Notes under the pieces: generated by a model | What the model was told of the DNA's origin: nothing | Databases searched by the model: none | Seen by the model: only the letters and a program-made list of their open reading frames with translations | Program-made: the position numbers and the translations under genes | Source: a virus | Length of the DNA: 61,641 nt | Strand: one strand, 5' to 3' | IMG/VR virus record: IMGVR_UViG_3300045988_050566 | Part shown: piece after piece, positions 1-61,641 of the stretch | Layout: every line of letters begins with the position of its first letter | Numbering within the stretch: position 1 is the first letter of the stretch

Positions 1-99
1 ACTTTTTTGTAAATCCCCGTCCAGCATATTCCATCTGAATTTCGTGTCTCCGGGGGTTAAGAAATGGTCGTCCTCCAACTGGAAACGCCTGTCGTAGTC
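1..99. repeat. 99-bp terminal direct repeat identical to 61543..61641 (circular-assembly overlap; unique genome length 61,542 bp)
   Basis: Both ends read base by base give the same string (acttttttgtaaatcccc...cctgtcgtagtc). A minus-strand reading frame runs continuously across the junction. Confidence 0.95.
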
Positions 100-989
100 G
101 TGTACTGTGTGCCCGTCCGGTTTGAAGTTTACCGGGCTGTCCAAATCCCATTTCAGGAGTAGTGCCCAAAGCTCCGGGTAGTCCTTTCGGAGCTGTCGAA
201 GCTGGTTTACTCCCTGATTGTGGCACATCCAGCACCCGTCCCGGCAGCTCGTTTCGTAGCTGGGCGCGAGTATTCCCTCGTACTTACAGTAGAGGCCACA
301 AAGCCCCTCCTCTATTCCGAACTCGACGAGCGGGGCGCGTTTCCTTTCGTTGAGCTGCCCGAAACGCTTTGGCTCGTCCGCTGCTATGCCGAGGTATTCC
401 ACGATATTTTTACCGCCCCTCGCGGTGGGGCCTCCTAAAAATCTTGTCTTGAGCTTGGTACACCATTGCCCCTTTCTGCGGAGGCTGACTGGGAATCCGT
501 AAATAGTCGATTTTGAGCTTCTTGCACCAACTCCCGATTTGTGCAGGAAAACCTTACGGGCGGGGTCTGGACGTTCTTCTTGAGGGCTGGCTGGCACCAA
601 GGCCCCCACTTGGTCGGGAATCCGAGGATTGTGCCCTGCTGTTGACAGTACCCCCCCCCCGCGTTTTTCGCTTTGCGCTGGGGGACGTGGTAAAACAGCT
701 TCTCATACGTGACCTTTTCGCCGTTCTTCATGGCGCAAAGGTGTTCTACCTCAATCCGATACTTTCGCCAGATGTATTCATCCGCCCGCGCCTTGAACTC
801 GACCATCTTTGGGTGTTCGCCGCGTATGGTGTCGGTCGCCCATACGTCCGTGGTCGTAATCCTGTCGAGCTTGAGGCCTCGGGTGAAAATAACGTCCAGC
901 ATTTTGAGGCTGTCTTTCCCGTGGCTTATTCGGGCGATGTATTGGAGCTGGTCGTTCCCTATGTGGATTTCTTCACCCAAGGCGTTCAC
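1..989 (-). pseudogene. PAPS-reductase-like PP-loop ATPase (IbrA-like) with a broken reading frame; gene wraps the circular junction
   Basis: ORF 435..989 (GTG start) carries the PP-loop motif ISHGKDS. A second minus frame, open from 702 through base 1 and on to a TAG at 61534-61536, carries YGFPVSLRRKGQWCTKLK, IVEYLGIAADEPKR and GCWMCHNQ, typical of the family C-terminus. The overlap zone 435-702 contains a G10 run (C10 on + strand, 651-660). Confidence 0.8.
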
Positions 990-992
990 CCC

Positions 993-1205
993 CTATCGGT
1001 ACTCTTTTCCTGTTTCTTTGTCCTTGAGGGTAATCCTCCCAACAACCTCGAATCCGGCCAGCTCCGCCGTCTGCTTCATCACCGGGATAAGCCTGCTGAT
1101 TACCGCGAGGCGTTCTGCGGCCTCCTGCTGCCGCTGCTCCTTGCGGATATTGCTCATGGCCTCTCCGGGTGTGGGGTCGCTGTAGCCCTCTGCGTTCTTA
1201 TACAT
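993..1205 (-). CDS. hypothetical protein (70 aa)
   Basis: ORF track. Its ATG overlaps the stop of the upstream small ORF (AATGTATAA). No motif recognised. Confidence 0.6.
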   Translation of the reverse strand: MYKNAEGYSDPTPGEAMSNIRKEQRQQEAAERLAVISRLIPVMKQTAELAGFEVVGRITLKDKETGKEYR

Positions 1206-1368
1206 TGCCGCCCTCCCGTTCGTCCGGGTGCCACCAACAATGCCCGATGTGGTATGTGTTGTCGCACTTGTCGCAGCCGTCTGCTCCCTCGAGGCAGTCG
1301 TCGGTGCCTCGCAGGTCGCAGCTCACGCAAATGCACTCCCGGCAATGCTTATCCATCTCGTTATACAT
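1198..1368 (-). CDS. small Cys-rich protein (56 aa, below ORF-track cutoff)
   Basis: Own translation: MYNEMDKHCRECICVSCDLRGTDDCLEGADGCDKCDNTYHIGHCWWHPDEREGGNV. GGAGGGAGG lies upstream of the ATG at 1368, and the stop is coupled to the next ATG. Confidence 0.55.
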   Translation of the reverse strand: MYNEMDKHCRECICVSCDLRGTDDCLEGADGCDKCDNTYHIGHCWWHPDEREGGNV

Positions 1369-1380
1369 GGGCCTCCCTCC

Positions 1381-2076
1381 TTACGTCGCGGGTTGAAGTG
1401 CCTCCGCCGCTGCGTCCATCGCTGCCTCGGTCATTTCCGCCCGCTCGCTCTCAAGCCGCCCGGCCAGCCGCTTCACCTTTTCGTCCACGGCCCGCTGCAC
1501 GTCCTTGCGGTTCCCGTAGAACATGAGGAGCTGGGTGAGCATGATGATAACGTCCGCCATCTCCTCCGCGATGTTGCTCATGGCCTTGTCGTAGCTGGGC
1601 TTATCCTTGGCCCGGTGCCGCTTGACGATGGCCTTTGTCAGCTCGGACATCTCCTCGATTGCCATTTCCTCCTGCGCCCCGGAGCCGTAGGTGTCGATGG
1701 CCTGTTGCAGCACCTCCGGCCGCATGGTGGTCGGGAGGGCGTGCGTCTCGTAGGCTTTCAGCCATTCCCGAAGCTCTGCCGCGCCCCATGCCGTTTGGTA
1801 GAACAGGGCGATAACTCCGTCCCAGTCGTCCGTCCCGTACTGTAGGTTGTCCGCGAGGATTTCGTCGAGCGTTTCGCCGTCAAGCTCCTCCATGTCCTGT
1901 GTGAGGCCGTCCTCTCCTGCGTGCTTCTCGTAAATCTCCCGCACAAGGTCGAGGAGAGGGATTTCCCGCTCGAAGTCCCTGTACCATGCCTCTCTGTCCT
2001 TGACGAACATCATGTTATGGGCCAGTTCCCACGCGGCCATGTCGCTGGTGTCGTCGCAAATTTTCCGTAATTCCAT
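1381..2076 (-). CDS. MazG-like nucleotide pyrophosphohydrolase domain protein (231 aa)
   Basis: The C-terminal half has the paired acidic helices of MazG/all-alpha NTP-PPases: AQEEMAIEEMSELTKAIVK ... NIAEEMADVIIMLTQL. Confidence 0.75.
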   Translation of the reverse strand: MELRKICDDTSDMAAWELAHNMMFVKDREAWYRDFEREIPLLDLVREIYEKHAGEDGLTQDMEELDGETLDEILADNLQYGTDDWDGVIALFYQTAWGAAELREWLKAYETHALPTTMRPEVLQQAIDTYGSGAQEEMAIEEMSELTKAIVKRHRAKDKPSYDKAMSNIAEEMADVIIMLTQLLMFYGNRKDVQRAVDEKVKRLAGRLESERAEMTEAAMDAAAEALQPAT

Positions 2077-2089
2077 GTTGCTGCCCTCC

Positions 2090-3109
2090 TCATTCTCCGA
2101 TGGTGACGTAGGCGTTCCCGCGCTTGTTCAGTTGCAGGTCTACCGGGTTCCCGCATTTCAGGCACGGGAAGTCGAAAACCTCCTCCGAGACGTTCGTCTT
2201 GTACTTGAACACGCTGCCGCACTTACATTTCAGGTACGCGGGTTTCAAGTCGCGCAGCTCTGTCCTGTGCCCGCACTCGCATTTCGAGTAGGAGGTCGGT
2301 GCCTTTGCGCAAAATCCCCGGAGTTTTCCACACTTTTCGCACTTGACGAGTAGAAAACCTTTGTAGAGCTGCGGCCCCTCCGGGAGGTCTGGCGTGACGT
2401 TGATTTTCCCGTCGTCCGGCACGGTCTCCTGCGTGTCCTTAACGTCTACGGCCCTGAAATTGCCGAACATACGCTCGACGCGGCTCTGCGGCTTGGGTTT
2501 AGGCTCCGGGGCCTTGGTCGGCTCCTGCGCCACGCTGGGAGGCGCGGCGGCGGGTTCCTGCGGTTCCTCCCCGGCGGCGTACTGGATGGCCCGCTGCATG
2601 AGGTCTGATACCCTCTCCGGCGGCATATCGAAATTCATCTCGCCAAATGGCGTTCTCATTGTGAGCTTCACAGTGTCTCCCTCCTGTATATGTATTCCAA
2701 GGCTCTTTCGGAGGGCCTTGTCTATGTTGTTGATTTCTTGCTGCGTGACGCGGCCAATGCGCCGTTGGAGCCTGCTCTTGCTCACTGTCACGATCTGCTC
2801 GCAAAGGGCGACGGACGGTTTCGGTGCCGAGCCGATGAAAACGTGCGTAGGCAGGCCGACCTTTTTCCGGGTAGTCAGGTAGACGACCTCGACGATGGGC
2901 GCAAATCTGTTCCCGATGTCGTTGCTCACGACGACCGCCGGGCGGTTTGCCGACTGCTCGCTGCCTACGGCTGCGCCCCCTACGACGAAATAGATGTCGC
3001 CCCGCTTCACACTTCCTTTCGTACCAGCAACGCCTCTTTCCCTCAATATCGCCACGGCCAGCCAATCACCATCGAAAGGTTGTATATGTACTGGCCGCAC
3101 CGCACGCAC
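2090..3109 (-). CDS. MazF/PemK-like endoribonuclease toxin domain fused to a Pro-rich linker and a Cys-rich zinc-ribbon C-terminus (up to 339 aa; true start probably internal, about 3010-3046)
   Basis: KRGDIYFVVGGAAVGSEQSANRPAVVVSNDIGNRFAPIVEVVYLTTRKKVGLPTHVFIG...ALCEQIVTVSKSRLQRRIGRV matches the MazF/PemK fold signature. The C-terminus has CEKCG, CECGH, CKCG and CLKCG motifs. Confidence 0.8.
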   Translation of the reverse strand: MRAVRPVHIQPFDGDWLAVAILRERGVAGTKGSVKRGDIYFVVGGAAVGSEQSANRPAVVVSNDIGNRFAPIVEVVYLTTRKKVGLPTHVFIGSAPKPSVALCEQIVTVSKSRLQRRIGRVTQQEINNIDKALRKSLGIHIQEGDTVKLTMRTPFGEMNFDMPPERVSDLMQRAIQYAAGEEPQEPAAAPPSVAQEPTKAPEPKPKPQSRVERMFGNFRAVDVKDTQETVPDDGKINVTPDLPEGPQLYKGFLLVKCEKCGKLRGFCAKAPTSYSKCECGHRTELRDLKPAYLKCKCGSVFKYKTNVSEEVFDFPCLKCGNPVDLQLNKRGNAYVTIGE

Positions 3110-3219
3110 ACGTCATACTTGCCCCAAAAGCCCTGCTTTTTCATGCCCCGGACGCTCCCGGTGTGGTGGATAGATGGGTGGCGGGCTTTCTCCGCCTCTG
3201 AAAGTCTTTCGTACCTCAT
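3043..3219 (-). CDS. small ORF (58 aa) directly upstream of and overlapping the MazF-like ORF; antitoxin role is speculative
   Basis: Own translation: MRYERLSEAEKARHPSIHHTGSVRGMKKQGFWGKYDVCVRCGQYIYNLSMVIGWPWRY. It has an ATGA overlap with the stop of the upstream gene (3216-3219). Confidence 0.35.
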   Translation of the reverse strand: MRYERLSEAEKARHPSIHHTGSVRGMKKQGFWGKYDVCVRCGQYIYNLSMVIGWPWRY

Positions 3220-3548
3220 GCTCCCTCTGCCTCCAATTCCGCCGCAAAAAGGGCCTCCGCAAGCTCCTTGAGCATTGCGTCAATGTCCTCCGCGTCCTTT
3301 ACCAGTTCCTTGATGGAGGGAACTCCTGCGACCTTGTTGCGCCTCGCCTCCACCCACATCTCAATATGCTCCTCTTGGTCGAAGTGGGCCGCGTACTCCT
3401 TGACGTTCTCAACGAAGTTCTCCTCGCTAACGGTAAAAGAAAAGTCCTCTCCGGCAGGGGAGTGTTTTTCCAGCTCGATATATCCATCTCCACCGTTGAG
3501 CCAGTACCAGCCCAACCGCTCGCAAATATCTCTGTATCGTTCGTTCAT
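3216..3548 (-). CDS. hypothetical protein (110 aa)
   Basis: ORF track. Stop/start coupled to its neighbours. Confidence 0.65.
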   Translation of the reverse strand: MNERYRDICERLGWYWLNGGDGYIELEKHSPAGEDFSFTVSEENFVENVKEYAAHFDQEEHIEMWVEARRNKVAGVPSIKELVKDAEDIDAMLKELAEALFAAELEAEGA

Positions 3549-3745
3549 AACTGCGCCTCCTCTCGTACCGTGTGTTCAGAAAACACGAGGTCATACCATT
3601 CCTTTCCACCGGCCCCGCAGTTCGCGCAATTCCAAGAATAAAAATAGCTCTCGTCTTGTATTCCTGAATTGCCGTAATCTAATGCGGCTTTCCCGCACAA
3701 GGGGCACACGCCAGCCTCGTTGTGCTTGTGTTTCTGTCTGCTCAT
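3545..3745 (-). CDS. small zinc-ribbon protein (66 aa)
   Basis: Paired CPLCG and CANCG motifs. ATGA-type overlap with the next gene. Confidence 0.65.
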   Translation of the reverse strand: MSRQKHKHNEAGVCPLCGKAALDYGNSGIQDESYFYSWNCANCGAGGKEWYDLVFSEHTVREEAQL

Positions 3746-3760
3746 GTCCTCGTCCCTCTC

Positions 3761-4105
3761 TTAATCTGGCAAGGCGATATACACAACGATGGCTTTCGTC
3801 CACGGGAGGGAGTTGTAGACTTCTCTGCACTCCTCCTCTGTCTCCGGCAGCTTTTCAAACTCCTCGTCAGACAGGTGCCGCTCCAAAACGTCAAATATAT
3901 CGTCGTCGCTCTTGAACACCATCCACTCGCGGTTTTTGGTTAAGAGGTATTCATCTACCCTTGCGCTGCCCCATGCGCCAAGCCAATACCCGCTGTCGTC
4001 TCCGGGTATTTCTCCGTCTACCATCGGCACCACCGGCAGCTCCGGGTTTTCCTGCATGAGCCTAAAAAGTTCCTCGCGGTTTTCGCGCTCTTTGTCTGTA
4101 ATCAT
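3761..4105 (-). CDS. hypothetical acidic protein (114 aa)
   Basis: ORF track; compact operon position. Confidence 0.65.
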   Translation of the reverse strand: MITDKERENREELFRLMQENPELPVVPMVDGEIPGDDSGYWLGAWGSARVDEYLLTKNREWMVFKSDDDIFDVLERHLSDEEFEKLPETEEECREVYNSLPWTKAIVVYIALPD

Positions 4106-4119
4106 AATGTGTCTCCTCC

Positions 4120-4761
4120 TTACTGGTTAGCCTCGAAAAATGCCTCCGCAAATCCCGGAGGGGTTATTGCCCTGAACTCCGCGTCACTCTGCGGGTCTGC
4201 GAATGACAGTTGTGGAATAAGAGCATGGGCCGATTTATGTAAATACGCAAAATTCGGTTTTCCTCTACCGGGCCGCGTATATAACGGTAATTTGTTCGGC
4301 ACGTCCTCCCATGATGTGTAAATCTTTTGTGGAGGCTTAAAGGTTCCCCATAGGTCTGTACGTTTCGTCCAAGGGTCGCCGTACTGCCACGGCTGAAATG
4401 TTGTGGCCGGTTTCCCCATGTACTCTCTCAAATATCCTACCGGGTTTTCCATTGCCCACCACTTGGGTTTGCTCTGCTGTATGATACGCAGGCAGGCTAT
4501 AACGATTTTCAGGCCCTCCTCTGGCTTCCTTTCCCTTGCCTCTGCTTTGCAGTTCAAAACCGAAAACTCCGTACAGGGGGGGGCGGCAAGTATTCCGTAG
4601 ACATTTTCCGGCGGTTCGTATTCAAGCACGTCGTAGTCCGGCAAAGTAATGTTCCGAACATCGTAACCAGCTTTTTTATAGAACCTACTCCAGCTCCCCG
4701 TTCCTCCGCACAAATCAAGTATGATTTTTGGTTTTCCTGTTCTCTCGTCAATGTTGCTCAA
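4120..4761 (-). CDS. DNA (cytosine-5)-methyltransferase, short form (213 aa, TTG start after AGGAGGG)
   Basis: Motif I ILDLCGGTGSW, motif IV AAPPCTEFS, motif VI AMENPVG. The PPC motif is encoded by a C8 run (G8 on + strand, 4576-4583). Confidence 0.8.
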   Translation of the reverse strand: MSNIDERTGKPKIILDLCGGTGSWSRFYKKAGYDVRNITLPDYDVLEYEPPENVYGILAAPPCTEFSVLNCKAEARERKPEEGLKIVIACLRIIQQSKPKWWAMENPVGYLREYMGKPATTFQPWQYGDPWTKRTDLWGTFKPPQKIYTSWEDVPNKLPLYTRPGRGKPNFAYLHKSAHALIPQLSFADPQSDAEFRAITPPGFAEAFFEANQ

Positions 4762-5719
4762 CCTTTAGCCCTCCTGTTCTCGCGTCTGTCCACGCCATCG
4801 TCATTACTGTGCTGGTCTCCCGCAGGCGGCTTATGATTGCCACAATTTTGGTATTATCAAAGCCTTTCGGGGTCAGCGCGTTCACGAGTGCGTCCGCGTT
4901 GTAGTTGGTCGTTACAATGGTCGGCTTCATATCCTCATACCGGTCGTTAAGAATGGAGTAAAGCGTGCTCATGCTCCAATCGCTGCACTGCTCCTTGCCG
5001 AGGTCGTCTATAATCAGCAGGTCTACCCGCTTGTAGATGGACAGCACCTCGTGCTCCCGCGCCCCCTCGCTGTCAAAGGACTTCTTGATGTCCATGAGCA
5101 GGTCGCTTGAGGTCTTGCAGATAACCGGGATGCCCTCTCCGATAAGCTGCAACGCAATCGCCGCCGCGAGGTGTGTCTTGCCTGTGCCGTTTGTCCCCTC
5201 TATGTAGAGGCCGTCTCCCTTGGCCCGGTGGTAGCCGAAGTTGTCCGCGTACTCCTTGGCAATCTCGTAGTTTTTCCGGCGGCCCGGCGTGTCGCATCGG
5301 AAGTTGGCAAAGGTGCGCTGCTGGAACCGCTTTTTGATGCCGCTCCTGCCGAGCAGCCGCTCAATGCGCTGCTGCATGGCCTTTCTGCGCTTTTCCTCCT
5401 CCTCTGCGGCCTTGCGCTCCGCCTCTTTTCGGTCGTACTCCTCCCAGTAGGCTTTCGCCTGCGGGCAGTCGCAGCGGGGGAGGAACGGCTGCCATATCCA
5501 CACCTCGTTGCCAAACACAATGCCCTGCGGTTCAAGGGTCTTTCCGCAATACTGGCACTTGCCCGGCTCCGGCGGGGCCTTTCGGATTTTCAGCCCCCGC
5601 TCTCGCGCCTGCTGCGGCGTAACGAGGTTACTCACTTCCCTTGAAGCCTCCCGAGGGTTTGAATCCTCCGGGGTCGCTCCCGTTCCTGCCAGTATTTCCC
5701 CTATCCGGGTAAGGGCCAT
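4748..5719 (-). CDS. DnaC/IstB-like AAA+ helicase loader (323 aa)
   Basis: Walker A GTNGTGKTHLAAA, Walker B DLLIIDDLGKE, N-terminal CQYCG zinc motif. Strong RBS AAAGGAGG 8 nt before the ATG. Confidence 0.85.
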   Translation of the reverse strand: MALTRIGEILAGTGATPEDSNPREASREVSNLVTPQQARERGLKIRKAPPEPGKCQYCGKTLEPQGIVFGNEVWIWQPFLPRCDCPQAKAYWEEYDRKEAERKAAEEEEKRRKAMQQRIERLLGRSGIKKRFQQRTFANFRCDTPGRRKNYEIAKEYADNFGYHRAKGDGLYIEGTNGTGKTHLAAAIALQLIGEGIPVICKTSSDLLMDIKKSFDSEGAREHEVLSIYKRVDLLIIDDLGKEQCSDWSMSTLYSILNDRYEDMKPTIVTTNYNADALVNALTPKGFDNTKIVAIISRLRETSTVMTMAWTDARTGGLKVEQH

Positions 5720-6497
5720 AACCGCCGCCTCCTTTGTCCTCGTAGTTACCGTCTATGACCTTCGCCATGTTGCTGTCCTTAATCAACCAGTCAAAGGTCG
5801 CCTGCCAATTTCTGTCGTTCTTCCCCTTGAGGAAGCTGCTGGCCTGTGCCCGCTGGAACAGCTCTCGAAAGCTGTCCACCGTGTACCCGTTCGCCATCCT
5901 CGCCTTGATTGCCTTTTTCCGGGCCTCCGAAAGGCTGCGCACCTTGGGGAACGATGTGCAAATCGTGTTGTATAGGTCTCGGATTTCCTCGTACACTCCC
6001 CGCGCCGGTTGCCCGCCCTCCGGGGCCGTGTCTGTCTTTTTCGGCCTGCCCCGCTTGCGCGGCTTCTCCTCCGGCTCCGGCTCGTCCGCCGGGTCTTGGT
6101 CTGCCTGCCCCTCCTCCGGGGTCGTGAATGGCTTTGACGGGGCCGACACGGTTCTCTTGGAGTAAACGTCCTGCAGGTTATCCACGAGGCTCTGGCACCA
6201 AATGACCTTGCGCTCCTGCCAAAGCTCCAAGTCGATGTTCCCCCGCAGGGCGAGCATATCCAGTATCGCGTCCGCCTGCTCCTCCGTGACCTTTGTGAGG
6301 GCGACGAGGTACATCTTGTCCGCAGGCTGGGAGCAGTCGTAGTAGTGGCCCTCGCTCCGGCCCAGCAGCTCAAGCAGCTTAAACCAAAAGGCGTACCCAT
6401 CGTTCCCCCAGCCCTGCTCAAGGATGAACTTTGTCCGGCTGTCCGTGCTGACGAAGTGCGGGAAGTAATCTACCGTCTGTTTCCTTGGTCGTCCCAA
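5628..6497 (-). CDS. replication initiator / replisome organiser (DUF4373-like N-terminus, DnaD-like phage C-terminal domain); TTG start
   Basis: After AAAGGAGG plus 8 nt, the TTG at 6497 gives (M)GRPRKQTVDYFPHFVSTDSRTKF, a typical N-terminus for this family. The C-terminus reads FLKGKNDRNWQATFDWLIK. The longer track ORF (to 6701) overlaps the SbcCD gene. Confidence 0.75.
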   Translation of the reverse strand: MGRPRKQTVDYFPHFVSTDSRTKFILEQGWGNDGYAFWFKLLELLGRSEGHYYDCSQPADKMYLVALTKVTEEQADAILDMLALRGNIDLELWQERKVIWCQSLVDNLQDVYSKRTVSAPSKPFTTPEEGQADQDPADEPEPEEKPRKRGRPKKTDTAPEGGQPARGVYEEIRDLYNTICTSFPKVRSLSEARKKAIKARMANGYTVDSFRELFQRAQASSFLKGKNDRNWQATFDWLIKDSNMAKVIDGNYEDKGGGGYGPYPDRGNTGRNGSDPGGFKPSGGFKGSE

Positions 6498-6523
6498 CGA
6501 CCGCACCTCCTTTTCGGGTGTTT

Positions 6524-6543
6524 CCGGGGAGAAAACTCCCCGG
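6524..6543 (-). promoter_or_regulatory. perfect 8-bp inverted repeat hairpin CCGGGGAG-AAAA-CTCCCCGG in the SbcCD/DnaD-like intergenic gap
   Basis: Read directly. Lies 13 nt after the SbcCD stop with no U-run after it. Part of a 19-nt string also found at 54928-54946. Confidence 0.5.
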
Positions 6544-6556
6544 ATTTCCCCGTGAA

Positions 6557-9500
6557 TTACTCGTAAATGACCTTGCTGCCCTCCGGCGTTTTCACCACGT
6601 CCACGCTCTGCGGGAATCTCGACTTCATGGCCGGGTCGTGGGTGATCGCCATTACCTTGAGGTCGCCGTACCGCTGCTGGATGGCCTCGAGCGCGTCGCA
6701 ATACGCCTGCACGCCGGGGGCATCGAGGAATGGGGGTTCGTCAATGAACAGGAATCCAAGCTGCACCCCCGCCTTGCTGCTCTTGATTTCCGAGAGCGCG
6801 AGGATAACCGAGAGGGCCGCCTTGACACGCTCACCGCCGCTCCTGCTCATGTATGGGAGCCGCCCGGTGTCGCTGTCGTTGATAATGATGTCGAGGGTCG
6901 TGACCTCTTTCTTGCTGTTGGATTTCAGCACCTTTTCCGTCACGAACTCCACGCTCATACGCCCCTGCGACATCTGGCCGAGGATATTGGTGGCCGTCGC
7001 CTCGAATACCGGGATAATGCTGCGGATGATGTTGTGGGGAATGCCGTCCTGCGAGAACGCCTTTTTCAGCTCCTCATACCCGGCGGCCTTGCCTCCCAGC
7101 TCGTTCATCTGCTCTTGCAGCTCCGCCGCCTGCTTGCGGGCGAGGCGAATCTGCCCGAGCTTTGCCTGCAATCCGCCGATGCGGAGGGAAAGCTCCTGCG
7201 CCTGCTTCTGAACGGCCTTGACCTCTGCCTCCGCCGCGTCCACCTGCGCCTGCAATTCCTCCCTGCCGACGGTCTTGCTCTGCTCGTCGGCCAGCTCTGC
7301 GCGGGCCTCCCGGATTTCTTCCCCGATTTCCGTCAGCTCCGAGCCAAGTTCCAAAATCCGCTGGGCCGCCGCCGCTTTCTGCTCCCGCGCCACGGGGAGC
7401 TGCTTCTCCTTGTCCAGCCAGCGACTCTCCGCCAAGAGCGTCCGCTGCAGCTCGTCGTAGTCCCGGCTGTAGGCTGCTGCCTGTTCGAGCTGCTGCTCGA
7501 CCGCTGCCAGCTCCGCCCGGCCTTTGGCTGCGGTGGCCTCCGCGTCCGCCACGGACTTCTCAAGCTCCGCCGCCCGTTCTTCCAGCACGGCCAGCTCGCT
7601 CCGCTGCGCCTCGAGGCTGTTGTAATCCCGTTCGGCGGCCTCGAGGAGCCGCAGAGAGGCCCGCAGCGCGTCGATTTCCTCCGGGACGTGTTTCTTATCG
7701 TCGAAAGCCTGTTGCGCCGCAGAGAGCGCGTCTGCGTTCGTCTGGCGTAGCTTCCCGTATTCCTCCTCGAGGGAGGCGAGCGCGGCCTCCTCTCCCGGCA
7801 GCGCATCTCTGGCCGCCAGTGCGTCCGCAAGGAACTTGCACGTGGCGTTGTCCGGGGCCGGACACCCGCTGTCTTTCAGCAGCTCCACCTTGCCCTTGAG
7901 CGAAGCAATTCGCCCCTCGAGGCGCGTCTTGGCCTCCCGGTAGTCGCGCTCTGTGCGCTCTGCCTCTGCCTGCCATGTCGTGAGGTTGTCCCTCGCCGCC
8001 GTGAACTCCGGCAAGAGCTTTTCCAGCTCTATGAGCTGCGCGGTGGCCGCCTCGTACTGCTGGTGCTTCTCGGTCAGCTCTGCGGCCCGCTCAATGGCCT
8101 GCGCCAGAGGCCCAATCTTCATCAGCGTGAGGGCCGCCTTTTTCTGGCGGTTGTCCTTTGCCGCGCTCTCTGCCAGTGTGATCGCGCTCTCAATCTGCTG
8201 TTTCCGGGTGGCGAGACTGTCGTAGGCTGCCTTGCCCTTAATCAGCTCTTTTTCCCGTTCCAACAGGGTCTTGTAATGCGCCACGCCTGCGTTAATCTCC
8301 GGCTCCGCTGCGAGGATGGTCTCTGCGGCGGTGATGGTCGCCACCTGCGCGGTCTTGGCGGCCTCCTTGGAGGCCTGCTGCGCCGTGAGGGTAGTAATCT
8401 TGCTGTTGAGCTTCATCACCCGCGCCGCCGCCTCGAGCTGCGTGTTGAGCTTGACCTTGAGGGTGTCCACCTCCGCCGTCTTGCTCTCCGCCTGTTCCAG
8501 CAGCCCCTTGCGCTGCGCCTCCGCCGCCTCGATTTCGGCGGCCAGCTCCTCGCTGTCCGGCAGTCCCGCCGTCAGGGTGTCCGCCTTGTCCGCCAGCGAG
8601 CGGATGGTGCGGTTGGTGTCGGTGGCCCGGTTCGCCGCCAGCTCCTCCATGCCCCCGTAGATTCCCAGCCCCAAAATGCTGCCGAGGATATTCATGCGGG
8701 CCTCTTTGTCTGCTTGCAAGAATAGGCCGTACTGGTCTTGCATGATAAGGGCGCAGGCTTTCAGCGTCAGGCTGTCCATGCCGATGATGTTGACGATTTC
8801 CTGCTGCGTGTCCTTGAACTTCTCCTTGCTGCGGTCTACCCATTCGCCCTCAACGCACTCCGCGATGTTCAGCGTCGCCTTGCCGCTTTTCTGCCGGGTG
8901 CGGGTGACGCGGTAGAGGCGGTCGCCCAGCTTGAACGTGAACTTGATGGCCCCGCTCCGGGCCTCCGGGTCGTTGCAAATCCAGCCCGTCAGCTCTCCCT
9001 CTCGCGGCTCCTCGTAGAGCGCGTCCAGCATCGCGTCCATGAATAGGCTGCTCTTGCCTACGCCGTTGCTGCCGTTGATGGTGCAGAAGCGAATACCGTC
9101 AAAGCTGAATTTCTCCTCGCGGTAGTTGCGGTAGTTCTTGACCTCAATCTCCATCGGGACGAACAACCCCGTGTGCCGCTCCTGCGTGGCCTTTTCCGTG
9201 GCCTCCGCAATCAGGGGCCGGGCCAGTTCGACCAGCTCGCCAATGCGCTCCGGCGTGAACTCCTTTTCGGCCAAGTAGTCCGCGAGATTGCTCTCCGGGG
9301 TGCCGTCTGCGTCCATGCTCCGGCGGTCTACCGTGATGGTGATTTTCTGCGGCGTAATCTCCTGTACCCAAAAGGCTCCGACGGCGTAGAGCATATTCTC
9401 GAATACGGCGTGGTTGAACGCCTTGTTATGCTCGTCGGTGCAGTCGTACAGGACGCGGACGATTTTCCCGTTGAGGTCGTCCGCCCGGTCGAGGAAGTCC

Positions 9501-10417
9501 GCGACCTCCAATTCGCCCGTCGTAATCCCGGCCACGTCCTCGTCGTTGAGCCGGAGGGTCTTGTGCTGCCGGGTGGGGAGCTGCTGGAATGTGGACTTGA
9601 CCTCGCCGCTTCCGTCGATGTCGTGAATCCAGTAGCCGCGCTCCTGCCCCTCGTCGTTGAAATTGAGCTGGGAGATGGCCCCGCAGTAGAACGTGTTCTT
9701 GCACCCCTCGAGCTGCTGCGGGCGGTGGATATGCCCGAAACACACGAGGTCGAAGTCTGCCGCCGCCAACGTGTCGGGATAAACGACAGGTTCAAACTGA
9801 CTGAAAAAAGCCGTCTGCCCGCTCTCCATGTTGCAGCCCGTGATGGTGTAGTGCGATACCAGCACCGCCGGGGTGCCCGACTTGCACTGTGCCTTGAGGC
9901 CAATAATCATGTCCGCGATGGCCTTGGTGAATACCTCGTTTTCCTCCTCCTTGGAGAGGCCGGGGTGCTGCGCCCGGTAATACCCCCGGTCGAATCCGGG
10001 GAGGCAAGCGACCTGCACCCAGCCGTATGCCCCGCTGAAAACTTCCACCACCTGCGGCTCCGTGATGATTTTCACCTCTCCGTCGCCCTCGAACGCGGTC
10101 TTGAGCATTTCAAACTGCTGCTCGCTGTCGTGGTTCGGCGTGCCCCGCATCACCACCACCGGGCAAATGGCCGAAAGCTCCCGCAGGAACTTCACCGCCG
10201 TCTGCTGCTCCTTGAGGCCCCGGTCGCTCCATACCCGCGCCTGATGGAAGATGTCGCCCGCGATTACCGCGATGCCCGGCTTTTGTTCTCTGGCCCCCTC
10301 CACCAGTGCGTCGAGGCACTTGCAGATGTCGAGGTATCTCGCGTTCTCCCCGTTCTTCTCCGGGCCGGGGAAATTTCCGATATGGAGGTCGCCCGTATGT
10401 AAAACTCTGATCGCCAT
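6557..10417 (-). CDS. fused SbcD(Mre11)-SbcC(Rad50) nuclease/ATPase, single 1286-aa polypeptide
   Basis: N-terminus LHTGDLHIG...IAGDIFH...GHIH (calcineurin-type phosphoesterase). Walker A INGSNGVGKSSL at about residue 455, then a long coiled coil. C-terminal signature SGGERVKAALSVILALSE and Walker B FLFIDEPPFLD. Confidence 0.9.
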   Translation of the reverse strand: MAIRVLHTGDLHIGNFPGPEKNGENARYLDICKCLDALVEGAREQKPGIAVIAGDIFHQARVWSDRGLKEQQTAVKFLRELSAICPVVVMRGTPNHDSEQQFEMLKTAFEGDGEVKIITEPQVVEVFSGAYGWVQVACLPGFDRGYYRAQHPGLSKEEENEVFTKAIADMIIGLKAQCKSGTPAVLVSHYTITGCNMESGQTAFFSQFEPVVYPDTLAAADFDLVCFGHIHRPQQLEGCKNTFYCGAISQLNFNDEGQERGYWIHDIDGSGEVKSTFQQLPTRQHKTLRLNDEDVAGITTGELEVADFLDRADDLNGKIVRVLYDCTDEHNKAFNHAVFENMLYAVGAFWVQEITPQKITITVDRRSMDADGTPESNLADYLAEKEFTPERIGELVELARPLIAEATEKATQERHTGLFVPMEIEVKNYRNYREEKFSFDGIRFCTINGSNGVGKSSLFMDAMLDALYEEPREGELTGWICNDPEARSGAIKFTFKLGDRLYRVTRTRQKSGKATLNIAECVEGEWVDRSKEKFKDTQQEIVNIIGMDSLTLKACALIMQDQYGLFLQADKEARMNILGSILGLGIYGGMEELAANRATDTNRTIRSLADKADTLTAGLPDSEELAAEIEAAEAQRKGLLEQAESKTAEVDTLKVKLNTQLEAAARVMKLNSKITTLTAQQASKEAAKTAQVATITAAETILAAEPEINAGVAHYKTLLEREKELIKGKAAYDSLATRKQQIESAITLAESAAKDNRQKKAALTLMKIGPLAQAIERAAELTEKHQQYEAATAQLIELEKLLPEFTAARDNLTTWQAEAERTERDYREAKTRLEGRIASLKGKVELLKDSGCPAPDNATCKFLADALAARDALPGEEAALASLEEEYGKLRQTNADALSAAQQAFDDKKHVPEEIDALRASLRLLEAAERDYNSLEAQRSELAVLEERAAELEKSVADAEATAAKGRAELAAVEQQLEQAAAYSRDYDELQRTLLAESRWLDKEKQLPVAREQKAAAAQRILELGSELTEIGEEIREARAELADEQSKTVGREELQAQVDAAEAEVKAVQKQAQELSLRIGGLQAKLGQIRLARKQAAELQEQMNELGGKAAGYEELKKAFSQDGIPHNIIRSIIPVFEATATNILGQMSQGRMSVEFVTEKVLKSNSKKEVTTLDIIINDSDTGRLPYMSRSGGERVKAALSVILALSEIKSSKAGVQLGFLFIDEPPFLDAPGVQAYCDALEAIQQRYGDLKVMAITHDPAMKSRFPQSVDVVKTPEGSKVIYE

Positions 10418-11463
10418 TACTGATTACCCCCAATCGCCCTCTGGCACTTCATGCAGAGCGTCCGCCCGAACTGCTCCTGACTGTACTTCACCACGCCGTT
10501 GCTGCACTTTGCCCCGCACTCGGAGCAGATGGTCGGGTCGTAGTCCGGCGCGGCCTCTGCCGCCTCCTGCTGCCGCTGCTGCGTCTGTCTCGGGTGTTCC
10601 TCCGGCATCTCGCGGTATGCGGCGTTCTCCGGCTCTGTAATCGGCTGGCCGGGGGTCTCGTACTCCATGCCCTCCTCCACGTCGTCCTCGATGAAGATGG
10701 CCCGTCTTGCCTCAGAGACGTGGCCGCCGTAAATCTCCTGCGCCGAGGAAAAGAAATGCTTCACGGCCTCCTGCTTCACCAGTTCGTTGTCGAGGTTCGG
10801 GACGAGGTAGGCCACCACGAACGGCTTGCGCAGCTCCTCGAGGGTGTACGTGCCCTTGATGTGCATGGCCGCCCGCAATGCCCGGTTGATGGCCTTGGTC
10901 TCGCACATCTCCGAGCGGAACTTCAAGAACTCCTTGCGCTGGTTGTCCGTCATGCCGTCCGTAACGTCCTGCACGATGATTTCTTTGTGGGCCACGATTT
11001 CGATGTTCTCCCCGGTAAGCTGGGGGACAGAAATGCGGGCCTCAAACTTCACGTCTTTGTTCGGGCAGGCTCCGCAATTCACCGGGCGGCCAATGCCCTT
11101 GTTGACCTCCGCGCACTTCTGGCAGGTCGTCGGCACCACCGGGCGGGTGTTCAAAATCTTGATGCCCGCCGCCCGCATGAGCTTGTTGAGGCCCTTTTTC
11201 GTGAGCGCCCACCCTGCGGGCTTGGCCGGGTGGTGCTGCCCGTCCCGGCCTGTCCATTCCCGCGTGGCCTTTTCCTGCTCGTAGATTTCCTTGTCCGCCG
11301 GGTTGGTGGAAATCTGCACCACGTTCATCACGGGCTTGTGAATGTCGGCAATCTCCGCCACAGTCTGCATCGGCACGAGCAGGTTGAAACGCTCTGCCGG
11401 GTACTGCTGCGTGATCTGCAAGGCGTTGTGCCCGCTGCCCGTCGTCGCCAAATTGTTTGCCAT
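10417..11463 (-). CDS. hypothetical protein with internal and C-terminal zinc-ribbon motifs (348 aa); possible recombination/ssDNA partner of SbcCD (function not recognised)
   Basis: CQKC...CGAC and CSECG...CMKC motifs. Its stop overlaps the SbcCD start by 1 nt. Confidence 0.7.
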   Translation of the reverse strand: MANNLATTGSGHNALQITQQYPAERFNLLVPMQTVAEIADIHKPVMNVVQISTNPADKEIYEQEKATREWTGRDGQHHPAKPAGWALTKKGLNKLMRAAGIKILNTRPVVPTTCQKCAEVNKGIGRPVNCGACPNKDVKFEARISVPQLTGENIEIVAHKEIIVQDVTDGMTDNQRKEFLKFRSEMCETKAINRALRAAMHIKGTYTLEELRKPFVVAYLVPNLDNELVKQEAVKHFFSSAQEIYGGHVSEARRAIFIEDDVEEGMEYETPGQPITEPENAAYREMPEEHPRQTQQRQQEAAEAAPDYDPTICSECGAKCSNGVVKYSQEQFGRTLCMKCQRAIGGNQ

Positions 11464-11536
11464 GTTAAATTCCTCCTATTGCATTCGCTGGTGTTTTGTG
11501 ATACAATAGGGACACTGGTTAGGGATGGCTCACGCC

Positions 11537-12199
11537 TCATGGCGTGGGCTGTCCTTTTTTTATCCCCATTTGCTCTATGTACCTGTAGGTCTCCCAAAGG
11601 TCTTGCGTGAACTTTGAGAAGCGGTTCCCCTTGACGGTCTCCGCGATAAGCTGCGCCAGATACCACGGCTCCCGCCGTGCCCCGTCCGCGTCGCCCTCTC
11701 GCTCGATGATTCTCTCGAGCTTATGCTCCGCGTAGGCTCTGGCCCCGTCCCACTCGGACGGCGTTATCTGCGAGCCGAGGTACTGCTCCGCCTGCTGTTG
11801 TAATGTTGCCTCCGTCCTGCTCGCCTCCTCTCCCTGCCGCGCTGCGGCTGGCCTCCGGCCCCTCCTTGCAGTCGCAAACCTCGCCAAAATCAAGGTGCGC
11901 CCCGCAGTCCGGGCAAATGTTGAACTTAATCCGTGCTTGCCCTCCTCGAAAATCTTGTCGCACACCTGCTTGTGGATGATGCAGAACGCTCCGCAGAACA
12001 GAACGCCAATCAAAAGCCACTCGCCGCCAACTGCGCTGTAGCCGCGCAGCTTGTGCGCCAGCGGGACTAAAATCGCGGCGGCCACTCCCGCCTGCAGCCC
12101 TGCCGCCAGCAGCTCCGCCGTGAATACCACCGTCCAAGCCGCCGCCCTGCGTAGGCTCTGTCTGCGCCGTCTCCTGCGCCGTGCCTGCTGTCTCGTCAT
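11537..12199 (-). CDS. predicted membrane protein (220 aa)
   Basis: Arg-rich N-terminus followed by two hydrophobic segments. The middle third looks low-complexity, and an alternative frame there encodes a zinc ribbon (see findings). Confidence 0.55.
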   Translation of the reverse strand: MTRQQARRRRRRRQSLRRAAAWTVVFTAELLAAGLQAGVAAAILVPLAHKLRGYSAVGGEWLLIGVLFCGAFCIIHKQVCDKIFEEGKHGLSSTFARTAGRTLILARFATARRGRRPAAARQGEEASRTEATLQQQAEQYLGSQITPSEWDGARAYAEHKLERIIEREGDADGARREPWYLAQLIAETVKGNRFSKFTQDLWETYRYIEQMGIKKGQPTP

Positions 12200-12211
12200 G
12201 TCGTCCGCCTC

Positions 12212-12847
12212 CTAACGGTAAAATCTGTGGTTTCCCTCTTGGAACAGATACTCGAGGTTCCTGCTGTGCCAACTGTCGTTCTCGCAGCTCTCGAAGTACA
12301 AGGCCCCTTGGCTGCCGTCCCAGCCTGCGCTCACGAGGGCCAGTGCCTCCCGGCACCCCTCGTCCGGCTCCGTCGTGTAGTACCTGCCTCCCGGCTCCGT
12401 GACGGAAAACTGCCTCGGCTGGAATATGACCTCCTCGATGGTGTCGGGGAACTCGTCGCTCCATACCCGGTTGAGGACTACGAGCATCACCAGTGCCTTG
12501 CCCTCGACGCTCTCGCCCTCCGCCTCTGCCATCGCAATTTTCATCAGCAGCTCCGCGTCCTCTGCGCCCCAGTCCCGGCTTCCAATCAGGCTCTCGTATG
12601 TATTCTCCTCCGGAGCCTCCTCTGTTGCCGCTGGCGTAGCCTCCGGCTCCAGCGTGGCCTCCGGGGTGATCGTGACCGCCGGGGCCGTTGTCGCTACCAC
12701 CTGCGGCTCATAGACGCTCCCCGGTAGGCTGGGGGCTGGTGCGGGGCTTCCTGCGGCTATCGTTCCGAACGCTGTCCCCGCCATCATCACCGCCGTTACC
12801 ATCGTTACGACCATCGGCGGGTATCTCCGTATCTTCTTCCTGTTCAT
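12212..12847 (-). CDS. secreted cell-wall hydrolase, SleB/CwlJ (Hydrolase_2) family (211 aa)
   Basis: Signal-peptide-like N-terminus MNRKKIRRYPPMVVTMVTAVMMAGTAFG. Catalytic-domain signature AMAEAEGESVEGKALVMLVVLNRVWSDEFPDTIEEVIFQPRQF. Confidence 0.85.
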   Translation of the reverse strand: MNRKKIRRYPPMVVTMVTAVMMAGTAFGTIAAGSPAPAPSLPGSVYEPQVVATTAPAVTITPEATLEPEATPAATEEAPEENTYESLIGSRDWGAEDAELLMKIAMAEAEGESVEGKALVMLVVLNRVWSDEFPDTIEEVIFQPRQFSVTEPGGRYYTTEPDEGCREALALVSAGWDGSQGALYFESCENDSWHSRNLEYLFQEGNHRFYR

Positions 12848-13010
12848 AAATCCCGGCTGCGGCTGCCGCGTTGAATTGCCTCTGCGCCTGCTGTGCGATG
12901 CACTGTAAAAGCCATTCGACCTCGCTGGCCGTCTTTTTGCAGTAGTTGTCAGCTATCCGTATCCGGGTGTTCCCGATGTGGAAGTCCCTGACAACATTCG
13001 CCGCAACCAT
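12708..13010 (-). CDS. hypothetical protein (100 aa); 3' third overlaps the SleB-like start
   Basis: ORF track; GGAGGTG RBS. The last ~45 codons overlap the next gene and look low-complexity. Confidence 0.5.
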   Translation of the reverse strand: MVAANVVRDFHIGNTRIRIADNYCKKTASEVEWLLQCIAQQAQRQFNAAAAAGIYEQEEDTEIPADGRNDGNGGDDGGDSVRNDSRRKPRTSPQPTGERL

Positions 13011-13021
13011 TTCGCACCTCC

Positions 13022-13516
13022 CTAATCGAATTTTCCGAGCCTCGCCGCCTTTTCCAGTACGGCGAGGTTTTCGTCTGCCCTCCGGCGGAACTCAAGGAGC
13101 TTTTTCTGAACTTCTTCCAGCGTCGTCCATTCCCCAGCCGTTACCTCCCCGTCCTCCATGATGAGCGATAACTGCTTTGTGACCTCCTCCATCTCGTAGA
13201 CCGAGTTTTGGAGCCGTATCAAGGCCCTTTCCGCTGGCATCTCGGGTATCTCCCGGCAATCCTTTCCCAGCGGGCACTCGTTCACGCAGTACCACGCCCG
13301 CAGCTCCGGCTCGTTGTAAGCGTCTGCCATCAGTGCGACTACGATGTTCGGCGGCCTTGTGATGTCCAGCTCGTACTTCTTGAGGCTGTCCTCCGTCACT
13401 CCGGGGAGGTATTCAATCGCCCCCGCCCTTGTCAAGAGCTTTTCGTTGTACTTTGCTGCCCTCATACGGGCCTCGTAGTACCTGTTTCCTACGGCTTTTG
13501 TAGCCTGCCTTGACAT
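13022..13516 (-). CDS. putative DNA-binding regulator (164 aa)
   Basis: N-terminal HTH-like segment plus a YCVNECPLGKDC motif. First gene after the Cro-like gene. Family assignment from memory only. Confidence 0.55.
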   Translation of the reverse strand: MSRQATKAVGNRYYEARMRAAKYNEKLLTRAGAIEYLPGVTEDSLKKYELDITRPPNIVVALMADAYNEPELRAWYCVNECPLGKDCREIPEMPAERALIRLQNSVYEMEEVTKQLSLIMEDGEVTAGEWTTLEEVQKKLLEFRRRADENLAVLEKAARLGKFD

Positions 13517-13611
13517 TTATTTTCGCCCCCTCTCGCGGTAAAATTATTTCAGGTTCAGACAAGAGGCTCGACGCGAACAGCGACACTCTTTCGCCTCTCT
13601 TTGCCCTTTAT

Positions 13612-13646
13612 GCCCCATTTTGGGGCGTAACTGGGTAAAAAAATTA
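13612..13646 (-). promoter_or_regulatory. conserved post-stop element: TAA-T7-ACC-N5-AC-GCCCCAAAATGGGGC (copy 1 of 2)
   Basis: Minus strand reads TAATTTTTTTACCCAGTTACGCCCCAAAATGGGGC immediately after the cro-like stop. A near-identical string follows the stop of gene 21895..22302. Confidence 0.6.
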
Positions 13647-13853
13647 TTTCCGTCCCACGGGCATGGTGTTGTCGAAAATGTCGTCGCCGTAGTAGTTCAG
13701 CACTCGCTTAATCCGCAACGCCAGCCGCAACGCGGGTTGTTTGTCTCCTGTCTCGATCTGCGCGTAGTGGCTGCGGCTCGTCCCCACCGCAGCACTGAAT
13801 GTCTGCTGGGTGTAGCCGTTCGATTTCCGCAACTGCTGCAACTTCGCTCTCAT
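13644..13853 (-). CDS. Cro-like XRE-family HTH protein (69 aa)
   Basis: MRAKLQQLRKSNGYTQQTFSAAVGTSRSHYAQIETGDKQP. RBS AAAGGAG 7 nt before the ATG at 13853. Divergent from the CI-like gene. Confidence 0.8.
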   Translation of the reverse strand: MRAKLQQLRKSNGYTQQTFSAAVGTSRSHYAQIETGDKQPALRLALRIKRVLNYYGDDIFDNTMPVGRK

Positions 13854-13902
13854 GTTCTCGCTCCTTTCCTCGTGTGTGTCCCGTTTTGGGGTTCTGTAGA
13901 GC

Positions 13903-13931
13903 ATTATAGTCCCTTTTTGGGGCAAAGTCAA
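13903..13931 (-). promoter_or_regulatory. sigma-70-type early promoter (PR-like): TTGACT-17-TATAAT
   Basis: Minus strand reads TTGACTttgccccaaaaagggacTATAAT. The spacer is the inverted repeat GCCCCAAAAAGGGAC. Confidence 0.75.
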
Positions 13932-13990
13932 CCAATCCGGCAAACTTTTTTCGCAATCTCCTGATATTTGCCGATTTTAGGGGCAATTAC

Positions 13991-14019
13991 TACACAAAAC
14001 GGGGCAAAAATGCTATGAT
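13991..14019 (+). promoter_or_regulatory. candidate repressor-maintenance promoter: TACACA-17-(TGc)TATGAT extended -10
   Basis: Read on the + strand upstream of the RBS GGAGG (14032-14036) and ATG 14045. GGGGCAA motifs at 13919, 13980 and 14001 flank it. Confidence 0.45.
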
Positions 14020-14044
14020 TAAATTTACTGCGGAGGTGCTATCC

Positions 14045-14650
14045 ATGCAAAACTTTTCCAACCGTCTGATTTCCCTGCGTAAAGAGCGGGGCCTCACCCA
14101 AGAGGACTTGGCAAACCTAATCCACAAAAAGCGTTCCACCGTCTCCGGCTACGAGACCGAGGGCAAGGAGCCTGACCTCGATACGGTCTGCTGGCTGGCG
14201 AATTACTTCGACGTGTCCACCGACTACCTGCTGGGCTACTCCGACGAGCGCAACCACGTTGAGCAGGTCTTTTTCAACGACAAGGTGAACTTTGAGCGTC
14301 ACTACAAGAATCTGCCCGCCGAGCTGCGCCCCGTCGTCTCCAAGTGCTTCGACAGCTTCTACCTGCTGCTGTCCCGTGATATGCAGCTCGCCCGGCCTGA
14401 ACGCCTCCGGGTCTACGAGGAGCTGCTTCACACCCTCCAATCCCAGCGGGCGGACATTCGCAAGGCAATCGAGGCCTCCGGCGGTGCTGTCACCGACCCC
14501 GTTGCCCTCTCCGACCTCATGGCTATGCAGGGCCAGCTCAAAAACGCTGTGGCCGCTCTGCTGGACAAGCTCATGCAGGCCGACATGGAAATCGCGTTCA
14601 ACATCAAGAGAGACGAAGCCGCCGGGTACAAAAGCGGGTCGGCAATGTGA
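14045..14650 (+). CDS. CI-like repressor, XRE-family HTH with helical C-terminal domain (201 aa)
   Basis: MQNFSNRLISLRKERGLTQEDLANLIHKKRSTVSGYETEGKEPDLDTVCWLANYFDVSTDYLLG. GGAGGTG 6 nt upstream. The track start 14015 lies inside the -10 box. Confidence 0.85.
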   Translation: MQNFSNRLISLRKERGLTQEDLANLIHKKRSTVSGYETEGKEPDLDTVCWLANYFDVSTDYLLGYSDERNHVEQVFFNDKVNFERHYKNLPAELRPVVSKCFDSFYLLLSRDMQLARPERLRVYEELLHTLQSQRADIRKAIEASGGAVTDPVALSDLMAMQGQLKNAVAALLDKLMQADMEIAFNIKRDEAAGYKSGSAM

Positions 14651-14707
14651 TCTACGTGGACTTTCGCCCCTCCCCGTGAGGGGCGTTTCCTTTGGAGGTG
14701 AATCCCT

Positions 14708-16333
14708 ATGCGAAATTATCCACCCCTTTCCTCCGCCGAGGAATACTGTATGTACCTCCGCAAGTCCCGCGTAGACATCGAGGCCGAGGCCCACGGCGAG
14801 GGCGAAACGCTGGCCCGCCATGAAAAGCTCCTGCTGGAAGTCGCCCGGCGCGATAAGCTCAACGTCACGCAGATTTACCGCGAGGTCGTCTCCGGCGAGA
14901 CCATCGCCTCCCGGCCCGTCATGCAGCACGTCCTCCAAGAGGTCGAGCAAGGCCGCTGGGCTGGCGTTCTCGTCGTCGAGGTCGAGCGTCTGGCCCGTGG
15001 CGACACCATCGACCAAGGCATCATGGCGCAGACGTTCAAGTATTCCGGCACCAAAATCGTCACCCCGCTCAAGGTCTACGACCCCAACAATGAGTACGAC
15101 GAGGAGTATTTCGAGTTTGGCCTGTTCATGTCCCGCCGGGAGTATAAAACCATCAACCGCCGCTTGCAGCGTGGCCGCCTTGCCGCCGCCAAAGAGGGCA
15201 AGTGGGTCTCCGGTGTGGCCCCCTACGGCTACGAGAAAATCCGGGTGCCGAACGATAAGGGCTGGACGCTGCGCCCGGTCGAGGCCGAGGCCGATATTGT
15301 CCGCTTCATCTTCCGGCTCTACACCTCCGGCGAGGAGGCCGAGGACGGCGAGGTGAAAAAGCTGGGGACATACTCGCTCGCCGTGCGTCTCGACCGCATG
15401 GGCGTTACCCCTCCGGGCGGCGCGCCCTGTTGGAGCAGCACCACGATACAGTCCATCCTCGAGAATCCCGTCTACGTCGGGAAAATCCGCTGGAACGTCC
15501 ACAAGACGAAAAAGCGCGTTATCGGCAGCTCCGTCCGCGTCGAGCGGTACACCGCCCCGGAGGGCGAGCAGGTCTTTGTCGATGGCCTGCACCCCGCCAT
15601 TGTGGACGAGGCCGTTTTTCTCGCGGCCCAAGAGCTGATCGCTCAAAAAGGCCCTCCGCCTGTTCAGGCGGCCAACACTGTCACCAATCCTCTGGCCGGG
15701 GTTCTCGTCTGTGGCAAATGCGGCCGCAGCATCGTCCTCCGCCCCAATCCAACCTACGGCGGTATGCTCATGTGCCCTAACCGCGCTTGCGATAACGTCG
15801 GCTCCAAGTACGACATCGTGGAGGAGCGTCTGCTGCAAGCCCTCGCCCAATGGCTGGAAGATTACCGCCTCGAGTGGTCTGACCGTCCTCCCTCCGAGGA
15901 GCAGGCCCTCATGGAGCTAAAAGCCAAGTCCATCCGCAAGGCCCAGTCCGAGGTGGAGACGCTTCAACGCCAGCTCGAGCGCACCCACGACCTCTTGGAG
16001 CAGGGGGTCTACGATACCGAGATGTTCCTCGCCCGCTCCCGGTCTATCACCGGGCGAATCAACGCCGCCCAAGAGAGCATCGCCTCCCTAACCTCCGAGC
16101 TGGCCGAGGAGGAGGCCCGCGCCGCCTCCCGCCGGAATATCGTTCCCAAGGTCGAGAAGCTGCTGGAAGTCTACTCCGCGCTCCCCTCTGCGCAGGCCAA
16201 GAATGATATGCTCAAGGGCGTGCTGGAAAAGGTCGAGTACACCAAGCTCCACCGTTCCGGCCGCAATGGGCCGTTCGATAACTTCGAGCTGCTGCTGTAC
16301 CCCAAGCTGCCGCCCTCCGGCCTCGGGGAATAA
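14708..16333 (+). CDS. int: large serine recombinase (integrase), 541 aa
   Basis: Resolvase catalytic domain YLRKSRVD...RPVMQHVLQEVEQGRWAGVLVVEVERLARGD, recombinase domain, zinc ribbon CGKCGRS...CPNRACDN, and a C-terminal coiled coil. Confidence 0.95.
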   Translation: MRNYPPLSSAEEYCMYLRKSRVDIEAEAHGEGETLARHEKLLLEVARRDKLNVTQIYREVVSGETIASRPVMQHVLQEVEQGRWAGVLVVEVERLARGDTIDQGIMAQTFKYSGTKIVTPLKVYDPNNEYDEEYFEFGLFMSRREYKTINRRLQRGRLAAAKEGKWVSGVAPYGYEKIRVPNDKGWTLRPVEAEADIVRFIFRLYTSGEEAEDGEVKKLGTYSLAVRLDRMGVTPPGGAPCWSSTTIQSILENPVYVGKIRWNVHKTKKRVIGSSVRVERYTAPEGEQVFVDGLHPAIVDEAVFLAAQELIAQKGPPPVQAANTVTNPLAGVLVCGKCGRSIVLRPNPTYGGMLMCPNRACDNVGSKYDIVEERLLQALAQWLEDYRLEWSDRPPSEEQALMELKAKSIRKAQSEVETLQRQLERTHDLLEQGVYDTEMFLARSRSITGRINAAQESIASLTSELAEEEARAASRRNIVPKVEKLLEVYSALPSAQAKNDMLKGVLEKVEYTKLHRSGRNGPFDNFELLLYPKLPPSGLGE

Positions 16334-16745
16334 CGGAAATAATTAAAGCCGTCCATTTCGGGCGGCTTTTCTTTGTGACAACCTTGCAGGTGTGATATGT
16401 GACTGCTGCAAGGTTATCACAAATAAGCCTAAAAAATCGCGCCCGGCTGTCCTGCGAAAAGTGTCCGGCGCAGAAGCCCAAAATCTGATATGCGCGTGAG
16501 ATTTTCCCCACAGCCATGTCAACCAGGTTCCGGGTCTCCGGGTCTGACACCCCAGCAAGGGCCTCTTTGAACGCCTGCTCCGCCTCGTCCACCTCCGGCA
16601 CGTCAAACCGCTCTACGAGCTGCTGGGCGGTCTCCGAGGTAGCGAAGCTGCGGAGCCGTGCCGTCTCCCGTTCCCAAAGCTGCTCCGGGGTGGGAGCTGG
16701 CGGCTGCGTCCGCGTAAACCAACGGGCATAAAAGTCGTCGGCCAT
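16212..16745 (-). CDS. hypothetical protein (177 aa as written); last gene of the accessory operon; its 3' end runs through the candidate attP, the terminator and the integrase 3' end
   Basis: RBS ACAGGAGG 7 nt before the ATG. The N-terminal ~120 aa look protein-like. The tail past about 16420 is antisense to int. Confidence 0.55.
   Translation of the reverse strand: MADDFYARWFTRTQPPAPTPEQLWERETARLRSFATSETAQQLVERFDVPEVDEAEQAFKEALAGVSDPETRNLVDMAVGKISRAYQILGFCAGHFSQDSRARFFRLICDNLAAVTYHTCKVVTKKSRPKWTALIISVIPRGRRAAAWGTAAARSYRTAHCGRNGGAWCTRPFPARP
16346..16372 (+). terminator. rho-independent terminator after int (hairpin usable on both strands)
   Basis: AAGCCGTCC-atttc-GGGCGGCTT followed by TTCTTT. 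The minus-strand version is followed by TTTAATTATTT. Confidence 0.7.
16374..16421. other. candidate attP core: 16-bp imperfect inverted repeats (15/16) flanking a 16-nt centre
   Basis: TGTGACAACCTTGCAG (16374-16389) and CTGCAAGGTTATCACA (16406-16421), 41 bp downstream of the serine-integrase stop. Confidence 0.4.
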
Positions 16746-17081
16746 TGTGATACCTCCTGTGGGCTTTCTTTTGTTCTTTTCTTTCTATACTCTACTTCCC
16801 TTTACTTTACTTCTCTTTACTATACTTTGCGGCTTTCCGCTGTCGGAAATCCGGCTGCGCGCTCTTTGTCGGTCTGCTCCTCCCCGGATATTCCGTTTTG
16901 TAGGGGTTTTCTCCCCGGAAACTGCCGCATAGCGGGCTTTCCTCCGCCCGAAACGAAAGTCCAAAACTCGAATTATTTGGTGTATTTTCCGCCTAAATTC
17001 TCGCAAAATAGAGGCAAGTAGAAAAATAGGTTTTCCGTCTCGGTGATTTTCGGAAATTCTCTCCCCGGAAATCGCCGCTTT
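16746..17081. repeat. 336-bp non-coding region with CTTTAC direct repeats and TTCTCCCCGGAAA motif copies
   Basis: No ORF with an RBS on either strand. CTTTAC repeats at 16798-16830. CTCCCCGGA(A/T) at 16882, 16911 and 17060. Confidence 0.6.
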
Positions 17082-17300
17082 TTATTTGTCCGGCTCCGGG
17101 GCCTCCATGTCGATGCCGTTCATGTCCCGCTGCTGGGTGATGTACTGCTCCTCCCCGGCGGCCTCGAGCTGGTTCTTGTGGGTGAGGAGCGTCGCCGTTC
17201 CTCCGTAGGCCTGCACAACGAATCCGTACTGCGCCGCGAGGCCCAAGACCTCGCTCCAATGGCTGTCCAGCTCCTTGAGCTTGTCCATGTTTACCATCAT
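17082..17300 (-). CDS. hypothetical protein (72 aa)
   Basis: MMVNMDKLKELDSHWSEVLGLAAQYGF...; ATGA overlap with the upstream stop. This is the C-terminal part of track ORF 17082..17837. Confidence 0.6.
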   Translation of the reverse strand: MMVNMDKLKELDSHWSEVLGLAAQYGFVVQAYGGTATLLTHKNQLEAAGEEQYITQQRDMNGIDMEAPEPDK

Positions 17301-17575
17301 GTTCCACCCCTCCTCGCGGTCTTTTTGGTCTTGACGATAACTACATGCTTCTCCACGCGGTAGATGTCGAAAACCTCCTGTAGCTTGTTCGTGCCCCGGT
17401 AGTTGCGGAGGGAATCGTACCTGCGCTTGGCCTCTTTCTCCTCCTCGTACTCGATGCACATATTCTTCTTCTGGCCGTCTGCGAGGAACGCAATCAGCGC
17501 GAGCGTTTCCTCGCTTTTCCGGCCCGCGCTGCCCTTGCGCTGGGGCAGGGTCGGTAGGTCGTATGTAATCTTCAT
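17297..17575 (-). CDS. hypothetical protein (92 aa)
   Basis: ORF track; start directly follows the stop of the upstream gene. Confidence 0.65.
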   Translation of the reverse strand: MKITYDLPTLPQRKGSAGRKSEETLALIAFLADGQKKNMCIEYEEEKEAKRRYDSLRNYRGTNKLQEVFDIYRVEKHVVIVKTKKTARRGGT

Positions 17576-17944
17576 TCAGCTCACCTCCATGATGTAGGGT
17601 GTGTACTCGAGGTTGTCCTCGGTGATGATGTCGTTCCATGTCAGCCCCTCGGTGCCGGGCGCGGGGTCGTCGAGGCTCACCGTCTTTATCTGTCTGCTCT
17701 GCTTGCGCTTTTCGTGGCCGACGGCGGAGCGCATCGCGCTCCATGCGATGGTGGTGAACTCGTAGTGGTACAGCTTCGGCTCCCTGAACCATCTCTCTAC
17801 GGTCAGCAGGTAGCGGAATATCACCACGTCGAACCACTCGTCATGCGGGAGCTTCTGCGCCCGGAGGAAACTGCCTACTATCCAAAAGTTGGTCTCTGCA
17901 ACGGCCCTTTCCTCCGGCGTGAGGGGTTTAAGAGCCGACCGCAT
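17576..17944 (-). CDS. hypothetical protein (122 aa), weakly sigma-factor-like
   Basis: ORF track. The G11 run ends 4 nt upstream of the ATG. The sigma-like call is from memory of Tn916 orf7-type proteins only. Confidence 0.6.
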   Translation of the reverse strand: MRSALKPLTPEERAVAETNFWIVGSFLRAQKLPHDEWFDVVIFRYLLTVERWFREPKLYHYEFTTIAWSAMRSAVGHEKRKQSRQIKTVSLDDPAPGTEGLTWNDIITEDNLEYTPYIMEVS

Positions 17945-18630
17945 TCATCCCCCCCCCCCGCGATTCTGCGCGTCGGGTCGAACTCTCTGCCCTCTGCGTA
18001 GCCCTGTCGGTACGCTCCGGCGGAGATGTTGTCCTCTGCGCTGGATTTGAAATGCTCATGCCCGAGGTGCTGCGCGGCCTCTGTGACCTCTTTCGGCATC
18101 ACCAGTACAAGGCCCCATTCCTCCCGGTTCTCCTCTCCCTGCCGCTCGAAAGCTGCGTCGATGCCCCGGACGAAGCCGTAGCCATAGCTGTCGCACTCCT
18201 GCTTGATGAACTTCGAGTAGTAGGCGGTGTAGTCTGCGTACTCGCGCTTGATGTTCTTTATCCCGGCCCGTATGCAGTCCACGGCGTACTTGAATACGGC
18301 TATGCAGATTTCCACGTTGTCCTCGAGGCCGATGAACCCCACGTGCTGCGTCTGCTGGCCGTGGTAGCGTTTTCTGTACCCCTTGCAGCAGTAATTCTCT
18401 CCGATGGTGGCGGAAAGCGGGATAATCCACGGCTCTCGCCTCTTACTGCACGTGATGTCCGTAAGAACGTCCTCGACAGCCTGATTTTCCGTCTCCCGGC
18501 ATTCCCGCTCCGTGAGCTTATGCTCTGCCATGAGCTGCCGGGCCTTGAGTAGGGCGGCCCGCGCCTCTGCCTCTACCGGGCTTTCTGCCAGTGCGAGGAG
18601 CTTCCTGATCTTCTCCTTGTAGTCAACCAT
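17878..18630 (-). CDS. DUF2786-like domain protein (250 aa as written; C-terminus set by a G11 tract)
   Basis: MVDYKEKIRKLLALAESPVEAEARAALLKARQLMAEHKL is the typical DUF2786 N-terminus. The track ORF start (18789) is upstream junk overlapping the previous gene. Confidence 0.7.
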   Translation of the reverse strand: MVDYKEKIRKLLALAESPVEAEARAALLKARQLMAEHKLTERECRETENQAVEDVLTDITCSKRREPWIIPLSATIGENYCCKGYRKRYHGQQTQHVGFIGLEDNVEICIAVFKYAVDCIRAGIKNIKREYADYTAYYSKFIKQECDSYGYGFVRGIDAAFERQGEENREEWGLVLVMPKEVTEAAQHLGHEHFKSSAEDNISAGAYRQGYAEGREFDPTRRIAGGGDECGRLLNPSRRRKGPLQRPTFG

Positions 18631-19204
18631 CTGCCTCAACCTCCCTCCGGGCCTCGTCGATACGCTCCTCAAGGCGGGATTTCCGGGTGTAGCGGTTCGT
18701 GTTCTCCTTGTAGAAGCAGTAGCCATCGAACTGCCAGTAGCCTCCGCCGAGGTCGTGGAACGTGATGTATGTGGGTCTGCTGCCCCCACGCTCGTCCGCT
18801 TCGCTGCTGTACGGCTCCCCGCCCTGCGTGCAAAAGGAAAGCATCAGGACGGGCGGGACGCTGTCTACGAAGTGCTGCACCATGTCGTCGTCCACCTTGT
18901 CTCCGGGGAAACAGTAGTCCTCGAACGAGGGCAGGCCGCTCACCTGCCAGCCCTCGTAGGTCTTGACCGGGTAGCTGTCTGTGATGCGTTTGCGCTCCGC
19001 CTGCACCGTCTCGAGGATTTCGAGCCGCTGCTGCGCCGTGAGCTTCACGTCGTCCCCGTTTCCGCAGGGGAAAGCCTTAATCCCGCAGAGGAGGAGCTGC
19101 ACGTCAACCACGCACGTCGTTACGTACTGGTTCCCTCGAACGATGTCGTATGTGACAGCCTCTCTGCTGTTCTGTGAGCCGCGATAATATACGTACTGCG
19201 ACAT
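18623..19204 (-). CDS. hypothetical protein (193 aa)
   Basis: MSQYVYYRGSQNSREAVTYDIV... after GGAGGGGG. Begins 5 nt after the stop of the upstream gene. Confidence 0.65.
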   Translation of the reverse strand: MSQYVYYRGSQNSREAVTYDIVRGNQYVTTCVVDVQLLLCGIKAFPCGNGDDVKLTAQQRLEILETVQAERKRITDSYPVKTYEGWQVSGLPSFEDYCFPGDKVDDDMVQHFVDSVPPVLMLSFCTQGGEPYSSEADERGGSRPTYITFHDLGGGYWQFDGYCFYKENTNRYTRKSRLEERIDEARREVEADG

Positions 19205-19208
19205 TACC

Positions 19209-19643
19209 TTACCCCCTCCTGCAAATCTCCGTGACGGCTTTCTCAATGCCTCTCTTGAGGCGCGGGTCGGCCAACACCTCGTCCGCCGTGTACCCCAGCG
19301 CGTCCAGCGTGTCCTCCGTGTCCATCGTGTAGCCGTACTCGTGGTTGTCCAGCTCGTAGAGGAACATTTCGTAGATGAAGCCATCCCCGGTCTTGTCCTC
19401 CGCGATGGCGGCCTCTCGCTCTGCCTCGTGTCTGCTGAACGTGTCCCGGATTAGCTGCGCGTCCGACTTCTTGTAGTAGCCGCCCGTGCTGCCGAGGCGG
19501 TAGATTTTGTCGAGGTCTTTCTCCGGGTCGAGGCCCCAGCCCCGCATCATCTCCGCAAACTGCGCGTTACCAAAGGCGAAGCCGATGGGGAGCGCGTTGA
19601 CCTCTTGCTGGTGTCTCTGACAAAGCTCTGCGTATCTATTCAT
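19209..19643 (-). CDS. hypothetical protein (144 aa), of a type common in Firmicutes mobile-element leading regions
   Basis: ORF track. GDGFIYEMFLYELDNHEYGYT motif recognised from memory only. Confidence 0.65.
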   Translation of the reverse strand: MNRYAELCQRHQQEVNALPIGFAFGNAQFAEMMRGWGLDPEKDLDKIYRLGSTGGYYKKSDAQLIRDTFSRHEAEREAAIAEDKTGDGFIYEMFLYELDNHEYGYTMDTEDTLDALGYTADEVLADPRLKRGIEKAVTEICRRG

Positions 19644-19830
19644 CGTCTGTTCCCTCCAAGTTCGTGTTGTGTGTCTCGTAGTAGCGGATAAGGGCTTTCA
19701 GCCCACCCGCGTCGATGGTGAGCGTCCGGGTGTCCCCGTACCAATGGCTCAACCTTGCCCCGTAATGCTCCCCGCTGCCTGTCTCATGGGAGAGCATCTG
19801 CCGGAGCTGCTTGACCTTGTAATCGTCCAT
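19636..19830 (-). CDS. hypothetical protein (64 aa)
   Basis: ORF track; overlaps the next start by 8 nt. Confidence 0.55.
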   Translation of the reverse strand: MDDYKVKQLRQMLSHETGSGEHYGARLSHWYGDTRTLTIDAGGLKALIRYYETHNTNLEGTDDE

Positions 19831-19846
19831 CTGTGCCGCCCTCCTC

Positions 19847-20044
19847 TCAACGAAACTCAGGCATACTGCCGATAACCTTGCGTACCCGCGCCTCGCTCAC
19901 CCTGTAGGGTCGCTTGCGCGTGGCGTTATCCTCCATGATCTGGGCGTAAACCATGAGCGGAAGCTCGAACAGGGCCGCGCACTTGGGGTAGAGCCGAACC
20001 GCCTGCTGGCGGATTTCCAGCTCGATTTCCTCGCTCCACGTCAT
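19847..20044 (-). CDS. hypothetical protein (65 aa)
   Basis: MTWSEEIELEIRQQAVRLYPK...; ATGA overlap with the upstream stop. Confidence 0.55.
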   Translation of the reverse strand: MTWSEEIELEIRQQAVRLYPKCAALFELPLMVYAQIMEDNATRKRPYRVSEARVRKVIGSMPEFR

Positions 20045-20226
20045 GTCCTGCGCACCTCCCTTGCCATTCGCGCGGCCTCTGCCGCGCAGTCCCGGCACTC
20101 TTTGATTTCCTTGATGGCCTTGCGGAGGGCCTGCACGTAGAACGCCGGAACCATCTCGCCGTATGCGTACTGGCAGGCCGCCTTTTCCTCCCGAAGCTCC
20201 TCGAGGAGCTTGTCGTAGTCAATCAT
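20041..20226 (-). CDS. hypothetical protein (61 aa)
   Basis: ORF track; coupled stops and starts on both sides. Confidence 0.55.
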   Translation of the reverse strand: MIDYDKLLEELREEKAACQYAYGEMVPAFYVQALRKAIKEIKECRDCAAEAARMAREVRRT

Positions 20227-20552
20227 GGCCGCTCACCTCCCGCCGGGCGGTGCTGGTAGAGGTCTCGCGGCTTTCTGGCCGGGTTGCGGCTGCAATTCCA
20301 GCAGCAGTCCATATCCCGGCTGGCCGCCTCGTGGACGCAGCCCGTGCAGCCAATGCCGTCCGCCACGAGCGCGTAGCCTGCCGCCGTCTCCGGGTCGAGG
20401 GGCTTCTCGTACTCGATGTAGCCCCAAGCCTCCCGGCCAACCTCCTCGCAGTAGGTCTTGCTGTCGAAGTTGAAAACCTCCTTGACTGCGTTCCCCTGCG
20501 GCTTCGGAAACGTCCCCGGCCCTACCGGGCGTTGTGTGCTGTAGTATCTCAT
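20223..20552 (-). CDS. hypothetical Cys-rich protein (109 aa)
   Basis: MRYYSTQRPVGPGTFPKP... N-terminus; CTGC and CCWNC motifs. Confidence 0.6.
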   Translation of the reverse strand: MRYYSTQRPVGPGTFPKPQGNAVKEVFNFDSKTYCEEVGREAWGYIEYEKPLDPETAAGYALVADGIGCTGCVHEAASRDMDCCWNCSRNPARKPRDLYQHRPAGGERP

Positions 20553-20758
20553 GCCTGCGCCTCCTTGAAGTTTGTGGGGTATTTGGTGCAGAGCACCGCC
20601 CCCTCCGCTGTGTCAAATACCTCGACTGGGGTATTGAAGAAACTTGCGTAGCACTCCGCGCTGTGTTCCGCCCAGGCCCGGTCAATGTACCTGTGGAATG
20701 CCCGGATGCTGCTGCGGATTTCGTATCGCGGAGCCTCCGCTTTCTTCCTGCGCTTCAT
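20549..20758 (-). CDS. hypothetical protein (69 aa)
   Basis: MKRRKKAEAPRYEIRSSI...; ATGA overlap with the upstream stop. Confidence 0.55.
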   Translation of the reverse strand: MKRRKKAEAPRYEIRSSIRAFHRYIDRAWAEHSAECYASFFNTPVEVFDTAEGAVLCTKYPTNFKEAQA

Positions 20759-21165
20759 TCCTCGTCCTCCTCGTCGTAGTCGTCCACGTCCTCGTTCTCG
20801 TTCCGGTAGCTCCACATATCCTCGCTGTTTGGCGCTGCCTTCAGCTCCGGGTGCTGCTCGATGTAGGAGGCGGCGGCTTCCTCAAGCATCTCGACCGCCT
20901 TATCATAGAGGCTGTCCGCCTCTATTCCCCACATACCGCGAACAATGACCGCAACCTCGTCCCCGCCGTTCTTAATGAGATACCGGGCTGCCGGGTTGCA
21001 GGTCTCCTTGCCGTACCCAACTCCGATGTGGTCGCCGTCGTTGTAGTTCCGGTAGCCAATCCGGGAAACGGCTCTGACGATCTCCCCCGCCACGGTGTCG
21101 GCCTTGCCGCTGGCGGGTACAAGCTCCGAAAAAAGAGCGTTGATTTTCTGCTCTGCTGTTGTCAT
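20755..21165 (-). CDS. hypothetical protein with strongly acidic C-terminal tail (136 aa)
   Basis: MTTAEQKINALF after AAAGGAG; ends NENEDVDDYDEEDEE. Confidence 0.6.
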   Translation of the reverse strand: MTTAEQKINALFSELVPASGKADTVAGEIVRAVSRIGYRNYNDGDHIGVGYGKETCNPAARYLIKNGGDEVAVIVRGMWGIEADSLYDKAVEMLEEAAASYIEQHPELKAAPNSEDMWSYRNENEDVDDYDEEDEE

Positions 21166-21247
21166 GGTGGTTATCTCCTTTCGCTGCCCTGCCATCATCA
21201 GGCCGGGTAGGGCGGCTCCCGGCGACGGGCCTGCGGCCCGTTTCGGC

Positions 21248-21511
21248 TCATTGTGCTGGTTTCAGCCTCGCTTCCCGTAGGTCAGAAAGCTCAAGGGGGT
21301 ATATGCCGTACTCACACGGAATGGCTCTGCCAGTGGAAATCCAGTGCGGATTTGTCGCGTCCGTCCCGAGCGTCCCATCTGTGGTGAGGTAGAGCTTTTC
21401 TTCACGCCCGCTTTCGTAAACAATGGTGTCCCCGTCGCGCAGCTCCTTGCCATCCCTGTCGAAGTAGCGGTAGGCCCCGTTTTCTTCAACGATTTTTGCC
21501 TTGTTCTCCAT
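21248..21511 (-). CDS. hypothetical protein (87 aa)
   Basis: MENKAKIVEENGAYRYFD after GAGAAAGGAAA. Confidence 0.55.
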   Translation of the reverse strand: MENKAKIVEENGAYRYFDRDGKELRDGDTIVYESGREEKLYLTTDGTLGTDATNPHWISTGRAIPCEYGIYPLELSDLREARLKPAQ

Positions 21512-21558
21512 ATTCGGTTTCCTTTCTCCCCGTAGGCCCGGTAGGTCAGGAGGGTTTA

Positions 21559-21783
21559 TTACCACTCGTGGCTCTCGAACTCCTCAAGCGCGTTCACTGC
21601 CGCGATATGGATTTTCATGTACTCGTCAGCAGCGGCCTCCTGCTTCTTGGCGAGGTCTTTGCCCGTCGTCTCGCTCTCCTCGTATTCGTGCTGGAGCTTC
21701 CTCGCGGCCTTGTAGACCTCGCCGGTTTTGGCCTCCTCCTCGACAAGTAGGCGGTGGATGTATTCCAATGTCTTGATGGTCAT
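21559..21783 (-). CDS. hypothetical coiled-coil protein (74 aa)
   Basis: MTIKTLEYIHRLLVEEEAKTGEVYK after GAGAAAGGA. Confidence 0.55.
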   Translation of the reverse strand: MTIKTLEYIHRLLVEEEAKTGEVYKAARKLQHEYEESETTGKDLAKKQEAAADEYMKIHIAAVNALEEFESHEW

Positions 21784-21860
21784 GTCGTGTCCTTTCTCCC
21801 CGTCCTGCCGATAGGTCAGCGCCCCGTTATGCGTCAAATCTGTTTCATGTGAAACACCGT

Positions 21861-21897
21861 AGTCCCATTTTGGGGCGTGCTATGGTAAAAAAATTTA
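21861..21897 (-). promoter_or_regulatory. conserved post-stop element (copy 2 of 2): TAA-A-T7-ACC-N5-AC-GCCCCAAAATGGGAC
   Basis: Minus strand reads TAAATTTTTTTACCATAGCACGCCCCAAAATGGGACT right after the stop of 21895..22302. Compare 13612..13646. Confidence 0.6.
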
Positions 21898-22302
21898 GGA
21901 AGCCTCGCGGCCCGCATAGATGCCGGAAATGTTCAGGAACAAGTACCAGTAGCCCTCCGAAGTCTCCTCAACGCCCCAGCTATAGGTGCCGTTCTTGCTG
22001 TACGCCTTGATTTCCTCCGGGTCGTTTGACCACGCAGGTCTCCACCCGGTCGTGTCCTTGAAGTAGCCGCTATCGCAGCTTTCCCTCATGCACTCCACCC
22101 ATCCGGCGATGTCCCTGCTGATCTCCCGGAACGTCTTTTCAAAACGCCGTAGGGCCGTCTTGTAGCTCTTGCAGGCGGTGAACATATCAATCGAGATTTT
22201 CCATCCGTCGTCAATCGCTACCGGGATTTCCTCGTAGTCGCTGGCGTTTTCAAAGGTGTCCGTCCAGCTCTCGTACTCGGCGTAGCTGCTGAACTTCTTC
22301 AT
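21895..22302 (-). CDS. hypothetical protein (135 aa), first gene of the second early/accessory operon
   Basis: MKKFSSYAEYESWTDTFENASDYEE after GAGGAGG plus 8 nt. Confidence 0.6.
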   Translation of the reverse strand: MKKFSSYAEYESWTDTFENASDYEEIPVAIDDGWKISIDMFTACKSYKTALRRFEKTFREISRDIAGWVECMRESCDSGYFKDTTGWRPAWSNDPEEIKAYSKNGTYSWGVEETSEGYWYLFLNISGIYAGREAS

Positions 22303-22460
22303 AATAGCGTCCTCCTCGATGTTCCCTTTCGGCTCCGAGGTTTCCTTTCGCATTGCGCTTCCCGCTTGAGGCCCGTGGGCTGGGCGGTGCTGTCCACATT
22401 CTGTTTTATCCTCTGACCCGTTTCGGGGAACTCTCTTGTGTTTCCCTCGACTGTGCCTTA

Positions 22461-22489
22461 ATTATAGTCCCTATTTGGGGCAATGTCAA
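22461..22489 (-). promoter_or_regulatory. consensus sigma-70 promoter TTGACA-17-TATAAT driving the accessory operon
   Basis: Minus strand reads TTGACAttgccccaaatagggacTATAAT. The spacer carries the same inverted repeat as the PR-like promoter. Confidence 0.8.
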
Positions 22490-22592
22490 CCAAATTTCCA
22501 AAACATTTTTGAAGATTGCCACGTTTTGGGGCATTTTGTTGACTGTGCTGTATTCATAGTATCAGAATTGTGGACTGTGCCCCATTCAGGGC

Positions 22593-22635
22593 AAAAAAAT
22601 AAAGCCCCTCCCACGGATTTCTCCATGAGAGGGGC
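22593..22635 (-). terminator. rho-independent terminator ending the late/lysis transcription unit
   Basis: Minus strand: AGCCCCTC...GAGGGGCT stem followed by TTTATTTTTTT. A second small hairpin CCCGTC-gaaaa-GACGGG lies just upstream. Confidence 0.75.
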
Positions 22636-22659
22636 TGGCCCGTCTTTTCGACGGGTCTG

Positions 22660-23196
22660 TTATTCTGCTGTCTGGACGGTCGGCTCTGATTTGAGCTGAT
22701 TTACCGCCGTCTGCGCGATAGTCGCGGCTGTGGCCGCTGCTGTGCTTGCGGCGATGGCGGTGGTGTCGGCCTTGCTCTCCGTTACGGGGAGGGAAATGGT
22801 GAGCGGTGCTTCGAGCTTCTGCTTGCGTACCTCCGCCTCAATCTTGGTCGTCAGGTATTCCGCGATGTCGCCGTAGGCCGCTTCAATAAATGCCTGCGCC
22901 GCCGGGCTGATGGACGCGATACAGGCGGCGAGGGACTTCTGTAGTGCCTCTTTCTGCGCTTCCAGCGTGAACTCCCCGGCGTTCTTGAGCGCGTCCACGT
23001 AGGTCTGGCTGGTGGCCGCCACCGCGTCCGCGATGGCGTTGGCGATCTCCTTGATATACCCCTGTACCTTGATGTCCTCGGTCTCCGCTGCGGCGTTGTC
23101 CCCGGCCTTGCGAATCAGCACGATAACGTACCCCGCAATCACCGGGACGGCTGCCGTAACGACCGCCGTAAACAGGTTCATCAGAAATTCTTGCAT
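22660..23196 (-). CDS. membrane-anchored protein downstream of the endolysin (178 aa); possible LL-H-type holin or lysis accessory protein
   Basis: Single N-terminal TM segment NLFTAVVTAAVPVIAGYVIVLI, then an Ala-rich helical region. Position in the lysis cassette. Confidence 0.6.
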   Translation of the reverse strand: MQEFLMNLFTAVVTAAVPVIAGYVIVLIRKAGDNAAAETEDIKVQGYIKEIANAIADAVAATSQTYVDALKNAGEFTLEAQKEALQKSLAACIASISPAAQAFIEAAYGDIAEYLTTKIEAEVRKQKLEAPLTISLPVTESKADTTAIAASTAAATAATIAQTAVNQLKSEPTVQTAE

Positions 23197-23209
23197 TGCG
23201 CTCTCCTCC

Positions 23210-24715
23210 TTAATCCGGGAGCTTCAAGACCTGTCCGGGGCGGATGGTGTCGCTGGACAGTCCGTTGAGGCTCTTGATTTCCGTGTAGCGGCTGCCGTTG
23301 CCGAGCTGCTTCGCGGCAATGGCCCAAAGGCTGTCCCCGGCCTTGACGGTGTAGGTCTTGCCTCCCGTGCTGCCGCCGGAGATGTCCGCCTCGTTCACCC
23401 AGCCGTACACGTTGCTCCCGCCGCCGCTCACGGCGACAAGGTGATACGGGTGCTTGCTCTTGCCGAGCTGGTAAATTTGCGTGATTTTGGCCTTGCCGGG
23501 CTTGCAGCTCTTGCCGCTGGCCGCGTTCGCACTGGTATAGTGGGTGCTGCCGGTGAAATTCACTTCATCACCCACCTTGAAGCTGCCCGCCGTGGCCGTC
23601 CCGGTGCTGCCGCCGGTCGTGCTGCCGGTGCTGCCGCCGAGCTGCGCCGTGACCTTGCTGGCGAGGTCGCCCATCCGGGCGTACATCCAGTCTCCGGGGC
23701 AGCTCTTTTGAGCAAACCACCGATGAACTGTCAGCACCATCTCGTCCGACTTCGGGGCGTAGTTGAGGGTCTTGGTCTTGTCGCCCAGCCACAGCAGCTT
23801 TTTCTTCCCGTTGCGCTTGCAGATGTCCACGCAAAGGGCCACGAGCTTCTGATAAACTACGTCCTTAAAGGCGTAGGGTTCGGTGGTATCGGACGCGCAC
23901 TCGATTGTCACGGCGCGCTGGTCGTTCTCCGGGGAGGAGGAGCACCAAGAGCGGTTCTTCTCCTCTACGCAAAGAAGCACCCGCCCGTCTGCGCCGATGC
24001 CGTAGTTGCACGAGGCCTCTTTCGAGGTCGGCATAAAAATGTTGCCCAGCGTCTCCACGGAGCACTGGCCCACCACACAATGCGGTGTGATGCGGTCAAT
24101 GGCGTGGGTGCGCTGGCCGGAATGGTTCGGACTGAGCTTTGTGTAGTTCACAAGCGAACTGTTACTCATAGTATTACCTCCGTTTCCGGGCTGGGGGGCC
24201 TTTCCTGCGTACTTCTTGTAGTAGTTCTGGCCGTACCCAGCCCTCTTGTTCTGTACTGCTGCGCTCTGGTCTGCCGGGCGCTCAAAATTGAGCAGCACAC
24301 TGTTGCTGGCCGTCTTTACGTCGCTGGCCGTCTTGAGGGTGGAGAGCACCGTCTTGTAGCTCTCCGAAAGCTCCTTGAACAGGTAGCCAAGCTGCGTCTC
24401 CAAGTCCCCAATAGACTTGCCTGCGGCCTGCGCAAACGCCAGCAGGCCCTCTTTCCGGCTCCAATACGTCCACTGTGCGAGGCCGTAGCCCGCGCTGTCA
24501 TGGACAAAGTTCTGGTACTTCCCGCTGTCTACGGCTGCGGTGTAGGTCGCGTCCGTGTAGCCCAGCTTCTTCTCGTAGGTGTTCTGCAGGTTCTGCGGGT
24601 TCAGCCCGCTCTCTGCGTAAAGGTTTCCCATCAGGCCCGCCGCGCCCTCCGCGCTCAAGCCCTTCCCCACGAGGTAGTTCCATATCTTCTCCTCGTTCGT
24701 TTTTCCCGTCAGCAT
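23210..24715 (-). CDS. multidomain endolysin (501 aa): N-terminal lysozyme-like domain, Amidase_2 (N-acetylmuramoyl-L-alanine amidase), SH3-like domain, C-terminal LysM
   Basis: MGNLYAESGLNP (phage lysozyme-like). HAIDRITPHCVVG...NYGIGADGRV...AVTIECASD (amidase_2). FKVGDEVNFTG...HPYHLV (SH3-like). YTVKAGDSLWAIAAKQLGNGSRYTEIKSLNGLSSDTIRPGQVLKLP (LysM). Confidence 0.9.
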   Translation of the reverse strand: MLTGKTNEEKIWNYLVGKGLSAEGAAGLMGNLYAESGLNPQNLQNTYEKKLGYTDATYTAAVDSGKYQNFVHDSAGYGLAQWTYWSRKEGLLAFAQAAGKSIGDLETQLGYLFKELSESYKTVLSTLKTASDVKTASNSVLLNFERPADQSAAVQNKRAGYGQNYYKKYAGKAPQPGNGGNTMSNSSLVNYTKLSPNHSGQRTHAIDRITPHCVVGQCSVETLGNIFMPTSKEASCNYGIGADGRVLLCVEEKNRSWCSSSPENDQRAVTIECASDTTEPYAFKDVVYQKLVALCVDICKRNGKKKLLWLGDKTKTLNYAPKSDEMVLTVHRWFAQKSCPGDWMYARMGDLASKVTAQLGGSTGSTTGGSTGTATAGSFKVGDEVNFTGSTHYTSANAASGKSCKPGKAKITQIYQLGKSKHPYHLVAVSGGGSNVYGWVNEADISGGSTGGKTYTVKAGDSLWAIAAKQLGNGSRYTEIKSLNGLSSDTIRPGQVLKLPD

Positions 24716-24727
24716 TGCCTCTCCTTT

Positions 24728-25168
24728 CTACTGACCTACCCCGGTCGGCTCCTCGCATTCCAGCTCCGGCCCCGTGGCTGCGGCGGCCTGCGTGTCCGCC
24801 GCCCGGTGCTTGTCCGGCCAGTTGTTGTTCTTGCTCAAATTCTCCACCAACGACTTGATGGCGTAGGCCAGCACCACGCCGATAATCTCCGTGACCGCGA
24901 CCTGCGAAAGGCTTTCCGCAATCTGCATCTTGTCGAGGTATGCGAGGATATAGCTGCACCACACCCACGCGAAGCCGTTTCCGAGGCAGACCCAAACCAC
25001 CTTTTTCATGGTCTCTGTCCGCTTCCGCTCCTCGCGCTTACCGCCCGCCCGGAGGGATTTCACCCTCCGGCGCAGGCGTTCGACGGTGCCCCGGAAAACC
25101 AAAAAGCTCACCAAGGCCCCGGCGAAAAACGCGAGGACGGCGAGGAGGATGTTGTTTCCTGTTTCCAT
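24728..25168 (-). CDS. holin-like membrane protein (146 aa)
   Basis: METGNNILLAVLAFFAGALVSFLVF plus two further hydrophobic segments. Lies between the XhlA-like gene and the endolysin. Confidence 0.7.
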   Translation of the reverse strand: METGNNILLAVLAFFAGALVSFLVFRGTVERLRRRVKSLRAGGKREERKRTETMKKVVWVCLGNGFAWVWCSYILAYLDKMQIAESLSQVAVTEIIGVVLAYAIKSLVENLSKNNNWPDKHRAADTQAAAATGPELECEEPTGVGQ

Positions 25169-25181
25169 CGCCGTCCCCTCC

Positions 25182-25598
25182 TCACATCGGTAGCCCGAGC
25201 TTCCCGAGGAAGTAGGCCACGACCGCCAAGGCGACCGCCGCCACAATCCCGCCCACTACTTTCTCCCACTGGCGGGCTGGCTTCATCTCCAAGTCGGTCA
25301 CGCGCTTGTTCAGCCCCTCGACCTCCTTGCCGATGTTCCCGAGCTTTTCCAATCCCGAAACGCGGGAACTGAATCCGTCGATTTTATCCCCGAGGCCATC
25401 CAACTTCTCCATGATGTGTTCGTCCCGCTCCTCGCGCTTGGCATCTCCCTTTTCAAGCAGCTCCAACCGTTTCAGCAGGTCTTGGTGTGTCCTGTCGGAT
25501 TCGTTTAGATGTCGGTCGATAATTTTCTCGAGCTGGCGGGCTTTCTCAAGCCCAAGACAGTCCCGGTACGGGTCTAAAATGCACTTTTCATCTGCCAT
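25182..25598 (-). CDS. xhlA: XhlA-like lysis-associated protein (coiled coil plus C-terminal TM, 138 aa)
   Basis: Heptad-rich middle region, C-terminal VVGGIVAAVALAVVAYFLG. Same position as in the PBSX-type xhlA-holin-lysin order. Confidence 0.65.
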   Translation of the reverse strand: MADEKCILDPYRDCLGLEKARQLEKIIDRHLNESDRTHQDLLKRLELLEKGDAKREERDEHIMEKLDGLGDKIDGFSSRVSGLEKLGNIGKEVEGLNKRVTDLEMKPARQWEKVVGGIVAAVALAVVAYFLGKLGLPM

Positions 25599-25628
25599 TC
25601 AATAGACCTCCGTAAATTTCCGCCTTTC

Positions 25629-25660
25629 AGAAAATGAAACGGGGGCGCGCCTGCGCCCCC
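25629..25660 (-). terminator. rho-independent terminator upstream of the lysis cassette
   Basis: Minus strand: GGGGGCGC-aggc-GCGCCCCC followed by GTTTCATTTTCT. Confidence 0.65.
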
Positions 25661-25666
25661 GTTCCG

Positions 25667-25831
25667 TCACTCTCCGATTAGCTTCTCCCTTTCGGCTGCC
25701 GCCTCCTCCATCTTTTTCTCGATGTCGGCCACGGCCCCGAGCTGCGCAAGCGCGTCCGCCTGCGCCTGAATGATGTCGGCCTGCTCCTTGACGAGGCCTG
25801 TCAGCCTCGCTACAAGCTCCGCCGCCGTCAT
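25667..25831 (-). CDS. small coiled-coil protein (54 aa, below ORF-track cutoff)
   Basis: Own translation MTAAELVARLTGLVKEQADIIQAQADALAQLGAVADIEKKMEEAAAEREKLIGE. GGGAGGAG 8 nt upstream; ATGA overlap with the upstream stop. Confidence 0.5.
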   Translation of the reverse strand: MTAAELVARLTGLVKEQADIIQAQADALAQLGAVADIEKKMEEAAAEREKLIGE

Positions 25832-25995
25832 TCTGCGTACTCCTCCCCGGTGATCTCCGCGTACTGCTCTGCGGTGATTTCGCCGTCAGCGACGCGGCCC
25901 GCGAGTACCTGCTTCACCCCGCTCTGGCGGGCAGCGGGCATCTCCGCCCAAGTCTTTGTTCCGGCCACCAGTCTGTTCGCCCAAATTTCGTTCAT
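25828..25995 (-). CDS. XkdX-like small tail-fibre-associated protein (55 aa, below ORF-track cutoff)
   Basis: Own translation MNEIWANRLVAGTKTWAEMPAARQSGVKQVLAGRVADGEITAEQYAEITGEEYAE. The G.IT.EQY.EITGE ending is the XkdX signature as I remember it. Confidence 0.6.
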   Translation of the reverse strand: MNEIWANRLVAGTKTWAEMPAARQSGVKQVLAGRVADGEITAEQYAEITGEEYAE

Positions 25996-26387
25996 TAGTT
26001 TTCACCTCCGCTCATTGCCATAATCATCTCGTCCAGCTCACAAAGCGCGTCCTCAACCGCCGTCGCGTTCTCTGTCGAGGCCGTGTCCAGCTCGCACAGG
26101 GCCTCCTCGATTTCCACAATGGCGGTGTTGGTGTTCTCCTCGTTCTCCGCAATCCGTGCCCGGTTGCGGAAAACGTACTCGGAGACCTCGCCCTCCGTAA
26201 TGACGGCCTGCGGCGCGTCCGGGATTGCGCTCCCGCCGCCGATGTTGTAGAGGTCGCCGTTTACGGAAATGCCCTCCGCCTGCGCTTCCTCTGCCTCGAC
26301 GTATGCGCCGCTGGCCTCATTCTTCCTGACGTAGCGCGGCTTGTCGCAAAGGGCCAGCAGCACCCCGTCGCTGATGATTGCGTACAT
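25995..26387 (-). CDS. hypothetical protein (130 aa), XkdW-position
   Basis: MYAIISDGVLLALCDKPRYV after GAGGAGGT; precedes the XkdX-like gene. Confidence 0.6.
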   Translation of the reverse strand: MYAIISDGVLLALCDKPRYVRKNEASGAYVEAEEAQAEGISVNGDLYNIGGGSAIPDAPQAVITEGEVSEYVFRNRARIAENEENTNTAIVEIEEALCELDTASTENATAVEDALCELDEMIMAMSGGEN

Positions 26388-26392
26388 CGTCC

Positions 26393-26815
26393 TTACCTCC
26401 TCTTGACTTTGATTTTCAATGCGTCTGCGAGCTTTTGCAGTTCCTCCGGCTCCGCCGCAAAGAAGTCCTCGTTGAACAGAATTACCTCCAAGTCCTGCCG
26501 CAGGAAGTGTCCCCAATCCCTTTCCAGCATCTCGATTTCCTCGTCGCTGAACCGCTGCCGCCGCCCCTCCGCGCTGTACCGCTCCCGGTTGCTGTAGGCG
26601 ATGGCGTAGGTCAGTGCGCCGCGCTCAAGCCCCCGCCCGTCGTCGTTCCGGGCAAAGTGCTTTTTCGCGTTCTCGCTGGTGCTGTAGCAGACCTCTCTCC
26701 CGTCCGGCAACACGAGCGAATACCCCTCCGTGTGCAGCTCCGTCCCATAAGGGATGTTCAGCCGCTCCCCGCACAGGGCCAGCTCCTTGTACCTGTGGTG
26801 CGTCACGTAATTCAT
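26393..26815 (-). CDS. hypothetical protein (140 aa) translationally coupled to the RT
   Basis: MNYVTHHRYKELALCGERLNIPYG; ATGA overlap with the RT stop. Confidence 0.6.
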   Translation of the reverse strand: MNYVTHHRYKELALCGERLNIPYGTELHTEGYSLVLPDGREVCYSTSENAKKHFARNDDGRGLERGALTYAIAYSNRERYSAEGRRQRFSDEEIEMLERDWGHFLRQDLEVILFNEDFFAAEPEELQKLADALKIKVKRR

Positions 26816-28068
26816 GCCGCTGCTTCCTCCTCTCTGACTGAGCCGTGCCGCCTGTAAATCCAGCCCGCCTCCGTCTTGGTCGCTTTCATGGTGCATTTGA
26901 ATTTCTTTTTCCGCGCCGACAGCTCCGCCTCGAACAGCCGCACGAACTTCTCGTCCATCGTCCGCAGCGTGTCATAACTGTTGCACCGCAGCGCGTGCGC
27001 CCTCCACGACTGGTAGGACTGAAAAATGTCCTCCGCCGCGAGCTTGCCCTTGTCCAGCCACTCCCGGAAAATTTTAATCTTCCTCCGCATGGCCCGGACG
27101 CTGCTCCTGCTCAACTTCATCGTCACCTTGCCTCCCTCCCGCAGCGTTATCCGCATCTTGAGGAATTTGAAGCTGTGGTGCCGAAACGGGGTTATCCTGC
27201 ATTTCTTCTCGCTGAGTGCAATCCCCATCTCCTCCGCCATCTTGTGCAAGCATCGGTCGATGTCCCGCAGCTCCTCGAGTGAGTTGCTGATTGCGTACCC
27301 GTCGTCCATGTACCTCCCGTACCCGTGTATGCCGCGCACGTCTTTCACGTAATGGTCTATCGGGCTTGCATAGTCCAGCGCGATAATCTGGCTTATCTCG
27401 CTCCCCAGCCCCACGCCGCGCTTGCGCTCCGCCGTCTTGTCCGCCGTTTTCATCCTCTGAAAATCGTCCACAAATTGGCAGAACAGGGCGTAGAGGCGGT
27501 CGTCCATGATTTTCGCCCTCGCTCTCCGCTTGATTTCGTCGTGGGGCAAGCTCGCAAAATACCCCTTGAAGTCGAATTGGTAAATCCCACCCTCTGTCCC
27601 GAACTTCCTGTAGTGGTCTTGAAGATGCTTCTTGAGCCGCTTTAGCTGGAAGTCCATACCCTTGTCCGCAAGGCTCGCGCCGTTGTCATAAATGAAGCTG
27701 CGCGAATATGCCCGCGTCAAAAGGTTACTGCATAGGCACTTCTGAATCGCCCTCTCCTGTATCGGGAGCGCGTCGATGTTCCGTTCTTTCCCGTGTTCAA
27801 TGGTCGTGAAGCTCTGAAAGCCCCGGAACTTCCTTGTGCCGTTCTGTAGTGTCTCATAGGTCTTGAGGCTTTCTGCCAGCAGGTTCGTCTCGAAGTTTAT
27901 CGTTGACGTTTTCCACCTCGCGCCGTTGCAGCAGGCCTTGCCCGCCTTGCAGAGGTTCCCGAACGACATCACCTCGTCGAAGCTCGCGCCTCCGGCCTCC
28001 TGCGCTTTCTGCTGCCTCCGCGCTTTCCGCCGTTGGTATCTCGCCTCGCGCCTTTCGCTGCTGTTCAC
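26812..28068 (-). CDS. DGR-type reverse transcriptase (418 aa from GTG 28068; start uncertain, alternatives ATG 27969 or 28179)
   Basis: Catalytic GYGRYMDDGYAIS (YMDD). GVGLGSEISQIIALDY matches the DGR-RT (I/L)G..xSQ motif. AGGAGG lies 10 nt before the GTG. Sits next to the TR and an Avd-like gene. Confidence 0.85.
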   Translation of the reverse strand: MNSSERREARYQRRKARRQQKAQEAGGASFDEVMSFGNLCKAGKACCNGARWKTSTINFETNLLAESLKTYETLQNGTRKFRGFQSFTTIEHGKERNIDALPIQERAIQKCLCSNLLTRAYSRSFIYDNGASLADKGMDFQLKRLKKHLQDHYRKFGTEGGIYQFDFKGYFASLPHDEIKRRARAKIMDDRLYALFCQFVDDFQRMKTADKTAERKRGVGLGSEISQIIALDYASPIDHYVKDVRGIHGYGRYMDDGYAISNSLEELRDIDRCLHKMAEEMGIALSEKKCRITPFRHHSFKFLKMRITLREGGKVTMKLSRSSVRAMRRKIKIFREWLDKGKLAAEDIFQSYQSWRAHALRCNSYDTLRTMDEKFVRLFEAELSARKKKFKCTMKATKTEAGWIYRRHGSVREEEAAA

Positions 28069-28392
28069 TTTTCTCTTGCCTCCTGTGCCGCCAAGATGCA
28101 GTATCCCACACGTACAGCGACATGGCTCTGCGGGTGGTTTGCAGGGTGCATCACTCCCCGCACCTCTCCCGCCAGCCATGACGGTTTTTTCGTAGCTGCG
28201 TAACGGCTGCTCATGTAACCGGGGCACTCCCGTCAAAATCCCCAGCCATGCAAGAAGCGTCCGGGCCTCCGTATCGTGTGGTAAGTTTAGGATTGAAGCC
28301 CCGTCTCCGGGGTCAGTCTCCAAGGGTCAAGTCCTCCTTTAAGTTTTGGGGCGCGGCTTCGCATTTCGCTACTTGTTCTGGCCCCAGTCTGT

Positions 28393-28526
28393 CCTTAAAT
28401 CCCGGCGCGAAGCCATTCGACCAGTTCGCGTTGTTGTTGTTCGCGCTGCCGTCCGTGTTCACATTGCAGAAGTTGTTCGAGTTCGTCGCATTGACGGAGC
28501 GGAGCCACCAATTGCAGGCGGCGCCG
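28393..28526 (-). repeat. DGR template repeat (TR)
   Basis: 134 bp aligning to VR1 (29116-29249) with 15 mismatches, and to VR2 (60662-60768) with 17 mismatches. All mismatches are at + strand T (coding-strand A). The sense translation is Asn-rich: WWLRSVNATNSNNFCNVNTDGSANNNNANWSNGFAPGFKD. Confidence 0.9.
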
Positions 28527-28547
28527 TCAGGACTTGCCCTACAAAAA

Positions 28548-29015
28548 TCACGCTTTCCCAGCCTCCTCCGCCTTGCGGCGGTAGCCGTTCCAACGCTTTT
28601 TGTCGCTCTCCAAGACCGCCCGGAGCCGGGAGAACGCGTTGTTTGCCAGCGTCGTCCACGCTTGGAACGCCTTTTCGTACTCTGCCTTTCCCGCAAAGAA
28701 GTTGTTCCCCGCGTCCACCATCTCATAGCAGAACGTAATCTCTCCGCAAATCGCGTCCGCGCTGCTGCACGCTATCATCAGGTAGCGGTGCCGCAGCTCG
28801 TAGTCGTGTTCGCTCATGTCCTTGTGCAGGTAGATCGCATTCCCCTTGAGGGCGTTGAGGTATATCTCCCTCGCCAGTTCCAGCAGCCCGTTCGTGATGT
28901 CGCGGTAGCTCTTGGGGAACTTCCGCGTCACCCGCACGGTGTACTTGCGCAGCTCCCTCGCGTCCGCGATGAACTGCGCCGCAGCGTCTTTCCTCCGGGA
29001 TTTGTAAACCGACAT
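28548..29015 (-). CDS. avd: Avd-like accessory variability determinant (155 aa)
   Basis: Small basic helical protein (RKFPKSYRDITNGLLELAREIYLNALKGN) between the target gene and the TR, the canonical DGR position. Confidence 0.75.
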   Translation of the reverse strand: MSVYKSRRKDAAAQFIADARELRKYTVRVTRKFPKSYRDITNGLLELAREIYLNALKGNAIYLHKDMSEHDYELRHRYLMIACSSADAICGEITFCYEMVDAGNNFFAGKAEYEKAFQAWTTLANNAFSRLRAVLESDKKRWNGYRRKAEEAGKA

Positions 29016-29059
29016 TTCTCACTCCCTCCTCTCGCTCTGTGCGTTCCTGTCGTTCCGCT

Positions 29060-29081
29060 GGCGGGGGCTTTCGCCCCCACC
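29060..29081 (-). promoter_or_regulatory. GC hairpin with GAAA loop 26 nt downstream of VR1 (DGR target-recognition-type stem-loop)
   Basis: Minus strand: GGTGGGGGC-GAAA-GCCCCCGCC (core 6-bp G/C stem). Confidence 0.65.
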
Positions 29082-29107
29082 GCTTCACTTGCCTCCCTGA
29101 TTTTGGA

Positions 29108-30697
29108 TTAGGCAACCTTAAAGCCCGGCGCGAAGCCAAGCGACCAGTACGCGATGGTGTTGCTCGCGCTGCCGACCGTGTCCACATAGCAGAAGTAGTA
29201 CGAGTTCGCCGCATAGACGGAGCGGAGCCACCAATAGCAGGCGGCGCCGGTCGCGTTGTGCTTGTACTTCACCTTGCTGTTGCCGTTCTTGTAGTAGTCA
29301 TACTGCTTCTGGTAGTTCTGCTCCGCGCTGTTCGCGTAGCTGCGCGAGCCGTGTACCTCGAACTCCGAAAGCAGCCAGATTTTGTCCTGCGTCGCCGTGA
29401 CGCAGCTGGCCGTGTTGCTGCCGCCGCCCCGGTTGTCGCTGTACTTGGTGCAGGCCACAATCACGTTCTGCCATTCCGCCGGGAGTGCCGAGAGGAACGC
29501 CGGGCAGATGGTCTGGCGCATATAGCTGCTCTCCCAGCCGCCGGAGTTGGTATTACTGGTGTTCATCACGAATCGGGCGTTCGCGTTGTTGCTGTAATAC
29601 TCGTTGTACCCTGCGTCCACAAAGGCGATGTCCTTGCTGCTCGCGTCCTTGCCGAACTGGAAGTGGATGCTGTTGCCGCCCTCCACGCTGCTGTTGTGGT
29701 TGAATCCGAGGATAAAGGCGTAGTAGGTGCCATTGATCGTCAGCGACCCCACCTTACCGTTTACTGCGATAGGCATCTTGTCGCCCGCGCTCCAAAGGTT
29801 CGCCGCCTGCCCGGACTGGGCGGCCTCCTTGATGGTGGCCGGGTCGTTGTCCTCGAGGGACGGGCTTGCCATCTTCACCGTCACGCTGACGGTCTTGTTG
29901 GCCGGGGCCGTGTGGTTGGTGCCCTCCGCGCACTTGACCGTAATGGTCGCCGTGCCGCTGCCCTTGGCCGTGATGGTGATGGTCGTCCCGCTCACACTCA
30001 CGGTCGCCACGTCCGTCTTGTTGGAGCTGGCCGAAATCACGCCGTCGCCGCTCCGGGTGGCCGTGACCGTCCCGGTGGCGGTGCCGCCGCTCAAGGTGAG
30101 GCTGCTCTTGTTCAGCGTCAGGCTGCCCGCCGCCTTGTTGATTTTCCACGTGATGCTCTTGGCCGTGGTGGTGCCGTCGCTCCACTGGTAGTTCTTGCCC
30201 GGCGTGAATGTGGCCGTGTAGCTGCCCGCATTGGTGCCCGAGTTGGTGCCCCCCAGCGTCATCTTCCCGCTGTCATAGTTGGCCCATGTGGGGGACTGCG
30301 CGCTGCCCGTGTAGGTCAGGCTGCCGCTCTGCGACGGGGTGGCGATGTTCGCCCTCCCAATCGTCCAGTTCACGGTCTTTGCCCCGGTGGTGTCGTCCTC
30401 CCACTTGTACCCCTCTTTCGGGGTGAATGTCACCTGATAGGTGCCCGCGTCGGTCGCGCTCTGCGTCCCGCCGATTTCCAGCGCGTTCGGGTCGTAGTTG
30501 TTCCAGCTCGGGGACTGCGCCTGCCCGTTATAGGTCAGCACGCCGCCCTGCGAGGGAACTGCGCTGATTTTGGTCGTCATTTCCGTAATGGCCTTCTGCG
30601 CTGCCTCTGCGGTCTCTTTGGCCGCCTGCGCAATCTTCCTCACGGCTTCCAGCTCCGCCCCGGTAACGCCCGGGACGTTTACTGCTCCATACGCCAT
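29108..30697 (-). CDS. tail-fibre / receptor-binding protein, DGR target 1 (529 aa)
   Basis: Repeated Ig-like segments (GTYQVTFTPKEGYKW, GSYTATFTPGKNYQW, Big_2-like VATVSVSGTTITITAKGSGTATITV). C-terminus CYWWLRSVYAANSYYFCYVDTVGSASNTIAYWSLGFAPGFKVA contains VR1. Confidence 0.85.
   Translation of the reverse strand: MAYGAVNVPGVTGAELEAVRKIAQAAKETAEAAQKAITEMTTKISAVPSQGGVLTYNGQAQSPSWNNYDPNALEIGGTQSATDAGTYQVTFTPKEGYKWEDDTTGAKTVNWTIGRANIATPSQSGSLTYTGSAQSPTWANYDSGKMTLGGTNSGTNAGSYTATFTPGKNYQWSDGTTTAKSITWKINKAAGSLTLNKSSLTLSGGTATGTVTATRSGDGVISASSNKTDVATVSVSGTTITITAKGSGTATITVKCAEGTNHTAPANKTVSVTVKMASPSLEDNDPATIKEAAQSGQAANLWSAGDKMPIAVNGKVGSLTINGTYYAFILGFNHNSSVEGGNSIHFQFGKDASSKDIAFVDAGYNEYYSNNANARFVMNTSNTNSGGWESSYMRQTICPAFLSALPAEWQNVIVACTKYSDNRGGGSNTASCVTATQDKIWLLSEFEVHGSRSYANSAEQNYQKQYDYYKNGNSKVKYKHNATGAACYWWLRSVYAANSYYFCYVDTVGSASNTIAYWSLGFAPGFKVA
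29116..29249 (-). repeat. DGR variable repeat 1 (VR1), last ~44 codons of the tail-fibre gene
   Basis: See the TR entry. The differences from the TR are only at TR adenines (coding strand). Confidence 0.9.
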
Positions 30698-30700
30698 GCC

Positions 30701-31108
30701 TTACTCCTTTCCGTCCTCAATCCAAAACTCCGCCGAAATTGCCTCCGCCGGAACTTGGATTGCACGAACTCGAATTTTCCCTGCCATCGTCTCGTTGGTC
30801 GCGCACAGCCCGCAGGTCTTTGCTGTGCCGAGGCTGCCCGGCGCAATCGTGATTGCCGCCCGGTCGTTCGCGGTTACTCCCTCCGCCGCAATGTCGTAGT
30901 AATGAGGGTAGTCCCCGCCGCTGTCGCTCGCCCAGCCCGTGGCCGGAATGGTGATCGCCACGCTCTGCGCCTTGTCTGCCTTGGCCTGTTCCAGCTCCTC
31001 GATTGCCTCGGTCGCCGTCTTTGCCAGCTTCGCCACAAGGCCGCCCGCGTAGTCCCTCGCCTCCTCCGCACAGGCTTTCAAGTGTTCAAATACTGTGATT
31101 TTGCTCAT
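30701..31108 (-). CDS. tail-fibre-associated protein (135 aa), paralogous to a segment of 32085..33074
   Basis: MSKITVFEHLK... after GGGAGGG. Shares ITIPATGW ... AKTCGLCATNETMAGKIRV with ITIPATGW ... AKACGLCTAARTMEGKIRL in the larger gene. Confidence 0.65.
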   Translation of the reverse strand: MSKITVFEHLKACAEEARDYAGGLVAKLAKTATEAIEELEQAKADKAQSVAITIPATGWASDSGGDYPHYYDIAAEGVTANDRAAITIAPGSLGTAKTCGLCATNETMAGKIRVRAIQVPAEAISAEFWIEDGKE

Positions 31109-31130
31109 GCGTGACACCCTCCCATCATCG

Positions 31131-31164
31131 GAAAAAATAACAGGGCGGGATTGCTCCCGCCCTG
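31131..31164 (-). terminator. rho-independent terminator inside the tail-fibre block
   Basis: Minus strand: CAGGGCGGGA-gcaa-TCCCGCCCTG followed by TTATTTTTTCC. Confidence 0.7.
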
Positions 31165-31187
31165 TCTCGCTCCTTTTCCTTGTTGGG

Positions 31188-32015
31188 TTAGGCCTGCTCG
31201 GTCGCAAAGACCTCGTTCAGCATCTCCTGAACTTCCTCGAGGGTGGCGACCTCCATGCCGTCCAGCTTGGCCTTGTCCTCCTTGGACATCAGGCCGTTGG
31301 CCTCGCTGGTGGCGGGGGCGTAGGTGGTGTCCTGCGCGGGAATGCCGAGGCCAGTGATGTCCTCCTTGGTGACGGCCTCAACCGCGCTCACGTGGCCGGT
31401 AGCGTCCACAGTCACCTTGTAGAGGCCGCTGGCCTGCTGGGTGTAGCTGGGGTGGGTGTAGTTGTTCAGGCCCGCCAGCTTCTCCTTGTCCTCGGTGGTG
31501 TAGTCGTTGGTGGAAAGGCCCTTGCCCTCCTCCTTTTCGACGTAGTTGGTGAGGTCAACGGTGGTGTCGTCCAGCAGCACGACCTCGTTCTCCACCTTGG
31601 CGTAGATGTCGTAGTGCTTGGTCTTGCTGTTCATCACGAGGTACATCACGTTGTCCTCGGCGGTCTCCGCCTCGGGCACAGCGTCCACTTTCTTGAAAGA
31701 GGCGTGCCCGGTCTTGGCGATGGCGGTCTGGATGGCCTGCGCGACCTCGCTGTTGGTCTGGAATGCGCTGTCGTTGTTCAGCTCGGAGACCTTAGTGGGA
31801 ACAGTGATGTCCACGGCCTTTTCGCTGACCTCCTGCGCCACGCCGTTGACCTTTACGGTCTCAATGACGTTGGGCTGGCCGCCCGCGCTTTCCAGAGTGT
31901 CCACGCGGCCGGAAAGGGCGCTGACGCTCTCCTTGGTCGCGTACTTCTGCTCGGACTGCTGTGCCAGTTCCTGCAGGGCCTCGAGTTTGGTGAGTTTTTC
32001 CTTGTTGTAAGCCAT
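31188..32015 (-). CDS. tail fibre protein (275 aa)
   Basis: N-terminal coiled coil, then VKVNGV...VDITVPTKVSELNNDSAFQT repeats typical of phage fibres. Position in the tail module. Confidence 0.7.
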   Translation of the reverse strand: MAYNKEKLTKLEALQELAQQSEQKYATKESVSALSGRVDTLESAGGQPNVIETVKVNGVAQEVSEKAVDITVPTKVSELNNDSAFQTNSEVAQAIQTAIAKTGHASFKKVDAVPEAETAEDNVMYLVMNSKTKHYDIYAKVENEVVLLDDTTVDLTNYVEKEEGKGLSTNDYTTEDKEKLAGLNNYTHPSYTQQASGLYKVTVDATGHVSAVEAVTKEDITGLGIPAQDTTYAPATSEANGLMSKEDKAKLDGMEVATLEEVQEMLNEVFATEQA

Positions 32016-32084
32016 AGTTTTTTCCTCCTTGAAAAATAAAATTTATATTGTTTAACGCGGTGGCTTAACCGCGCAAAACACGAG

Positions 32085-33074
32085 TTAGTCGGTGCCCTCC
32101 GCACCATAGATTTCGTCCAGTGCTTCTTCCACTTCACTGTCCGTCGCGGCGATGTCCTCAATGACCGAATCGCCGTCTACCGAGAGCGTGCCGTCCGCCG
32201 AAACGGAAAGCCCCTCTCCAATCTTCACGCCGCCCAGCCGGGTCGTCGTGGCCGCCGGGAGTACGTAGCCGTCGCCCCCGGTGGAGCCGCCTCCGCCCGC
32301 CGCCCCGTTCGAGGCATTCAGCAGCAGTAGGCAGGCCTGCATTTCCGCTGTCGGGGCTTTTTCGGCGTAAAGCCTGATTTTCCCCTCCATCGTCCTTGCC
32401 GCCGTGCAGAGGCCGCACGCCTTGGCCGTCTCCATGTCCGCCGGGAACACGCTCACGGACGGAACCATCTCCTCCGTCACGTCCCCCTGCGGAATGTCCA
32501 AGTAGAAACTGCCCTCGGCTCCCTCCTCCGCGCCTACGTCCCAGCCCGTGGCCGGGATTGTGATTTCCCGCTTGACGGTGGCCCCAGCGATAAGCTGCTC
32601 TACTACCGCCCGCGTCACAATGGAATCCGGGTCGATGGTCGCCGTCACGTTGTCCACGTCTCCCACCGCCGCAATCAGGTCGAATGTCGCCAGCTTGCCT
32701 ACGGCGGAGCTGGCCGGGCGAATCCACTCCGGCCCGTTCTCCAACACAAGGTACGTGTACGGCACCTCACCCTCGTCCGGGTCTGCTGCGTAAAGCAGAA
32801 TCCCCGTGGCGTAAAAGCCCGTTTCCACGTCGGAGCTGTTGATCTGCACCGTGACCTGACACTCGCCGTCCACCGGGTTCGTGACGGCGGAAATTTTCGC
32901 GTCCATCACATACCCCGCAGGCTCCCGCATGGTTTTCGGGGTCTCGCCCTCGGGGATGGTGCCCTTGCCGACTGCCGCCCTCGTGTAGTGCATCTGGCAT
33001 CTTCCTGCCATGACCTTTCCGAGTAGCGCAATGCCCGGCGCGCTGCTGTAGCTGCCGTCCTCAAAAATAGCCAT
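32085..33074 (-). CDS. tail fibre / XkdV-position protein (329 aa)
   Basis: Follows the XkdU-like gene. Shares a domain with 30701..31108. Confidence 0.65.
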   Translation of the reverse strand: MAIFEDGSYSSAPGIALLGKVMAGRCQMHYTRAAVGKGTIPEGETPKTMREPAGYVMDAKISAVTNPVDGECQVTVQINSSDVETGFYATGILLYAADPDEGEVPYTYLVLENGPEWIRPASSAVGKLATFDLIAAVGDVDNVTATIDPDSIVTRAVVEQLIAGATVKREITIPATGWDVGAEEGAEGSFYLDIPQGDVTEEMVPSVSVFPADMETAKACGLCTAARTMEGKIRLYAEKAPTAEMQACLLLLNASNGAAGGGGSTGGDGYVLPAATTTRLGGVKIGEGLSVSADGTLSVDGDSVIEDIAATDSEVEEALDEIYGAEGTD

Positions 33075-33087
33075 CCTCTGTTTCCTC

Positions 33088-33966
33088 CTATTCTATAAGT
33101 TTGGATTTGGTATGCGTGTGGCAGTACATACCGCCCGCGCCCTCTGTGCGGCCCGTGGAGGCCCTTTTGGGGTCTGGCGGTAATCCGTCTACCCCCGGCT
33201 TCAAAAGCCCACCGTAGGCCACGGAGAGGTCTGTCCTGCCCGTTCTGTCCTCCCCGACCGGGGCGGTGTCGAACTCTGAGATGGTTCTCCCGCCGTAACC
33301 GACGGTGAGGGCCATCCTGCTGGTTCTGTCCTCGCCCACAGGCGCGGTCTCGAACTCTGAAATCGCTCTCCCGCCAAAGCCGACGTAGAGCTTTCTCCGG
33401 CTCACCCTGTCCTCGCCTACGGGCGCGAGCGTGTAGTGCGCGCCCGTCGCCCCGCCGAAGTGGAAATCTATCCGCTGCCGGAACGTCCTCTGAATGTGGA
33501 CTTTCATATTCAGCGCGAGGTGCGCGGGTATGCGACGCAGCAGCGTGTCCCATAGGTTCATCTCGTCAAAGACCTCGCCCTCAATCGTGATGAACACCAC
33601 GCCCCGCTGGAAGTCCACCGCAACGGCCCTTTCCGTGTAGTTTGCGATGATGCCCCGTATCTCCGGCTCCCCGATGTGGCCGTACCCCGCGAGCCGCGCA
33701 ATGACGACGCGCTTCCTCTGGTCGAGCGTGAGCGGCCTCGTGTAGGTGATTTCCAGTATCTCCTCCCACACTCTGATCGTCTCCGCGTCCGCCGTGAGGA
33801 TAAAGTTGTTGAGGTACGTCTGCTCGATGTTGGCCTCCAAGCCGTCGGCCACCCGGCCAAACGCCTTGAGAATTTCCACCATCTCGAAAACTTCCCTGTA
33901 GTATCGGGGATAGTAGGTGATTAGCTCCTCAAAGTTGTTCTTGTAATACTTCTCGTACAGCTTCAC
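33088..33966 (-). CDS. XkdU-like baseplate/tail protein (DUF2313-like, 292 aa)
   Basis: Position after the baseplate-J-like gene. N-terminus MKLYEKYYKNNFEELITYYPRYYREVFEM is typical of the family as I remember it. C-terminus has three tandem VGEDR-type repeats. Confidence 0.6.
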   Translation of the reverse strand: MKLYEKYYKNNFEELITYYPRYYREVFEMVEILKAFGRVADGLEANIEQTYLNNFILTADAETIRVWEEILEITYTRPLTLDQRKRVVIARLAGYGHIGEPEIRGIIANYTERAVAVDFQRGVVFITIEGEVFDEMNLWDTLLRRIPAHLALNMKVHIQRTFRQRIDFHFGGATGAHYTLAPVGEDRVSRRKLYVGFGGRAISEFETAPVGEDRTSRMALTVGYGGRTISEFDTAPVGEDRTGRTDLSVAYGGLLKPGVDGLPPDPKRASTGRTEGAGGMYCHTHTKSKLIE

Positions 33967-35072
33967 TCAATCCTCACCTCCCCGAGGACGGGCACATCGT
34001 CCTCTCCGGGGATGATGTTCTGCGTGCCGCCGTTGAGCTTCAAGTCGGTGTAGTCTACGAGGCTTTTCAGCCCGCTTAAAATCGCGCCGATAGCCGACAC
34101 CCGCACGGTTATCACCGCCTCGTCGTCCGCCCCCAGCACCAGTTCCCGGAGGTATCTCTCGATGGCCTCCGCCGCGTCCTGCTGTACGGTCTCCTGCGTG
34201 GCACCGCTCGCCAGCTCCGCGCCGAACGTGACCTCGATTTCCAGCGCGGTCGCGCCTACCGCCGTGAAGTGCGCCCCAATGTTCGCCACCCCGTTCCCGA
34301 GGCCGTCCCCGATGGTGTAGGTCTTGCCGTCCACCGTGGCCGTCATGCCCTTGTCCGCCGGGTCGATATAGTTCTGCACTTCCAGCACCTTTGCCTCGCT
34401 GCACGGCTTGCCCGTCGTGTCAATCAGCACCGCCTTGACCGTGTTCTCGCCCAGCCATAGCGGGAAAATCCGCGCCCGGCCTACGCCGTCGATGCTCTCG
34501 CACCATGTCTTGTAGTGCTGCTTGTTCCCGTTCTCTGCCGGGCCTGCAATCTTCTCAATCACGCGGTTGCGGAGGCTCTCGTCGTCCTCGTCATCGCTGC
34601 CATTCTCGTAGATGGCTCCGAACGTGGCCGAAATCAGCCCCTCGATGTTGTTCACTGGCACCGCCGGGGTGCCCTCGTAGATGTCGTTGCCGTCCTCCCC
34701 GGCGGCCTCCGCCTCAAAATAGAGGAGGCCCGTCTCCGCCTCCTGCCGGAGTACGAAGTAGGCCCCGTCGTAATAGAAGCGTTCGCCCGGCTCCGGGGTA
34801 ACGCCCTCGAACTCTGCGCGGTATTTGGCCCGCGTCGCTGCCAGCCGCGTGATGCCGTACTCTCCGGCCTTTGCGTCCAGCGCGTCCCCCGTGGTCGTCG
34901 TCAGCCTCGAAAGCTCCACTACGAGGTCGAGGTCGGTGTAGAGCTTTGCGACCTTTATCAGCACACCCGAAACAGCGTCGTAGAAGATGCTGCCCTGCCG
35001 GGTGTCAATCCCCTCCGGCGCGTTGTTCAGCACGTCCTCCAACAGCCGCTCGTATGTGTAGTCCTCAAACAC
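33963..35072 (-). CDS. baseplate J-like protein (XkdT-like, 369 aa, GTG start)
   Basis: Size and position; N-terminal FEDYTYERLLEDVLNNAPEGIDTRQGSIFYDA pattern. Confidence 0.7.
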   Translation of the reverse strand: MFEDYTYERLLEDVLNNAPEGIDTRQGSIFYDAVSGVLIKVAKLYTDLDLVVELSRLTTTTGDALDAKAGEYGITRLAATRAKYRAEFEGVTPEPGERFYYDGAYFVLRQEAETGLLYFEAEAAGEDGNDIYEGTPAVPVNNIEGLISATFGAIYENGSDDEDDESLRNRVIEKIAGPAENGNKQHYKTWCESIDGVGRARIFPLWLGENTVKAVLIDTTGKPCSEAKVLEVQNYIDPADKGMTATVDGKTYTIGDGLGNGVANIGAHFTAVGATALEIEVTFGAELASGATQETVQQDAAEAIERYLRELVLGADDEAVITVRVSAIGAILSGLKSLVDYTDLKLNGGTQNIIPGEDDVPVLGEVRIE

Positions 35073-35073
35073 T

Positions 35074-35481
35074 CTAAATCACCTCCTCTACCTCTGTTTC
35101 TCCAAAAATCGTGTCCGCCCGAAAAGAAATACGCGCACAGTCCTCCTCGAATTCAATCTTGAAGTCGTAGACGGACAAAATGCGCGTATCTGGCGCGAGC
35201 GCGTCTTTCACAAAGCCCTCCGTAGCGGCCTCGATGTAGTCCCGTGTTGCGTCCTTTGCTATAATCGCGTCCTCAATCTCGCTCCCGTACTGGTGGTCGT
35301 AAATGAGGCACTTGAATCGCGGCGTGATGATGGCCTTTCTGATCGCTTGGTTTACCGCCGTCAGTCCGTCCACCTTTCCAACAATCCTCCCGTTGTCGAG
35401 GTCGAGCCTGTAGGTGCGGCTGGGCTTCTCCTCCGCCTCCTTGACGGTCTCGACCGGGATGGGGATAAACGTGTCCGGCAT
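35074..35481 (-). CDS. XkdS-like baseplate protein (135 aa)
   Basis: Size and synteny in a PBSX-like baseplate block. Confidence 0.55.
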   Translation of the reverse strand: MPDTFIPIPVETVKEAEEKPSRTYRLDLDNGRIVGKVDGLTAVNQAIRKAIITPRFKCLIYDHQYGSEIEDAIIAKDATRDYIEAATEGFVKDALAPDTRILSVYDFKIEFEEDCARISFRADTIFGETEVEEVI

Positions 35482-35482
35482 A

Positions 35483-35863
35483 TCAGCTCACCCTATCCAG
35501 CACGAAGTATTGCTTCCCCTTGTTGAAAGCCAAAACGTGTACTTTCTCCCCCACCTTGAGCGCGTTGTGTACCGTGATGGCCTTGCGCCCCTCGATGGCG
35601 TGGCTGTGGGAGGCGAAAGATGCGTCGCCGCTGCCGCCGCTCTCGCTCTCCGTCCGCCAGTGTACCGTTACCTCCGTGCTGTAGTCTGTCAAGTGCCAAG
35701 GCACAATGGTAATGTTCTGCCCGATAATCAGCTTTTCGTCGTTGACGATTTGGATTTTCAGCGGGCTTGTGGACTTCACAATCCCCTGCAAAACCTCCGC
35801 CCCGTTCCCGACCATTCCCTGAAATAGCTGCTTGATACTGGTTTTCTCGGTTTCCTCTGCCAT
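35483..35863 (-). CDS. XkdR-like baseplate protein (126 aa)
   Basis: Size and synteny. Confidence 0.55.
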   Translation of the reverse strand: MAEETEKTSIKQLFQGMVGNGAEVLQGIVKSTSPLKIQIVNDEKLIIGQNITIVPWHLTDYSTEVTVHWRTESESGGSGDASFASHSHAIEGRKAITVHNALKVGEKVHVLAFNKGKQYFVLDRVS

Positions 35864-35877
35864 ATCCGCACCTCCCT

Positions 35878-37095
35878 CTAACTAAAAGTACCGTCGTCTA
35901 CCCAGCCATATACCCTCGTGCTGCTGTCCGTGTGTATCAGGTGCCACGGGTGCTTTGCTCCCTTGGCAATCAGCGTGATTTTCGCCGGGCCTGCCGCGCA
36001 CTTGCTGCCCGTGGGGTTGCTGGCCGTGCTGCTCACGTAGTGGTAGCCGCCGTTGAATTGCACCACGTCGCCCACCTTGTAGTCCTTGCTGCTGTCCTCC
36101 GCGCCCTTTTCCTCCTTGGCGAGGTCGTTCGCGTAGTTCAGCTTGAGCGACATCGTGTGTTTGTTGTCCTCGAATGTGTGGGTGTCCTCGTCCACGTAGA
36201 ACGTCCGGGAAATCTCAAGCTCCGGGATGATGATATAAACGCCGATGCCGGAAATGACCTCGGCAATCCCCATCGCCTCCACTGTGAGCGTCCGCTCCGG
36301 CGTGCCCTTTTCCTCCATGATGCTCTCTATCAGGTCGTTCACCTGCGCCGTTGTGAGGCTTTCGTCCGGCTGGTCGATTTCTTGGAAAATGCCGATTTTC
36401 TTTTCCAGCTCGGCATTGCTCTTTTCGGCAACCGTCGTGCCCTCCTTGCTCACCATCTTCACCCGCGTCTTGATGTCCTCAATGCTGCGGCTGTAGGAGT
36501 AGGAGGTGATGTTCTGCCCCACCTCAATCACCCATTGCAGAATGTTCTCCCGCCGGGTGAGGAGGCTCAACTTACCCTTGCTGCTGGCGACGTAGTGCCG
36601 TATGCCCGTCGCGTCGAAGTCGAGGCTCAAAGCGTCTGCAATCGCGTCGAACGCGGTTGTCTTGCTCTTTGTCAGCTCCGGGATTTTATAGCTACAGCTC
36701 GCCACCTCTCCCATCGGGAGGCCGAAGCGGGTGCAGCAGTCCCGGAACACGTCGCTGGCCGTCTTGTTCTCGTAGCAGAACGTGTCCTTGTTGTTGGCGA
36801 GGTAAATCCCGTTGTCGTAGGCCGTGAATTGCAGCTTCTTTTGGTTGCTCTGCGTCTGCGACATGATAATGCCTCGGAACAGCTCCACCCCGTCATAGCT
36901 GAAAATGCACTGGTGCCCCTGCTCCACGTCAATCCCGCTCCGGGCGTGCTTGTACCCGTCGTCGTCAATCAGCGTGACCGCCAGCGTCCGGGAGGACGAG
37001 CCTTTCCGCCCTTTCCACTTCACTTGCTCGACGAGCTGGGTAACGTCGTATCCCTGTTCGCCCTTTAGAATAATCAGGCTCATTCCGTCTGCCAT
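35878..37095 (-). CDS. XkdQ-like tail/baseplate hub protein with C-terminal SH3-like domain (405 aa)
   Basis: Synteny. C-terminus YKVGDVVQFNGGYHYVSS...KHPWHLIHTDSSTRVYGWV resembles the SH3-like module of the endolysin. Confidence 0.6.
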   Translation of the reverse strand: MADGMSLIILKGEQGYDVTQLVEQVKWKGRKGSSSRTLAVTLIDDDGYKHARSGIDVEQGHQCIFSYDGVELFRGIIMSQTQSNQKKLQFTAYDNGIYLANNKDTFCYENKTASDVFRDCCTRFGLPMGEVASCSYKIPELTKSKTTAFDAIADALSLDFDATGIRHYVASSKGKLSLLTRRENILQWVIEVGQNITSYSYSRSIEDIKTRVKMVSKEGTTVAEKSNAELEKKIGIFQEIDQPDESLTTAQVNDLIESIMEEKGTPERTLTVEAMGIAEVISGIGVYIIIPELEISRTFYVDEDTHTFEDNKHTMSLKLNYANDLAKEEKGAEDSSKDYKVGDVVQFNGGYHYVSSTASNPTGSKCAAGPAKITLIAKGAKHPWHLIHTDSSTRVYGWVDDGTFS

Positions 37096-37107
37096 TGTCT
37101 CGCCTCC

Positions 37108-37767
37108 TCAAGGTAGTGTTAAAACCTGTCCGGGGTAAATCAGGTTCGGGTTGCCCCCGATTGTCCCCTTGTTCGCGTTGTAGATTTTCGTGTAGTCCGA
37201 GCCGCTGCCGTAGAACTGCTTTGCAATGTTCCACAGGCAGTCGCCGCTTTTGACGGTGTAGGTTTTCGGCTGCACGCTGTTGTCCACCCGCGCCTCCTCT
37301 TTCTCCACGGTGGCCTCCTTGCTGGGAATGTCCACCTTGACCTGCCGGACGGTAATCTCCCGGTACTCTTTCAGTGTGATGTCGTACTGGTACGTGCCGG
37401 GGTCTCCGCCCTCCTCGCTGTAGTTGAATTTCTCAATCGCACAGTAGAGGTCTACCCCACAGGCCGTCGCAATGAAGTGTACGGGCTTCTTGCTCGCTTT
37501 CCACGTGTTGATTTTCTGCACCAGTTCCAGCGGCTTTGTGATGCTGCTGACCTGCAATCCGGGGAAGCGCGCCGCCGGGAAAAAGCTCGAAAAGCTAAAT
37601 TGCAGGGCCGGGCGGCTCTGCATGATGATGATTTCGCCCAGCCCTGTAATGTCCATGCTGTCGTTGCTGCTCCCGTTGTTGGTCTTGAACGTCTCCGGGA
37701 GGACGGGGAGCTGTATTTTCTCTTTCTCTGCGTTGTACGTCAGCCACATTTGGTACTTAATACTCAT
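37108..37767 (-). CDS. XkdP-like tail protein with C-terminal LysM (219 aa)
   Basis: YTVKSGDCLWNIAKQFYGSGSDYTKIYNANKGTIGGNPNLIYPGQVLTLP. Confidence 0.75.
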   Translation of the reverse strand: MSIKYQMWLTYNAEKEKIQLPVLPETFKTNNGSSNDSMDITGLGEIIIMQSRPALQFSFSSFFPAARFPGLQVSSITKPLELVQKINTWKASKKPVHFIATACGVDLYCAIEKFNYSEEGGDPGTYQYDITLKEYREITVRQVKVDIPSKEATVEKEEARVDNSVQPKTYTVKSGDCLWNIAKQFYGSGSDYTKIYNANKGTIGGNPNLIYPGQVLTLP

Positions 37768-40700
37768 ACGACATATCCCCCTCCTCGTAGATTTCGCTCT
37801 GGATAATGCTCATTAGGATAGGCTTGAGGTTTTCCCACATGATTTGCAGCACCGTCTCCCGGTCGGCTCCGTTGCCGCTCACCTCAATCGCGCCGCTGCC
37901 TGCGATTTCCAGCAGTATGCGCTTCACCTGCTCCTGTGCTGTCTCCCTGCCGCTCGAGGTCTCGCTGCCTCCGCCACTGGTGAATACCTGTAGCGGCTGC
38001 CGCTTCTCGTTCAGCGCGGCAATCAGCCTGTCGGTCTCCTGTGTCGGGAACACGGTGCTGCCCTGCTCTCCGACGATAAGCTCCGGCCCGTTCTCTCCGG
38101 CGATAAAGTAGTCCGTGCTGTCGGTCGTGCCGCTGGCGTAGGCCGCCGCTGGCCGGGCGACAAGCTCCGGCCCCTGCTCGCCCGCGAGGAAAACGCTCTC
38201 CGCGTTCGTGGTGCCCTTTGCGTGGCCCGCGACGCTGCCGCTGGAAGTCACGTTCACATGGATGGTGGCGTTGGCCGAGGACAGGGCAGACGTGACCGCG
38301 CTGGCAACCTCCCGCGCCGCCGACACCGCGCCGTTCTTTCCAGCCCGGATTTGGTTCGCGTAGGAGTTGATGGTCGAGCTGGCTGCTGCGCTGGCCTCCT
38401 CGCTCAAGTCCATGCCATTGATGGTGTCCTGCATCTCCTGCTCAATGGCGTTCATCTGCGCCGTGAAATCCGTCTGCCAGTCCGCCACGGCTGCCGCTGC
38501 GGTCTCCTTTGCGGCCTGCACCTGCCCGACAGTCTCGGCAAGGGCCGCCACCGCCTCGGTGTTGCCGCTGTTGATGGCCTCCGCCATGCTCGCGGCAAGC
38601 CCTGCGGCCTCCTCGCTGCCGGACTGTGCGTAGGCCATCAAAGCCTCGTAGTTCTCTTGGGTAACGCCCAAGTCCTCCGCCGAGGTGTTTTTCAGCGTCT
38701 CGACGTTGGCACTGTAGCTCTCCCAATAGGCGAGCTGGCTGTCGAGGGCGGCCTGCGCGTTCGCCACGGTCGCGTCCATGTCGGCCTCTGCCTCGTCGAA
38801 TAGCCCGAACTGGCCCTCGAAGCTCTCAAGGGCCGCTTGGTACGCCTCGTCGTAGGCCGCGCACAGCTCCTCTACCTTGGCCCGGACGTTCTCGTAGGCG
38901 ATAGAGACCGCTTCCTCGTAGGAGGACGGGCTTTCCGCCGCTTCCTCCGCCGCCTCTGCGACCCCGGCCCAGTCGTCCTCAATCCCCTGTAGGGCCGCTT
39001 GGTTCTCGGCGTAGGCTGCGTTCAGCTCGTCCAGCGCGGCTTGGTAAGCCTCAAGGTCGTCCCATTCGCCGCCCGTCCAAAAGTGATCCCAGCCGCTCAT
39101 GTTGTCCATGCGCTCTTGTTCGAGCCGCACGTTCTCCTCGGCCTTGGCAATCTCCTCCTCGAGGTTTGCCTGCTCCTTTAGGAGGTCAACATACGCCTGC
39201 TTCTGCTCTGCCTGCCGCTCCTGCTCCGCTTGAGCCTCCGCTGCCTGCTTCATGGCCTCGATGCTCTTTTCGGTGCTGCTCGCCACGTCGTCGTAGGAGA
39301 GTGCCAGCTCGGGCAGGTCTGTGTTAAGCTGGTCTATGACAGCTTTCATCTGCTCCTCTTGAGCTGCCGTCCTGTTGGTGGTAGAGGCCAAGTCCTCGAG
39401 CTTCTGAATGAGGGAAAGTGTGCCGACCTCGTTCTGGTCGATGGTCGCCATACCCTCCTCGTAGCTGGAAATCAGCTCGTCATGGCTCTGCACCAGTGCG
39501 TCCACCTCTGCGGTGAACTCCTCCACCGTCTGCTTGTTCGCCTCGTAGGAGGCCGTCAGGTCGTCCACCTGATACTTGAGCCGCAGGGCCTCCTCCGAGG
39601 TCTCCCCGTACTTCTCGCAGGCCTCCTCGTATTCCGCGTTGAGGTCTTGCAGCTCGTAATACTGCTCGCGGGTGGTCGCCGTCAGGCCCTCCACCTCGCC
39701 CAAGTCCTCTTGGAAAGCGTCAACGAGGAACAGGGCCGCCGCCGTGACCGCTGCGATGGCTGCCGCAATCGCGGTGATAGGCCAAATGGCCGCCGATAGC
39801 GTCGTCCCGAATAGCGCGGTCGCCGCCGTCGCTACCGCCGTTCCTGCGGCGTACAGCGCGAATCCGGCCACCACCACGCCGAGGCCCACGCCAATGGCGG
39901 TAATGGCCTTTGTGACGGCGGGGTGTTCCTGTAGGAACTCGCCCACGCCCTGCACGAAGCCCGCGAGGGCCGACGAGCCAGCCGACACCGCCGGGGTGAT
40001 CGCGGCCCCGAACGCCGCCTTGATGGAGTTGCCTGCGGCCTGCCATTCGTCCCCCATCGACTGCGCGCCCTCCGCGAGGGTTCCAACCGCGTCGTACATA
40101 TCCAGCGTTCCGCCCTCGATGCCCGAAAGCACCGGGAGGACGGTCGCCTCCAAGTCCTCGTACTGGGTGCCGAACAGCCCCACCGCCGCCGCGTTCTTTG
40201 CCATCGGGTCGTCCATGCTTTCCAGCGCGTTCACGACCTCGAAAAACGCTGTGCGGGCTGTGTCGCCGCCTGCGGCGAACTTCTCCGACATCACATCGGC
40301 GTTCATCCCCAGCAGCTCAAATGCCTCTGCCGTGGTGTCGCTGCCGTCCTTGGCCCGGATATTGAACTCCTTGACCGCGTCGCCAACCTTGTCCACGCTG
40401 AACACGCCCGCCTCTGCGCCGTCCACGAGGCTCGAGACGAACTCCTCCGCCGACAGGCCAAGGGCGGAATACTGCGCCGAATACTCATTCAGCACGTCCA
40501 GCAGGTCGCCGTTCTTGTCCGCGCCGTTCTGCGCGCCAATGGCAATCAGGTTGTAGGCCTCCTGCGCCGACACGCCGAAGTTTTTCATCAGCGCGCCCGC
40601 CGTCCGCGAGCTTTCCGATACCTCGTACCCGAGGACGTTGTTCAGCACGAGGGCCGCGTCCGTGGCCTCCTCGAGCGCGTCCCCGGTCAGCCCGGTCGCC

Positions 40701-41716
40701 GTCTTTACGTTCATCATGCCTGCGGCTACCTCGTTCAGGTTCTCCGCGCTGGAAGATGCGTAAACATCAAGGGAGTTGGACATCAGCTCGTCCAGCTCCC
40801 TACCCGTTGCGCCCGTCGCGCCTACTATCGTCTTTTCCGCTTCGGAGAAGCTGCCCGCCAGCTCATAGACCGCCCCGGCGATCTCCATAACCTTTGCGGT
40901 AATGCCCGCCGCCGCGAGTGCGCCCGCGACCGCGCCTATCGCGTCGGTGCCCTTGTTCCCGGCTCCCTCGGCTTCCTCTGCGGCCTGTTCCGAGGCGTTG
41001 GAAAGTTCCTCCGTCGCCTCGCTCGCCCTGCCGTTGGCCTCTGCAAGGTTCTCCGCCGCGTGCCCGGCTCGCTCTGCTGCCGCCTCAAGCTGGTTGAGGT
41101 CGCTCGTCCCGGAGGCCATCGTCTGGTTGTAGGCCTCCAAAGCCTCGTCCGCCTCCTGCTGGGCCTTTTCCAGCTCCCGCATGGCCTCCGCTGCCTCTGT
41201 GCTTGCCTTGGCGAGGGCCTGCTTGGTCTCTGCCGAAACGTCCTCATTATCCGCGAGCCTGTCGGCGGTCTGCGCCGCCTCGTCCATCGCCGCGCTCAAG
41301 TCCTGCTGGATTTGAGCCGTCGCGTCCATGCTCCGGCCCAGCTCGCTTGCCGACTGCTCGCAAAGTTCCAGCATTCGGTTCTGTTCCTCAAGGGCATCGG
41401 CCGATTTCAGCCCCATCTCCACCAGTTCCTCGGTGGAGTACGTGGCCTCAAGCAGCTCCCTGCTGTAGTTCCCTACCGCGTCCGTCCAGTAGTCGGCCTG
41501 CCCCATCGCGGCTTGCAGGTTGTCAATGGAGGTGGCAATGCCGTCCACGGAAGATACCGCTGTCGAAACACCTCCCGCAATCCCCTCAAGGGCGGCATTG
41601 GCTGCGTCCCCGGCGCGCTCCCATTGCTCCGTCATGCTCTGGCCCTTTTCGGCCATGCTGCCGAGCTTGTCGCTCATTTCATCCACGAGCTTAAATCTCG
41701 CCAGTAAATCAGCCAT
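37757..41716 (-). CDS. tail tape-measure protein (1319 aa)
   Basis: Very long Ala/Glu-rich helical protein with a central hydrophobic block (ITAIGVGLGVVVAGFALYAAGTAVATAATALFG), located upstream (5', minus-strand transcription order) of the baseplate genes. Confidence 0.9.
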   Translation of the reverse strand: MADLLARFKLVDEMSDKLGSMAEKGQSMTEQWERAGDAANAALEGIAGGVSTAVSSVDGIATSIDNLQAAMGQADYWTDAVGNYSRELLEATYSTEELVEMGLKSADALEEQNRMLELCEQSASELGRSMDATAQIQQDLSAAMDEAAQTADRLADNEDVSAETKQALAKASTEAAEAMRELEKAQQEADEALEAYNQTMASGTSDLNQLEAAAERAGHAAENLAEANGRASEATEELSNASEQAAEEAEGAGNKGTDAIGAVAGALAAAGITAKVMEIAGAVYELAGSFSEAEKTIVGATGATGRELDELMSNSLDVYASSSAENLNEVAAGMMNVKTATGLTGDALEEATDAALVLNNVLGYEVSESSRTAGALMKNFGVSAQEAYNLIAIGAQNGADKNGDLLDVLNEYSAQYSALGLSAEEFVSSLVDGAEAGVFSVDKVGDAVKEFNIRAKDGSDTTAEAFELLGMNADVMSEKFAAGGDTARTAFFEVVNALESMDDPMAKNAAAVGLFGTQYEDLEATVLPVLSGIEGGTLDMYDAVGTLAEGAQSMGDEWQAAGNSIKAAFGAAITPAVSAGSSALAGFVQGVGEFLQEHPAVTKAITAIGVGLGVVVAGFALYAAGTAVATAATALFGTTLSAAIWPITAIAAAIAAVTAAALFLVDAFQEDLGEVEGLTATTREQYYELQDLNAEYEEACEKYGETSEEALRLKYQVDDLTASYEANKQTVEEFTAEVDALVQSHDELISSYEEGMATIDQNEVGTLSLIQKLEDLASTTNRTAAQEEQMKAVIDQLNTDLPELALSYDDVASSTEKSIEAMKQAAEAQAEQERQAEQKQAYVDLLKEQANLEEEIAKAEENVRLEQERMDNMSGWDHFWTGGEWDDLEAYQAALDELNAAYAENQAALQGIEDDWAGVAEAAEEAAESPSSYEEAVSIAYENVRAKVEELCAAYDEAYQAALESFEGQFGLFDEAEADMDATVANAQAALDSQLAYWESYSANVETLKNTSAEDLGVTQENYEALMAYAQSGSEEAAGLAASMAEAINSGNTEAVAALAETVGQVQAAKETAAAAVADWQTDFTAQMNAIEQEMQDTINGMDLSEEASAAASSTINSYANQIRAGKNGAVSAAREVASAVTSALSSANATIHVNVTSSGSVAGHAKGTTNAESVFLAGEQGPELVARPAAAYASGTTDSTDYFIAGENGPELIVGEQGSTVFPTQETDRLIAALNEKRQPLQVFTSGGGSETSSGRETAQEQVKRILLEIAGSGAIEVSGNGADRETVLQIMWENLKPILMSIIQSEIYEEGDMSYEY

Positions 41717-41754
41717 TTCCTCGCCTCCTCTCTGCTTTTGGGTATGAAAAAGGG

Positions 41755-41785
41755 CCTCGCATCTTCTGCGAAGCCCTTATAGCTC
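41755..41785 (-). terminator. rho-independent terminator closing the inserted cassette, 38 nt upstream of the tape-measure start
   Basis: Minus strand: GGGCTTCGC-agaagat-GCGAGGCCC followed by TTTTT. Confidence 0.7.
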
Positions 41786-41828
41786 TCGTAATTATGTTTT
41801 CCGGGGTGTTTTCTCTCCGAAAATCCCC

Positions 41829-42362
41829 TTAAAGGTCGATTTTCTCCCGTTTGGGTCTGTATGTCTTTTGGAAATCCTTTGCTACCTTGGACGGGAACAG
41901 CCCGCCCGCCGAAGCGTCGAGCTTCACGCTCTTTTTCTGCCCCTCGCTGGTGTACGAGATTATCAGGTACGTGTCGATGGCCGCCAGCGCGCCGACTGCC
42001 GCGCCCGTTCCTCCGGCCACGTACTTCCCGGAGGCGGCCCCGGCGAACGCCTTGCGCCCGCTGTCGTCCCCCAGCACCAAGTCAATGCCCGTGACCTTTT
42101 CCCTCGCTATGTTGATTTCCTGCCCGTCTTTCTTGAATGTGATTTTCTCCGGGCCGTAGAACATCTCCACCGTAAGGCCCTTTGCCAGCGGTAGGCCGCT
42201 GACGTGCTTGAGCGTCCCGCTCATGGTTGCTCCCAGCCGGGTCGCCGTGGCCTCTTTTGCTCTCTTGGCTCGCTTGGATTTCTTGTGCCCTCGGTAGCTG
42301 ATGTAGGCAAGCCCGCCGCAAAACAAGATGATAATGGCGGCTGCCAGAATGTAGTCTCCCAT
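41829..42362 (-). CDS. membrane-anchored hypothetical protein (177 aa), cassette gene 3
   Basis: N-terminal TM ILAAAIIILFCGGLAYISY followed by a basic stretch and a soluble domain. Confidence 0.65.
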   Translation of the reverse strand: MGDYILAAAIIILFCGGLAYISYRGHKKSKRAKRAKEATATRLGATMSGTLKHVSGLPLAKGLTVEMFYGPEKITFKKDGQEINIAREKVTGIDLVLGDDSGRKAFAGAASGKYVAGGTGAAVGALAAIDTYLIISYTSEGQKKSVKLDASAGGLFPSKVAKDFQKTYRPKREKIDL

Positions 42363-42392
42363 CTCTGCTCCTCCTGTCCGTGGCCGTTCTGC

Positions 42393-42842
42393 CTACTCCG
42401 TAATCTCGATAATGGGCTTTTCAATCGTCGCCCGCTGGTGCCATGCCACCGTGCTTTTCCCCCAGTCTATCACGAAGCCTTTCAGCCCCGGCGGTGGCGG
42501 CTCCTCTCGAAGCTCCAAGTATTCGCCCTCCGCCTCGACCTCGCTCCTGTTCGGGTAGCTGGCCGGGACATGGCCTGCGCGGGTGGGAAAACGGTTCGCA
42601 ATGTAGTAGAGCGCATAGAAGCGGGCCGCCGTCGGCGGCTCCCCGATGAAAACCATCAGGTAGTCCCTGTTCTCTGCAAAGCCCGTCTTTTGCATTCCCG
42701 TGTATTCTTTCAGGAATCCAGCCTGCTGCGCTCTTTGAAAGCGATGCTCCGGGTCTTTGCCTGTGTCCGTATGGCGTATGAGTTCAACGTCCTCCGGGTT
42801 TATTCTTTTGGCCCTTAAAACATCGCTCACATACTCATACAT
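42393..42842 (-). CDS. hypothetical protein (149 aa), cassette gene 2
   Basis: ORF track. The FVIDWGKSTVAWHQ motif is not confidently assignable. Confidence 0.65.
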   Translation of the reverse strand: MYEYVSDVLRAKRINPEDVELIRHTDTGKDPEHRFQRAQQAGFLKEYTGMQKTGFAENRDYLMVFIGEPPTAARFYALYYIANRFPTRAGHVPASYPNRSEVEAEGEYLELREEPPPPGLKGFVIDWGKSTVAWHQRATIEKPIIEITE

Positions 42843-42860
42843 CGCAAAGCCCTCCGCCCG

Positions 42861-43379
42861 TCATAGCACGACTTTCTTGTACTTGTACGCCCAAAGATAG
42901 CCCCCGGCGCGTTTCTGCTTCCCTCGGAGGCAGGCGTTGATACAAGATACCTTTATCCCCGTGGCCTGCGCTGCCGCGCTCTGGCCGGGGTATTCCGCCA
43001 AGACCTTGAGTGTCGCCGGGTCGATTTGAACTACCGGGGTCTTGCTGCCGTTCTTGGCCGCCGCCCTCGCCGTCCGGCTGCCGTAGTTCGTGTTCTCCTC
43101 TGCGGTCGCCCACTCAAGGTTGCTTGCGCGGTTGTTCTCCGGGTTTTCGTCTCTGTGGTTTACCTGCGGCTACCCCTCCGGGTTCGGGACGAATGCTGTC
43201 GCCACAATCCTGTGCAGCCGGAAAGACTTCCTCACCCCGTTCCTGTCTACCAAGGAAATCTGCATATATCCGTGCTTTTTCCTCGTCGGTGTGATTATCT
43301 TTACCCGCCTTACTCGTCCAAGATTGCTGACCTCCTAAAGCCCCTCATAGCCCAAAATGGGCCGCCAACTTTCCCGCAT
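42861..43379 (-). pseudogene. HNH homing endonuclease (NUMOD4 + HNH + C-terminal HTH-like module) interrupted by two in-frame TAG codons
   Basis: Own translation: MRESWRPILGYEGL*EVSNLGRVRRVKIITPTRKKHGYMQISLVDRNGVRKSFRLHRIVATAFVPNPEG*PQVNHRDENPENNRASNLEWATAEENTNYG...GIKVSCINACLRGKQKRAGGYLWAYKYKK. TAGs at 43335-43337 and 43170-43172. GGGAGGG RBS 6 nt before the ATG at 43379. Confidence 0.8.
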
Positions 43380-43404
43380 AGCACGCCCTCCCGATGGTAT
43401 TCAC

Positions 43405-43432
43405 ATTATACCCCCCCCCCGTCCAAAATCAA
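43405..43432 (-). promoter_or_regulatory. promoter TTGATT-16-TATAAT whose spacer contains a G10 homopolymer
   Basis: Minus strand reads TTGATTttggacGGGGGGGGGGTATAAT (C10 on + strand at 43411-43420), 26 nt upstream of the HNH start codon. Confidence 0.6.
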
Positions 43433-43473
43433 TAGTTTTCGGAAAATGCCCCGATAATCGGCATTTCTCAAAA

Positions 43474-44114
43474 TTACCTCTTGAAATTGACGGTATCGCG
43501 CCTTACGGGTTTCCTGTCCTCCTCAAGCTCCGAGGCAATATAGAGTAGCTGTATCTCCCTCGGCATCTTGTAGAACTCCTCCATGCGGAGGCCGTGCCGC
43601 TGCCAGAGTACGCTCGCCCAGTAGCCGTCAGAGCCGGGAGTGCTTACGAGTTTTTTGCCGCTTCCAGCTCCTCGTCGTCATTGACCGCGCTCGCCAGCCC
43701 GAGGGCCTGCATTACCATGCGGGAAACGTGCTGGTATTCGTCCGGCTTCGGGAATACCTTGAGCGGCATATCCGTCACGTCCACGCAATGGTAGTAGTCC
43801 ATCAGCTCCTTGTCCTTGAGGTTCGGGAACTGCAACGCCTCCACAATCAGGTGGCGGCTGGCTCTCGCGCTGTCCTTTTCGGTTTTCCAAACCACCTCGC
43901 CCATCGCAATCAGGGGGTTGCCCTTTTTGTCGGTCGCCATGCTGCGCTTGCGGTAGGCTTCGTTGATGCGGTTGATTTCCTCCTGCGAAAGCACCTTGAT
44001 TTCCAGCGGGATTACCTCGCCGTTCTCGTCTCTGATGCTGTCGAGGCCGGGGGCGGTGACAATCTCCGGCTCCATGCTGCGCATAAAATACTTGAGGTTC
44101 TTCTTGTCTGCCAT
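43474..44114 (-). CDS. tail assembly chaperone, -1 frameshift-extended product (about 213 aa)
   Basis: After the slip at A_AAA_AAC, the -1 frame reads KLVSTPGSDGYWASVLWQRHGLRMEEFYKMPREIQLLYIASELEEDRKPVRRDTVNFKR, then TAA at 43474-43476. Confidence 0.6.
43644..44114 (-). CDS. tail assembly chaperone, XkdN-like (156 aa, zero-frame product)
   Basis: Position between the tube gene and the tape-measure region. ORF ends ...ELEAAKNS with a slippery heptamer at the last codons. Confidence 0.75.
   Translation of the reverse strand: MADKKNLKYFMRSMEPEIVTAPGLDSIRDENGEVIPLEIKVLSQEEINRINEAYRKRSMATDKKGNPLIAMGEVVWKTEKDSARASRHLIVEALQFPNLKDKELMDYYHCVDVTDMPLKVFPKPDEYQHVSRMVMQALGLASAVNDDEELEAAKNS
43650..43656 (-). 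promoter_or_regulatory. slippery heptamer A_AAA_AAC for programmed -1 frameshifting
   Basis: Minus strand GCG GCA AAA AAC TCG TAA. XXXYYYZ pattern 3 nt before the zero-frame stop, with a protein-like -1 frame after it. Confidence 0.6.
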
Positions 44115-44174
44115 GTCGTTCTCTCCTTTTTGAGATAGTAAGTATCGGCCCCTCCGGGTGGAGGGGCCTCGCGG

Positions 44175-44603
44175 TTACAGAATGTCTTTCGCGTTGAACG
44201 AGATCGCGTCCTCCACGACCTCGCCGCCGCTGTCGAGCATGGTGAGCGGCAAATCGCCCGTCAGGACGCAGCCTACGCAGGTGACGGTGTTCGTGCCGTA
44301 CTGCTTGTAGTAGTCGCTGTTCTTGTCCTCCATGATGCCCTGAATCGTCATTTCCGGGGTCTCATGGCTCTCCTTGTACTCGGCAATCTTCTCCTCCAAC
44401 CACTTGGAGGAGCGTCTGCGGGTGATGGTGCCCGTGATGGCGTAGCCCAGCCATCGGCTGCTCGGGGTCAGCTCCCCGAGCTGCCGCCCCGTCCACACGT
44501 CCGGCGTGAACTTGATTTCGCACTTGATGCTGTCCGCAATCTCTACGCCGTCGAGGTAAACATGGCCCTCTCGCAGGGAAATCGGTGCGTGATTGTATTC
44601 CAT
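44175..44603 (-). CDS. tail tube protein (XkdM-like, 142 aa)
   Basis: Size and position immediately after the sheath gene. Confidence 0.75.
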   Translation of the reverse strand: MEYNHAPISLREGHVYLDGVEIADSIKCEIKFTPDVWTGRQLGELTPSSRWLGYAITGTITRRRSSKWLEEKIAEYKESHETPEMTIQGIMEDKNSDYYKQYGTNTVTCVGCVLTGDLPLTMLDSGGEVVEDAISFNAKDIL

Positions 44604-44624
44604 GCCTTATTGCCCTCCTCTCTC

Positions 44625-46394
44625 TTATCTCGTCTTGACGGTGAAATACAGCTTTTCTGCGCTGTCCACCGCCTGCAATCCCACGTTGAAGTAGGTCTCG
44701 TCGTCCACACTGGCCTCCCGGTCTACGAGGAAATCCTCGTCGTAGGAGACGTTGGTAATGGCTCCGCTGTCGTCGAACTGCCGCAGGATGGTCTTGCCGA
44801 TGCCCTCCATGATGTCCCAGCCCCGGCTATCGTTGTCGTACTTGTTGGGCGGGAAGTTGAGCTGCACGGCCTCTTGGAAAGTGTCGTACACGCGGATTAC
44901 GCGGTTCTTGCGGTAGCTGCGGTCTTTCTTGTCCGCGTAGGTGACGAGGCTGTTGATGTCGTACTCGACCACCACCTCGTCGTTCTCGTTGACAGAGAAA
45001 AAGAACTCGCCCGCATTGATGGCCGCGATAGCCTCCTCGTTGCTCTTGGGGCCGACCACAGCGGTCGCGCCTGCGTACTGGTTGTAGGTCAGGCTCTCGG
45101 TGTTGGAGGCCCCTGCGGTCGCGCCTGCGACCCACGCGCAAGCCTCCTCCACGGTGAGGTCGTCGCCGTCCAGCGATACGCTGTTGGTGACGTTGATAAC
45201 GCCCTCGTAGTCCATGCCCGGCGCGTTCGGCATGACTACCTGCACGCCCTTACCCATGCTGTCACGCATATACTTGATTTTGGTGAGGGCCGCCTGCTTG
45301 ACGTTCTTGGCCTCCTCTCCGTCGAACGGGAAGCACACAGTATTGAACTTCACGCTCTCCCAAGCGTCGATGAAGTCCGTAATATCCATGTTGGTGGCCG
45401 CCTCGTCGCTGCCGCCCGCGAGGGTTGTTCCTGCGGCCTCCCCGAGGCTGCCCGTGCCGCTGAACGTGATATACGGGTTGTCGAGCGCAATCAGCTCCTC
45501 CACGGTTTTCAGACCCTCATACTCCGTGACCTTGCCGCCGTCGAGGTGGATAAGCACGTCGTACCCGCCCAGCGGGTTCGCGTCCACGGTAACGGTCAGC
45601 AGATTGCCCCGGCTGCCGCCGTACTTGGCGACGGCGGTGAGGGTGTTGGTGTTGCCGCCCGCTCTGGTGGCGGCTGCGCTCTCCGGGTAGGCTACGCACG
45701 CGGTGTAGACCTCCTCCGCGCCGTCCTTGCTGACCGTCACGCTGAACTCCACGTCAGCTCCGCCTTGCTCGAGGGCGGCCAGCTTCTTGTAGGTCTCGGT
45801 CGTCAGGAAGTCCGCCGCGCCCGTGATGTTCACGCCGTCGATAGTGACGGTGTAGCCCTGCCCCAGCAGCGCGGTCACGGTGTCGAACAGTCCCGTATTC
45901 TTGACCTCGCTCACCGGGCCGGTCAGCGTCATGGTGAGCTTGCGGCTGCCGTCGTCGAAGTTCAGCGCGCAGCCCGTCAGGTTCTCTTTCGCACCCATGT
46001 TCTCCGCGATAGCCTCGCTTACTGCGGTGGAAATCTCGGTGGCCTCCTGCTCGGGCAGAGCCATCTCGATCTCCGCCGTGGCCTTTTCGCCCTCCGTCAG
46101 GATATAGGCGTAGACCGTCGTGGCCCGCTTGAACGCCTCCCGAATGAGGAGCATCTGGCGGTTGGGGTCGTCGTCGTAAATGCTGTACCCGAAAGTAGCC
46201 GCCTCTGCGTCGGGGCTGGCGTTCGTCAGCTTAATGAACTTCTTGGCCGGGCCGTAGCTTGCCTTGGGGAGGGGGATAATCACGGTGCCCCGCGTGCCCG
46301 CGCTGATTACCGCCTGCTCTCTCCCGCTCTCGAAGTTGATATACGTACCCGGTCTCGTCTTGCCTACCAGTTTGTCGAATCTGCCTCCGGCCAT
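44625..46394 (-). CDS. contractile tail sheath protein (589 aa)
   Basis: N-terminus MAGGRFDKLVGKTRPGTYINFES is typical of sheath proteins. Size and position. Confidence 0.85.
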   Translation of the reverse strand: MAGGRFDKLVGKTRPGTYINFESGREQAVISAGTRGTVIIPLPKASYGPAKKFIKLTNASPDAEAATFGYSIYDDDPNRQMLLIREAFKRATTVYAYILTEGEKATAEIEMALPEQEATEISTAVSEAIAENMGAKENLTGCALNFDDGSRKLTMTLTGPVSEVKNTGLFDTVTALLGQGYTVTIDGVNITGAADFLTTETYKKLAALEQGGADVEFSVTVSKDGAEEVYTACVAYPESAAATRAGGNTNTLTAVAKYGGSRGNLLTVTVDANPLGGYDVLIHLDGGKVTEYEGLKTVEELIALDNPYITFSGTGSLGEAAGTTLAGGSDEAATNMDITDFIDAWESVKFNTVCFPFDGEEAKNVKQAALTKIKYMRDSMGKGVQVVMPNAPGMDYEGVINVTNSVSLDGDDLTVEEACAWVAGATAGASNTESLTYNQYAGATAVVGPKSNEEAIAAINAGEFFFSVNENDEVVVEYDINSLVTYADKKDRSYRKNRVIRVYDTFQEAVQLNFPPNKYDNDSRGWDIMEGIGKTILRQFDDSGAITNVSYDEDFLVDREASVDDETYFNVGLQAVDSAEKLYFTVKTR

Positions 46395-46395
46395 C

Positions 46396-46614
46396 TCACT
46401 TCACCTCTCTTTTCTTCCACGCCTCAATGTGCGCCCTCATTTCCTCGACGGTGTACTTGCCCGTCATTCCATAGGTCGCCCCGGCGAACGTACTCGTCGA
46501 TACTCCAAAGAGCTGACGGCAATTCTCCTGCAACTTCCCGACGGCATATTTCGGCGCGGCCCCGGTCTTTACCGTCGCCTGCCCGCCAGTGGCCGCCTTG
46601 CGTCTTGCTGCCAT
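46396..46614 (-). CDS. hypothetical protein (72 aa)
   Basis: ORF track; ends 2 nt before the sheath start. Confidence 0.55.
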   Translation of the reverse strand: MAARRKAATGGQATVKTGAAPKYAVGKLQENCRQLFGVSTSTFAGATYGMTGKYTVEEMRAHIEAWKKREVK

Positions 46615-46648
46615 ATCATAATCCTCCTTACTCCGGCTGGCCGCCGGA

Positions 46649-47167
46649 CTAGTTTACTGGGACAGCGTACTTCTCCAACGCCTCCGCGTATGCGTCCGAG
46701 ATGGTTTTCCCCGACTTCATAAACACGTCCACGTTGAACGAGTGCGCCCGCTCCCTGTCTGCTGTGGTGTCGCTGTAGGGCCTGCGGCTCCGCCAGCTTA
46801 TTGTGAGCTGCGCGGCCCCGTCGTCCAGCACCTTGAGCTGCGGGTCGTTTATCCTTACCCAGCTCCCCGCAACCTCGCTGCCGTCCTCCGCAATCAGCGG
46901 TACGAGGTTCCGCGCTGCCCGAATCGCCGTCATGACCGCGTGGCCGAGGCTGTACGCTCCCTGCCCTGTCTTGTGGAAAAGTTTGATAAACCAAACGTAA
47001 TCCATGTAGTAGGTAAGGAACGTCTCTCCGCCCGTGTCAATCTCCGGCGTAGGGAAGTAGGCCGCCGGAACAGTGAAGTTCTGCGGCACATTCCAGTAGT
47101 ACGGGGCCGGGCCTCCGGCCTTGTCCAGCACATATTTGATGATGCTCGCCATCTCCTGCTCAAGCAC
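46649..47167 (-). CDS. neck/tail-completion protein (172 aa), function inferred from position only
   Basis: ORF track; lies between the head-tail joining genes and the sheath. Confidence 0.55.
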   Translation of the reverse strand: MLEQEMASIIKYVLDKAGGPAPYYWNVPQNFTVPAAYFPTPEIDTGGETFLTYYMDYVWFIKLFHKTGQGAYSLGHAVMTAIRAARNLVPLIAEDGSEVAGSWVRINDPQLKVLDDGAAQLTISWRSRRPYSDTTADRERAHSFNVDVFMKSGKTISDAYAEALEKYAVPVN

Positions 47168-47182
47168 CTGTTTCCACCTCCC

Positions 47183-47701
47183 TTATCCGCCGCCGAAATA
47201 GCTGTCCAGCCATTCTTGCAGCTTTGCTTCCAGCAGCTCCGGGTAAATCCTGTCGAGTATGCGCAGCGCGCTCTCCCAGTAGTGCTTGCCCTCTACCCAG
47301 TGCTGCTTCAACAACATTCCCGTCTCTGCCGACGGGTCGTAAACGAAGCGGTCGCCCTCCCAATACCCCGGCACCCAGCGTCGCGCCACGCCCTTGGTAT
47401 TCGTCCAGTGCCCGTCATTCACATAGCTCGCGTAGTCCACGTTCGTCCCGACTTCCAGCGTCAGCCCGCCGTCAGTCAGCTCCCATACGTTGCCCTCCGC
47501 TCCTTTCTCGAAGCTGGCGAGGAGCTGCCTGCTGTCCAGCACTTGCCTCCTCACGATCTCGTCCTGCAAAATCCGCAGGAACTCGTTCCCCAGCCCCTCC
47601 AAGAACAGCTCAAACTCCTTGCGGAAATCCCCCTTGGCTGCCCGCTCCACGCTTCCAAAGAACGCCCGGAAATCGGACATATCTATCTCCACGTAGCTCA
47701 T
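47183..47701 (-). CDS. HK97 gp10-like head-tail joining protein (172 aa)
   Basis: Position; N-terminal pattern IDMSDFRAFFGSVERAAKGDFRKEFELFLEGLG. Confidence 0.5.
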   Translation of the reverse strand: MSYVEIDMSDFRAFFGSVERAAKGDFRKEFELFLEGLGNEFLRILQDEIVRRQVLDSRQLLASFEKGAEGNVWELTDGGLTLEVGTNVDYASYVNDGHWTNTKGVARRWVPGYWEGDRFVYDPSAETGMLLKQHWVEGKHYWESALRILDRIYPELLEAKLQEWLDSYFGGG

Positions 47702-48063
47702 AGGTGCCTCTCCTCGTCAATCTTCTTGATATAGACGAACAGGTGGTGGTTCCGCACGTTGATGGGCTGCTCCGCCGTGTACTCGTGCCCGGTCGCGCAG
47801 TCCACGATTTTGTCGTTGAGCCGCACGTCGGTTCCGATGGGGAGCGTGAGCTTGATTTTCGCGTCCATCAGGTTCGCCGGGGCCGTCTGCGTCACTGTGA
47901 TGCTCGCTGACCGCACCCCGAAATGGCAGCTCTGCCCGCTGATGTCCGGCTCCTCCGGGTAGGAGAACGAGGGGGAGGCCGGGAGGTTGTACCCCGGCGA
48001 CTTCTCCCCCTCGACAACGTGGTAGATGTCGCACGTGTGGTTGAGTAGGTTCTCCAAGCTCAT
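47698..48063 (-). CDS. head closure / head-tail adaptor protein (121 aa)
   Basis: Size and position; ATGA-type coupling to the next gene. Confidence 0.5.
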   Translation of the reverse strand: MSLENLLNHTCDIYHVVEGEKSPGYNLPASPSFSYPEEPDISGQSCHFGVRSASITVTQTAPANLMDAKIKLTLPIGTDVRLNDKIVDCATGHEYTAEQPINVRNHHLFVYIKKIDEERHL

Positions 48064-48076
48064 GCCCGCACCTCCC

Positions 48077-48469
48077 TCAAAGCCGCCTCATGCGCAGCGT
48101 TATGCCCTTGCGCGGCTCCGCCACAACAAAGTCGTCCAGCAGGGCCGCGAGGTCTAAACCGTCCAAGCTGATTTGGCTCGTCTCGGAGGTGTAGCTGTAG
48201 TCGTCGAACGTCTCGGATTTTATTTCTTTCGCGGCGAGGACGGCGTTGTGGGCGTATGCCTCCGCCAGTATCAATACCGCCGTCTTAATGCTCGGTGGTA
48301 TCTCCTTGTAGCTCTCAAAGGTGTTGTGCGTGTATGTGATTACATACTGCTCCGCCCTTGCGATGTCCACCGCGAGCCGCGTGTCGCTGCGCTTCTGCAC
48401 CGACGGTATCTCGGAATAGTCCCTAACCTCTTGCGGTGTTACCCACGGTCTTTCCGCCATCGCGCCCAC
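48077..48469 (-). CDS. gp6-like head-tail connector protein (130 aa)
   Basis: WVTPQEVRDYSEIPS...LAVDIARAEQYVITYTHNTF pattern. Confidence 0.6.
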   Translation of the reverse strand: MGAMAERPWVTPQEVRDYSEIPSVQKRSDTRLAVDIARAEQYVITYTHNTFESYKEIPPSIKTAVLILAEAYAHNAVLAAKEIKSETFDDYSYTSETSQISLDGLDLAALLDDFVVAEPRKGITLRMRRL

Positions 48470-48474
48470 CGCCT

Positions 48475-48852
48475 TTACACTTCAAGGCGTACCGCTTTAA
48501 CGAAAATATCCGCGCTGCCCTCGCCCGTCTCCTCTGCGGACAGCTTGGCCGTCAGGGTCACGTCCTTGTCGCCCACGGCGGCGTATGCGCCGTCCTTGGT
48601 GGTGAAGCCCACGGCGTTCAGCTCGACGGCATCGAGGTACTTCACCGCCTCCTCCTGATCGCCGGACACGTCCAGCGTCGCGCTTGCGAACGCGGTCTTG
48701 ACATCAATGCCAAAGCCCACAATGCGGAAGCCCGCCGGGAGCTTGACGGGGAGCTGCGTGCCCTCCGCTGCGTCGGTGTCCTTGTTCACGGTTCCGAGGT
48801 AGAACGTCTGCTCAATGCCGCAAACGCCTCTATCGAAAATTGCTACTTTCAT
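48475..48852 (-). CDS. hypothetical head-associated protein (125 aa)
   Basis: ORF track; lies 391 nt downstream (3') of the major capsid gene in minus-strand order, with 48868..49227 in between. Confidence 0.55.
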   Translation of the reverse strand: MKVAIFDRGVCGIEQTFYLGTVNKDTDAAEGTQLPVKLPAGFRIVGFGIDVKTAFASATLDVSGDQEEAVKYLDAVELNAVGFTTKDGAYAAVGDKDVTLTAKLSAEETGEGSADIFVKAVRLEV

Positions 48853-48867
48853 CTGCTTTGCCCTCCT

Positions 48868-49227
48868 TTAGCTTTCCTGCAGGTCAATCATCGTGGGGCT
48901 GCCGTTGGAGTAGTCTCCCTCCGCCCACAAGATTGCGTCCACAAAATCGGCTTTCTTAAAGCCCTTGGTTTCGACCACCCCGACCTCCGGGGCAATCTCC
49001 TTTAGCTGCTCGAGCGTCATGTCCTCAAGCTGCTCCCGCGTGTACGGCTCCCTCTCGGGTTCCGGCTCCATCGGCTCCGGCTCGCCCGTCACCATGCGGA
49101 AATAGCCCGAGGCCACCGCCGCCTGTGCGATGGCCTCGTCCTCCACGAACACGTCCGGGTGTTCCTTTGTGGCCTTGACCGGGCCGTAGTAGGAGAGGGC
49201 CTTTACCAGTTTCAAATGGTAGCTCAT
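48868..49227 (-). CDS. hypothetical head-associated protein with C-terminal HeH/Rho-N-like motif (119 aa)
   Basis: MTLEQLKEIAPEVGVVETKGFKKADFVDAIL. Confidence 0.55.
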   Translation of the reverse strand: MSYHLKLVKALSYYGPVKATKEHPDVFVEDEAIAQAAVASGYFRMVTGEPEPMEPEPEREPYTREQLEDMTLEQLKEIAPEVGVVETKGFKKADFVDAILWAEGDYSNGSPTMIDLQES

Positions 49228-49242
49228 GGCCGTCCTCCTCTC

Positions 49243-50160
49243 TTACTTCAAGCCCTTGATGATGGCGGTCGCGTCCAACTCCTCGATGATGGGGTCGTAG
49301 TCGAGGTGGATAACGTAGAAACGCTTATCCTGCATGATGGCTTCCTTGCCCTCTGTGGTCTTGCGAATCTGCACGCTGTAGGTGTTCACCACAATCAGGT
49401 TCCGGGGGTCGGTCAGCAGGATAGTGCCGTCGTCGAGGGACGGGCACTCCACGGCCTGAATGCGGGCCGGGGCGGTGTAAATGCTGTCGGGCACCGCGCC
49501 GCCTGCGCCGATAACCTTGTTCAGCAGGAACAACTCCCACTCCTGCGCCCGGCGGGGAGACATCAGCCAGCGCAGCCGACCGTTGTTGTACTTGTTCGGA
49601 ATCTGCGCCAGAGCCTTGTAGAACAGGTCGAGGCTCATTTCGCCCTCGCTGGAAGCGTCGTAGACGTGGCCGCCGTTGGAAATCTGCTTAATCCAGCCGT
49701 CATTGATTTTCAGGAAATCGTAGTCGGCGGTTCCCTCTGCCACGTCCTCGTCGCCGTTGAGGTACAAGTCCTCCATGTCTACGCCGAGCTGGGTAGTCAT
49801 AAGGTTGGTGACGATGTTCTCGAAGTTCTGGCCCTCGATGTTCTCGCGCAGGGTCTCCTCGGTGATTTCCCAAGGCAGGCGTACAGCGGTGGTGCTGTAC
49901 TCGATCTGGCTGGTTTTCACGCCAGCGCGGTAGTTGTCGTCCGTGTTCTCGGTCTTTTTGCGGACGATGCGGCGGTCAATGCCAATCTTGTCGATTTCAC
50001 CAGTCTTGGCGGTGCGCATCTCATGGCGCACGAGGCCGCCAAGGTTGGTGGCCTCAAAGGTCTGCTGGATGAATCGCCGGGCCTGTTCCGGGTTCAGCAG
50101 GCCAGAGGACAGGCTGCCCGTCTCAATGGCCGCTTTGCGAATGATGGTGCTGTTATCCAT
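49243..50160 (-). CDS. major capsid protein (305 aa)
   Basis: Position after the protease/scaffold gene; size. No motif-level proof. Confidence 0.75.
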   Translation of the reverse strand: MDNSTIIRKAAIETGSLSSGLLNPEQARRFIQQTFEATNLGGLVRHEMRTAKTGEIDKIGIDRRIVRKKTENTDDNYRAGVKTSQIEYSTTAVRLPWEITEETLRENIEGQNFENIVTNLMTTQLGVDMEDLYLNGDEDVAEGTADYDFLKINDGWIKQISNGGHVYDASSEGEMSLDLFYKALAQIPNKYNNGRLRWLMSPRRAQEWELFLLNKVIGAGGAVPDSIYTAPARIQAVECPSLDDGTILLTDPRNLIVVNTYSVQIRKTTEGKEAIMQDKRFYVIHLDYDPIIEELDATAIIKGLK

Positions 50161-50186
50161 TGTCTGTTTTCCTCCTTGTTATTGGA

Positions 50187-51572
50187 TTAGAGAATGCCGT
50201 GCAGATAGTGCTGCTCGCCTGCGGCCTTTTCCACACCGCCGCCGAGGTTGCTGGGGAGGCCCCTGCTTTTCAGCACCGGGTCAACCGCCTTTGCTACCGC
50301 TGCGGTAATCATCTCCTGCACCTGCTCTGCGGTAACTGCCTCGTGCTGCGGCTCAAGGGCCTTTTCGACCGCCGCCTCGACCATAGCGTTGATGGTCTCG
50401 GGGGTAATCTCGTCAGCCTTGGAGACGCAGCCGCCTTTCTTCTTGGCCTCGGTCACGGTCTCCTTTTTCTTGGCCTCCTCCTCGGTTTCTTCCTCCTCGG
50501 GGGTCTTGGCTGCGGTGTTGGTGGCCTTGGCGAAAGCCGCCTCTACAGCCTTTTCCACAATCCCCTCAACTTCCTGTTTAGTCACTTGCTTTTCCTCCTT
50601 GTCTGCTTTCTTGGTGTCCTCCGGGTCGTTCTCGCCCTCGCCGTCCTCCGGCTCCGGGTCGTCGAACTCCTTGAGGAACGCGCCCAAGCTCTCGTAGATG
50701 CCTTTCAGCGTCTCGCGGTTCTTGCCACTCATTTTCTTCCCGGCCTTTTCTACGGGCTGCCCGGTCTGAATGGTCTCGGTAATGCTCTCTCCGCCAGTGA
50801 GAATACTGGTGATAATCTGGCTGAACTCCTCAAGGCACTCCCGCACCTTGTTCTCGTCGGTCTCGTACAGGTATCGGCCCGTGATGGGGTCGTATTTATA
50901 TAAAATCTCCTCAAGGGAGTTAAAAGCGTTCCAAAAGAGCGTGCCCTTGCTGCGCTCCTCGTAAAGCTCCGCCATAGCCCCCTTTTCCACCACGGTCAGC
51001 CCCAACATTTTCCCCAACTGTTTCAGCAGCCCTTTCTTCTCGCTGGTTTCCTGTTTGCTCACGTTCTCCAATTCAACGTCCTCCTCGCTGTAATTTCCGA
51101 GGCCGCCCATCGAGAGGCCTGTGATCTCGCCTTTCTCAATGCCCTCCCACACGCTCTCGTCTGCGACCTCTACGGTCATAAGCCATGTCCCTTTCTTGAT
51201 GGTCTCGCCGTCGATGTCGAAATCTGCCTTGGCAATCCAGCTCTCCACGACGCTCGCGCCGTCCAGCGGCTCGAAGCTGTGCTGCAGGTCTACCTTGTTG
51301 CCGTTCTTGGCAAACCAGTAGGCCGCCTTGGTGATTTCCGCCTCGGTCATAAAATTGCCGTGGCTGTCCTCCGCCATCGGCTCGTAGACAATGCCCGTAA
51401 CGTAGTGGGTCTCCGCGTCCGCCTTGACAATCCTGCCATAGGTGGTGAACGCGGCCCTGCCTCCGTCCTCTTTCTTGATAAGGAACTGCCGCTTGTTGGC
51501 GGCCTTGTCCACGAGGCTGACGAATTGGATTTTCGCGTCCGTAATCTCGTAGGCTTTTTTCAAGCCTTTCAT
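50187..51572 (-). CDS. prohead protease (XkdF-like N-terminus) fused to an acidic scaffold-like C-terminus (461 aa)
   Basis: N-terminus ITDAKIQFVSLVDKAANKRQFLIKK is the XkdF-family signature as I remember it. The C-terminal half is Glu/Lys-rich and helical. Confidence 0.7.
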   Translation of the reverse strand: MKGLKKAYEITDAKIQFVSLVDKAANKRQFLIKKEDGGRAAFTTYGRIVKADAETHYVTGIVYEPMAEDSHGNFMTEAEITKAAYWFAKNGNKVDLQHSFEPLDGASVVESWIAKADFDIDGETIKKGTWLMTVEVADESVWEGIEKGEITGLSMGGLGNYSEEDVELENVSKQETSEKKGLLKQLGKMLGLTVVEKGAMAELYEERSKGTLFWNAFNSLEEILYKYDPITGRYLYETDENKVRECLEEFSQIITSILTGGESITETIQTGQPVEKAGKKMSGKNRETLKGIYESLGAFLKEFDDPEPEDGEGENDPEDTKKADKEEKQVTKQEVEGIVEKAVEAAFAKATNTAAKTPEEEETEEEAKKKETVTEAKKKGGCVSKADEITPETINAMVEAAVEKALEPQHEAVTAEQVQEMITAAVAKAVDPVLKSRGLPSNLGGGVEKAAGEQHYLHGIL

Positions 51573-51602
51573 GCCCTCTCACCTCCTTTCACCGATTATC
51601 GG

Positions 51603-51631
51603 AAAATATAAAAAGCAGCGTCGCCGCTGCT
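51603..51631 (-). terminator. rho-independent terminator between the head-morphogenesis and protease genes
   Basis: Minus strand: AGCAGCG-gcga-CGCTGCT followed by TTTTTATATTTT. Preceded by three further hairpins (51640-51740). Confidence 0.65.
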
Positions 51632-51767
51632 CTTTACCGTGCATCATTTTCGTGGGGCAACGAAAATGGTCTGAACGGCCCGTGAGGGCCGCTGTTTGTC
51701 CGGGCGGGTATTTTCCCTACCCGCTCGCCCTCGGACGCTCCTGCGCCACGAGAGGAGGCAGGGGAAG

Positions 51768-52736
51768 CTATTCCTCCTCTATCCCCGCTTTCGCCTTGTT
51801 CCTCGCGTCCAGCTCTCGCTCCCATTCGCCGTCCATCTCCTCGATGGCCTGCTGCTGTAGCCTTTGCCGCTCCTCGAGGGAAAGGCCCAGCACCTCCGCG
51901 CTCACTACGGGCTGGGAGATGCAATGGCAGTTGATGCTTTCCTCCGGCGGGAGGCTGCTGTCGCGTGGGTACATCGGGTAGTAGGTTCCGCCCTTTATCC
52001 CGCGAAGCTCAAAGGGCTGGTCTTTCGGCACCCTCTGGCCGTCCATGTCCATGTGGTTCTTGCGCGGGTCGTTTCTGTAGGCCCCTGTGTGCTTCCACAT
52101 CTTTTCCTCGACCGCCGGGCTTTGCATAAATGCCTCCTGCTGGGCGACGCTGTGCGCCCGCAGCACCTCCGTAACGGCCACGCGCCGGGCCTTGTAGTAT
52201 TCGTCCCGTATGCCGCTGTCGAGGATGGAGCGGGTGAACTCCTGTATGCTGCTGCCGTCCCGCAGTCCCTTTTCGAGGATGGTCTCAATCTCCTTATGGC
52301 TATTGAGCTGCATAATCTCGCCCAGTGACGCGCTCCACGTCCTCACCCATGCGGTCGTTTTCTTGGACACCTGCTTTAGCTCGAGGTCTTTGTCTGTCTG
52401 CTGGATATAGTAGCCGATGAACTCGGGCATGAACTTCTCAAGCAGCTCCGTGAACACGGTCGCCAGCTTGCTCATAAGCTCGTCGCTCAACTTCACCCCC
52501 GGCCAAACGTCCGCTGCGAATGCCTCGAGGTCTACCGCGCCTTTCGCCGCCTCGAGGATATAGTCGGTCTCGGCCAGCAATGCGGCCGCAACCTGCTCCT
52601 CCATGTCCTCGAGGTAGTCCAGCGTCTTTTTCGGCTTTGCGTAGCCCTCCTCCTCAAGCGCGTCGGTCAGATCGCCGTCCGCCTTTTGGAGGTATGCGTC
52701 GATGGCCTTGAGGAGCGGCCCGCATTTCATGCACAT
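51768..52736 (-). CDS. head morphogenesis protein (SPP1 gp7 / Mu F-like, 322 aa)
   Basis: RVAVTEVLRAHSVAQQEAF ... WKHTGAYRNDPRKNHMDMDGQRV ... INCHC pattern. Confidence 0.8.
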   Translation of the reverse strand: MCMKCGPLLKAIDAYLQKADGDLTDALEEEGYAKPKKTLDYLEDMEEQVAAALLAETDYILEAAKGAVDLEAFAADVWPGVKLSDELMSKLATVFTELLEKFMPEFIGYYIQQTDKDLELKQVSKKTTAWVRTWSASLGEIMQLNSHKEIETILEKGLRDGSSIQEFTRSILDSGIRDEYYKARRVAVTEVLRAHSVAQQEAFMQSPAVEEKMWKHTGAYRNDPRKNHMDMDGQRVPKDQPFELRGIKGGTYYPMYPRDSSLPPEESINCHCISQPVVSAEVLGLSLEERQRLQQQAIEEMDGEWERELDARNKAKAGIEEE

Positions 52737-52739
52737 GGC

Positions 52740-54314
52740 TCACTCCCCCTTGTCCATCTTGAGCAGTAGGGCCTTGACCTCTTTCATCACGGCCACCACC
52801 GCGTCGTCATGCTGCGTCGCAGCTTTCTGTATCTGCCTCTGTAGGCTCATGGTGATGCCGCCGAGGTCGAACGTCGCTCCGCTCGCCTGCTGGTTCTTGT
52901 AGGACAGCGGAATGTCGCCCCACGCTACCTCCTCCGGGTTCTCCGGGTAGTCCTCCGCGTCCTCTCCAAGGGCCTCGTACACAATGCGCTTTGCCATGTT
53001 CGGCGTGAGGCCGCCCGCGCTGTTCGCCACGGTCAGCAGCTTTTGCAGGTCGTCCGGGTTGGAGATGTCCGGCTCGAGGAAATACGCCTCGACGTACTGG
53101 AAGTGGTAGCCGTTCAGTAGGCGGTTGTTGATGGCCCACGCAAGGCTCTTGCGCTCCGGCTGGAATACCTGTTCCTCCGTGACCTCCTGCGCGGTCTGCG
53201 CCGTGGCCCGGTTGAAATCGGTGGTGTAGCCCACGTAGAGGTCAGGGAGCTGGAAAGCCGACTGCACCTTGCGGCGGTTGTTGTCCATATACTCTTGGAA
53301 AAGCTCGTCCTTTTGGAGTATGCTCGCAAGGTCTTTGACCTCAATCTCCGGCTTTTCCTGCTGGTCGAAGTCTGCCCGCGCCTCCGTCGCCTCTGTCTCA
53401 AGGACGATGAAAGCGTGCTGCCCGGCCTCTCCCTTGATGTCGTTCATATACTGCTGTAGCTTCTCGAAGCTCTCGTCCGTCAGGGTGCCGCCCTTAACCA
53501 TAATCATCAGCGGCGTGTGCCGCCCATTGATGAAGTAGTTGTTATTCAGGCCCTCCGCCCTCCGGCTGCCGTCCACGCCAAGCACCTGCCCTATCCACCG
53601 CACCGTGCCGTATGGCTCCGTCCCGATGGCGAACTCCAACAGTTCGTTGGCTTGGTATTGCAGCTCAAGGGTCTCCCCGTCCTCAAGGTACTTGCCGTCC
53701 CGCATATCCATCACGCGGGGGTCTCCGAACTCTTTGAAGTAGACGACCTTTCCGCCGATTTCCTGCTTGTACTTGCAGTACCGCTTCTTGCGCTCAACCT
53801 CCTGCCCGTGGTGCCAGTAGGTCGTGGTGATATACGGCTCAAGGGGGCGCGACTTCCATACGCTCTCCGTCTCCTTGACGAACTCGATCTGTACGACCTC
53901 GCCCGCGATGTTTCGGATAACCTCGAGGTAGGAGATGCCGTAGGTCTCCCGCGCCTCAATGATGTCCTCGAACACCTCCTTGGTGTCCTGCTCGATGTTC
54001 AGCAGCTCGATAATCTCCTCCGCCCGCTGGAACTCCTCTGCCATCTCCGGCGTTTCCTCCACGTCCTCAATGTAGCGCACGCCGATTCCGAAGCCAGCAA
54101 TATTGTTCTTGTAGGCCCTGATGCACTGGGGGAGGATAGTGCTGTTCTCCACGAGCTTTGCAAGCCCGCGCATATCGTGCCGGGGGGTTATCCAGTCCCC
54201 CGCGTTGTATGCCTCCTGCTCCGTAACCTGTACGGGCGTGTCGGCCTTTTCGATGAGGCTCTGCTGCGCCTTAATGACGCGCACCTCCATGCTTGCCCGC
54301 TTGCTTTTAGCCAC
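52740..54314 (-). CDS. portal protein (524 aa, GTG start)
   Basis: Size and position between the terminase large subunit and the Mu F-like gene. Confidence 0.85.
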   Translation of the reverse strand: MAKSKRASMEVRVIKAQQSLIEKADTPVQVTEQEAYNAGDWITPRHDMRGLAKLVENSTILPQCIRAYKNNIAGFGIGVRYIEDVEETPEMAEEFQRAEEIIELLNIEQDTKEVFEDIIEARETYGISYLEVIRNIAGEVVQIEFVKETESVWKSRPLEPYITTTYWHHGQEVERKKRYCKYKQEIGGKVVYFKEFGDPRVMDMRDGKYLEDGETLELQYQANELLEFAIGTEPYGTVRWIGQVLGVDGSRRAEGLNNNYFINGRHTPLMIMVKGGTLTDESFEKLQQYMNDIKGEAGQHAFIVLETEATEARADFDQQEKPEIEVKDLASILQKDELFQEYMDNNRRKVQSAFQLPDLYVGYTTDFNRATAQTAQEVTEEQVFQPERKSLAWAINNRLLNGYHFQYVEAYFLEPDISNPDDLQKLLTVANSAGGLTPNMAKRIVYEALGEDAEDYPENPEEVAWGDIPLSYKNQQASGATFDLGGITMSLQRQIQKAATQHDDAVVAVMKEVKALLLKMDKGE

Positions 54315-55710
54315 TCTTTCTCACCCCTCTCCTCTTTGGCGGTTTCACTGGCAGGCAAAGCAGCAGCACGCAGTCCGCCTCGTCCGGGGACGGCTGCCCG
54401 CGCTTCTTTACCGCGTCCTTGCTCTCAATCTTGATTTTGCTCGCCTCCGTCAGCGCGTACTTGCGCCCGGAAAGCTGCGCCACGAGGTCGTCGTCGTCCG
54501 GGAGTATCAGCTCCACGGGCTTTCGCTGCCCGTCCTCGTCGTATGGCTGTAACAGCTTCTTCACCACGGCCATCATGTACGTGGTGCTGTCGTGGTAATA
54601 CTTGTGCTTGATGCGCTGGCCGAACTTCACCGGGTACACCTCAAGCCACCAGAAACGCTCCGGGGCGTTCCGCTTCACCTGCCGCAGGCGGTCTACCACG
54701 CCGCCGCCCACGCCGCCGTCGTCTATCTTGACGGGGATGGGGTCGGTCAGGTGGTATCTCTGCACGAGCTGTTCGCCCAGCATGATAATGTCGTCTGCGG
54801 TTTTCATGGTGTCCTGCCCCTGCCGCTTCTTGTAGAACGTCACCTTTTCGTCCACCTTGTACCCGATTACCGTCTTGTCGTCGCCAAACCGGGCAACATC
54901 GCACCCGATATGCACCAAATCCGGGTTTTTCCGGGGAGAAAACTCCGTCTGAATGGAGTTTTCGACGAGAGAAATCGGAATAAAAATATCATCCTCCTGT
55001 AGCGGAAAGTCCCCGGCGACGCGAACTCGGAACACGTCGCTGTCCTCTCCGTACATTCGGATGATGGTGTCGATAAAGTCCTGTGATACCCGGCTGCTGT
55101 TCCTCCCGTCGATATGGAACGTGGAGTAGCTGGCCCGGTTCTTTGTATGGCTGTCGTAGAAAAAGCCCGTGAGCTGCGTCGGGTTCCCGCACATCAGGAG
55201 CCGCGCCCCCGGTGTCGAAAGCGCGCCCAGCACAGGCTCAAATATCGTGTCGTCCACGCCGCTGGCCTCGTCGATGATGTAAAGGACGTGTTCAGCGTGG
55301 AAGCCCTGTAGCGCGTCCGGCTTGCTGGCCGTTCGTGCCACCGCGAACCATTCCTCCGGGTAGCCCCTCATGTAGAGCTTTTCCTTTGTCCATATCAGCT
55401 CATTGGCGAGAGCCTTGTTGTTCCTTATCCACTTGCTGACCTCCGCCCACAAGATGTCGAATAGCTGGTGCTGCGTCGGTGCCGTGCATGGGATTTTGGG
55501 GAATGGGTGCGTGCATATAAACCAAATGACCGCCCACGCCTCCACCGCGCTCTTTCCCACGCCGTGGCCGCTGCGAACGGTCGTCATTGGATTGGCCGCC
55601 ACGCTGCGGAGTATCTTCGCCTGCTCCGGGTCGGGCCTCGCTCTTATCACGTCCTCGGTAAATTCTACCGGGTGGTCTGCGTAGTACAGTATCGCCTCCG
55701 CGTCAAGCAT
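54307..55710 (-). CDS. terL: terminase large subunit (467 aa)
   Basis: Walker A VRSGHGVGKSAV, Walker B VLYIIDEASGV, C-terminal nuclease region IGCDVARFGDDKTVI. Confidence 0.9.
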   Translation of the reverse strand: MLDAEAILYYADHPVEFTEDVIRARPDPEQAKILRSVAANPMTTVRSGHGVGKSAVEAWAVIWFICTHPFPKIPCTAPTQHQLFDILWAEVSKWIRNNKALANELIWTKEKLYMRGYPEEWFAVARTASKPDALQGFHAEHVLYIIDEASGVDDTIFEPVLGALSTPGARLLMCGNPTQLTGFFYDSHTKNRASYSTFHIDGRNSSRVSQDFIDTIIRMYGEDSDVFRVRVAGDFPLQEDDIFIPISLVENSIQTEFSPRKNPDLVHIGCDVARFGDDKTVIGYKVDEKVTFYKKRQGQDTMKTADDIIMLGEQLVQRYHLTDPIPVKIDDGGVGGGVVDRLRQVKRNAPERFWWLEVYPVKFGQRIKHKYYHDSTTYMMAVVKKLLQPYDEDGQRKPVELILPDDDDLVAQLSGRKYALTEASKIKIESKDAVKKRGQPSPDEADCVLLLCLPVKPPKRRGVRKSG

Positions 55711-56200
55711 TGCCCTCCTCCTTTCGCTTCTGATACGCCGCTACGATGGTGTCCGCGAGCTGCGTGGGCGCGTCGCTGGCCCCCTTGCTGCTCTGCTCCT
55801 CGAACATACGGTTCAGCCGCTCGAGGTCGGTCGCCATTTTGATATACTCCTTAACGTCCTTTGGGGACATATCCTCGACTGACAAGCTGGCGAGGGCTTC
55901 CAGTGCCTTTTTCTGCACCTGCATGGCTATCTTGATATGGCGTTCCGTCATGTCCTTGCGGCCCTTGACGGCCTTGGCCCGCGCTTCCTTGTCCAGCTCA
56001 TTCTCATAAGCCCGGACGCGCTCCTGCCAATCGTGGGCCACGCTCCAACGCTCCATCAGGGCCTTACTCTTGCCTAACTGCTGCCCGACGGCCCGCAGGC
56101 TGCGCTCCGGCCCCATGTCCCGGTACGCTGCAAATGCCTCAAATGCCTTTTCGCTCTCGCCCTTTTGACGCTCCCACGGCTTGTCAGTCCATTTTCCCAT
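55703..56200 (-). CDS. terS: terminase small subunit (165 aa)
   Basis: N-terminal HTH-like EKAFEAFAAYRDMGPERSLRAVGQQLGKSKALMERWS. Overlaps the terL start by 8 nt. Confidence 0.75.
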   Translation of the reverse strand: MGKWTDKPWERQKGESEKAFEAFAAYRDMGPERSLRAVGQQLGKSKALMERWSVAHDWQERVRAYENELDKEARAKAVKGRKDMTERHIKIAMQVQKKALEALASLSVEDMSPKDVKEYIKMATDLERLNRMFEEQSSKGASDAPTQLADTIVAAYQKRKEEGNA

Positions 56201-56236
56201 GTCCTCCTCTCCTTTGCCTTTTTATCCGCCGTGGGT

Positions 56237-57256
56237 TTACTCGTCGAGGCCGAACATTCTGCGGTAGTAGTCTGTCTTGCTCGACAACTCCTCCTGCATC
56301 AAGCCGTAGAAGCTCTGCTTGTTGATTTTCTTGTTGATGCCCGCCACCTGATTTAGGCTTTGGAAGCACCCGCCCGTGCCTATCTGCTTCATCAGCTCCG
56401 TAGGCTCCGGGTTCTTTCCGTTCAGCAGCATACACAGGTTGTAGTCGTTCCCTTTGAAGCCCTCAAGCCCGTCGATGCCGCAGCACGTCATGCTGTCTCC
56501 CATCGCCCGCAGGCGGTTCTCCCCGGCGTAGAATTTGAGGCCGTGGCGGTGGCACTCCGCCCTGATTGCCTCGAAGTGCGGCCGCAGCACGTTCAGCGGG
56601 TAGCAATGGTCGCCCCCGATTTTCACCATGCCCTTTTTGGCCTTGTAGAACTTCATGCCCTCCACCACTACGCCGTAAACGCCTGCGGCGGCCAGCCGGG
56701 GGATATTCGCCATCACGTCCCTAAAGACCTCCGGCATATACGGCTGTACGCGGACAATTACCCGCTGCACTCTGCCCGCGAGCTTTTCCACGATTTTCAG
56801 CCGCTCCTCGTAGGGCGGTGTCCCCGGTTCGAGCGGGTCGTACTTGCTGCACACCATGCTCACCTGCACGACGCAGTTGCATTGCGCCAGCAGGTCGAGG
56901 TATTCCGGGTCTGCCACGAGCCGTCCCTTGGTGCTTACCACGAACGGGTACTTGGTCTCCGCCAGCAGCTTCAAGCACTCGTAGGAGGCGCGGATATTCT
57001 TCTCGATGGGCTGGAATGGGTCGCTCATGCCGCCCCAGTGGATGGGGATATTCCAGTCGCACCACGCCGTCTCGCGGCCCCGCTTTCCCTCGATGAACGA
57101 GCGCAGGGCCTCCACGGTCTCGTCCCTCTGTATCTTTGCGATGTTCTGCTTCTTTTGGGCGAAGCAGTATTTGCACCCGTGGCTGCACCCCTTGTAGGTG
57201 TCGAAGCGCACGGGGAGGTTGCATAGGATAACCTGTGTCCCGCATTTGCAGCCCAT
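56237..57256 (-). CDS. radical SAM protein (SPL/COG1533-like, about 339 aa)
   Basis: CSHGCKYCFA = CxxxCxxC cluster near the N-terminus. TGATG coupling to the upstream ParB-like gene. Confidence 0.8.
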   Translation of the reverse strand: MGCKCGTQVILCNLPVRFDTYKGCSHGCKYCFAQKKQNIAKIQRDETVEALRSFIEGKRGRETAWCDWNIPIHWGGMSDPFQPIEKNIRASYECLKLLAETKYPFVVSTKGRLVADPEYLDLLAQCNCVVQVSMVCSKYDPLEPGTPPYEERLKIVEKLAGRVQRVIVRVQPYMPEVFRDVMANIPRLAAAGVYGVVVEGMKFYKAKKGMVKIGGDHCYPLNVLRPHFEAIRAECHRHGLKFYAGENRLRAMGDSMTCCGIDGLEGFKGNDYNLCMLLNGKNPEPTELMKQIGTGGCFQSLNQVAGINKKINKQSFYGLMQEELSSKTDYYRRMFGLDE

Positions 57257-57825
57257 CAAATCTCCCCCTTTGCTTTCTGTATGATTACCTCCACAAGAGC
57301 CTCTTTCCCGTAGTCCTTGACAAAGGCTTTCAGCTCCTCTTGGTCTGCCTTGTCGAATGTCAGGCTCACGTTGAACAGCTCCTCGATGGCCCGCAGCTCC
57401 TCGTCCACGGTGTCGCCGTCAATCAGGCTGTCGATGTCGTTGGTGAGGCTGTCGATTTCCTGCTGGTTGAAGCCCGTGAGCGTCGCGTCGTCCCCCAGCT
57501 CCGCCAGCAGCGCGCCCAGTTTCTCCTCGTCCCATCCGCCCTCGATTTTGTTGAGGGCCACGTTGAGCTGCCGCTCCTGCATCGGGTCGAGGTCTACCAC
57601 CGACACGTCCACCTCGGTCTCGCCCTCGTTTTCGAGGACGGTGAGCCTCTGGTGGCCGCCCACCACGTTATTCGTCCGCTTATTCCATATCACCGGGATA
57701 AGCAGCCCGTAGGTGGTAATGCTGCGCCGGAGGTTTTCGTACTCCGGGTCTCCGGGGATAAGGTCTATCCGGGGGTTGTACGTCGCCCAGTTGAGGTCGC
57801 TGATTCTCTTTCGCTCTATCTGCAT
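57256..57825 (-). CDS. ParB-like nuclease domain protein (IbrB-like), copy 2 (189 aa)
   Basis: ATYNPRIDLIPGDPEYENLRRSITTYGLLIPVIWNKRTNNVVGGHQRL. Confidence 0.8.
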   Translation of the reverse strand: MQIERKRISDLNWATYNPRIDLIPGDPEYENLRRSITTYGLLIPVIWNKRTNNVVGGHQRLTVLENEGETEVDVSVVDLDPMQERQLNVALNKIEGGWDEEKLGALLAELGDDATLTGFNQQEIDSLTNDIDSLIDGDTVDEELRAIEELFNVSLTFDKADQEELKAFVKDYGKEALVEVIIQKAKGEI

Positions 57826-58415
57826 TACAGCACCCCCTTGACCTTGTTTATGATCGCCGTCGCCAGCTCCACCTTGGCGTTCTCCTTGGTTTTCATGTAC
57901 TCCTCCACCGTCTCCCGCGCTCCCGCCGGGAGGCTGAACGTCATGGTAAAAGTGCTGCGCTCTTTCGCGTCGTCGTAGCCGGAGAAGTCCTCCTCCATCA
58001 GGTCTTTGATGTGGTCGTACTGCATGAGGAGGCTTTGCAGCTCCCAGTCCTCGAAGCCCGTCAAATCCATCGCCCCAGCCTCGTCCAGCTCTTGGAGCAG
58101 GTCGGCCAGCTTGCCGATGTCCCAGCGGCCCTTTACCTTGTTTAGCAGGACGTTGAGGATTTTCTCGTCCCTCTCGTCGAGGTCAACGACGACCGCCTCT
58201 ATCTCCTCCGCGCCCTTTTCCAGCAGTACCTTGAGGCGTTGGTGGCCGCCGACGACGCGCCCGGTGCGCTCGTTCCAAATAATCGGCTCCACATAGCCGA
58301 ACTCCTCTATACTCCGGCGCAGCTTTTGGTACTCTGCGTCCTCCGGCTGCAAATCCCGCCGGGGGTTGTAGTCGGCGGGCTTGAGCTGCGTCGCTTTCAG
58401 CGTCCGTATTTCCAC
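57825..58415 (-). CDS. ParB-like nuclease domain protein (IbrB-like), copy 1 (196 aa, GTG start)
   Basis: ADYNPRRDLQPEDAEYQKLRRSIEEFGYVEPIIWNERTGRVVGGHQRL. GAAAGGAGAGG before the GTG at 58415. Confidence 0.8.
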   Translation of the reverse strand: MEIRTLKATQLKPADYNPRRDLQPEDAEYQKLRRSIEEFGYVEPIIWNERTGRVVGGHQRLKVLLEKGAEEIEAVVVDLDERDEKILNVLLNKVKGRWDIGKLADLLQELDEAGAMDLTGFEDWELQSLLMQYDHIKDLMEEDFSGYDDAKERSTFTMTFSLPAGARETVEEYMKTKENAKVELATAIINKVKGVL

Positions 58416-58457
58416 GTTCCCTCTCCTTTCTGCCCCTTTTCGGGCCGGAAATTCCCT

Positions 58458-58499
58458 AAAAAAATACGCCACCCGTTGGAAATCCCAAACAGGCGGCGT
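58458..58499 (-). terminator. rho-independent terminator after the ArpU-like gene
   Basis: Minus strand: ACGCCGCC...GGTGGCGT stem followed by ATTTTTTT. Confidence 0.6.
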
Positions 58500-58580
58500 T
58501 TTCTCTCCGTGATTTTACAGCTTACATTTTACCACTTCCAAGAGTGAAATGTAAATGCCTGCTTTGTGCCCCGGATAGCG

Positions 58581-59234
58581 TCAAAGCCTCTCAATGCCTC
58601 CCACGCCAAAGAACAGGGCCGTTAAATCCGCCGCGCACAAGTCAATATCCTTGTAGACCGTCCTCTTGTCAATGTGCTCCTGCTTGGCGATTTGCTCCGC
58701 CGTGGTGTAGTTCTCGGAAAGGTAAAGCCCCTCCAACACCCGCCAGTGCCTTTTGTCGTCCTGCCGGTTCGACCTCTCGCACATGATTTCGTAGCAGTCC
58801 AGCATTTTATTCACATGGGTCATAATAATGCGGGTGGCGAGGTAGTTCTTCTGAATGCTTTCCACGAATATCTCCTCGTCCGCCGGGCGGCCCATGCTGC
58901 GCATGATGTCCTCGAAGCTCTCGTCGGCCTCCTCTGCGTCCTCGATACTGAATATCGCGTTCTGGTAATAGGCATTGAGCCGCCGGTAGTTGCGGAGCAG
59001 CAGCTTGGTATTCTGGTACTTCCAATCGTATTGCTTCTTTCGGTAGGCCTTGCGCTCCCGCTCCACCGCTTTCACGGCGGCCTTTGCGCCCACATCTGCT
59101 CCCGCTGCCGCGCCAATGGTTACGCCGAGGTTGACGGCTGCCTGTAGCTTCTCGTCCAGCTCTCTCATACTGGCCTCGATTGCCGCCGTGACTGCCGCCT
59201 CGATAAGGGCCTTTGCTTCTTCTTTGCTTGTCAT
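58581..59234 (-). CDS. ArpU/RinA-type late transcriptional regulator (217 aa)
   Basis: TKLLLRNYRRLNAYYQNA ... C-terminal HTH TAEQIAKQEHIDKRTVYKDIDLCAADLTALFFGV. Lies upstream of the packaging genes. Confidence 0.7.
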   Translation of the reverse strand: MTSKEEAKALIEAAVTAAIEASMRELDEKLQAAVNLGVTIGAAAGADVGAKAAVKAVERERKAYRKKQYDWKYQNTKLLLRNYRRLNAYYQNAIFSIEDAEEADESFEDIMRSMGRPADEEIFVESIQKNYLATRIIMTHVNKMLDCYEIMCERSNRQDDKRHWRVLEGLYLSENYTTAEQIAKQEHIDKRTVYKDIDLCAADLTALFFGVGGIERL

Positions 59235-59292
59235 AGAGATAACTCCCTCCTTTGGGTTTTTGATTTTGGGAGTTACCTCCCGCTCCGCTTGT

Positions 59293-59436
59293 TTAAGGCC
59301 AGCCCCAGTAGTCCGGGTCGTCCTTGTGTTCCTGCCACTCCGGGTCGTTCCTCCTCTTTTCGATGGCCCGCACCCACGGAATGACTATGACTATCGCCGC
59401 CAGCAGGCTTATCCCTGCCGCTATCAGGTACTCCAC
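59293..59436 (-). CDS. small membrane protein (47 aa, GTG start, below ORF-track cutoff)
   Basis: Own translation (M)EYLIAAGISLLAAIVIVIPWVRAIEKRRNDPEWQEHKDDPDYWGWP after GAGGGGAGG. Confidence 0.4.
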   Translation of the reverse strand: MEYLIAAGISLLAAIVIVIPWVRAIEKRRNDPEWQEHKDDPDYWGWP

Positions 59437-59450
59437 GCCCCCGCCTCCCC

Positions 59451-59957
59451 TCAAAGGAATTGCAGTACGCCGCCTATGTACCTGACCTTGTACTCCTGCA
59501 CGTCCTCCGGCTTTATGTACTTCCTGCCGTATCGCGCTTTCATGTCCCGAAACACCTCCCAAGGTATTCGGAAAAACTGCTGAAAGCTGAACGATACCAG
59601 CACGAAGCACTCCGCGCCGAGGGCTGCGTGGCGGTTGAGTTGCTTCTCCTGCTCCTCGCTCACGACGCTCTGCTGTAGCCGGTCGCCGTCCGTGTGCTTT
59701 GCCTCGAACACGATTGCTCGGCCTCCCTTGAGGGTGCCCTTGTAGTCCGGCTGGGCCTGCTTGGTGTAGCAGGCGAGGAACTGCCCCCGGCTGTTCGGGC
59801 GGCCCAACGGCTTCATCGGCTCCGGGGTCTTGGTGATCTCCGCTGCCCCGGTCAGGCGGTAGTGCCTGCACGCGGCCTCAATCACTTCCTCCCATATCTC
59901 CCCGGCGGCCCGGCTGCGTCTGCCTGCTGCTGCGGCTCTGTACCGCGCCGCGTCCAT
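59451..59957 (-). CDS. RecU-like Holliday junction resolvase (168 aa)
   Basis: QPDYKGTLKGGRAIVFEAKHT ... ECFVLVSF pattern of RecU-type PD-(D/E)xK resolvases. TGATG coupling to the upstream gene. Confidence 0.7.
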   Translation of the reverse strand: MDAARYRAAAAGRRSRAAGEIWEEVIEAACRHYRLTGAAEITKTPEPMKPLGRPNSRGQFLACYTKQAQPDYKGTLKGGRAIVFEAKHTDGDRLQQSVVSEEQEKQLNRHAALGAECFVLVSFSFQQFFRIPWEVFRDMKARYGRKYIKPEDVQEYKVRYIGGVLQFL

Positions 59958-60259
59958 CACATCAGCCCCATTTCCGTGGCAAGCTGTGCCACCTTGTAGG
60001 CGGTCGCGCTTTTAATGCCCTTGCACTTGCCCTCTGCAAGGGCCGCAACGAGCGTTTTTACCGCCGAGGTGTCCCCGATAGGCCCAGCCGCCTCCGCGCC
60101 ATCCTGCGCCACGCTGGGGCCGCTGGCTACCAGTTCTGTGTCTGCCGCCCGGTGGAACTCCTCGACGAGTTGTTTGTCGGTCATGTTCCGCAGCCGCACC
60201 GCCTCCTTGTGGAGGGCCAGCTCCTCCGGGGTGTATCTGCACTTTCTCTTTCTACTCAT
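59957..60259 (-). CDS. hypothetical protein (100 aa)
   Basis: MSRKRKCRYTPEELALHKEAVRLRNMTDKQLVEEF after GGAGGAAA. Confidence 0.6.
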   Translation of the reverse strand: MSRKRKCRYTPEELALHKEAVRLRNMTDKQLVEEFHRAADTELVASGPSVAQDGAEAAGPIGDTSAVKTLVAALAEGKCKGIKSATAYKVAQLATEMGLM

Positions 60260-60593
60260 GGTCGGTTTCCTCCCCTTTCTTTGGCTCAAACTGCAAGCAG
60301 GCCTTTGTCCTGCGCGTCTTGTACTTGCGCCCCGGCCTGTTTCGGATTGGCAAGGGGCAGAAGCCCCCGTTTTTCGTCGCAGCGTCCCGCTCCCATTTGG
60401 CGCAGTTGCCGCACACCTTTCCGACGATCTCAATCCGCTTTTCCTCTTTCTCGACCGCCCGTAGGATTTTGACCGCCTCCCGCAGGGCCTCCGCATCGTG
60501 CTTAAAAATGCTGTCCGGGTCGTCCGGCGGTATCAGGCTCTCCCGGTCGTCGATTTGGTCGAGTAAGCTGCTGATGATTTCCTCGATTTTCAT
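60252..60593 (-). CDS. hypothetical Cys-containing protein (113 aa)
   Basis: ORF track; CGNCAKW ... FCPLP motifs; RBS AGAGGAGG. Confidence 0.6.
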   Translation of the reverse strand: MKIEEIISSLLDQIDDRESLIPPDDPDSIFKHDAEALREAVKILRAVEKEEKRIEIVGKVCGNCAKWERDAATKNGGFCPLPIRNRPGRKYKTRRTKACLQFEPKKGEETDHE

Positions 60594-60608
60594 GGCCGCG
60601 CCTCCTCT

Positions 60609-60634
60609 CTCCCCGGAGCTTTCGCTCCGGGGAG
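60609..60634 (-). promoter_or_regulatory. perfect 11-bp GC-rich hairpin with GAAA loop, 18 nt downstream of VR2
   Basis: Minus strand: CTCCCCGGAGC-GAAA-GCTCCGGGGAG. Confidence 0.7.
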
Positions 60635-60652
60635 GTTTTCTGTGATGTTGGA

Positions 60653-61521
60653 TTAGATGTCAAAGCCCGGCGCGAAGCCACTCGACCAGCCCGCGCCGTA
60701 GTAGCCCTGCCGTCCGTGCCCACACTGCAGAAGTGGTACGAGTACGTCGCATAGACGGAGCGGAGCCAGTAGGGGTACGTCCCCTCGCTCCCGCACTCTT
60801 TCACACGGTCGCGCTCGCGCTTGAAGATGGGGAGCTGGAAGCTGTCGTCGATGTCTTTCCAGTACCCCTCCTCCGAGGGGCCGAACACATCTGTCGCGGA
60901 AAGAAGCCACAAGGGGTCTGCGTACTCGACGCGCTCGCCGTCGATTTCCTCCACAATCTTGCGGGGTTTGATGATGGCCTGCCACTCCGGGCTGATGTGA
61001 GGCCAGATGTCCTCAAGTACGTGAAGCCGTCCCTTGCTCTTGCAGTAGCCGCCCTTGTTGGTGGCCTCGTCGTTCATGGCCGCCTCGTCCCAGCAGTTCT
61101 TGAACACAAACCGGGCCGTATTCGGGCTGCTGTATGCGCAAACGACGGTGACGCTCCCGCCTGTATCGAGGGGAATATCAATCTCGTCGAAAGGCGAAAC
61201 AACCTCGTCCACGTTGCCCTCCTCGACGGCGGTTTTGAGGTCGTCCGGGCAAATGCTATCGCTCACCACAATGCGGAAATTGCAGAGCTGCGCGTCGTGG
61301 GTCTCTCCCTTGTCTGCCTGCTCGGTGTCATTCTTGTTTCCGACCGCTATGGTCGCGCCCGCGTGCGCGTTCACAATCAGCGGCGCGTCCGGCTGCCCGG
61401 TCTTGTCGAGGATGGATTTCAGCAGCTCCTCGTTGATGTAGTCGGCCCCCATGATCTCCACGGTGGTCTCTGCGTTGTAGTCGCCTGCGGTGTTGGTGCG
61501 CTTGATTTTGATGTCTGCCAT
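60653..61521 (-). pseudogene. DGR target 2: unknown-function protein with C-terminal VR; frame broken inside the VR by a 4-nt deletion (intact length would be about 290 aa)
   Basis: The ORF from ATG 61521 reads ...GTYPYWLRSVYATYSYHFCSVGTDGR and then drifts out of frame. The adjacent frame (track ORF 60653..60985) ends QGYYGAGWSSGFAPGFDI-TAA, matching the VR1 and TR endings. Confidence 0.8.
60662..60768 (-). repeat. DGR variable repeat 2 (VR2)
   Basis: Aligns to TR 28397-28507 with 17 substitutions, all at TR + strand T (coding A), plus a 4-nt gap opposite TR 28443-28446. Confidence 0.85.
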
Positions 61522-61533
61522 GATGGTCTCCTC

Positions 61534-61641
61534 CTAAAAAAGACTTTTTTGTAAATCCCCGTCCAGCATATTCCATCTGAATTTCGTGTCTCCGGGGGTT
61601 AAGAAATGGTCGTCCTCCAACTGGAAACGCCTGTCGTAGTC
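61534..61641 (-). pseudogene. 3' end of the PAPS-reductase-like gene (continuation of 1..989 across the junction; stop TAG 61534-61536)
   Basis: Own translation across the junction: ...FLTPGDTKFRWNMLDGDLQKSLF-TAG. The stop abuts the RBS of the next gene. Confidence 0.8.
61543..61641. repeat. second copy of the 99-bp terminal overlap (identical to 1..99)
   Basis: Direct string comparison. Confidence 0.95.

Follow-up and report, generated by a model that had tools for sequence, protein, structure and literature searches.

MazF is among the best-studied bacterial toxins, and the phage MazFs that lack an antitoxin are annotated merely as "growth inhibitors" and have gone unstudied. What, then, would such an enzyme do in a phage when it is joined in one chain to a zinc-ribbon protein? 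This question is raised by a gene in a 61,641-nt stretch of viral DNA (IMG/VR record IMGVR_UViG_3300045988_050566), hereafter the window. The phage is temperate, its host belongs to the gut Clostridia, and the gene lies in an early (replication/recombination) operon. The reading that we favor, with a probability of about 0.5, is that the gene encodes an RNase of the lytic phase that has no antitoxin and is tethered to an early zinc-ribbon protein, with an in-frame gene within the gene.

The MazF domain and its fusion partner

The reading frame is open on the minus strand throughout 2090..3109 and gives 339 aa when counted from GTG 3109. The sole canonical in-frame start past the stop of the upstream 58-aa ORF is GTG 3010, which yields a long isoform of 306 aa (2090..3010, minus strand) that begins MKRGDIYFV and consists of a MazF domain, a middle domain (Mid), a linker, and a zinc ribbon (ZnR). 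TTG 3046, which overlaps the TGA of the 58-aa ORF, and ACG 3022 are alternative long-isoform starts in the window. An earlier note on this DNA had described a MazF-like toxin running stop-free into further sequence, and the ORF indeed continues from MazF into Mid (~35 aa), a Pro/Glu/Ala-rich linker, and a 93-aa Cys-rich domain.

The MazF/PemK endoribonuclease domain (residues 2-106; 2693..3007, minus strand) was assigned from Pfam, PDB alignment, column conservation, and purifying selection. It matched PF02452 over the entire profile (positions 1-109 of 109) with an E-value of 3.3e-25 and 88.9 bits against a cut-off of 23.1, and it also matched phrog_1936 (2e-29) and the MazF structures of B. 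anthracis and B. subtilis (1e-18). In the alignment, R23 and T46 correspond to the catalytic residues of B. subtilis MazF, R25 and T48. In fused homologues, these columns are conserved in 37/38 (R23) and 38/38 (T46) proteins, as expected for the MazF-like domain that had been proposed. The domain is under purifying selection, the first 28 codons included (pN 0.1-0.27 vs pS 0.6-0.8). With its catalytic residues intact, it looks like an active RNase. Proteins of this family fold as dimeric SH3-like barrels. AF2 modeled the MazF part from a shallow alignment with a pLDDT of ~50, and the top Foldseek matches were still MazF (4mdx, E 0.014) at an rmsd of ~12 A. The AF2 monomer of the fusion reached a pTM of 0.34.

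Mid (residues 114-148; 2567..2671, minus strand) was delimited by AF2 prediction and by the conserved sequence TPFGEMNFDM...QRAFQYAAG. It is predicted to form a beta-hairpin (strands 114-120 and 123-129) and an amphipathic helix (131-145), with a pLDDT of ~60-68. The disordered acidic linker holds a short linear motif recognized by its conservation, PQSRVERMFGNFR (residues 174-186; 2453..2491, minus strand), in which F and G are invariant and R is nearly invariant across all architectures. We refer to it as the SRVERMFG motif; to our knowledge, motifs of the clamp-binding type have a conserved Gln, which is absent here, and we do not claim such a role for it.

The double zinc ribbon (residues 214-306; 2093..2371, minus strand) has invariant Cys columns and was modeled by AF2 with a pLDDT of 92-95 as nine beta-strands with two predicted Cys4 sites; the domain is basic, with a pI of 9.1. 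Four CxxC-type pairs had been described earlier. Four Cys pairs are present, but two of them are CxC, the order being CxxC, CxC, CxC, and CxxC (C224/227, 244/246, 262/264, and 283/286), and a ninth conserved Cys lies at position 234. Foldseek searches of PDB and BFVD with two models returned no fold match for the module at E <= 0.001; those that came nearest, at E 0.1-0.5, were human Shiftless and Yju2 of the spliceosome. With hmmsearch against PDB and a permissive Pfam scan, the similarity was limited to zinc ribbons of a generic kind (Rpo12/RpoP, eS27, and TFIIS).

The C-terminal module is an independent and widespread phage gene, which the earlier note had overlooked. Mid is the N-terminal domain of a stand-alone Mid-ZnR family of 844 clusters at 50% identity, whose members are mostly 170-220 aa long and start at Mid. 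MazF was found within 4 kb in just 1 of the 54 fetched loci that have the module unfused to MazF, and other N-terminal fusion partners of Mid-ZnR include DUF4406, dUTPase, and Xre-HTH. The Mid-SRVERMFG-double zinc ribbon proteins are a large uncharacterized phage family that has repeatedly been joined to RNA- or nucleotide-metabolizing enzymes, and their ligand is worth finding.

The in-frame fusion was present in 97 of the 120 best database clusters, at 34-99% identity and with at least 90% of the query covered, and all four modules were within one ORF in 23 fetched loci. The fusion that had been described from the window is thus conserved in frame, and the survey for its recurrence that had been suggested shows the architecture to be common in gut phages. 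Junction sequences vary by indels and by the codon phase of an internal Shine-Dalgarno (SD) sequence, and the frame is always kept. This recurrence is far beyond chance, and, as judged from sequence conservation, the fusion is real and selected. A sequencing or assembly frameshift that joins two genes is an a priori possibility, and a few relatives are frameshifted or truncated (P0090, P0103, and P0101). However, IMG/VR has the same ORF at 100% identity on a second, independent contig (L004), and dozens of divergent contigs that come from separate studies keep the frame. We therefore rejected such an artefact, which is next to impossible.

It is also improbable that adjacent, independent mazF and Mid-ZnR genes merely lost the stop codon between them, leaving a fusion without a role. 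Consistent with such neutral read-through, the Mid-ZnR gene keeps its own start and tends to join whatever is upstream (MazF, DUF4406, dUTPase, or HTH), and either half has been lost separately in natural variants. Under neutrality, however, stops or out-of-frame junctions would be expected to be common, whereas the in-frame state has been held across the 97 clusters down to 34-42% identity, despite junction indels and SD phase changes. No stop codon separates an intact MazF from an adjacent Mid-ZnR gene in any fetched locus.

A start site nested within the fusion gene

Mid, the acidic SRVERMFG linker, and the basic double zinc ribbon together make up the ancestral unit, an early phage protein that stands alone. 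The gene directly upstream of Mid-ZnR in one phage clade belongs to the MazF endoribonuclease family and has lost its stop codon. Because the stop codon of MazF was lost while the internal SD and start were kept, the mRNA can give two products.

In the window, the internal SD AGGAGGGAG (2677..2685, minus strand) codes for Q-E-G within the long ORF and is followed by GTG 2671..2669, which encodes the first Mid residue. This internal SD and start of the C-terminal module had been missed in the earlier note. The nested in-frame ORF (2090..2671, minus strand) would encode a short isoform of 193 aa comprising Mid, linker, motif, and ZnR. An AGGAGG or GGAGG core is conserved among fused loci: in 20 of the 21 that are distinct, it stands 5-12 nt ahead of an ATG or GTG in the same frame, and M or V occupies the nested-start column in 44/45 aligned proteins. 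The SD is read as GG, QEG, QEE, or KGE in different lineages, that is, in different codon phases, which argues for constraint on the nucleotides rather than on the amino acids. The SD is therefore at a functional spacing, and the start signals are conserved independently of the overlapping codons. Given this SD and the in-frame start at the point where Mid begins, the fusion is probably accompanied by a 193-aa Mid-ZnR protein.

Natural variants provide further evidence for the nested gene. In locus L025, MazF has been deleted and the same SD and ATG drive the Mid-ZnR gene, and in L081-83, MazF is truncated by a TGC->TGA change and the same SD and ATG are retained for Mid-ZnR. In relatives with a MazF nonsense mutation, the nested ORF was scored as a separate gene by the gene caller (P0019). 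The stand-alone homologues and this retention after MazF loss indicate that the short product functions as a protein by itself. We also considered a hairpin that sequesters the SD of the nested start, since CCCUCC located 25 nt upstream pairs with the SD in the window (z = -2.9), but the pairing is short and its register is not conserved in relatives, and the candidate was rejected.

A canonical start for the long isoform is absent in several sister lineages (L010, L012, L013, L019-24 or L022/23), which have a strong SD followed by ACG or ATA where L014 and L018 carry ATG. In E. coli, AUA initiates at 1-2% of the AUG level, and a codon class that includes ACG does so at 0.1-1% (bioRxiv 10.1101/063800). 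MazF is still under purifying selection between L012 and L013, both of which are without a canonical long start (dN/dS 0.09), and the internal V28 is the start of many gene-caller products. The weak start in the window and the near-cognate ACG or ATA in several sister lineages suggest that the long isoform would be a minor product. However, its low dosage is not universal, as L015-L018 offer the long isoform an ATG behind a good SD. An attenuated toxin start combined with a strong internal start is also predicted by toxin-antitoxin logic.

Antitoxin candidates and operon context

No antitoxin family (SpoVT/AbrB, RHH, or other) was detected on the neighboring ORFs by Pfam, PHROGs, NCBIfam, or PADLOC, in agreement with the earlier statement that no MazE-like antitoxin is visible. 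The adjacent cognate antitoxin gene (AbrB/SpoVT, RHH, Phd, or Xre type) that characterizes MazEF-type toxin-antitoxin systems was thus not found on the flanking ORFs. The 58-aa ORF (3043..3219, minus strand), previously put forward as an upstream antitoxin candidate, shows 71-98% identity in relatives and overlaps the stop codon of an upstream 110-aa ORF (ATGA). In relatives, its place is always behind the 110-aa ORF, and it is either 0.4-2.3 kb away from the MazF fusion or absent; directly upstream of the fusion, about eight kinds of gene occur. The 58-aa ORF therefore travels with the 110-aa ORF rather than with MazF, and we rejected it as an antitoxin; its conservation and synteny mark it as a genuine gene that does not partner the fusion.

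The downstream neighbor (1381..2076, minus strand) is predicted to encode a MazG-like, all-alpha NTP pyrophosphohydrolase of 231 aa, based on its match to phrog_2245 (NTP-PPase; 9e-34), and its Pfam match to MazG was below threshold (17 bits vs a cut-off of 22). This gene had been taken to echo the E. coli mazE-mazF-mazG order. However, its place in most related loci is immediately behind the zinc-ribbon gene, whether MazF is present or absent (absent in L025 and L068), and it was lost together with the zinc ribbon in L090. A functional echo of mazEFG is not supported, since the position of the MazG-like gene tracks the zinc-ribbon gene and the phage lineage, and the likeness to the E. coli order is probably phage synteny.

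An inhibitor of MazF may instead reside in the same frame. In such a self-contained toxin-antitoxin switch, Mid and the acidic linker would inhibit MazF both in cis, as part of the long isoform, and in trans, through the abundant 193-aa product. Near-cognate (ACG/AUA) or weak starts behind strong SDs would set the toxin dose, and the double zinc ribbon would be a sensor or target-binding element that times the release of MazF. The RNase would then be freed once some cue removed or titrated the short isoform, a design comparable to CapRel, EzeT, and the Tn5 transposase/inhibitor pair. We regard this scheme as tentative and rather unlikely, although several observations fit it. Within the clade, no gene other than the nested ORF accompanies MazF invariably, and the perfect SD and AUG/GUG of the short form versus the weak, ACG, or ATA start of the long form would place an inhibitor in excess. 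MazF was lost while the nested gene was kept in L025, L068, and L081-83. The MazF domain and Mid are just ~7 residues apart, and Mid and the linker are acidic, whereas MazF has a pI of 10.5. In addition, a MazF+Mid fusion recurs with a divergent, L003-like Mid-ZnR branch, again with an internal Met (P0108 and P0198).

However, Mid-ZnR is mostly found in phages without a nearby MazF and is joined to unrelated enzymes, and is therefore not a dedicated antitoxin. L090, a cluster of 30 member sequences, has MazF and Mid without the motif, the zinc ribbon, or the MazG-like gene, and L091 is split by a frameshift, so the zinc ribbon, at least, is dispensable for carrying MazF. The cis-regulatory domain suggested in the earlier note is possible, and these natural variants without a zinc ribbon weaken it. 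Other phage MazFs are also without an annotated MazE-type partner (NatCom_24345, Semele, Javan405, Lagaffe, and Brigit), and a gene of the lytic phase needs no antitoxin. The AF2 monomer gave no docking of MazF to Mid, though its MazF part folded poorly, and it was uninformative on how the C-terminal module is placed against MazF.

As had been noted earlier, the gene is in an early phage operon, namely the early/replication operon of a temperate phage. The genes for the Xre repressor and the serine recombinase are ~10 kb upstream of it, and SbcCD-like, replisome-organizer, DnaC-like, and methyltransferase genes precede it in the operon, a synteny that is identical in a 49%-identical relative. 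The fusion gene is tightly packed in this long co-directional operon, with gaps of 13-15 nt to its neighbors, and a simple, crude promoter scan found no promoter-like site near it. The packed position and the promoter scan argue against an autoregulated bicistronic operon of its own, as is typical of type II toxin-antitoxin systems. Expression in the lysogen is still compatible with this simple scan.

These features also bear on whether the protein is an anti-phage or abortive-infection effector of the prophage, in which the zinc ribbon would sense a component of a superinfecting phage and activate MazF, like RAZR or CapRel. In favor of this, the phage is temperate, with a serine recombinase and an Xre repressor, RAZR is a known single-chain defense protein with a zinc finger and an RNase (PMC13017515), and host MazF is known to restrict phages in Bacillus (PMC10769878). 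However, the gene is tightly embedded in an operon of co-directional early replication genes, well away from the immunity region, no promoter-like site was recognized close to it, and PADLOC defense models had no match at the locus. The presumed sensor is mostly a stand-alone early phage protein that is also joined to dUTPase or DUF4406, and a MazF of the same family occurs in the strictly lytic phage Semele. We thus consider a defense role quite improbable.

Proposed mode of action and related systems

In the favored reading of a tethered, antitoxin-less RNase, the first product would be the long isoform MazF-Mid-ZnR (306-318 aa), and the second would be the original 193-aa Mid-ZnR, made from the retained strong SD and GTG/ATG. 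By analogy with T4 RegB and with the orphan "MazF-like growth inhibitors" of other Firmicute phages, MazF may act as an active antitoxin-less RNase that cuts host or phage transcripts in the lytic cycle. The fusion would tether a small dose of this RNase to the target of the zinc-ribbon protein, for which nucleic acid or the machinery of replication or expression is the most plausible candidate, and the free short isoform would carry on the MazF-independent job of the module.

UACAU, the site of the closest characterized MazFs and possibly not that of this enzyme, was not depleted on the phage sense strand (37 observed vs 49 expected). Self-immunity through avoidance of UACAU in phage transcripts was rejected on this ground. 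The lack of depletion gives no sign of self-protection by motif avoidance, which counts against the tethered-RNase reading.

Literature searches for a published MazF/PemK-zinc-ribbon fusion or nested antitoxin returned nothing relevant, in line with the earlier remark that no described equivalent was known. Several known systems resemble the fusion in part. As in the canonical MazEF/EndoA-EndoAI systems (B. subtilis ydcDE and B. anthracis MoxXT), its N-terminal 106 residues are MazF/PemK, ~42% identical to B. subtilis MazF, and share the catalytic Arg and Thr and the GSEQ, PTH, and CEQ motifs. Unlike these systems, it has no MazE gene and no two-gene autoregulated operon, carries a 200-aa C-terminal module, and resides in a phage early operon. 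The PHROG 1936 "MazF-like growth inhibitors" (FP_Lagaffe gp50, FP_Brigit gp83, NatCom phages, and Lactobacillus phage Semele) belong to the same MazF subfamily (41-52% identity) and are likewise carried by phages, where they lie among or beside replication or late-regulator genes and have no annotated antitoxin. However, they are bare (116-126 aa) or have unrelated ~60-aa tails, and none has Mid-motif-ZnR or a nested start.

CapRel SJ46, whose C-terminal pseudo-zinc-finger is both antitoxin and sensor, and EzeT are fused single-chain toxin-antitoxins. They resemble the fusion in having a toxin domain and a C-terminal zinc-finger-like domain in one chain and offer a possible model of cis-regulation, but they are host or prophage defense proteins with toxSAS or zeta toxins, whereas the C-terminal module of the fusion is an independent protein family. 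CapRel is mentioned in PMC10440598. RAZR (PD-T7-4) likewise combines a Cys4 zinc ribbon and a toxin-type RNase in one chain (PMC13017515). It differs in its reverse domain order, in its HEPN rather than MazF RNase, and in being a bacterial abortive-infection protein activated by phage ring proteins, and PADLOC and Foldseek found no sequence or fold match between the two.

Tn5 transposase/inhibitor, T7 gp4A/4B, lambda C/Nu3, and phiX174 A/A* each use an internal ribosome binding site and an in-frame start to make a C-terminal isoform beside the full-length protein. The fusion has the same internal SD and in-frame start, and its isoforms are predicted ones; in contrast to those systems, its short isoform is the ancestral stand-alone gene and its N-terminal extension is a captured toxin domain. 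T4 RegB is an early phage endoribonuclease with a RelE/YoeB-like toxin fold, no antitoxin, and ribosomal protein S1 as a cofactor. It acts in the mode proposed here, as a toxin-fold RNase made early in the lytic cycle without an antitoxin, but it belongs to another fold family and has neither a fused targeting domain nor homology to the fusion.

The locus is a tractable case of the phage use of toxin-fold RNases without antitoxins, of isoform ratios set by in-frame nested genes, and of near-cognate initiation for dosing a toxic product. The cluster of the nearest homologue contains 408 sequences and related clusters contain hundreds more, and the architecture is recurrent in abundant phages of human-gut Clostridia.

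A conserved in-frame fusion with an active-looking MazF

All genes in the region of the window around the fusion lie on the minus strand. The long ORF (2090..3109(-)) comprises 339 aa when counted from GTG 3109, and a 58-aa ORF lies upstream (3043..3219(-), TGA stop at 3045-3043). The sole canonical in-frame start 3' of this stop is GTG 3010, which is preceded by GAAAGGAAG and gives 306 aa with the N-terminus MKRGDIYFV; residues are numbered from it here. Other candidate starts are TTG 3046, overlapping the TGA of the 58-aa ORF, and ACG 3022. Residues 1-106 form a complete MazF/PemK domain that matches Pfam PF02452 (3.3e-25, 88.9 bits, cut-off 23.1), phrog_1936 'MazF-like growth inhibitor' (2e-29), and solved structures of MazF from B. 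anthracis and B. subtilis (~1e-18). In the alignment to these structures, R23 and T46 correspond to R25 and T48 of B. subtilis MazF, its catalytic pair, and the motifs GSEQ, PTH, and CEQ are also present. Sequence and catalytic residues place the fusion in the MazF/PemK family.

Past MazF, the frame continues without a stop through a 7-residue junction, a small domain denoted Mid (residues 114-148, 35 residues, minus strand), an acidic Pro/Glu/Ala-rich linker containing the conserved peptide PQSRVERMFGNFR (residues 174-186), and a basic Cys-rich double zinc ribbon, ZnR (residues 214-306, pI 9.1). The earlier note had accurately described a MazF running into a Cys-rich module with no stop between them. 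Its four Cys pairs are present (C224/C227, C244/C246, C262/C264, and C283/C286, plus C234), but two of the four have the form CxC, not CxxC.

Searching 5.8 billion proteins gave 208 homologues; in 97 of the 120 best clusters, PF02452 is present and coverage of the 306-aa query is 90% or more, with identities from 99% down to 34-42%. Scanning of IMG/VR and GTDB genomes yielded 23 loci (L004-L024, L066, L067) with all four module HMMs on one ORF, including one (L004) 100% identical to the window. A frameshift artefact joining two separate genes, which the earlier note had considered, is excluded, since the same in-frame fusion recurs across these 97 clusters and 23 loci. The taxa named for homologues are Oscillospiraceae, Lachnospiraceae, Ruminococcus, and Clostridiaceae. 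In an Oscillospiraceae MAG prophage (L067), a second, bare MazF ORF (2083-2484, HMM 8e-25) lies 1.5 kb upstream of the fusion.

The MazF half appears to be active and is under purifying selection. The earlier note's concern that catalytic residues might be missing was not borne out by alignment: of 38 fused homologues, 37 retain R23 and all retain T46, and most RNA-contacting motifs are preserved too. Between divergent loci, pS of the MazF domain is 0.6-0.8 (near saturation) and pN is 0.1-0.27, the low pN extending to the first 28 codons. We consider neutral read-through of two adjacent genes improbable.

Conserved internal start signals and a probable nested gene

Mid begins with Met or Val in 44 of 45 aligned homologues. 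AGGAGG or GGAGG lies 5-12 nt 5' of an in-frame ATG or GTG at Mid in 20 of 21 distinct fused sequences, and the remaining one has AAAGGAGAG in its place. In the window, the internal SD is AGGAGGGAG (2685-2677(-)) and the nested start codon is GTG 2671-2669(-), opening a 193-aa Mid-ZnR ORF (2090..2671(-)). The codons overlapping the SD read Gly-Gly, Gln-Glu-Gly, Gln-Glu-Glu, or Lys-Gly-Glu in different lineages, which implies constraint on the nucleotides and not on the encoded residues. GGAGG occurs 4.9 times per kb in the purine-rich fused ORFs, with a ~4% chance per locus of one at this spot.

Relatives without MazF retain these signals. Compared with L010, locus L025 has a clean ~490-nt deletion that removes MazF, with 99.8% identity downstream; the SD and ATG are kept, and the ATG overlaps the upstream gene's stop (ATGA). 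Loci L081-L083 come from three samples and are 98% identical to the window; in them, a TGC to TGA change at Cys70 truncates MazF, and the gene caller predicts the 193-aa nested ORF from the identical GTG (P0019). Judging from these loci, one ribosome-binding site serves a free-standing Mid-ZnR gene wherever MazF is gone. The Mid-ZnR ORF has the sequence features of an in-frame nested gene, and the mRNA very probably yields two proteins, a long MazF-Mid-ZnR form and the 193-aa isoform.

Five lineages (L010, L012, L013, L019-24, and L022/23) lack any ATG, GTG, or TTG in the stretch from the last upstream stop to KRGD. They carry a strong SD followed 5-8 nt on by ACG or ATA, ~15-45 nt upstream of the KRGD codons. 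The same alignment column holds ATG in L014 and L018 and TTG in L067. The window has an ACG at 3022..3020. In L005 and L006, of the window's clade, GTG 3010 is replaced by GTT, so the start there would be TTG 3046 or ACG 3022. Many database entries begin at internal Val28 ('MSNDTGN...'; e.g., P0081, 551 member sequences) because gene callers find no start upstream. These entries and the dN/dS of 0.09 across MazF between L012 and L013, both of the ACG type, indicate that the long ORF is still translated in such lineages. Initiation from AUA in E. coli reaches 1-2% of that from AUG, and initiation from the codon class containing ACG 0.1-1% (bioRxiv 10.1101/063800). We infer that the RNase-bearing isoform is scarce relative to the short one in many lineages. 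It should be noted that a low level is not universal, since L015-L018 have a good SD and ATG for the long isoform. Near-cognate ACG or ATA starts may be a natural means to dose a toxin.

This start-codon asymmetry, together with the invariable linkage of the nested gene to MazF, would suit a single-ORF toxin-antitoxin-like switch, in which MazF would be restrained by Mid and the linker, both in cis and through the abundant nested isoform. Such a switch is the main rival to the reading that we prefer, although we judge it unlikely.

Two further features lie near the nested start. An RNA hairpin is predicted in the window (2640-2740(-); MFE -22.6 kcal/mol, z = -2.9), in which CCCUCC in Ala-Leu-Arg codons pairs with the nested SD; some relatives have shorter CCUC:GAGG pairings, out of register. 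UACAU, at which B. subtilis-type MazF cuts, occurs at 2694..2690(-) in Gly-Ile-His codons, 5 nt 5' of the nested SD. It is found ~5-10 nt upstream of this SD in most fused loci and is replaced by UACAC, UACAG, or UACCA in some lineages. If this MazF cuts there, its coding part would be severed from the nested cistron.

Mid-ZnR as an independent and widespread family

A Mid-motif-ZnR profile recovered 844 representative clusters at 50% identity, 670 of them at E <= 1e-10, and most of the best 150 encode 170-220 aa beginning at Mid. Fifty-four fetched loci carry Mid-ZnR without a fused MazF, only one of which (L072) has a MazF within 4 kb. Other domains can also precede the core formed by the linker motif (SRVERMFG) and ZnR: the nucleoside deoxyribosyltransferase-like DUF4406 in several divergent clusters (P0140, P0147, P0150-P0156, P0226, P0293), a dUTPase (P0263), an Xre-type HTH (P0229, P0253), or a transmembrane helix. 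A divergent branch of the family with low GC likewise has MazF+Mid fusions, in which an internal Met recurs (P0108, P0198). The occurrence of Mid-ZnR alone and joined to unrelated enzymes argues against a toxin-antitoxin-like switch, as does a variant that lacks this ribbon: in L090, whose cluster has 30 sequences, ZnR is lost and MazF+Mid is joined directly to RecU. Loci L025, L068, and L081-83 have lost or silenced MazF, and a frameshift in L091 detaches ZnR. Since each is lost in some loci, neither half strictly requires its partner.

AlphaFold2 predicted nine strands and two Cys4 sites for ZnR (pLDDT 92-95), a beta-hairpin and helix for Mid (pLDDT 60-68), and a disordered linker. Foldseek searches of PDB and BFVD gave nothing at E <= 0.001 (best, Shiftless and Yju2), profile searches returned generic zinc ribbons only (Rpo12/RpoP, eS27), and no family in Pfam, PHROG, NCBIfam, or PADLOC covers the module. 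A basic double zinc ribbon repeatedly joined to RNA or nucleotide enzymes and HTH domains suggests a putative nucleic-acid-binding or machinery-binding adaptor. The recurrent joining of the SRVERMFG-ZnR core to nucleotide-metabolism enzymes and HTH domains also suggests a general adaptor or tethering module. In P0146 (7 member sequences), Mid and the motif are joined straight to the C-terminal two-thirds of a MazG-like protein, the deletion removing ZnR and the N-terminus of the NTP-PPase.

Another gene has captured the toxin as its N-terminal extension, with a conserved internal start and near-cognate starts, and this unusual anatomy is solid. Databases label these proteins as MazF toxin only (one NCBI homologue is merely 'PemK/MazF family toxin'). 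Our literature searches found no description of a fusion between MazF/PemK and a zinc ribbon, of a nested antitoxin of this type, or of the Mid-SRVERMFG-ZnR family, in line with the earlier note, which knew of no equivalent.

Early-operon position and absence of an antitoxin gene

The window represents a temperate phage in which the genes for an Xre repressor (14015-14650(+)) and a large serine recombinase (14708-16333(+)) stand opposite an operon that runs leftward. In order, this operon comprises an SbcCD-like gene, a replisome organiser of the Lin1244 type, a DnaC/IstB-like loader, a DNA methyltransferase, several small ORFs, the MazF fusion, and the NTP-PPase. The SbcCD-like 1286-aa ORF (6557..10417(-)) combines an Mre11/SbcD-type metallophosphatase and a Rad50/SbcC-type AAA/SMC ATPase in one chain and is kept at the same place in relatives. 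A 49%-identical relative shares the gene order, running on into SSB and RecU. Since no promoter-like or terminator-like signal was found setting the fusion gene apart, its expression most likely coincides with that of the early lytic genes, not with lysogeny. A role in prophage defence is very unlikely.

As the earlier note had reported, nothing resembling a MazE antitoxin was found near the fusion. Its proposed partner, the 58-aa ORF, is a real conserved gene, but in relatives it always lies behind a 110-aa ORF and is 0.4-2.3 kb from the fusion or absent; the gene directly 5' of the fusion is of ~eight unrelated kinds. The downstream NTP pyrophosphohydrolase (1381..2076(-); phrog_2245, 9e-34; Pfam MazG match sub-threshold) had been taken to echo E. 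coli mazE-mazF-mazG. The MazG-like gene lies directly 3' of the fusion in most loci, likewise comes after the genes without MazF in L025 and L068, and is deleted along with ZnR in L090, so synteny within the phage lineage explains this order best. With no antitoxin gene and no dedicated operon, the fusion is not a type II TA module.

Bare MazFs of the same subfamily (116-126 aa) occur in phages NatCom_24345, Javan405, and Semele, the last a strictly lytic Herelleviridae phage, and those of FP_Lagaffe and FP_Brigit have unrelated 60-aa tails; no MazE-type antitoxin is annotated near any of the five. That a lytic gene requires no antitoxin also speaks against a toxin-antitoxin-like switch. In our preferred reading, to which we give a probability of about 0.5, the minor long isoform would deliver an antitoxin-less RNase wherever the zinc-ribbon protein acts, and the major short isoform would carry out the task that the module has independently of MazF. 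During the lytic phase, the RNase would cleave RNA to shut off the host or to process phage transcripts, a parallel to T4 RegB and to the orphan MazFs found in other Firmicute phages. The MazF-ZnR system is abundant in human-gut phages.

In Coprococcus phage NatCom_24345 and Streptococcus phage Javan405, the gene for a conserved protein of 161-163 aa (L084 1001-1486, L086 995-1486; 36% identity) lies 8 nt upstream of the bare MazF gene. The protein has an HTH at its C-terminus and may be a late-gene regulator; this pairing is a second recurrent phage MazF context. The early operon of the window is rich in small putative zinc proteins, among them two that flank the region, a 66-aa Cys-rich ORF (3545..3745(-)) with two CxxC pairs and a weak Lar-like PHROG match, and a 56-aa ORF (1198..1368(-)) with many Cys and His and no family matches. 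Counted on both strands of the whole window, several pentamers are extremely depleted, which fits avoidance of restriction sites: GGACC/GGTCC (0 observed, ~120 expected), CCAGG/CCTGG (0-2, ~57), GAAGG/CCTTC (4, 76), CTGAG/CTCAG (2, 54), and GAATC/GATTC (6, 47).

Follow-up and report, generated by a model that had tools for sequence, protein, structure and literature searches.

The prototype diversity-generating retroelement (DGR), that of phage BPP-1, has the order mtd - avd - TR - brt on one strand, a template repeat (TR) and a VR of 134 nt each, the VR at the 3' end of the target gene, a GC-rich IMH core, a GC hairpin with a GAAA loop downstream of the VR, and a structured spacer RNA between the TR and the reverse transcriptase (RT) gene. 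DGRs with two DUF6273 targets have already been published for Faecalibacterium prophages, namely phage Lelie and candidate prophage CP11 (PMC11792537). In these temperate gut phages of the Oscillospiraceae type, with genomes of 53.4 kb (Lelie) and about 36 kb (CP11), one TR serves two VRs, located in a large and a small target, and each VR lies at the C-terminal end of a DUF6273 domain. Faecalibacterium phages Taranis, Roos and Pioen have one VR each, again with a DUF6273 protein as the target.

The window analysed here (the entire 61,641 nucleotides of an IMG/VR virus record) is a circular 61.5-kb temperate phage genome, and the phage is probably one of Oscillospiraceae. There is little doubt that it carries a complete phage DGR with one TR, two targets and, presumably, a BPP-1-like mechanism. 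All the BPP-1 features listed above recur, and the minus-strand order of target, Avd-like gene, TR and RT is the one read by the first-pass annotation. The parts that this annotation named are all present and hold up in the tests that could be applied, but the extent that it gave to the element does not take in the spacer RNA, the hairpins of the VRs or a second target at 60502-61521. The difference from BPP-1 lies in this second, remote VR, in the variable domain of the targets, which is DUF6273 and not detectably similar in sequence to Mtd, and in several details of the RNA and the accessory protein given below. One TR with two VRs, a large and a small target, and the position of each VR at the end of DUF6273 are shared with Lelie and CP11, as is the carrier, a temperate gut phage of the Oscillospiraceae type; unlike in those phages, the small target is frameshifted, and the RT is just 29.6% identical to that of Lelie.

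The TR (28393..28526, minus strand; 134 nt, 33 adenines) is rich in AAC and AAT, and its translation in frame includes NATNSNNFCNVNTDGSANNNNANWSNGFAPGF, the Asn-rich product noticed earlier. A repeat search finds one 134-nt direct repeat of 89% identity, linking the TR to VR1 (29116..29249, minus strand). The two had been described as collinear, with 15 differences confined to TR adenines, and a formal gapless alignment on the coding strand bears this out: there are 15 mismatches (9 A>T, 3 A>G and 3 A>C), no gaps and no mismatch at a non-adenine TR position. The chance of 15 out of 15 falling on adenines is (33/134)^15 = 7.4e-10. The roughly 17 variable TR codons would allow about 5e17 peptides, a computed estimate that was extended by hand by one AAT codon. 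In about 20 related IMG/VR loci, each with its own TR and VR1, the mismatches are again almost all at adenines, and most of the exceptions fall at the 5' edge of the repeat. Genomes that share the TR (0-1 difference) differ in VR1 at 16-23 positions, nearly all of them adenine sites, compared with 3-14 differences in the 300-nt flanks. Against relatives that are 97% identical, VR1 of the window shows 20-21 differences, 17-19 of these at adenine sites, and the flanks only 3-13 per 300 nt; the turnover of VR1, which is seen in these comparisons, is therefore recent.

The RT gene (26812..28068, minus strand) encodes 418 aa from a GTG at 28068 and is recognized by Pfam RVT_1 (2.2e-12) and phrog_1423, reverse transcriptase (2.5e-76). 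Both motifs reported from the first reading, VGLGSEISQ and YMDD, are found in the open frame; LGSEISQ, within the former, fits the DGR-type (I/V/L)GxxxSQ motif and matches IGSLTSQ of BPP-1 Brt, which also has YMDD. The assignment to the DGR type is further upheld by a full-length alignment with Brt (25% identity, E=3e-19) and by the sole match to a solved structure in a PDB sequence search, the 328-aa reverse transcriptase 8ub7_A. At the protein level, the nearest phage RTs include those of the DGR-carrying phages Shimadzu, Taranis, Roos, Pioen and Lelie. Among these, Roseburia phage Shimadzu and Faecalibacterium phages Taranis, Roos and Pioen are 37-38% identical in the RT, and the target gene of the latter three has ~65-67% DNA identity to part of target 1, but overall sequence identity to the DGR of the window is low. 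The end of the RT frame at 26812 stands as annotated, but the TTG at 28323, to which the open frame runs, is probably too far upstream for the start; the GTG at 28068 fits better, because structured RNA fills the intervening stretch, AGGAGG precedes the GTG and the protein alignment of the relatives begins there.

The Avd-like gene (28548..29015, minus strand; 155 aa) lies between the target and the TR, as claimed before, and its identification draws on a predicted four-helix bundle and weak signals of the Avd family. The AlphaFold2 model (pLDDT 90.7) consists of four long helices, and its top Foldseek matches in the PDB are 2gsc (prob 1.00, TMt 0.80-0.83, E 5e-3) and 2rld. The protein matches phrog_3206, 'Avd protein of DGR', at E=5e-4, and 11 of 34 homologues give weak matches to PF22296 bAvd; the window protein itself has no Pfam match, and its assignment to Avd does not reach curated thresholds. 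A homologue occupies the same position beside RTs that are just 36-42% identical (loci L041, L043, L048 and L049). The window protein shows no detectable sequence similarity to BPP-1 Avd, the hhalign comparison of the two being not significant.

The spacer between TR and RT (28142..28386, minus strand) is a structured RNA that matches the full Rfam model RT-2 (RF03077, positions 1-222; cmscan 76.2 bits vs a gathering score of 40, E=1e-17) immediately upstream of the RT gene, whereas the BPP-1 spacer is RT-10. Compensatory changes occur in 15 of the 59 predicted pairs in an alignment of 11 sequences, and this part of the DGR RNA presumably serves in priming and binds RT-Avd. In the work that is the source of RT-2 (Weinberg et al. 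2017, PMC5737381), no role was settled for most RT motifs, only RT-10 was tied to a DGR, and a link of other RT motifs to other DGRs was a speculation; compared with that original description, RT-2 here begins 7 nt after a TR, and one of its 'unpaired' stretches pairs with sequence upstream of the TR. This pairing joins AGGACTTG in the spacer (28328..28335, minus strand) to CAAGTCCT, directly 3' of the stop codon of the Avd-like gene (28529..28536, minus strand), so that the duplex brackets the TR. The full 8 bp persist in 9 distinct variants from 23 loci, four of the eight pairs show compensatory double changes, and the arrangement matches the distal pairing of DGR RNAs (bioRxiv 10.1101/2023.10.23.563531).

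The 3' end of the TR (28393..28414, minus strand) reads GGCTTCGCGCCGGG-A-TTTAAGG and resembles IMH*; the corresponding IMH of VR1 (29116-29137) reads GGCTTCGCGCCGGG-C-TTTAAGG. The 14-mer, which had been pointed out as common to the TR and both VRs and IMH-like, has exactly three copies in the window, at 28401-28414 (TR), 29124-29137 (VR1) and 60666-60679 (VR2); chance would give ~0.11 matches, and three were never reached in 100 shuffles. Next to it lies a fixed difference, GGGA in the TR and GGGC in the VRs: the following base is A in the TR of the window and in all related TRs except one (L003), and C in every VR. These data support the view that the 14-mer behaves as an IMH/IMH* pair. Across the 22-nt 3' end common to the TR and VR1, IMH and IMH* differ by one nucleotide, a single-base difference that sets this DGR apart from BPP-1, in which the two diverge more; being just 1 nt apart, they leave the way in which direction is enforced to be inferred. 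A GC-rich hairpin or cruciform with a GAAA loop follows each VR on the minus strand: GGTGGGGGC GAAA GCCCCCGCC 3' of VR1 (29060..29081) and CTCCCCGGAGC GAAA GCTCCGGGGAG 3' of VR2 (60609..60634). Folded as DNA, the surrounding 66-nt stretches reach -16.6 kcal/mol (z = -3.4) for VR1 and -15.1 kcal/mol (z = -4.35; 0 of 200 shuffles as stable) for VR2, in contrast to the region after the TR (z = -0.67). In relatives, the position and loop of the VR1 hairpin are conserved and the stem changes are compensatory; the VR2 hairpin is conserved in all eight VR2 loci. The VR1 hairpin and the z-scores agree with the DGR hairpins described with a GC stem of 7-10 bp, a GRNA loop and a spacing of 4-34 bp (PMC3240598).

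Target 1 (29108..30697, minus strand; 529 aa) has a coiled N-terminus, Ig-like repeats and a C-terminal DUF6273 domain ending in VR1 (Pfam 3.3e-18 at residues 374-523, with weaker matches to He_PIG and MpPF1; phrog_37900 1.8e-195). The gene immediately follows tail-fibre-like genes, at the end of the tail-fibre module, and its product is probably a receptor-binding or adhesion protein; the label 'tail fibre', taken from gene position and the Ig-like and DUF6273 domains, is unproven. The C-type-lectin fold that the first reading suggested for the C-terminus is likewise putative: the AlphaFold2 model of the DUF6273 domain has a low pLDDT (47), and its Foldseek matches are meaningless.

Target 2 (60502..61521, minus strand) lies ~32 kb from the cassette, amid early and DNA-metabolism genes, and is a frameshifted open frame of 339 aa with a DUF6273 domain (Pfam 1.2e-12). 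Its VR2 (60660..60768, minus strand) is homologous to TR positions 20-132, with 18 of 18 mismatches at TR adenines and one 4-nt gap. Four contigs contain both loci, and in these the non-adenine changes of the TR recur in the VR2 of the same contig. The missing CGCG, between 60707 and 60706, shifts the frame and destroys the conserved C-terminus, which is GFAPGFDI in all eight related loci; the intact form in relatives has 278-291 aa, and the equivalent stop here would be at 60653. A tblastn search of Lelie with an intact small-target homologue (P0122) gave no match, and the sole GenBank phage record with a homologue is Dulem virus 34 (PP511788, lemur gut; 45% identity over 71%), in which a relative of the RT (34%) and one of the Ig-like region of target 1 occur as well; its genes are annotated just as hypothetical proteins.

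That the repeats are merely the ends of a duplicated, paralogous domain, next to an unrelated retron, group II intron or defence-system RT, is extremely improbable. NCBIfam does give sub-threshold matches of the RT to group II intron RT, Drt3a and retron RT models, but such matches are expected for any RT, and the scores are far below the cut-offs (67 vs 300 bits, 39 vs 200 and 22 vs 235), so that profile placement yields no retron or group II assignment at curated thresholds. An Rfam scan of 27800-29300 detects no group II intron or retron RNA. Ordinary paralogy is already refuted by the adenine-only pattern, which holds in three repeats and in ~20 loci; moreover, the TR copy does not code for protein, its place is between avd and RT, and the covarying RNA duplex encloses it.

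The frameshift in VR2 bears on two further readings. The 4-nt deletion is unlikely, although this is the less improbable of the two, to be an artefact, introduced into a hypervariable region by assembly or consensus building, that hides an intact small target in the real population: such repeats are difficult to assemble, and the frameshifted extension is absent from all eight related loci and from 120 of 120 database homologues among the matches listed, but the identical 339-aa product is found on a second contig (61,605 bp), from another assembly with a different naming scheme (ERZ28662140), that is 100% identical to the window across 3,140 nt around VR2. The two assemblies may share the same or related samples, so that their independence is not proven. 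The deletion could also be a sign of decay in a recently silenced DGR, the parts of which look intact while the lineage no longer diversifies. The presence of this allele in two assemblies, unrepaired by later homing, would fit such a history, as would the two-VR prophages Lelie and CP11, which were without read-level variation when sequenced (PMC11792537). Nevertheless, silencing appears rather improbable given that RT, Avd-like gene, TR, spacer RNA, target 1 and both hairpins are all intact, the TR retains its 33 adenines and the IMH* A, and VR1 has turned over recently. The DGR may be active at present.

By analogy with BPP-1, the transcript of this DGR would include the TR, flanked by the 3' end of the avd-like gene and by the RT-2 spacer, and would fold such that the 28529-28536 / 28328-28335 duplex brackets the TR. 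Working with the Avd-like four-helix-bundle protein, the RT would then produce TR cDNA with misincorporation opposite adenines, and this cDNA would overwrite the homologous VR in the 3'-terminal part of a target gene, the target sites being marked by IMH (the 14-mer followed by C, not by the A of the TR) and the downstream GC hairpin with its GAAA loop. Any virion location and ligands of the two target proteins are putative. The DGR of this phage is genuine and complete, and it belongs to a type that is already well described from gut phages.

The diversity-generating retroelement (DGR) lies on the minus strand and is built around one 134-nt direct repeat, which a repeat search of the window recovers at 28393–28526 (the template repeat, TR) and 29116–29249 (VR1), with 89% identity. 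The first-pass annotation had described the two copies as collinear and as differing at adenines of the TR only, and the alignment on the coding (minus) strand bears out both claims: there are no gaps, and the differing positions, 15 of 15, fall on TR adenines (9 A>T, 3 A>G and 3 A>C). Given 33 adenines in the 134 nt of the TR, the chance that 15 random mismatches would all hit adenines is (33/134)^15 = 7.4e-10. The TR itself is non-coding and is sited between genes, with the stop codon of the avd-like gene on one side and the reverse transcriptase (RT) gene on the other; translated in the frame of the target, it reads NATNSNNFCNVNTDGSANNNNANWSNGFAPGF, as initially reported. VR1 supplies the final 45 codons of the large target, an ORF of 529 aa (29108–30697, minus strand), and ends 8 nt from its stop codon. 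The approximately 17 variable codons of the TR correspond, by a calculation extended by hand, to roughly 5e17 peptides.

The RT gene (26812–28068, minus strand; a GTG start is favoured over the annotated TTG at 28323) encodes a protein with matches to Pfam RVT_1 and phrog_1423. That this RT is of the DGR type, as had been proposed, is upheld by the sequence LGSEISQ, which fits the (I/V/L)GxxxSQ pattern (motif 4) characteristic of DGR RTs (PMC3521204), by the YMDD motif, and by an alignment with Brt, the 328-aa RT encoded by Bordetella phage BPP-1, that spans essentially the full length (25% identity, E=3e-19). The NCBIfam models for group II, Drt3a and retron RTs yield scores far below their cut-offs. 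The only sequence relative of the RT in the PDB is 8ub7_A, a 328-aa reverse transcriptase; a literature search for the code 8UB7 returned no paper on the entry, so that it is identified indirectly, through the alignment of the RT with Brt and the equal length of 328 aa. An alternative start of the RT gene, the ATG at 28179, is rejected because it is located inside the RT-2 RNA described below and is not conserved in relatives. Among the phages in GenBank, the highest RT identity is 41%, the nearest named phages being Roseburia phage Shimadzu and Faecalibacterium phages Taranis, Roos and Pioen, and RT relatives at 74–80% identity are found in Oscillibacter and Oscillospiraceae MAGs. Directly after the RT gene comes a 140-aa ORF (26393–26815, minus strand; phrog_29409), the start of which overlaps the RT stop codon as ATGA; it occupies the same position in every relative with an RT identity of at least 63%, whereas a tblastn search (E<=1e-3) of the flanks retrieved for RTs at 36–43% identity does not find it.

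The 155-aa ORF between the TR and VR1 (28548–29015, minus strand) is identified as Avd-like with moderate confidence. Its AlphaFold2 model (pLDDT 90.7) consists of four long helices, and the top Foldseek matches in the PDB are 2gsc and 2rld, which we take to represent the 23S-rRNA-IVP/S23 family, to which Avd belongs. At the sequence level, the match to phrog_3206 ('Avd protein of DGR') is weak and sub-threshold (5e-4), PF22296 (bAvd) is weakly matched by 11 of the 34 homologues (0.003 or weaker), there is no match in Pfam or NCBIfam for the protein itself, the hhalign comparison of its profile with BPP-1 Avd is not significant, and a PDB sequence search with the profile gives nothing meaningful. 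A homologue of this protein is encoded in the same position beside RTs that are only 36–42% identical (loci L041, L043, L048 and L049).

The 245 nt that separate the TR from the RT gene correspond to the Rfam family RT-2 (RF03077), with a score of 76.2 bits compared with the gathering score of 40 and coverage of model positions 1–222 of 222; compensatory changes are found in 15 of the 59 predicted pairs of this spacer RNA. In the survey that bears on this family, RT-10 alone was tied to a DGR, and other RT motifs were speculated to serve other DGRs (Weinberg et al., PMC5737381). In addition, CAAGTCCT, just upstream of the TR (28529–28536), pairs with AGGACTTG in the spacer (28328–28335), forming an 8-bp duplex that brackets the TR and is retained in nine distinct variants, with double changes at four columns. 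A similar arrangement, in which sequence upstream of the TR pairs with sequence downstream of it, has been described for DGR RNAs (Handa et al., bioRxiv 10.1101/2023.10.23.563531).

The TR and both VRs share the 14-mer GGCTTCGCGCCGGG, in agreement with the first-pass annotation; the window contains three copies compared with 0.11 expected, the third being at 60666–60679, at the end of VR2, the repeat in the small target gene discussed below. A search of the window with this 14-mer (at most one mismatch) and with a degenerate TR pattern detects no third VR. The base directly 3' of the 14-mer is A in every TR except one and C in every VR1 and VR2, and the adenines 3' of the 14-mer are fixed among the VRs of one class. 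Information transfer therefore stops within or before the 14-mer, in line with the scheme of IMH (here, the 14-mer with C) and IMH* (the 14-mer with A), and the base difference between the two would set the direction of transfer. The single exception is the TR of the related locus L003 (3455–3588), which ends in GGGCTTTAAGG, with the VR-type C instead of A beside the 14-mer, and is the sole such TR in the set; through this C, the L003 TR might be a recipient of homing.

Both VRs are followed by a hairpin on the minus strand: one with a 9-bp GC-rich stem and a GAAA loop that starts 34 nt after VR1 (29060–29081), and one with an 11-bp GC-rich stem and a GAAA loop that starts 25 nt after VR2 (60609–60634). 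The 66-nt stretches that hold the hairpins have z scores of −3.4 (VR1) and −4.35 (VR2), compared with −0.67 for the region after the TR, where there is no equivalent hairpin. In the relatives, the loop is kept and the changes in the stem are compensatory. The hairpins match, in stem, loop and spacing, the one required in BPP-1, which has a GC stem of 7–10 bp and a 4-nt GRNA loop and is located 4–34 bp downstream of the VR (PMC3240598). The stop codons of both targets are embedded in a common motif, CTAATCCAAnATCA (29098–29111 and 60643–60656, minus strand), that is found between each VR and its hairpin, has no counterpart after the TR and is kept, with minor changes, in most of the relatives.

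The comparison set from IMG/VR comprises 25 loci with RTs at 63–99% identity, and eight loci with the small target. In the approximately 20 loci that contain both repeats, VR1 differs from its own TR almost exclusively at adenines (for example, 19/19, 12/12, 15/15, 20/20, 21/21 and 18/18 of the mismatches), and most of the non-adenine exceptions are at the repeat's 5' edge. Four genomes whose TRs are the same (0–1 difference) differ from each other at 16–23 positions of VR1, nearly all of these being adenine sites, and at 3–14 positions in the 300-nt flanks. Where one contig covers both loci, as in four cases, the non-adenine substitutions of the TR recur in the VR2 of that contig, and therefore, one template renews both targets. 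In the related locus L007 and its near-twin L008, the TRs (5419–5552 in each) differ only at adenine positions, with 15 adenines lost in L007, and the VR1 sequences are identical. The L007 TR looks as if mutagenic homing had struck the template, an event that would disable the L007 element.

The large target contains Ig-like repeats followed by a C-terminal DUF6273 domain (Pfam; residues 374–523 of 529), and its gene comes after tail-fibre-like genes, so that the label 'tail fibre' is a positional one rather than a demonstrated assignment. Within this gene, a 66-nt direct repeat (30272–30337 and 30491–30556; 73% identity, 219-nt spacing) is consistent with tandem Ig-like modules of 73 residues. 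DUF6273 has been likened to the C-type lectin domain (PMC10743442). The AlphaFold2 model of P0122, an intact homologue of the small target, built from a 27-sequence alignment, is poor (pLDDT 47), and its Foldseek matches are noise; the hhalign comparison of the small-target profile with BPP-1 Mtd is not significant, and PDB sequence searches with this profile and with the large target yield nothing meaningful.

VR2 (60660–60768) aligns to TR positions 20–132, with 18 of 18 substitutions at adenines and one 4-nt deletion, of CGCG, that adjoins the (AAC)4 tract. It terminates the small DUF6273 gene (60502–61521; Pfam match at residues 145–275), with 7 nt between the end of VR2 and an in-frame stop at 60653. 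The deletion causes a frameshift: the open frame extends to 60502, and the product lacks the conserved end ...GFAPGFDI*. The GFAPGFDI terminus is present in all eight of the related viral loci, and the frameshifted extension in none of the 120 homologues among the database matches listed, full-length homologues being 278–291 aa long. A second assembly (ERZ28662140), with 100% identity over 3,140 nt around VR2, encodes the identical frameshifted product, and for this reason, we lean towards a real allele, with the proviso that the assemblies may not be independent of each other. Other length changes are seen in VR2 of L027 (3754–3867), which has gained 3 nt, that is, one extra AAC-derived codon, relative to its own TR, and in VR2 of L029 (3754–3867), with the same gain relative to the TR of a relative, its own TR being off the contig. 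Together with the 4-nt loss in the window (60698–60711), these indels cluster at the (AAC)4 repeat.

The small target gene follows a PAPS-reductase-like gene and precedes genes for a RecU-type resolvase and a late regulator, surrounded by early, DNA-metabolism genes and far from the structural genes, and its product has no matches to membrane or structural families. Given this location and the lack of such family matches, the protein that the DGR diversifies here might be an intracellular or non-structural binder, such as a counter-defence or exclusion factor. The VR2 indels may have arisen by RT slippage and may switch the small target off or resize its loop, and a hint that retrohoming now and then yields indels comes from the frameshifted VR2 and from the +3 variants, which remain in frame. 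We consider it unlikely, nevertheless, that the full combination holds, with the small target not a virion protein, the DGR diversifying an intracellular or non-structural binder, and the indels originating from slippage.

Bases 1–99 of the window recur exactly at 61543–61641, and the genome is therefore a circle of 61,542 bp. The circular junction is spanned by the 329-aa PAPS-reductase-like gene (phrog_424), just upstream of the small target. The PHROG matches are those of a temperate tailed phage and include a serine integrase (plus strand), an SbcCD-like nuclease, DnaD/DnaC-like loaders, methyltransferases, the small and large terminase subunits, portal, tail-fibre-like genes and endolysin; a 1319-aa ORF (37757–41716) occupies the position of the tape-measure gene. 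A 1286-aa ORF (6557–10417) matches both SbcD-like and SbcC-like families, and two adjacent paralogous genes with ParB-like/methyltransferase-N-terminal matches (57256–57825 and 57825–58472, minus strand) are located upstream of the terminase genes.

The architecture is that of the BPP-1 prototype (mtd - avd - TR - brt), down to the 134-nt TR, with the second, remote VR as an extra. By analogy with BPP-1, the avd-TR-spacer transcript would fold around the RT-Avd complex, cDNA synthesis would be primed in cis and would proceed across the TR, misincorporating opposite adenines, and the cDNA would replace a VR whose 3' end bears the IMH and the hairpin; what is documented here is the parts and their conservation, and we infer the biochemistry and the present activity. 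Further parallels are Faecalibacterium phage Lelie and prophage CP11, the DGRs of which have large and small DUF6273 targets (PMC11792537). As in the phage described here, one TR serves two VRs, each at the C-terminal end of a DUF6273 domain, whereas this phage is distinct in sequence and its small target is disrupted. Identity with either is rejected: CP11 is about 36 kb in size, and the RT of Lelie shows 30% identity.

The DGR finding is correct and well supported, and elements of this sort are commonplace in gut phages; these results leave the overall view of DGR biology as it was. What they add is a clean dissection, with all cis elements mapped, of a DGR with two targets in an uncultured gut phage, probably of Oscillospiraceae. 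Of possible use to specialists are a DGR lineage in which donor and recipient differ by a single base beside the IMH core, and RT-2, which is open to interpretation as the spacer RNA of a DGR, with its 'AAAGGAG...' stretch pairing across the TR. The remaining interest lies in the frameshifted second target, its location in the early region, and the assignment of RT-2 and the TR-bracketing duplex to this DGR lineage.

Follow-up and report, generated by a model that had tools for sequence, protein, structure and literature searches.

One DGR with two target genes, the second frameshifted within its variable repeat, in a temperate tailed phage

A single diversity-generating retroelement (DGR) serves two target genes in the phage genome described here. 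One variable repeat (VR1) is adjacent to the DGR and, judged from its sequence, a second (VR2) is a genuine non-adjacent repeat of the same DGR. VR2 lacks 4 nt in this genome, and its gene is left in two frames. We consider it likely that this VR2 is a null allele that arose by homing, and that the lesion is transient and repairable.

The phage genome and its DGR

The window, by which we mean the whole 61,641-nt stretch of DNA analyzed, carries an exact 99-bp terminal direct repeat, so that the genome is a circle of 61,542 bp. It is the complete genome of a temperate tailed phage, with a serine integrase and a cI-like repressor as temperate markers. Relatives of the phage were binned with Oscillibacter/Oscillospiraceae MAGs, and the hosts of these relatives are gut Oscillospiraceae. 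No close named relative was found by DNA or protein in the phage collection searched, and no nucleotide similarity to deposited Faecalibacterium phages was detectable.

The DGR and its adjacent target were located as follows, all on the minus strand:

26812–28323 (−): DGR reverse transcriptase (RT) ORF (Pfam RVT_1, E 2e-12)
28142–28386 (−): structured RNA that separates TR from the RT catalytic domain (Rfam RF03077, RT-2 RNA)
28397–28507 (−): template repeat (TR), 111 nt, with 29 adenines; read in the VR frame, it has 12 codons for Asn (AAC/AAT)
28548–29015 (−): accessory variability determinant (Avd)-like gene of 155 aa, with VR1 on one side and TR on the other (by size, position and a weak PHROG match)
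29060–29081 (−): hairpin that follows VR1, with a GAAA loop on a 9-bp stem that includes one G-T pair
29108–30697 (−): large DGR target, 529 aa, Ig-like repeats and C-terminal DUF6273
29120–29230 (−): VR1, adjacent variable repeat, 3'-terminal in the large target gene (alignment to TR)

The RT translation carries the YMDD and LGSEISQ motifs of DGR-type RTs and is 96–97% identical to the RTs of relatives. The listed TTG start of this ORF is probably too early, and a GTG at 28068, preceded by GGAGG, is the likelier start. The RF03077 match is full-length (76.2 bits versus a gathering score of 40, E 1.4e-15), and its position suggests that this RNA is the equivalent of the BPP-1 spacer RNA. For the Avd-like ORF, the sole match was to the PHROG “Avd protein of DGR” (weak, E 5e-4), with no match in Pfam or NCBIfam. 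VR1 differs from TR at 17 positions, all 17 of them TR adenines. The large target gene sits at the end of the tail/baseplate block, and in one relative (L036) the stem of the VR1 hairpin shows a compensatory change.

A second, non-adjacent variable repeat

The second target lies elsewhere on the circle. Its features were placed as follows:

60609–60634 (−): hairpin downstream of VR2, 11-bp stem CTCCCCGGAGC/GCTCCGGGGAG, GAAA loop on the sense strand (DNA fold z = −3.95)
60643–60656 (−): motif CTAATCCAACATCA, which includes the stop codon of the small target
60653–61521 (−): small DGR target gene, 290 aa when intact, in two frames here (Pfam DUF6273)
60662–60768 (−): VR2, second non-adjacent variable repeat, 107 nt instead of 111 (alignment to TR)
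60706–60707 (−): junction of the 4-nt deletion, opposite TR 28442–28446 (CGCG/GCGC)

A sequence-only reading of this DNA had aligned 60662–60768 to TR 28397–28507 with 17 substitutions, all at TR adenines, and both the coordinates and the count were reproduced. The substitutions comprise 8 A>G, 5 A>T and 4 A>C, in addition to the 4-nt gap. Note that the 17/17 count was obtained with the gap placed opposite TR CGCG/GCGC (28442–28446); an unconstrained aligner moves the gap and returns one apparent C>G, which is an ambiguity of gap placement and not a real non-A change. Non-adenine substitutions, which the same reading had named as an argument against templating, are thus absent. With 29 A among the 107 aligned TR positions, the chance of 17/17 at A is ∼2e-10.

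Relatives add two further lines of evidence. In four of them, TR, VR1 and VR2 share lineage-specific non-A changes, and comparison of TR with VR in these four gives only 0–1 non-A changes. Among 47 homologues, the variable residues of the protein are exactly the 12 TR Asn codons, with the consensus ...WLRSVxATxSxxFCxVxTDGSAxxxxAxWSxGFAPGFDI (x, TR Asn codons). Over 25 distinct VR2 alleles, A columns have a mean diversity of 0.47, against 0.08 for non-A columns. Because the differences are confined to adenines, because TR, VR1 and VR2 change together and because the protein varies only at Asn codons, VR2 is, as had been proposed, a TR-templated repeat and not an ordinary paralogous stretch. The DUF6273 domains of the large and small targets are themselves paralogous and 34% identical (E 3e-18). 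A strict 30-nt VR pattern, which was too specific, matched only 3 stretches in IMG/VR.

The distance between VR2 and the RT is 32.3 kb one way round the circle and 27.6 kb the other way, in line with the earlier estimate of about 30 kb in either direction. An independent DGR acting on VR2 was considered and rejected: among scanned ORFs, RVT_1 was found only in 26812–28323, and the GC-rich 3' anchor GGCTTCGCGCCGGG, common to TR, VR1 and VR2, occurs in the window at these three places only.

DGR targets are reported to carry a hairpin with a 7–10 bp GC stem and a GRNA loop, 4–34 bp from the VR (PMC3240598). VR2 ends in the GC-rich GGCTTCGCGCCGGG and is then followed, as in that rule, by a GAAA-loop hairpin. 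This hairpin is GC-rich, lies 27 nt downstream of VR2 and is kept in all relatives examined. A GAAA-loop hairpin is present after both VRs and absent after TR. The same holds for the motif CTAATCCAACATCA, which has a near-identical counterpart, CTAATCCAAAATCA, at 29098–29111 beside VR1 and is absent after TR. The VR2 hairpin was also considered as a sense-strand terminator; this was rejected, as its T-run is on the antisense side with none on the sense strand. Terminator-like sites are not above chance in number.

The 4-nt deletion and its consequences

On the coding strand the deletion junction lies directly 5' of the (AAC)4 run of TR. The gap shifts the ORF that starts at 61521 out of frame 20 codons before the normal end, after which ...FCSVGTDG is followed by out-of-frame sequence to a stop at 60502, for a total of 339 aa. 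The conserved ending GYYGAGWSSGFAPGFDI, with its stop at 60653–60655, is in the neighbouring frame. With the 4 nt put back, the gene has 873 nt and codes for 290 aa, which is the exact length of intact homologues, and the stop codon of the restored frame lies 6 nt from the end of VR2. The earlier description of the break, of the displaced ending and of a protein of about 290 aa (873 nt) on repair therefore stands. The 339-aa read-through ORF also conceals where the next gene (113 aa, 60252–60593) starts. In annotation pipelines a VR frameshift can thus make a read-through ORF that hides the following gene.

All 20 normal VR2 alleles taken from relatives are 111 nt (20/20), and in more than 100 relatives the protein of this locus is intact at 290 aa, including the closest ones (95–96% identical). 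The comparison with related genomes that had been recommended as a check thus returned both intact homologues and, as described below, other VR2 indel alleles. The remaining ORF is ∼96% identical to an intact homologue (P0001) and has no further lesion, in support of a recent deletion. The −4 deletion is specific to this genotype, and the microhomology at the site of loss is only 1 nt. Programmed frameshifting was considered and rejected: no slippery heptamer was seen by eye at the junction, and relatives use one frame.

Recurrent indels in VR2

Other indels were found in the VR2 of relatives: −1 in L052, which is from an independent sample (the −1 allele is carried by ERR14001418); +3 in L009, in L010/L062, in L053 and in the homologue P0149; and a frameshift in the homologue P0216. 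With the −4 allele included, there are at least seven independent indel alleles within one 111-nt segment. Of the six that could be placed, five (the −4 and four +3 alleles) map within the (AAC)4 run or next to it, and the −1 maps to another AAC codon of TR. Placement was read from DNA or protein; P0216 was read by protein only, and its normal frame stops inside the (AAC)4 codons. Among ∼190 homologues, no comparable frameshifts were seen in the gene outside VR2 (760 nt).

Length differences between TR and VR have been reported in 7% of DGRs; 11 of these 25 cases shift the frame and 74% adjoin AAC (PMC5758913). Frameshifting TR/VR indels are known in 11 of 372 DGRs (Wu et al. 2018, PMC5758913). 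According to the same paper, phage DGRs commonly have non-adjacent targets at distances of up to 50 kb. A VR reporter with an 18-nt deletion is restored by a DGR (PMC12875486).

Origin and fate of the deletion

The mechanism that we favor would run as follows. TR RNA would be reverse-transcribed with errors at adenines, and the cDNA would replace either VR1 or VR2, the latter being recognized in trans through its own cis elements, namely the TR-like GC-rich 3' end and the GAAA-loop hairpin. One such event would have removed 4 nt from VR2 at the 5' border of the (AAC)4 run, most likely through a slip or an imprecise cDNA join in retrohoming. The outcome would be an allele without the conserved ...AxWSxGFAPGFDI end of the domain, which we infer to be null, and the next homing event should overwrite the deletion. 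Since the deletion is inside the VR and the flanking TR homology, the hairpin and the DGR genes are intact, the lesion is expected to be transient, with no decaying pseudogene. That the deletion arose during homing and that homing could repair it are both points that we infer. Of three causes proposed earlier (mis-assembly, an inactivated second target, and an indel as by-product of homing), mis-assembly is the least likely, as the same allele is present in three sources; the other two are not alternatives and probably both apply.

The broken frame could instead be an assembly artefact or a minority variant, with VR2 intact but heterogeneous in the population and the assembler having taken a wrong or rare path. 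The assembly does come from a metagenome, its 99-bp terminal repeat is a typical k=99 de Bruijn leftover on a circular contig, and a near-identical contig (L003) bears a k99 name. The homopolymer at 651–660 varies (10 versus 11 C) between otherwise identical assemblies, and three short contigs (P0157, P0167 and P0189) run chimera-like from a VR2-type gene into the 3' flank of TR. However, the same deletion with the same flanking A-substitutions occurs in JGI/IMG, ENA and Logan, under two differently named contigs in ENA, and the 339-aa product is identical in 3 contigs from these three sources. The ENA assemblies are ERZ27260691 and ERZ28662140, and SAMEA3646736 is a source sample. The three assemblies may share one sample, so that reproducibility should be considered to be across pipelines and not necessarily across samples. 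Presence in all three makes a pure assembler error unlikely. To pass through the deletion, a de Bruijn path should also require junction-spanning k-mers, in which case reads with the junction would have to exist. Finally, both the VR1 and VR2 alleles are identical in all copies, which argues for a dominant clonal genotype and not a heterogeneous bubble. An exact search of JGI metagenome contigs for the −4 allele gave no match. Taken together, we regard an artefact or minority variant as unlikely.

A lesion that is real might still owe nothing to retrohoming and be an ordinary error of replication or repair, which drift then fixed in a lysogen clone in the absence of selection on phage genes. 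The phage is temperate, and a neighbouring 329-aa gene is likewise out of frame in the window. The 4 nt were lost from a short GC-rich CGCG stretch and are no 3-nt AAC unit, and a 4-nt loss with 1-nt microhomology differs from classic 3-nt AAC slippage. Against such an origin stand the number of independent indel alleles confined to one VR, the position of five of six at the (AAC)4 run and of the remaining one at another AAC codon, and the lack of comparable frameshifts in the rest of the gene. AAC-associated clustering is, moreover, the signature reported for DGR-associated indels (PMC5758913). An ordinary error is thus improbable, and an origin in homing is retained as the preferred reading. 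Permanent loss of the second target, with the gene a decaying pseudogene, is very improbable: the frame is broken and the ORF lacks the conserved C-terminus, but there is a single 4-nt deletion with no further lesion in 270 codons and no lost functional element, the sequence remains close to that of an intact relative, the closest relatives are themselves intact, and the hairpin, GC-rich 3' end, two-sided TR homology, RT, spacer RNA and TR are all in place.

The small target protein

The sequence-only reading had seen no motif in the N-terminal ∼240 aa. This did not hold: Pfam DUF6273 covers aa 145–275 (E 4e-13), and a conserved core begins near aa 80. The search with the small target returned 771 database homologues, and clusters of related proteins at 90% identity hold from hundreds to 10,526 sequence variants. 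When the N-terminal 140 aa were compared with 1.84 billion representatives, 31 matches were obtained, all of similar size and most aligning only from about residue 60–90 on, where the conserved core starts; no outside homologue of this part was found among these representatives. PHROGs gave only weak matches to two families of unknown function, and NCBIfam and PADLOC gave none. No signal peptide or membrane segment was obvious by eye.

AlphaFold models built from alignments of 47 and 74 homologues had pLDDT values of 51 and 59. They were confident only at aa 90–230, with the VR region below 50. Foldseek found nothing with E <1 in the PDB, and its sole match in BFVD was another DUF6273 protein (E 3e-5). 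A profile search of PDB sequences gave no match. The putative C-type-lectin fold of DUF6273 is taken from published models (PMC10743442; bioRxiv 10.1101/2024.10.15.618418).

The small-target gene has genes for replication, recombination and DNA modification as neighbours, with the lysogeny switch upstream of it and RecU and the packaging genes downstream. This bears out the earlier placement of VR2 beside regulatory and recombination genes and away from the tail module. Homologues have a comparable position in the four further phages sampled, namely L001 (a 60-kb relative), a 44-kb phage, a 52-kb phage and Dulem virus 34.

Comparison with known systems

Both the two-target architecture with a small DUF6273 target and frameshifting indels that adjoin AAC have already been described. 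In Toutatisvirus (FP_Toutatis; bioRxiv 10.1101/2024.10.15.618418), as in the Lelie phage and the CP11 prophage (PMC11792537), one RT, Avd and TR serve two targets. All three have a large adjacent target with Ig/Hoc-like repeats and DUF6273, and a small second target consisting of a DUF6273 domain alone with a C-terminal VR. The Toutatisvirus small target is 17.5 kb from TR, is of unknown function and is a core gene of its lineage (bioRxiv 10.1101/2024.10.15.618418). The CP11 genome is ∼36 kb, versus 61.5 kb here. The present phage differs from these two-target Faecalibacterium phages in that VR2 and the RT are ∼28–32 kb apart, the small target is frameshifted and relatives of the phage were binned with Oscillibacter/Oscillospiraceae. 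When P0001 was searched with tblastn against 50,697 phage records, no Faecalibacterium phage record matched, and the best match was Dulem virus 34 (46% identity over aa 86–290). On these comparisons the small target shares the architecture of the Toutatis, Lelie and CP11 small targets and belongs to a different orthologous group.

The gut phages nd4 and nd12 have a “tentaclin” and Mtd-like DUF6273 targets (PMC10743442). The VR of the tentaclins is in the N-terminal part, whereas both VRs here are C-terminal, and the sole similarity to nd4 covers 173 nt at another site in the early region. With the Bordetella phage BPP-1 the present DGR shares adenine-specific transfer from TR to VR, the order Avd-TR-RT (with an Avd-like gene here), a YMDD RT, a GC-rich VR 3' end and a downstream GC-rich hairpin with a GAAA loop (PMC3240598). 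BPP-1 has one adjacent tail-fibre target (Mtd); here there are two, one of them ∼30 kb away in the early block, and the stem at VR2 is 11 bp, 27 nt from the repeat. The cases of Wu et al. 2018 (PMC5758913) are alike in that an indel lies beside an AAC run and the targets of one DGR differ, here with VR1 clean and VR2 bearing the indel. The present case differs in that the shift removes the conserved end of the scaffold and enters the next gene. The frameshifted VR2 has the appearance of a null allele rather than of extra diversity.

Biological meaning

The position of the small target in the early block, here and in the four other sampled phages, agrees poorly with the common view of phage DGR targets as receptor-binding tail proteins. 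A tentative and rather unlikely proposal, taken as a whole, is that it is an early-expressed intracellular binding protein diversified by the DGR, and not a receptor-binding virion protein, and that frameshift indels made and erased by the DGR act as a reversible on/off switch of the gene. If it is an intracellular binder, one example of its role would be the capture of variable host defence or takeover factors. The small target is a concrete and testable protein, and its place in the early block makes it a useful lead. The phage and its relatives add a well-documented lineage to the known class of two-target gut-phage DGRs and show, allele by allele and within one protein family, diversification that yields both in-frame and frameshifting indels in or beside an AAC run.

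Template and variable repeats

The template repeat (TR) and the two variable repeats (VR1, in the large target, and VR2, in the small target) of the diversity-generating retroelement (DGR) were read and aligned on the coding strand.

28397-28507, minus (coding) strand, TR, 111 nt
29120-29230, minus (coding) strand, VR1, 111 nt
60662-60768, minus (coding) strand, VR2, 107 nt

With the 4-nt gap of VR2 set opposite TR CGCG/GCGC (28442-28446), realignment upheld the 17 substitutions of the sequence-only reading, 17/17 at TR adenines (8 A>G, 5 A>T, 4 A>C). Given 29 adenines in 107 aligned TR positions, the probability of this by chance is ~2e-10. A free aligner relocates the gap and returns one apparent C>G, which is an ambiguity of placement. 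VR1 also differs from TR at 17 positions, all adenines.

The window carries an exact 99-bp direct terminal repeat (1-99 and 61543-61641). Since a de Bruijn assembler with k=99 leaves a repeat of this length on a circular contig, the genome is a 61,542-bp circle; the contig name of the near-identical genome L003 includes k99, and one gene crosses the window junction (minus; 882..1 + 61641..61534). On this circle VR2 lies 27.6 or 32.3 kb from the reverse transcriptase (RT), as the earlier estimate of about 30 kb either way had it.

Retroelement components and cis elements

Judged from the following features, the retroelement appears complete.

26812-28323, minus strand, RT ORF with RVT_1 domain and YMDD and LGSEISQ motifs
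28142-28386, minus strand, RT-2 RNA (Rfam RF03077), full-length match, 76 bits vs a gathering score of 40
29060-29081, minus strand, VR1 hairpin, 9-bp stem, GAAA loop
60609-60634, minus strand, VR2 hairpin, 11-bp stem, GAAA loop, 27 nt after VR2

The RF03077 match, the only Rfam match in the window, fills the gap from TR to the catalytic domain of RT and extends over about the first 60 codons of the RT ORF as listed; because the RNA occupies this space, RT probably starts at GTG 28068, preceded by GGAGG. A 155-aa ORF between VR1 and TR gave a weak PHROG match to “Avd protein of DGR” (E 5e-4). VR1 and VR2 have like 3′ ends (GGCTTCGCGCCGGG-CTTT), each followed by the motif CTAATCCAAnATCA and then by the GC-rich hairpin; neither motif nor hairpin was found downstream of TR. 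The VR2 hairpin is kept in every relative examined, and in the related genome L036 a compensatory change is present in the stem of the VR1 hairpin. These features match the target-recognition element defined experimentally in BPP-1 and other phage DGRs, a GC stem of 7-10 bp with a GRNA loop, 4-34 bp from the VR (PMC3240598). An ordinary terminator was ruled out for the VR2 hairpin, because no T-run follows it on the sense strand.

Templating of VR2 in related genomes

Protein searches with the restored sequence (the small target with the four missing nucleotides put back) gave 771 matches, more than 100 of them full-length and with identities of up to 96%; 87 of the first 120 are exactly 290 aa long. 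Many sit on 56-61 kb contigs, and the comparison with related genomes suggested by the sequence-only reading found the intact 290-aa gene at the same locus. The consensus of 47 homologues is ...WLRSVxATxSxxFCxVxTDGSAxxxxAxWSxGFAPGFDI, and its 12 variable positions coincide exactly with the Asn codons (AAC/AAT) of TR, also 12 in number. Concerted change was assessed in four IMG/VR genomes for which the RT locus and the VR2 locus were both available. In all four, lineage-specific non-adenine changes are common to TR, VR1 and VR2 (for example, TTTAGGCTCGTC in UViG_3300045988_025741), and, with 0-1 exceptions, each VR departs from the TR of its own genome solely at adenines. Continued templating by TR is the sole process that gives this pattern. 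Among 25 distinct VR2 alleles, column diversity averages 0.47 where TR has an adenine and 0.08 at the remaining columns; non-adenine differences mostly reflect differences between the lineages' own TRs. Homologue clusters at 90% identity contain from hundreds to 10,526 sequence variants. VR2 is a real, TR-templated DGR target, as first proposed.

Three 397-aa homologous proteins from a related lineage (P0157, P0167 and P0189, on short contigs in ENA and Logan) start as a full small-target-like protein, end in TR-like sequence that is unmutated and all-Asn, and read on into the spacer between TR and RT; P0157 is diversified in the 5′ half and TR-like in the 3′ half. Either the assembler joined chimeras across the VR/TR repeat, or these are natural recombinants of VR2 and TR.

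The 4-nt deletion and other indel alleles

The ORF from 61521 leaves the conserved frame after ...FCSVGTDG and runs to 60502 (339 aa), while the proper ending, GYYGAGWSSGFAPGFDI-stop, lies in the neighbouring frame (stop at 60653-60655). Restoration gives 873 nt and 290 aa, so the description made from the sequence alone holds. All 20 normal VR2 alleles are 111 nt long, and the 107-nt VR2 is therefore the derived state. The shifted ORF lacks the invariant ...AxWSxGFAPGFDI domain end, crosses the hairpin and overlaps the conserved 113-aa gene just downstream of VR2 (60252-60593, minus). Gene callers consequently drop that gene, which is uncalled in both frameshift-bearing public assemblies (L003, L004) and called in intact-VR2 relatives. 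The deletion would be a null allele. A decaying pseudogene was ruled out: the 270 upstream codons are otherwise undamaged and all cis and trans components are intact, which indicates a recent lesion.

Mis-assembly had been offered as one explanation of the gap. The exact 339-aa product occurs on three contigs and was recorded from JGI/IMG, ENA and Logan; contigs carrying it include ENA ERZ27260691 k99_119540 (61,642 bp) and ERZ28662140 ZEEV15-1_SAMEA3646736 scaffold_293 (61,605 bp). The exact VR1 protein of the window was found in the same sources, and over 11 kb the copies match the window at 100% identity, the sole difference being homopolymer length; a single genotype was thus assembled alike by several pipelines. 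A pure artefact is unlikely on this account, and also because a de Bruijn assembler should need spanning reads to produce the junction. The assemblies may all derive from one sample, and the allele could be a minority variant.

The explanation that indels are a by-product of homing is supported by further alleles in relatives; the VR2 indel is not a one-off.

Genome L052 (independent sample ERR14001418), −1 nt at an AAC codon, giving a 266-aa product
Protein P0216 (295-aa lineage, known from the protein alone), frameshift within or just after the AAC-run codons
L009, L010/L062, L053 and P0149, four independent alleles, +3 nt, a fifth AAC-derived codon

Frameshift alleles are rare, since none occurred in the unbiased IMG/VR, JGI metagenome and GTDB sets. 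The deletion in the window lies at the 5′ edge of an (AAC)4 run, in agreement with a survey of 372 DGRs in which TR and VR differed in length in 7% of cases, 11/25 of these frameshifting and 74% adjoining AAC, and in which two targets of one DGR were often unlike in indel pattern (PMC5758913). A reconstituted BPP-1 DGR repairs an 18-nt deletion in a VR reporter (PMC12875486); by analogy, the next homing event could repair the 4-nt deletion.

The small target protein

The N-terminal ~240 aa, previously described as having no recognizable motif, in fact include most of a Pfam DUF6273 domain (aa 145-275, E 4e-13) and a conserved core that begins near aa 80 in comparisons with diverged homologues of 271-430 aa. 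The large target also ends in DUF6273 (34% identity to that of the small target, E 3e-18). The start, MADIKIK..., is conserved solely among the closer 281-291-aa relatives, aa 40-85 form a variable, low-confidence linker, and the N-termini of more distant lineages are unrelated. The proposed remote homology search, performed with residues 1-140 against 1.84 billion cluster representatives, returned just 31 matches, to proteins of similar size, most aligning from about residue 60-90 on, where the core starts. Two structure predictions were of poor quality, and Foldseek matched only another DUF6273 protein; a C-type-lectin fold would be expected from the literature on DUF6273 (PMC10743442; bioRxiv 10.1101/2024.10.15.618418). 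Inspection by eye revealed no obvious signal peptide or membrane segment.

Genomic context

A lysogeny module encoding a cI-like HTH_3 repressor (211 aa) and a large serine recombinase (541 aa) occupies 14015-16333 (plus), and the phage is temperate. Nearly all other genes are on the minus strand, in the following order.

SbcCD-like genes, DnaC-like loader, methylase-like gene
MazF-like protein, MazG-like protein, small ORFs
329-aa SspD/PAPS-reductase-like protein
Small target
Small ORFs, RecU, HTH protein, two ParB-N proteins, radical-SAM protein
Terminase, portal, head and tail genes (tape measure, baseplate J)
Large target, putative Avd, TR, RT, endolysin

This order agrees with the placement first reported, near the PAPS-reductase-like and regulatory/recombination genes and away from the tail module. 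The early block is rich in accessory genes (2090-3109, 1381-2076, 57256-58472 and 56237-57259, all minus), encoding a protein with a MazF/PemK-like domain, a MazG-like NTP pyrophosphohydrolase, two ParB-N proteins whose matches include the N-terminal region of type II methyltransferase models, and a radical-SAM protein.

The SspD/PAPS-reductase-like gene, which crosses the window junction and lies directly upstream of the small target, contains a poly-G run (651-660, C10 on the plus strand) whose length varies among near-identical genomes.

Window, 10, gene out of frame
L003, 11, gene intact, 329 aa
L004, 11, gene cut by contig end
L005, 8, gene intact, 328 aa
L052, 9, out of frame, split 189 + 136 aa

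Either the tract is phase-variable, or the variation comes from an error in sequencing or assembling the poly-G run. Both this gene and the VR2 gene are frameshifted in the window and in L052. Other runs are C11 at 17949-17959, near the 3′ end of a DUF2786/DUF7168 gene (17878-18789), C10 at 43411-43420, within 43113-43644, which has no minus-strand ORF of at least 50 aa, and G8 at 4576-4583. The window has three G/C runs of at least 10, where base composition would predict ~0.7.

In the phages sampled outside the lineage (L054, 44 kb; L055, 52 kb; Dulem virus 34), the homologue lies in an early replication/DNA-modification block, just upstream of Rep/HD/RecU in two and upstream of a rep gene in the third; in L055 it is preceded by cro-like regulators and followed by a gene for a sigma-70-r4-like protein. 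Early-block position is by itself insufficient to call the small target non-structural.

Comparison with known systems

In Faecalibacterium phages a single DGR has been described that serves two DUF6273 targets, a large, Ig/Hoc-like one adjacent to it and a small one; in Toutatisvirus the second VR lies 17.5 kb from TR, in a core gene (bioRxiv 10.1101/2024.10.15.618418). The window shares this two-target architecture, and gut phages nd4 and nd12 provide another example. Its DNA matched neither Toutatisvirus or other Faecalibacterium phages nor nd4 or nd12 as a close relative, tblastn of the small target matched no Faecalibacterium phage, and homologues were binned with Oscillibacter/Oscillospiraceae MAGs. 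What the window carries is a system of this kind in another lineage. Overall, the earlier observation is confirmed and its interpretation supported. For the field, a non-adjacent second target bearing a VR indel of a documented type is nothing unusual; what deserves follow-up is the conserved location of the small target in the early region, together with the recurrent VR2 indel alleles, which can probably be repaired.
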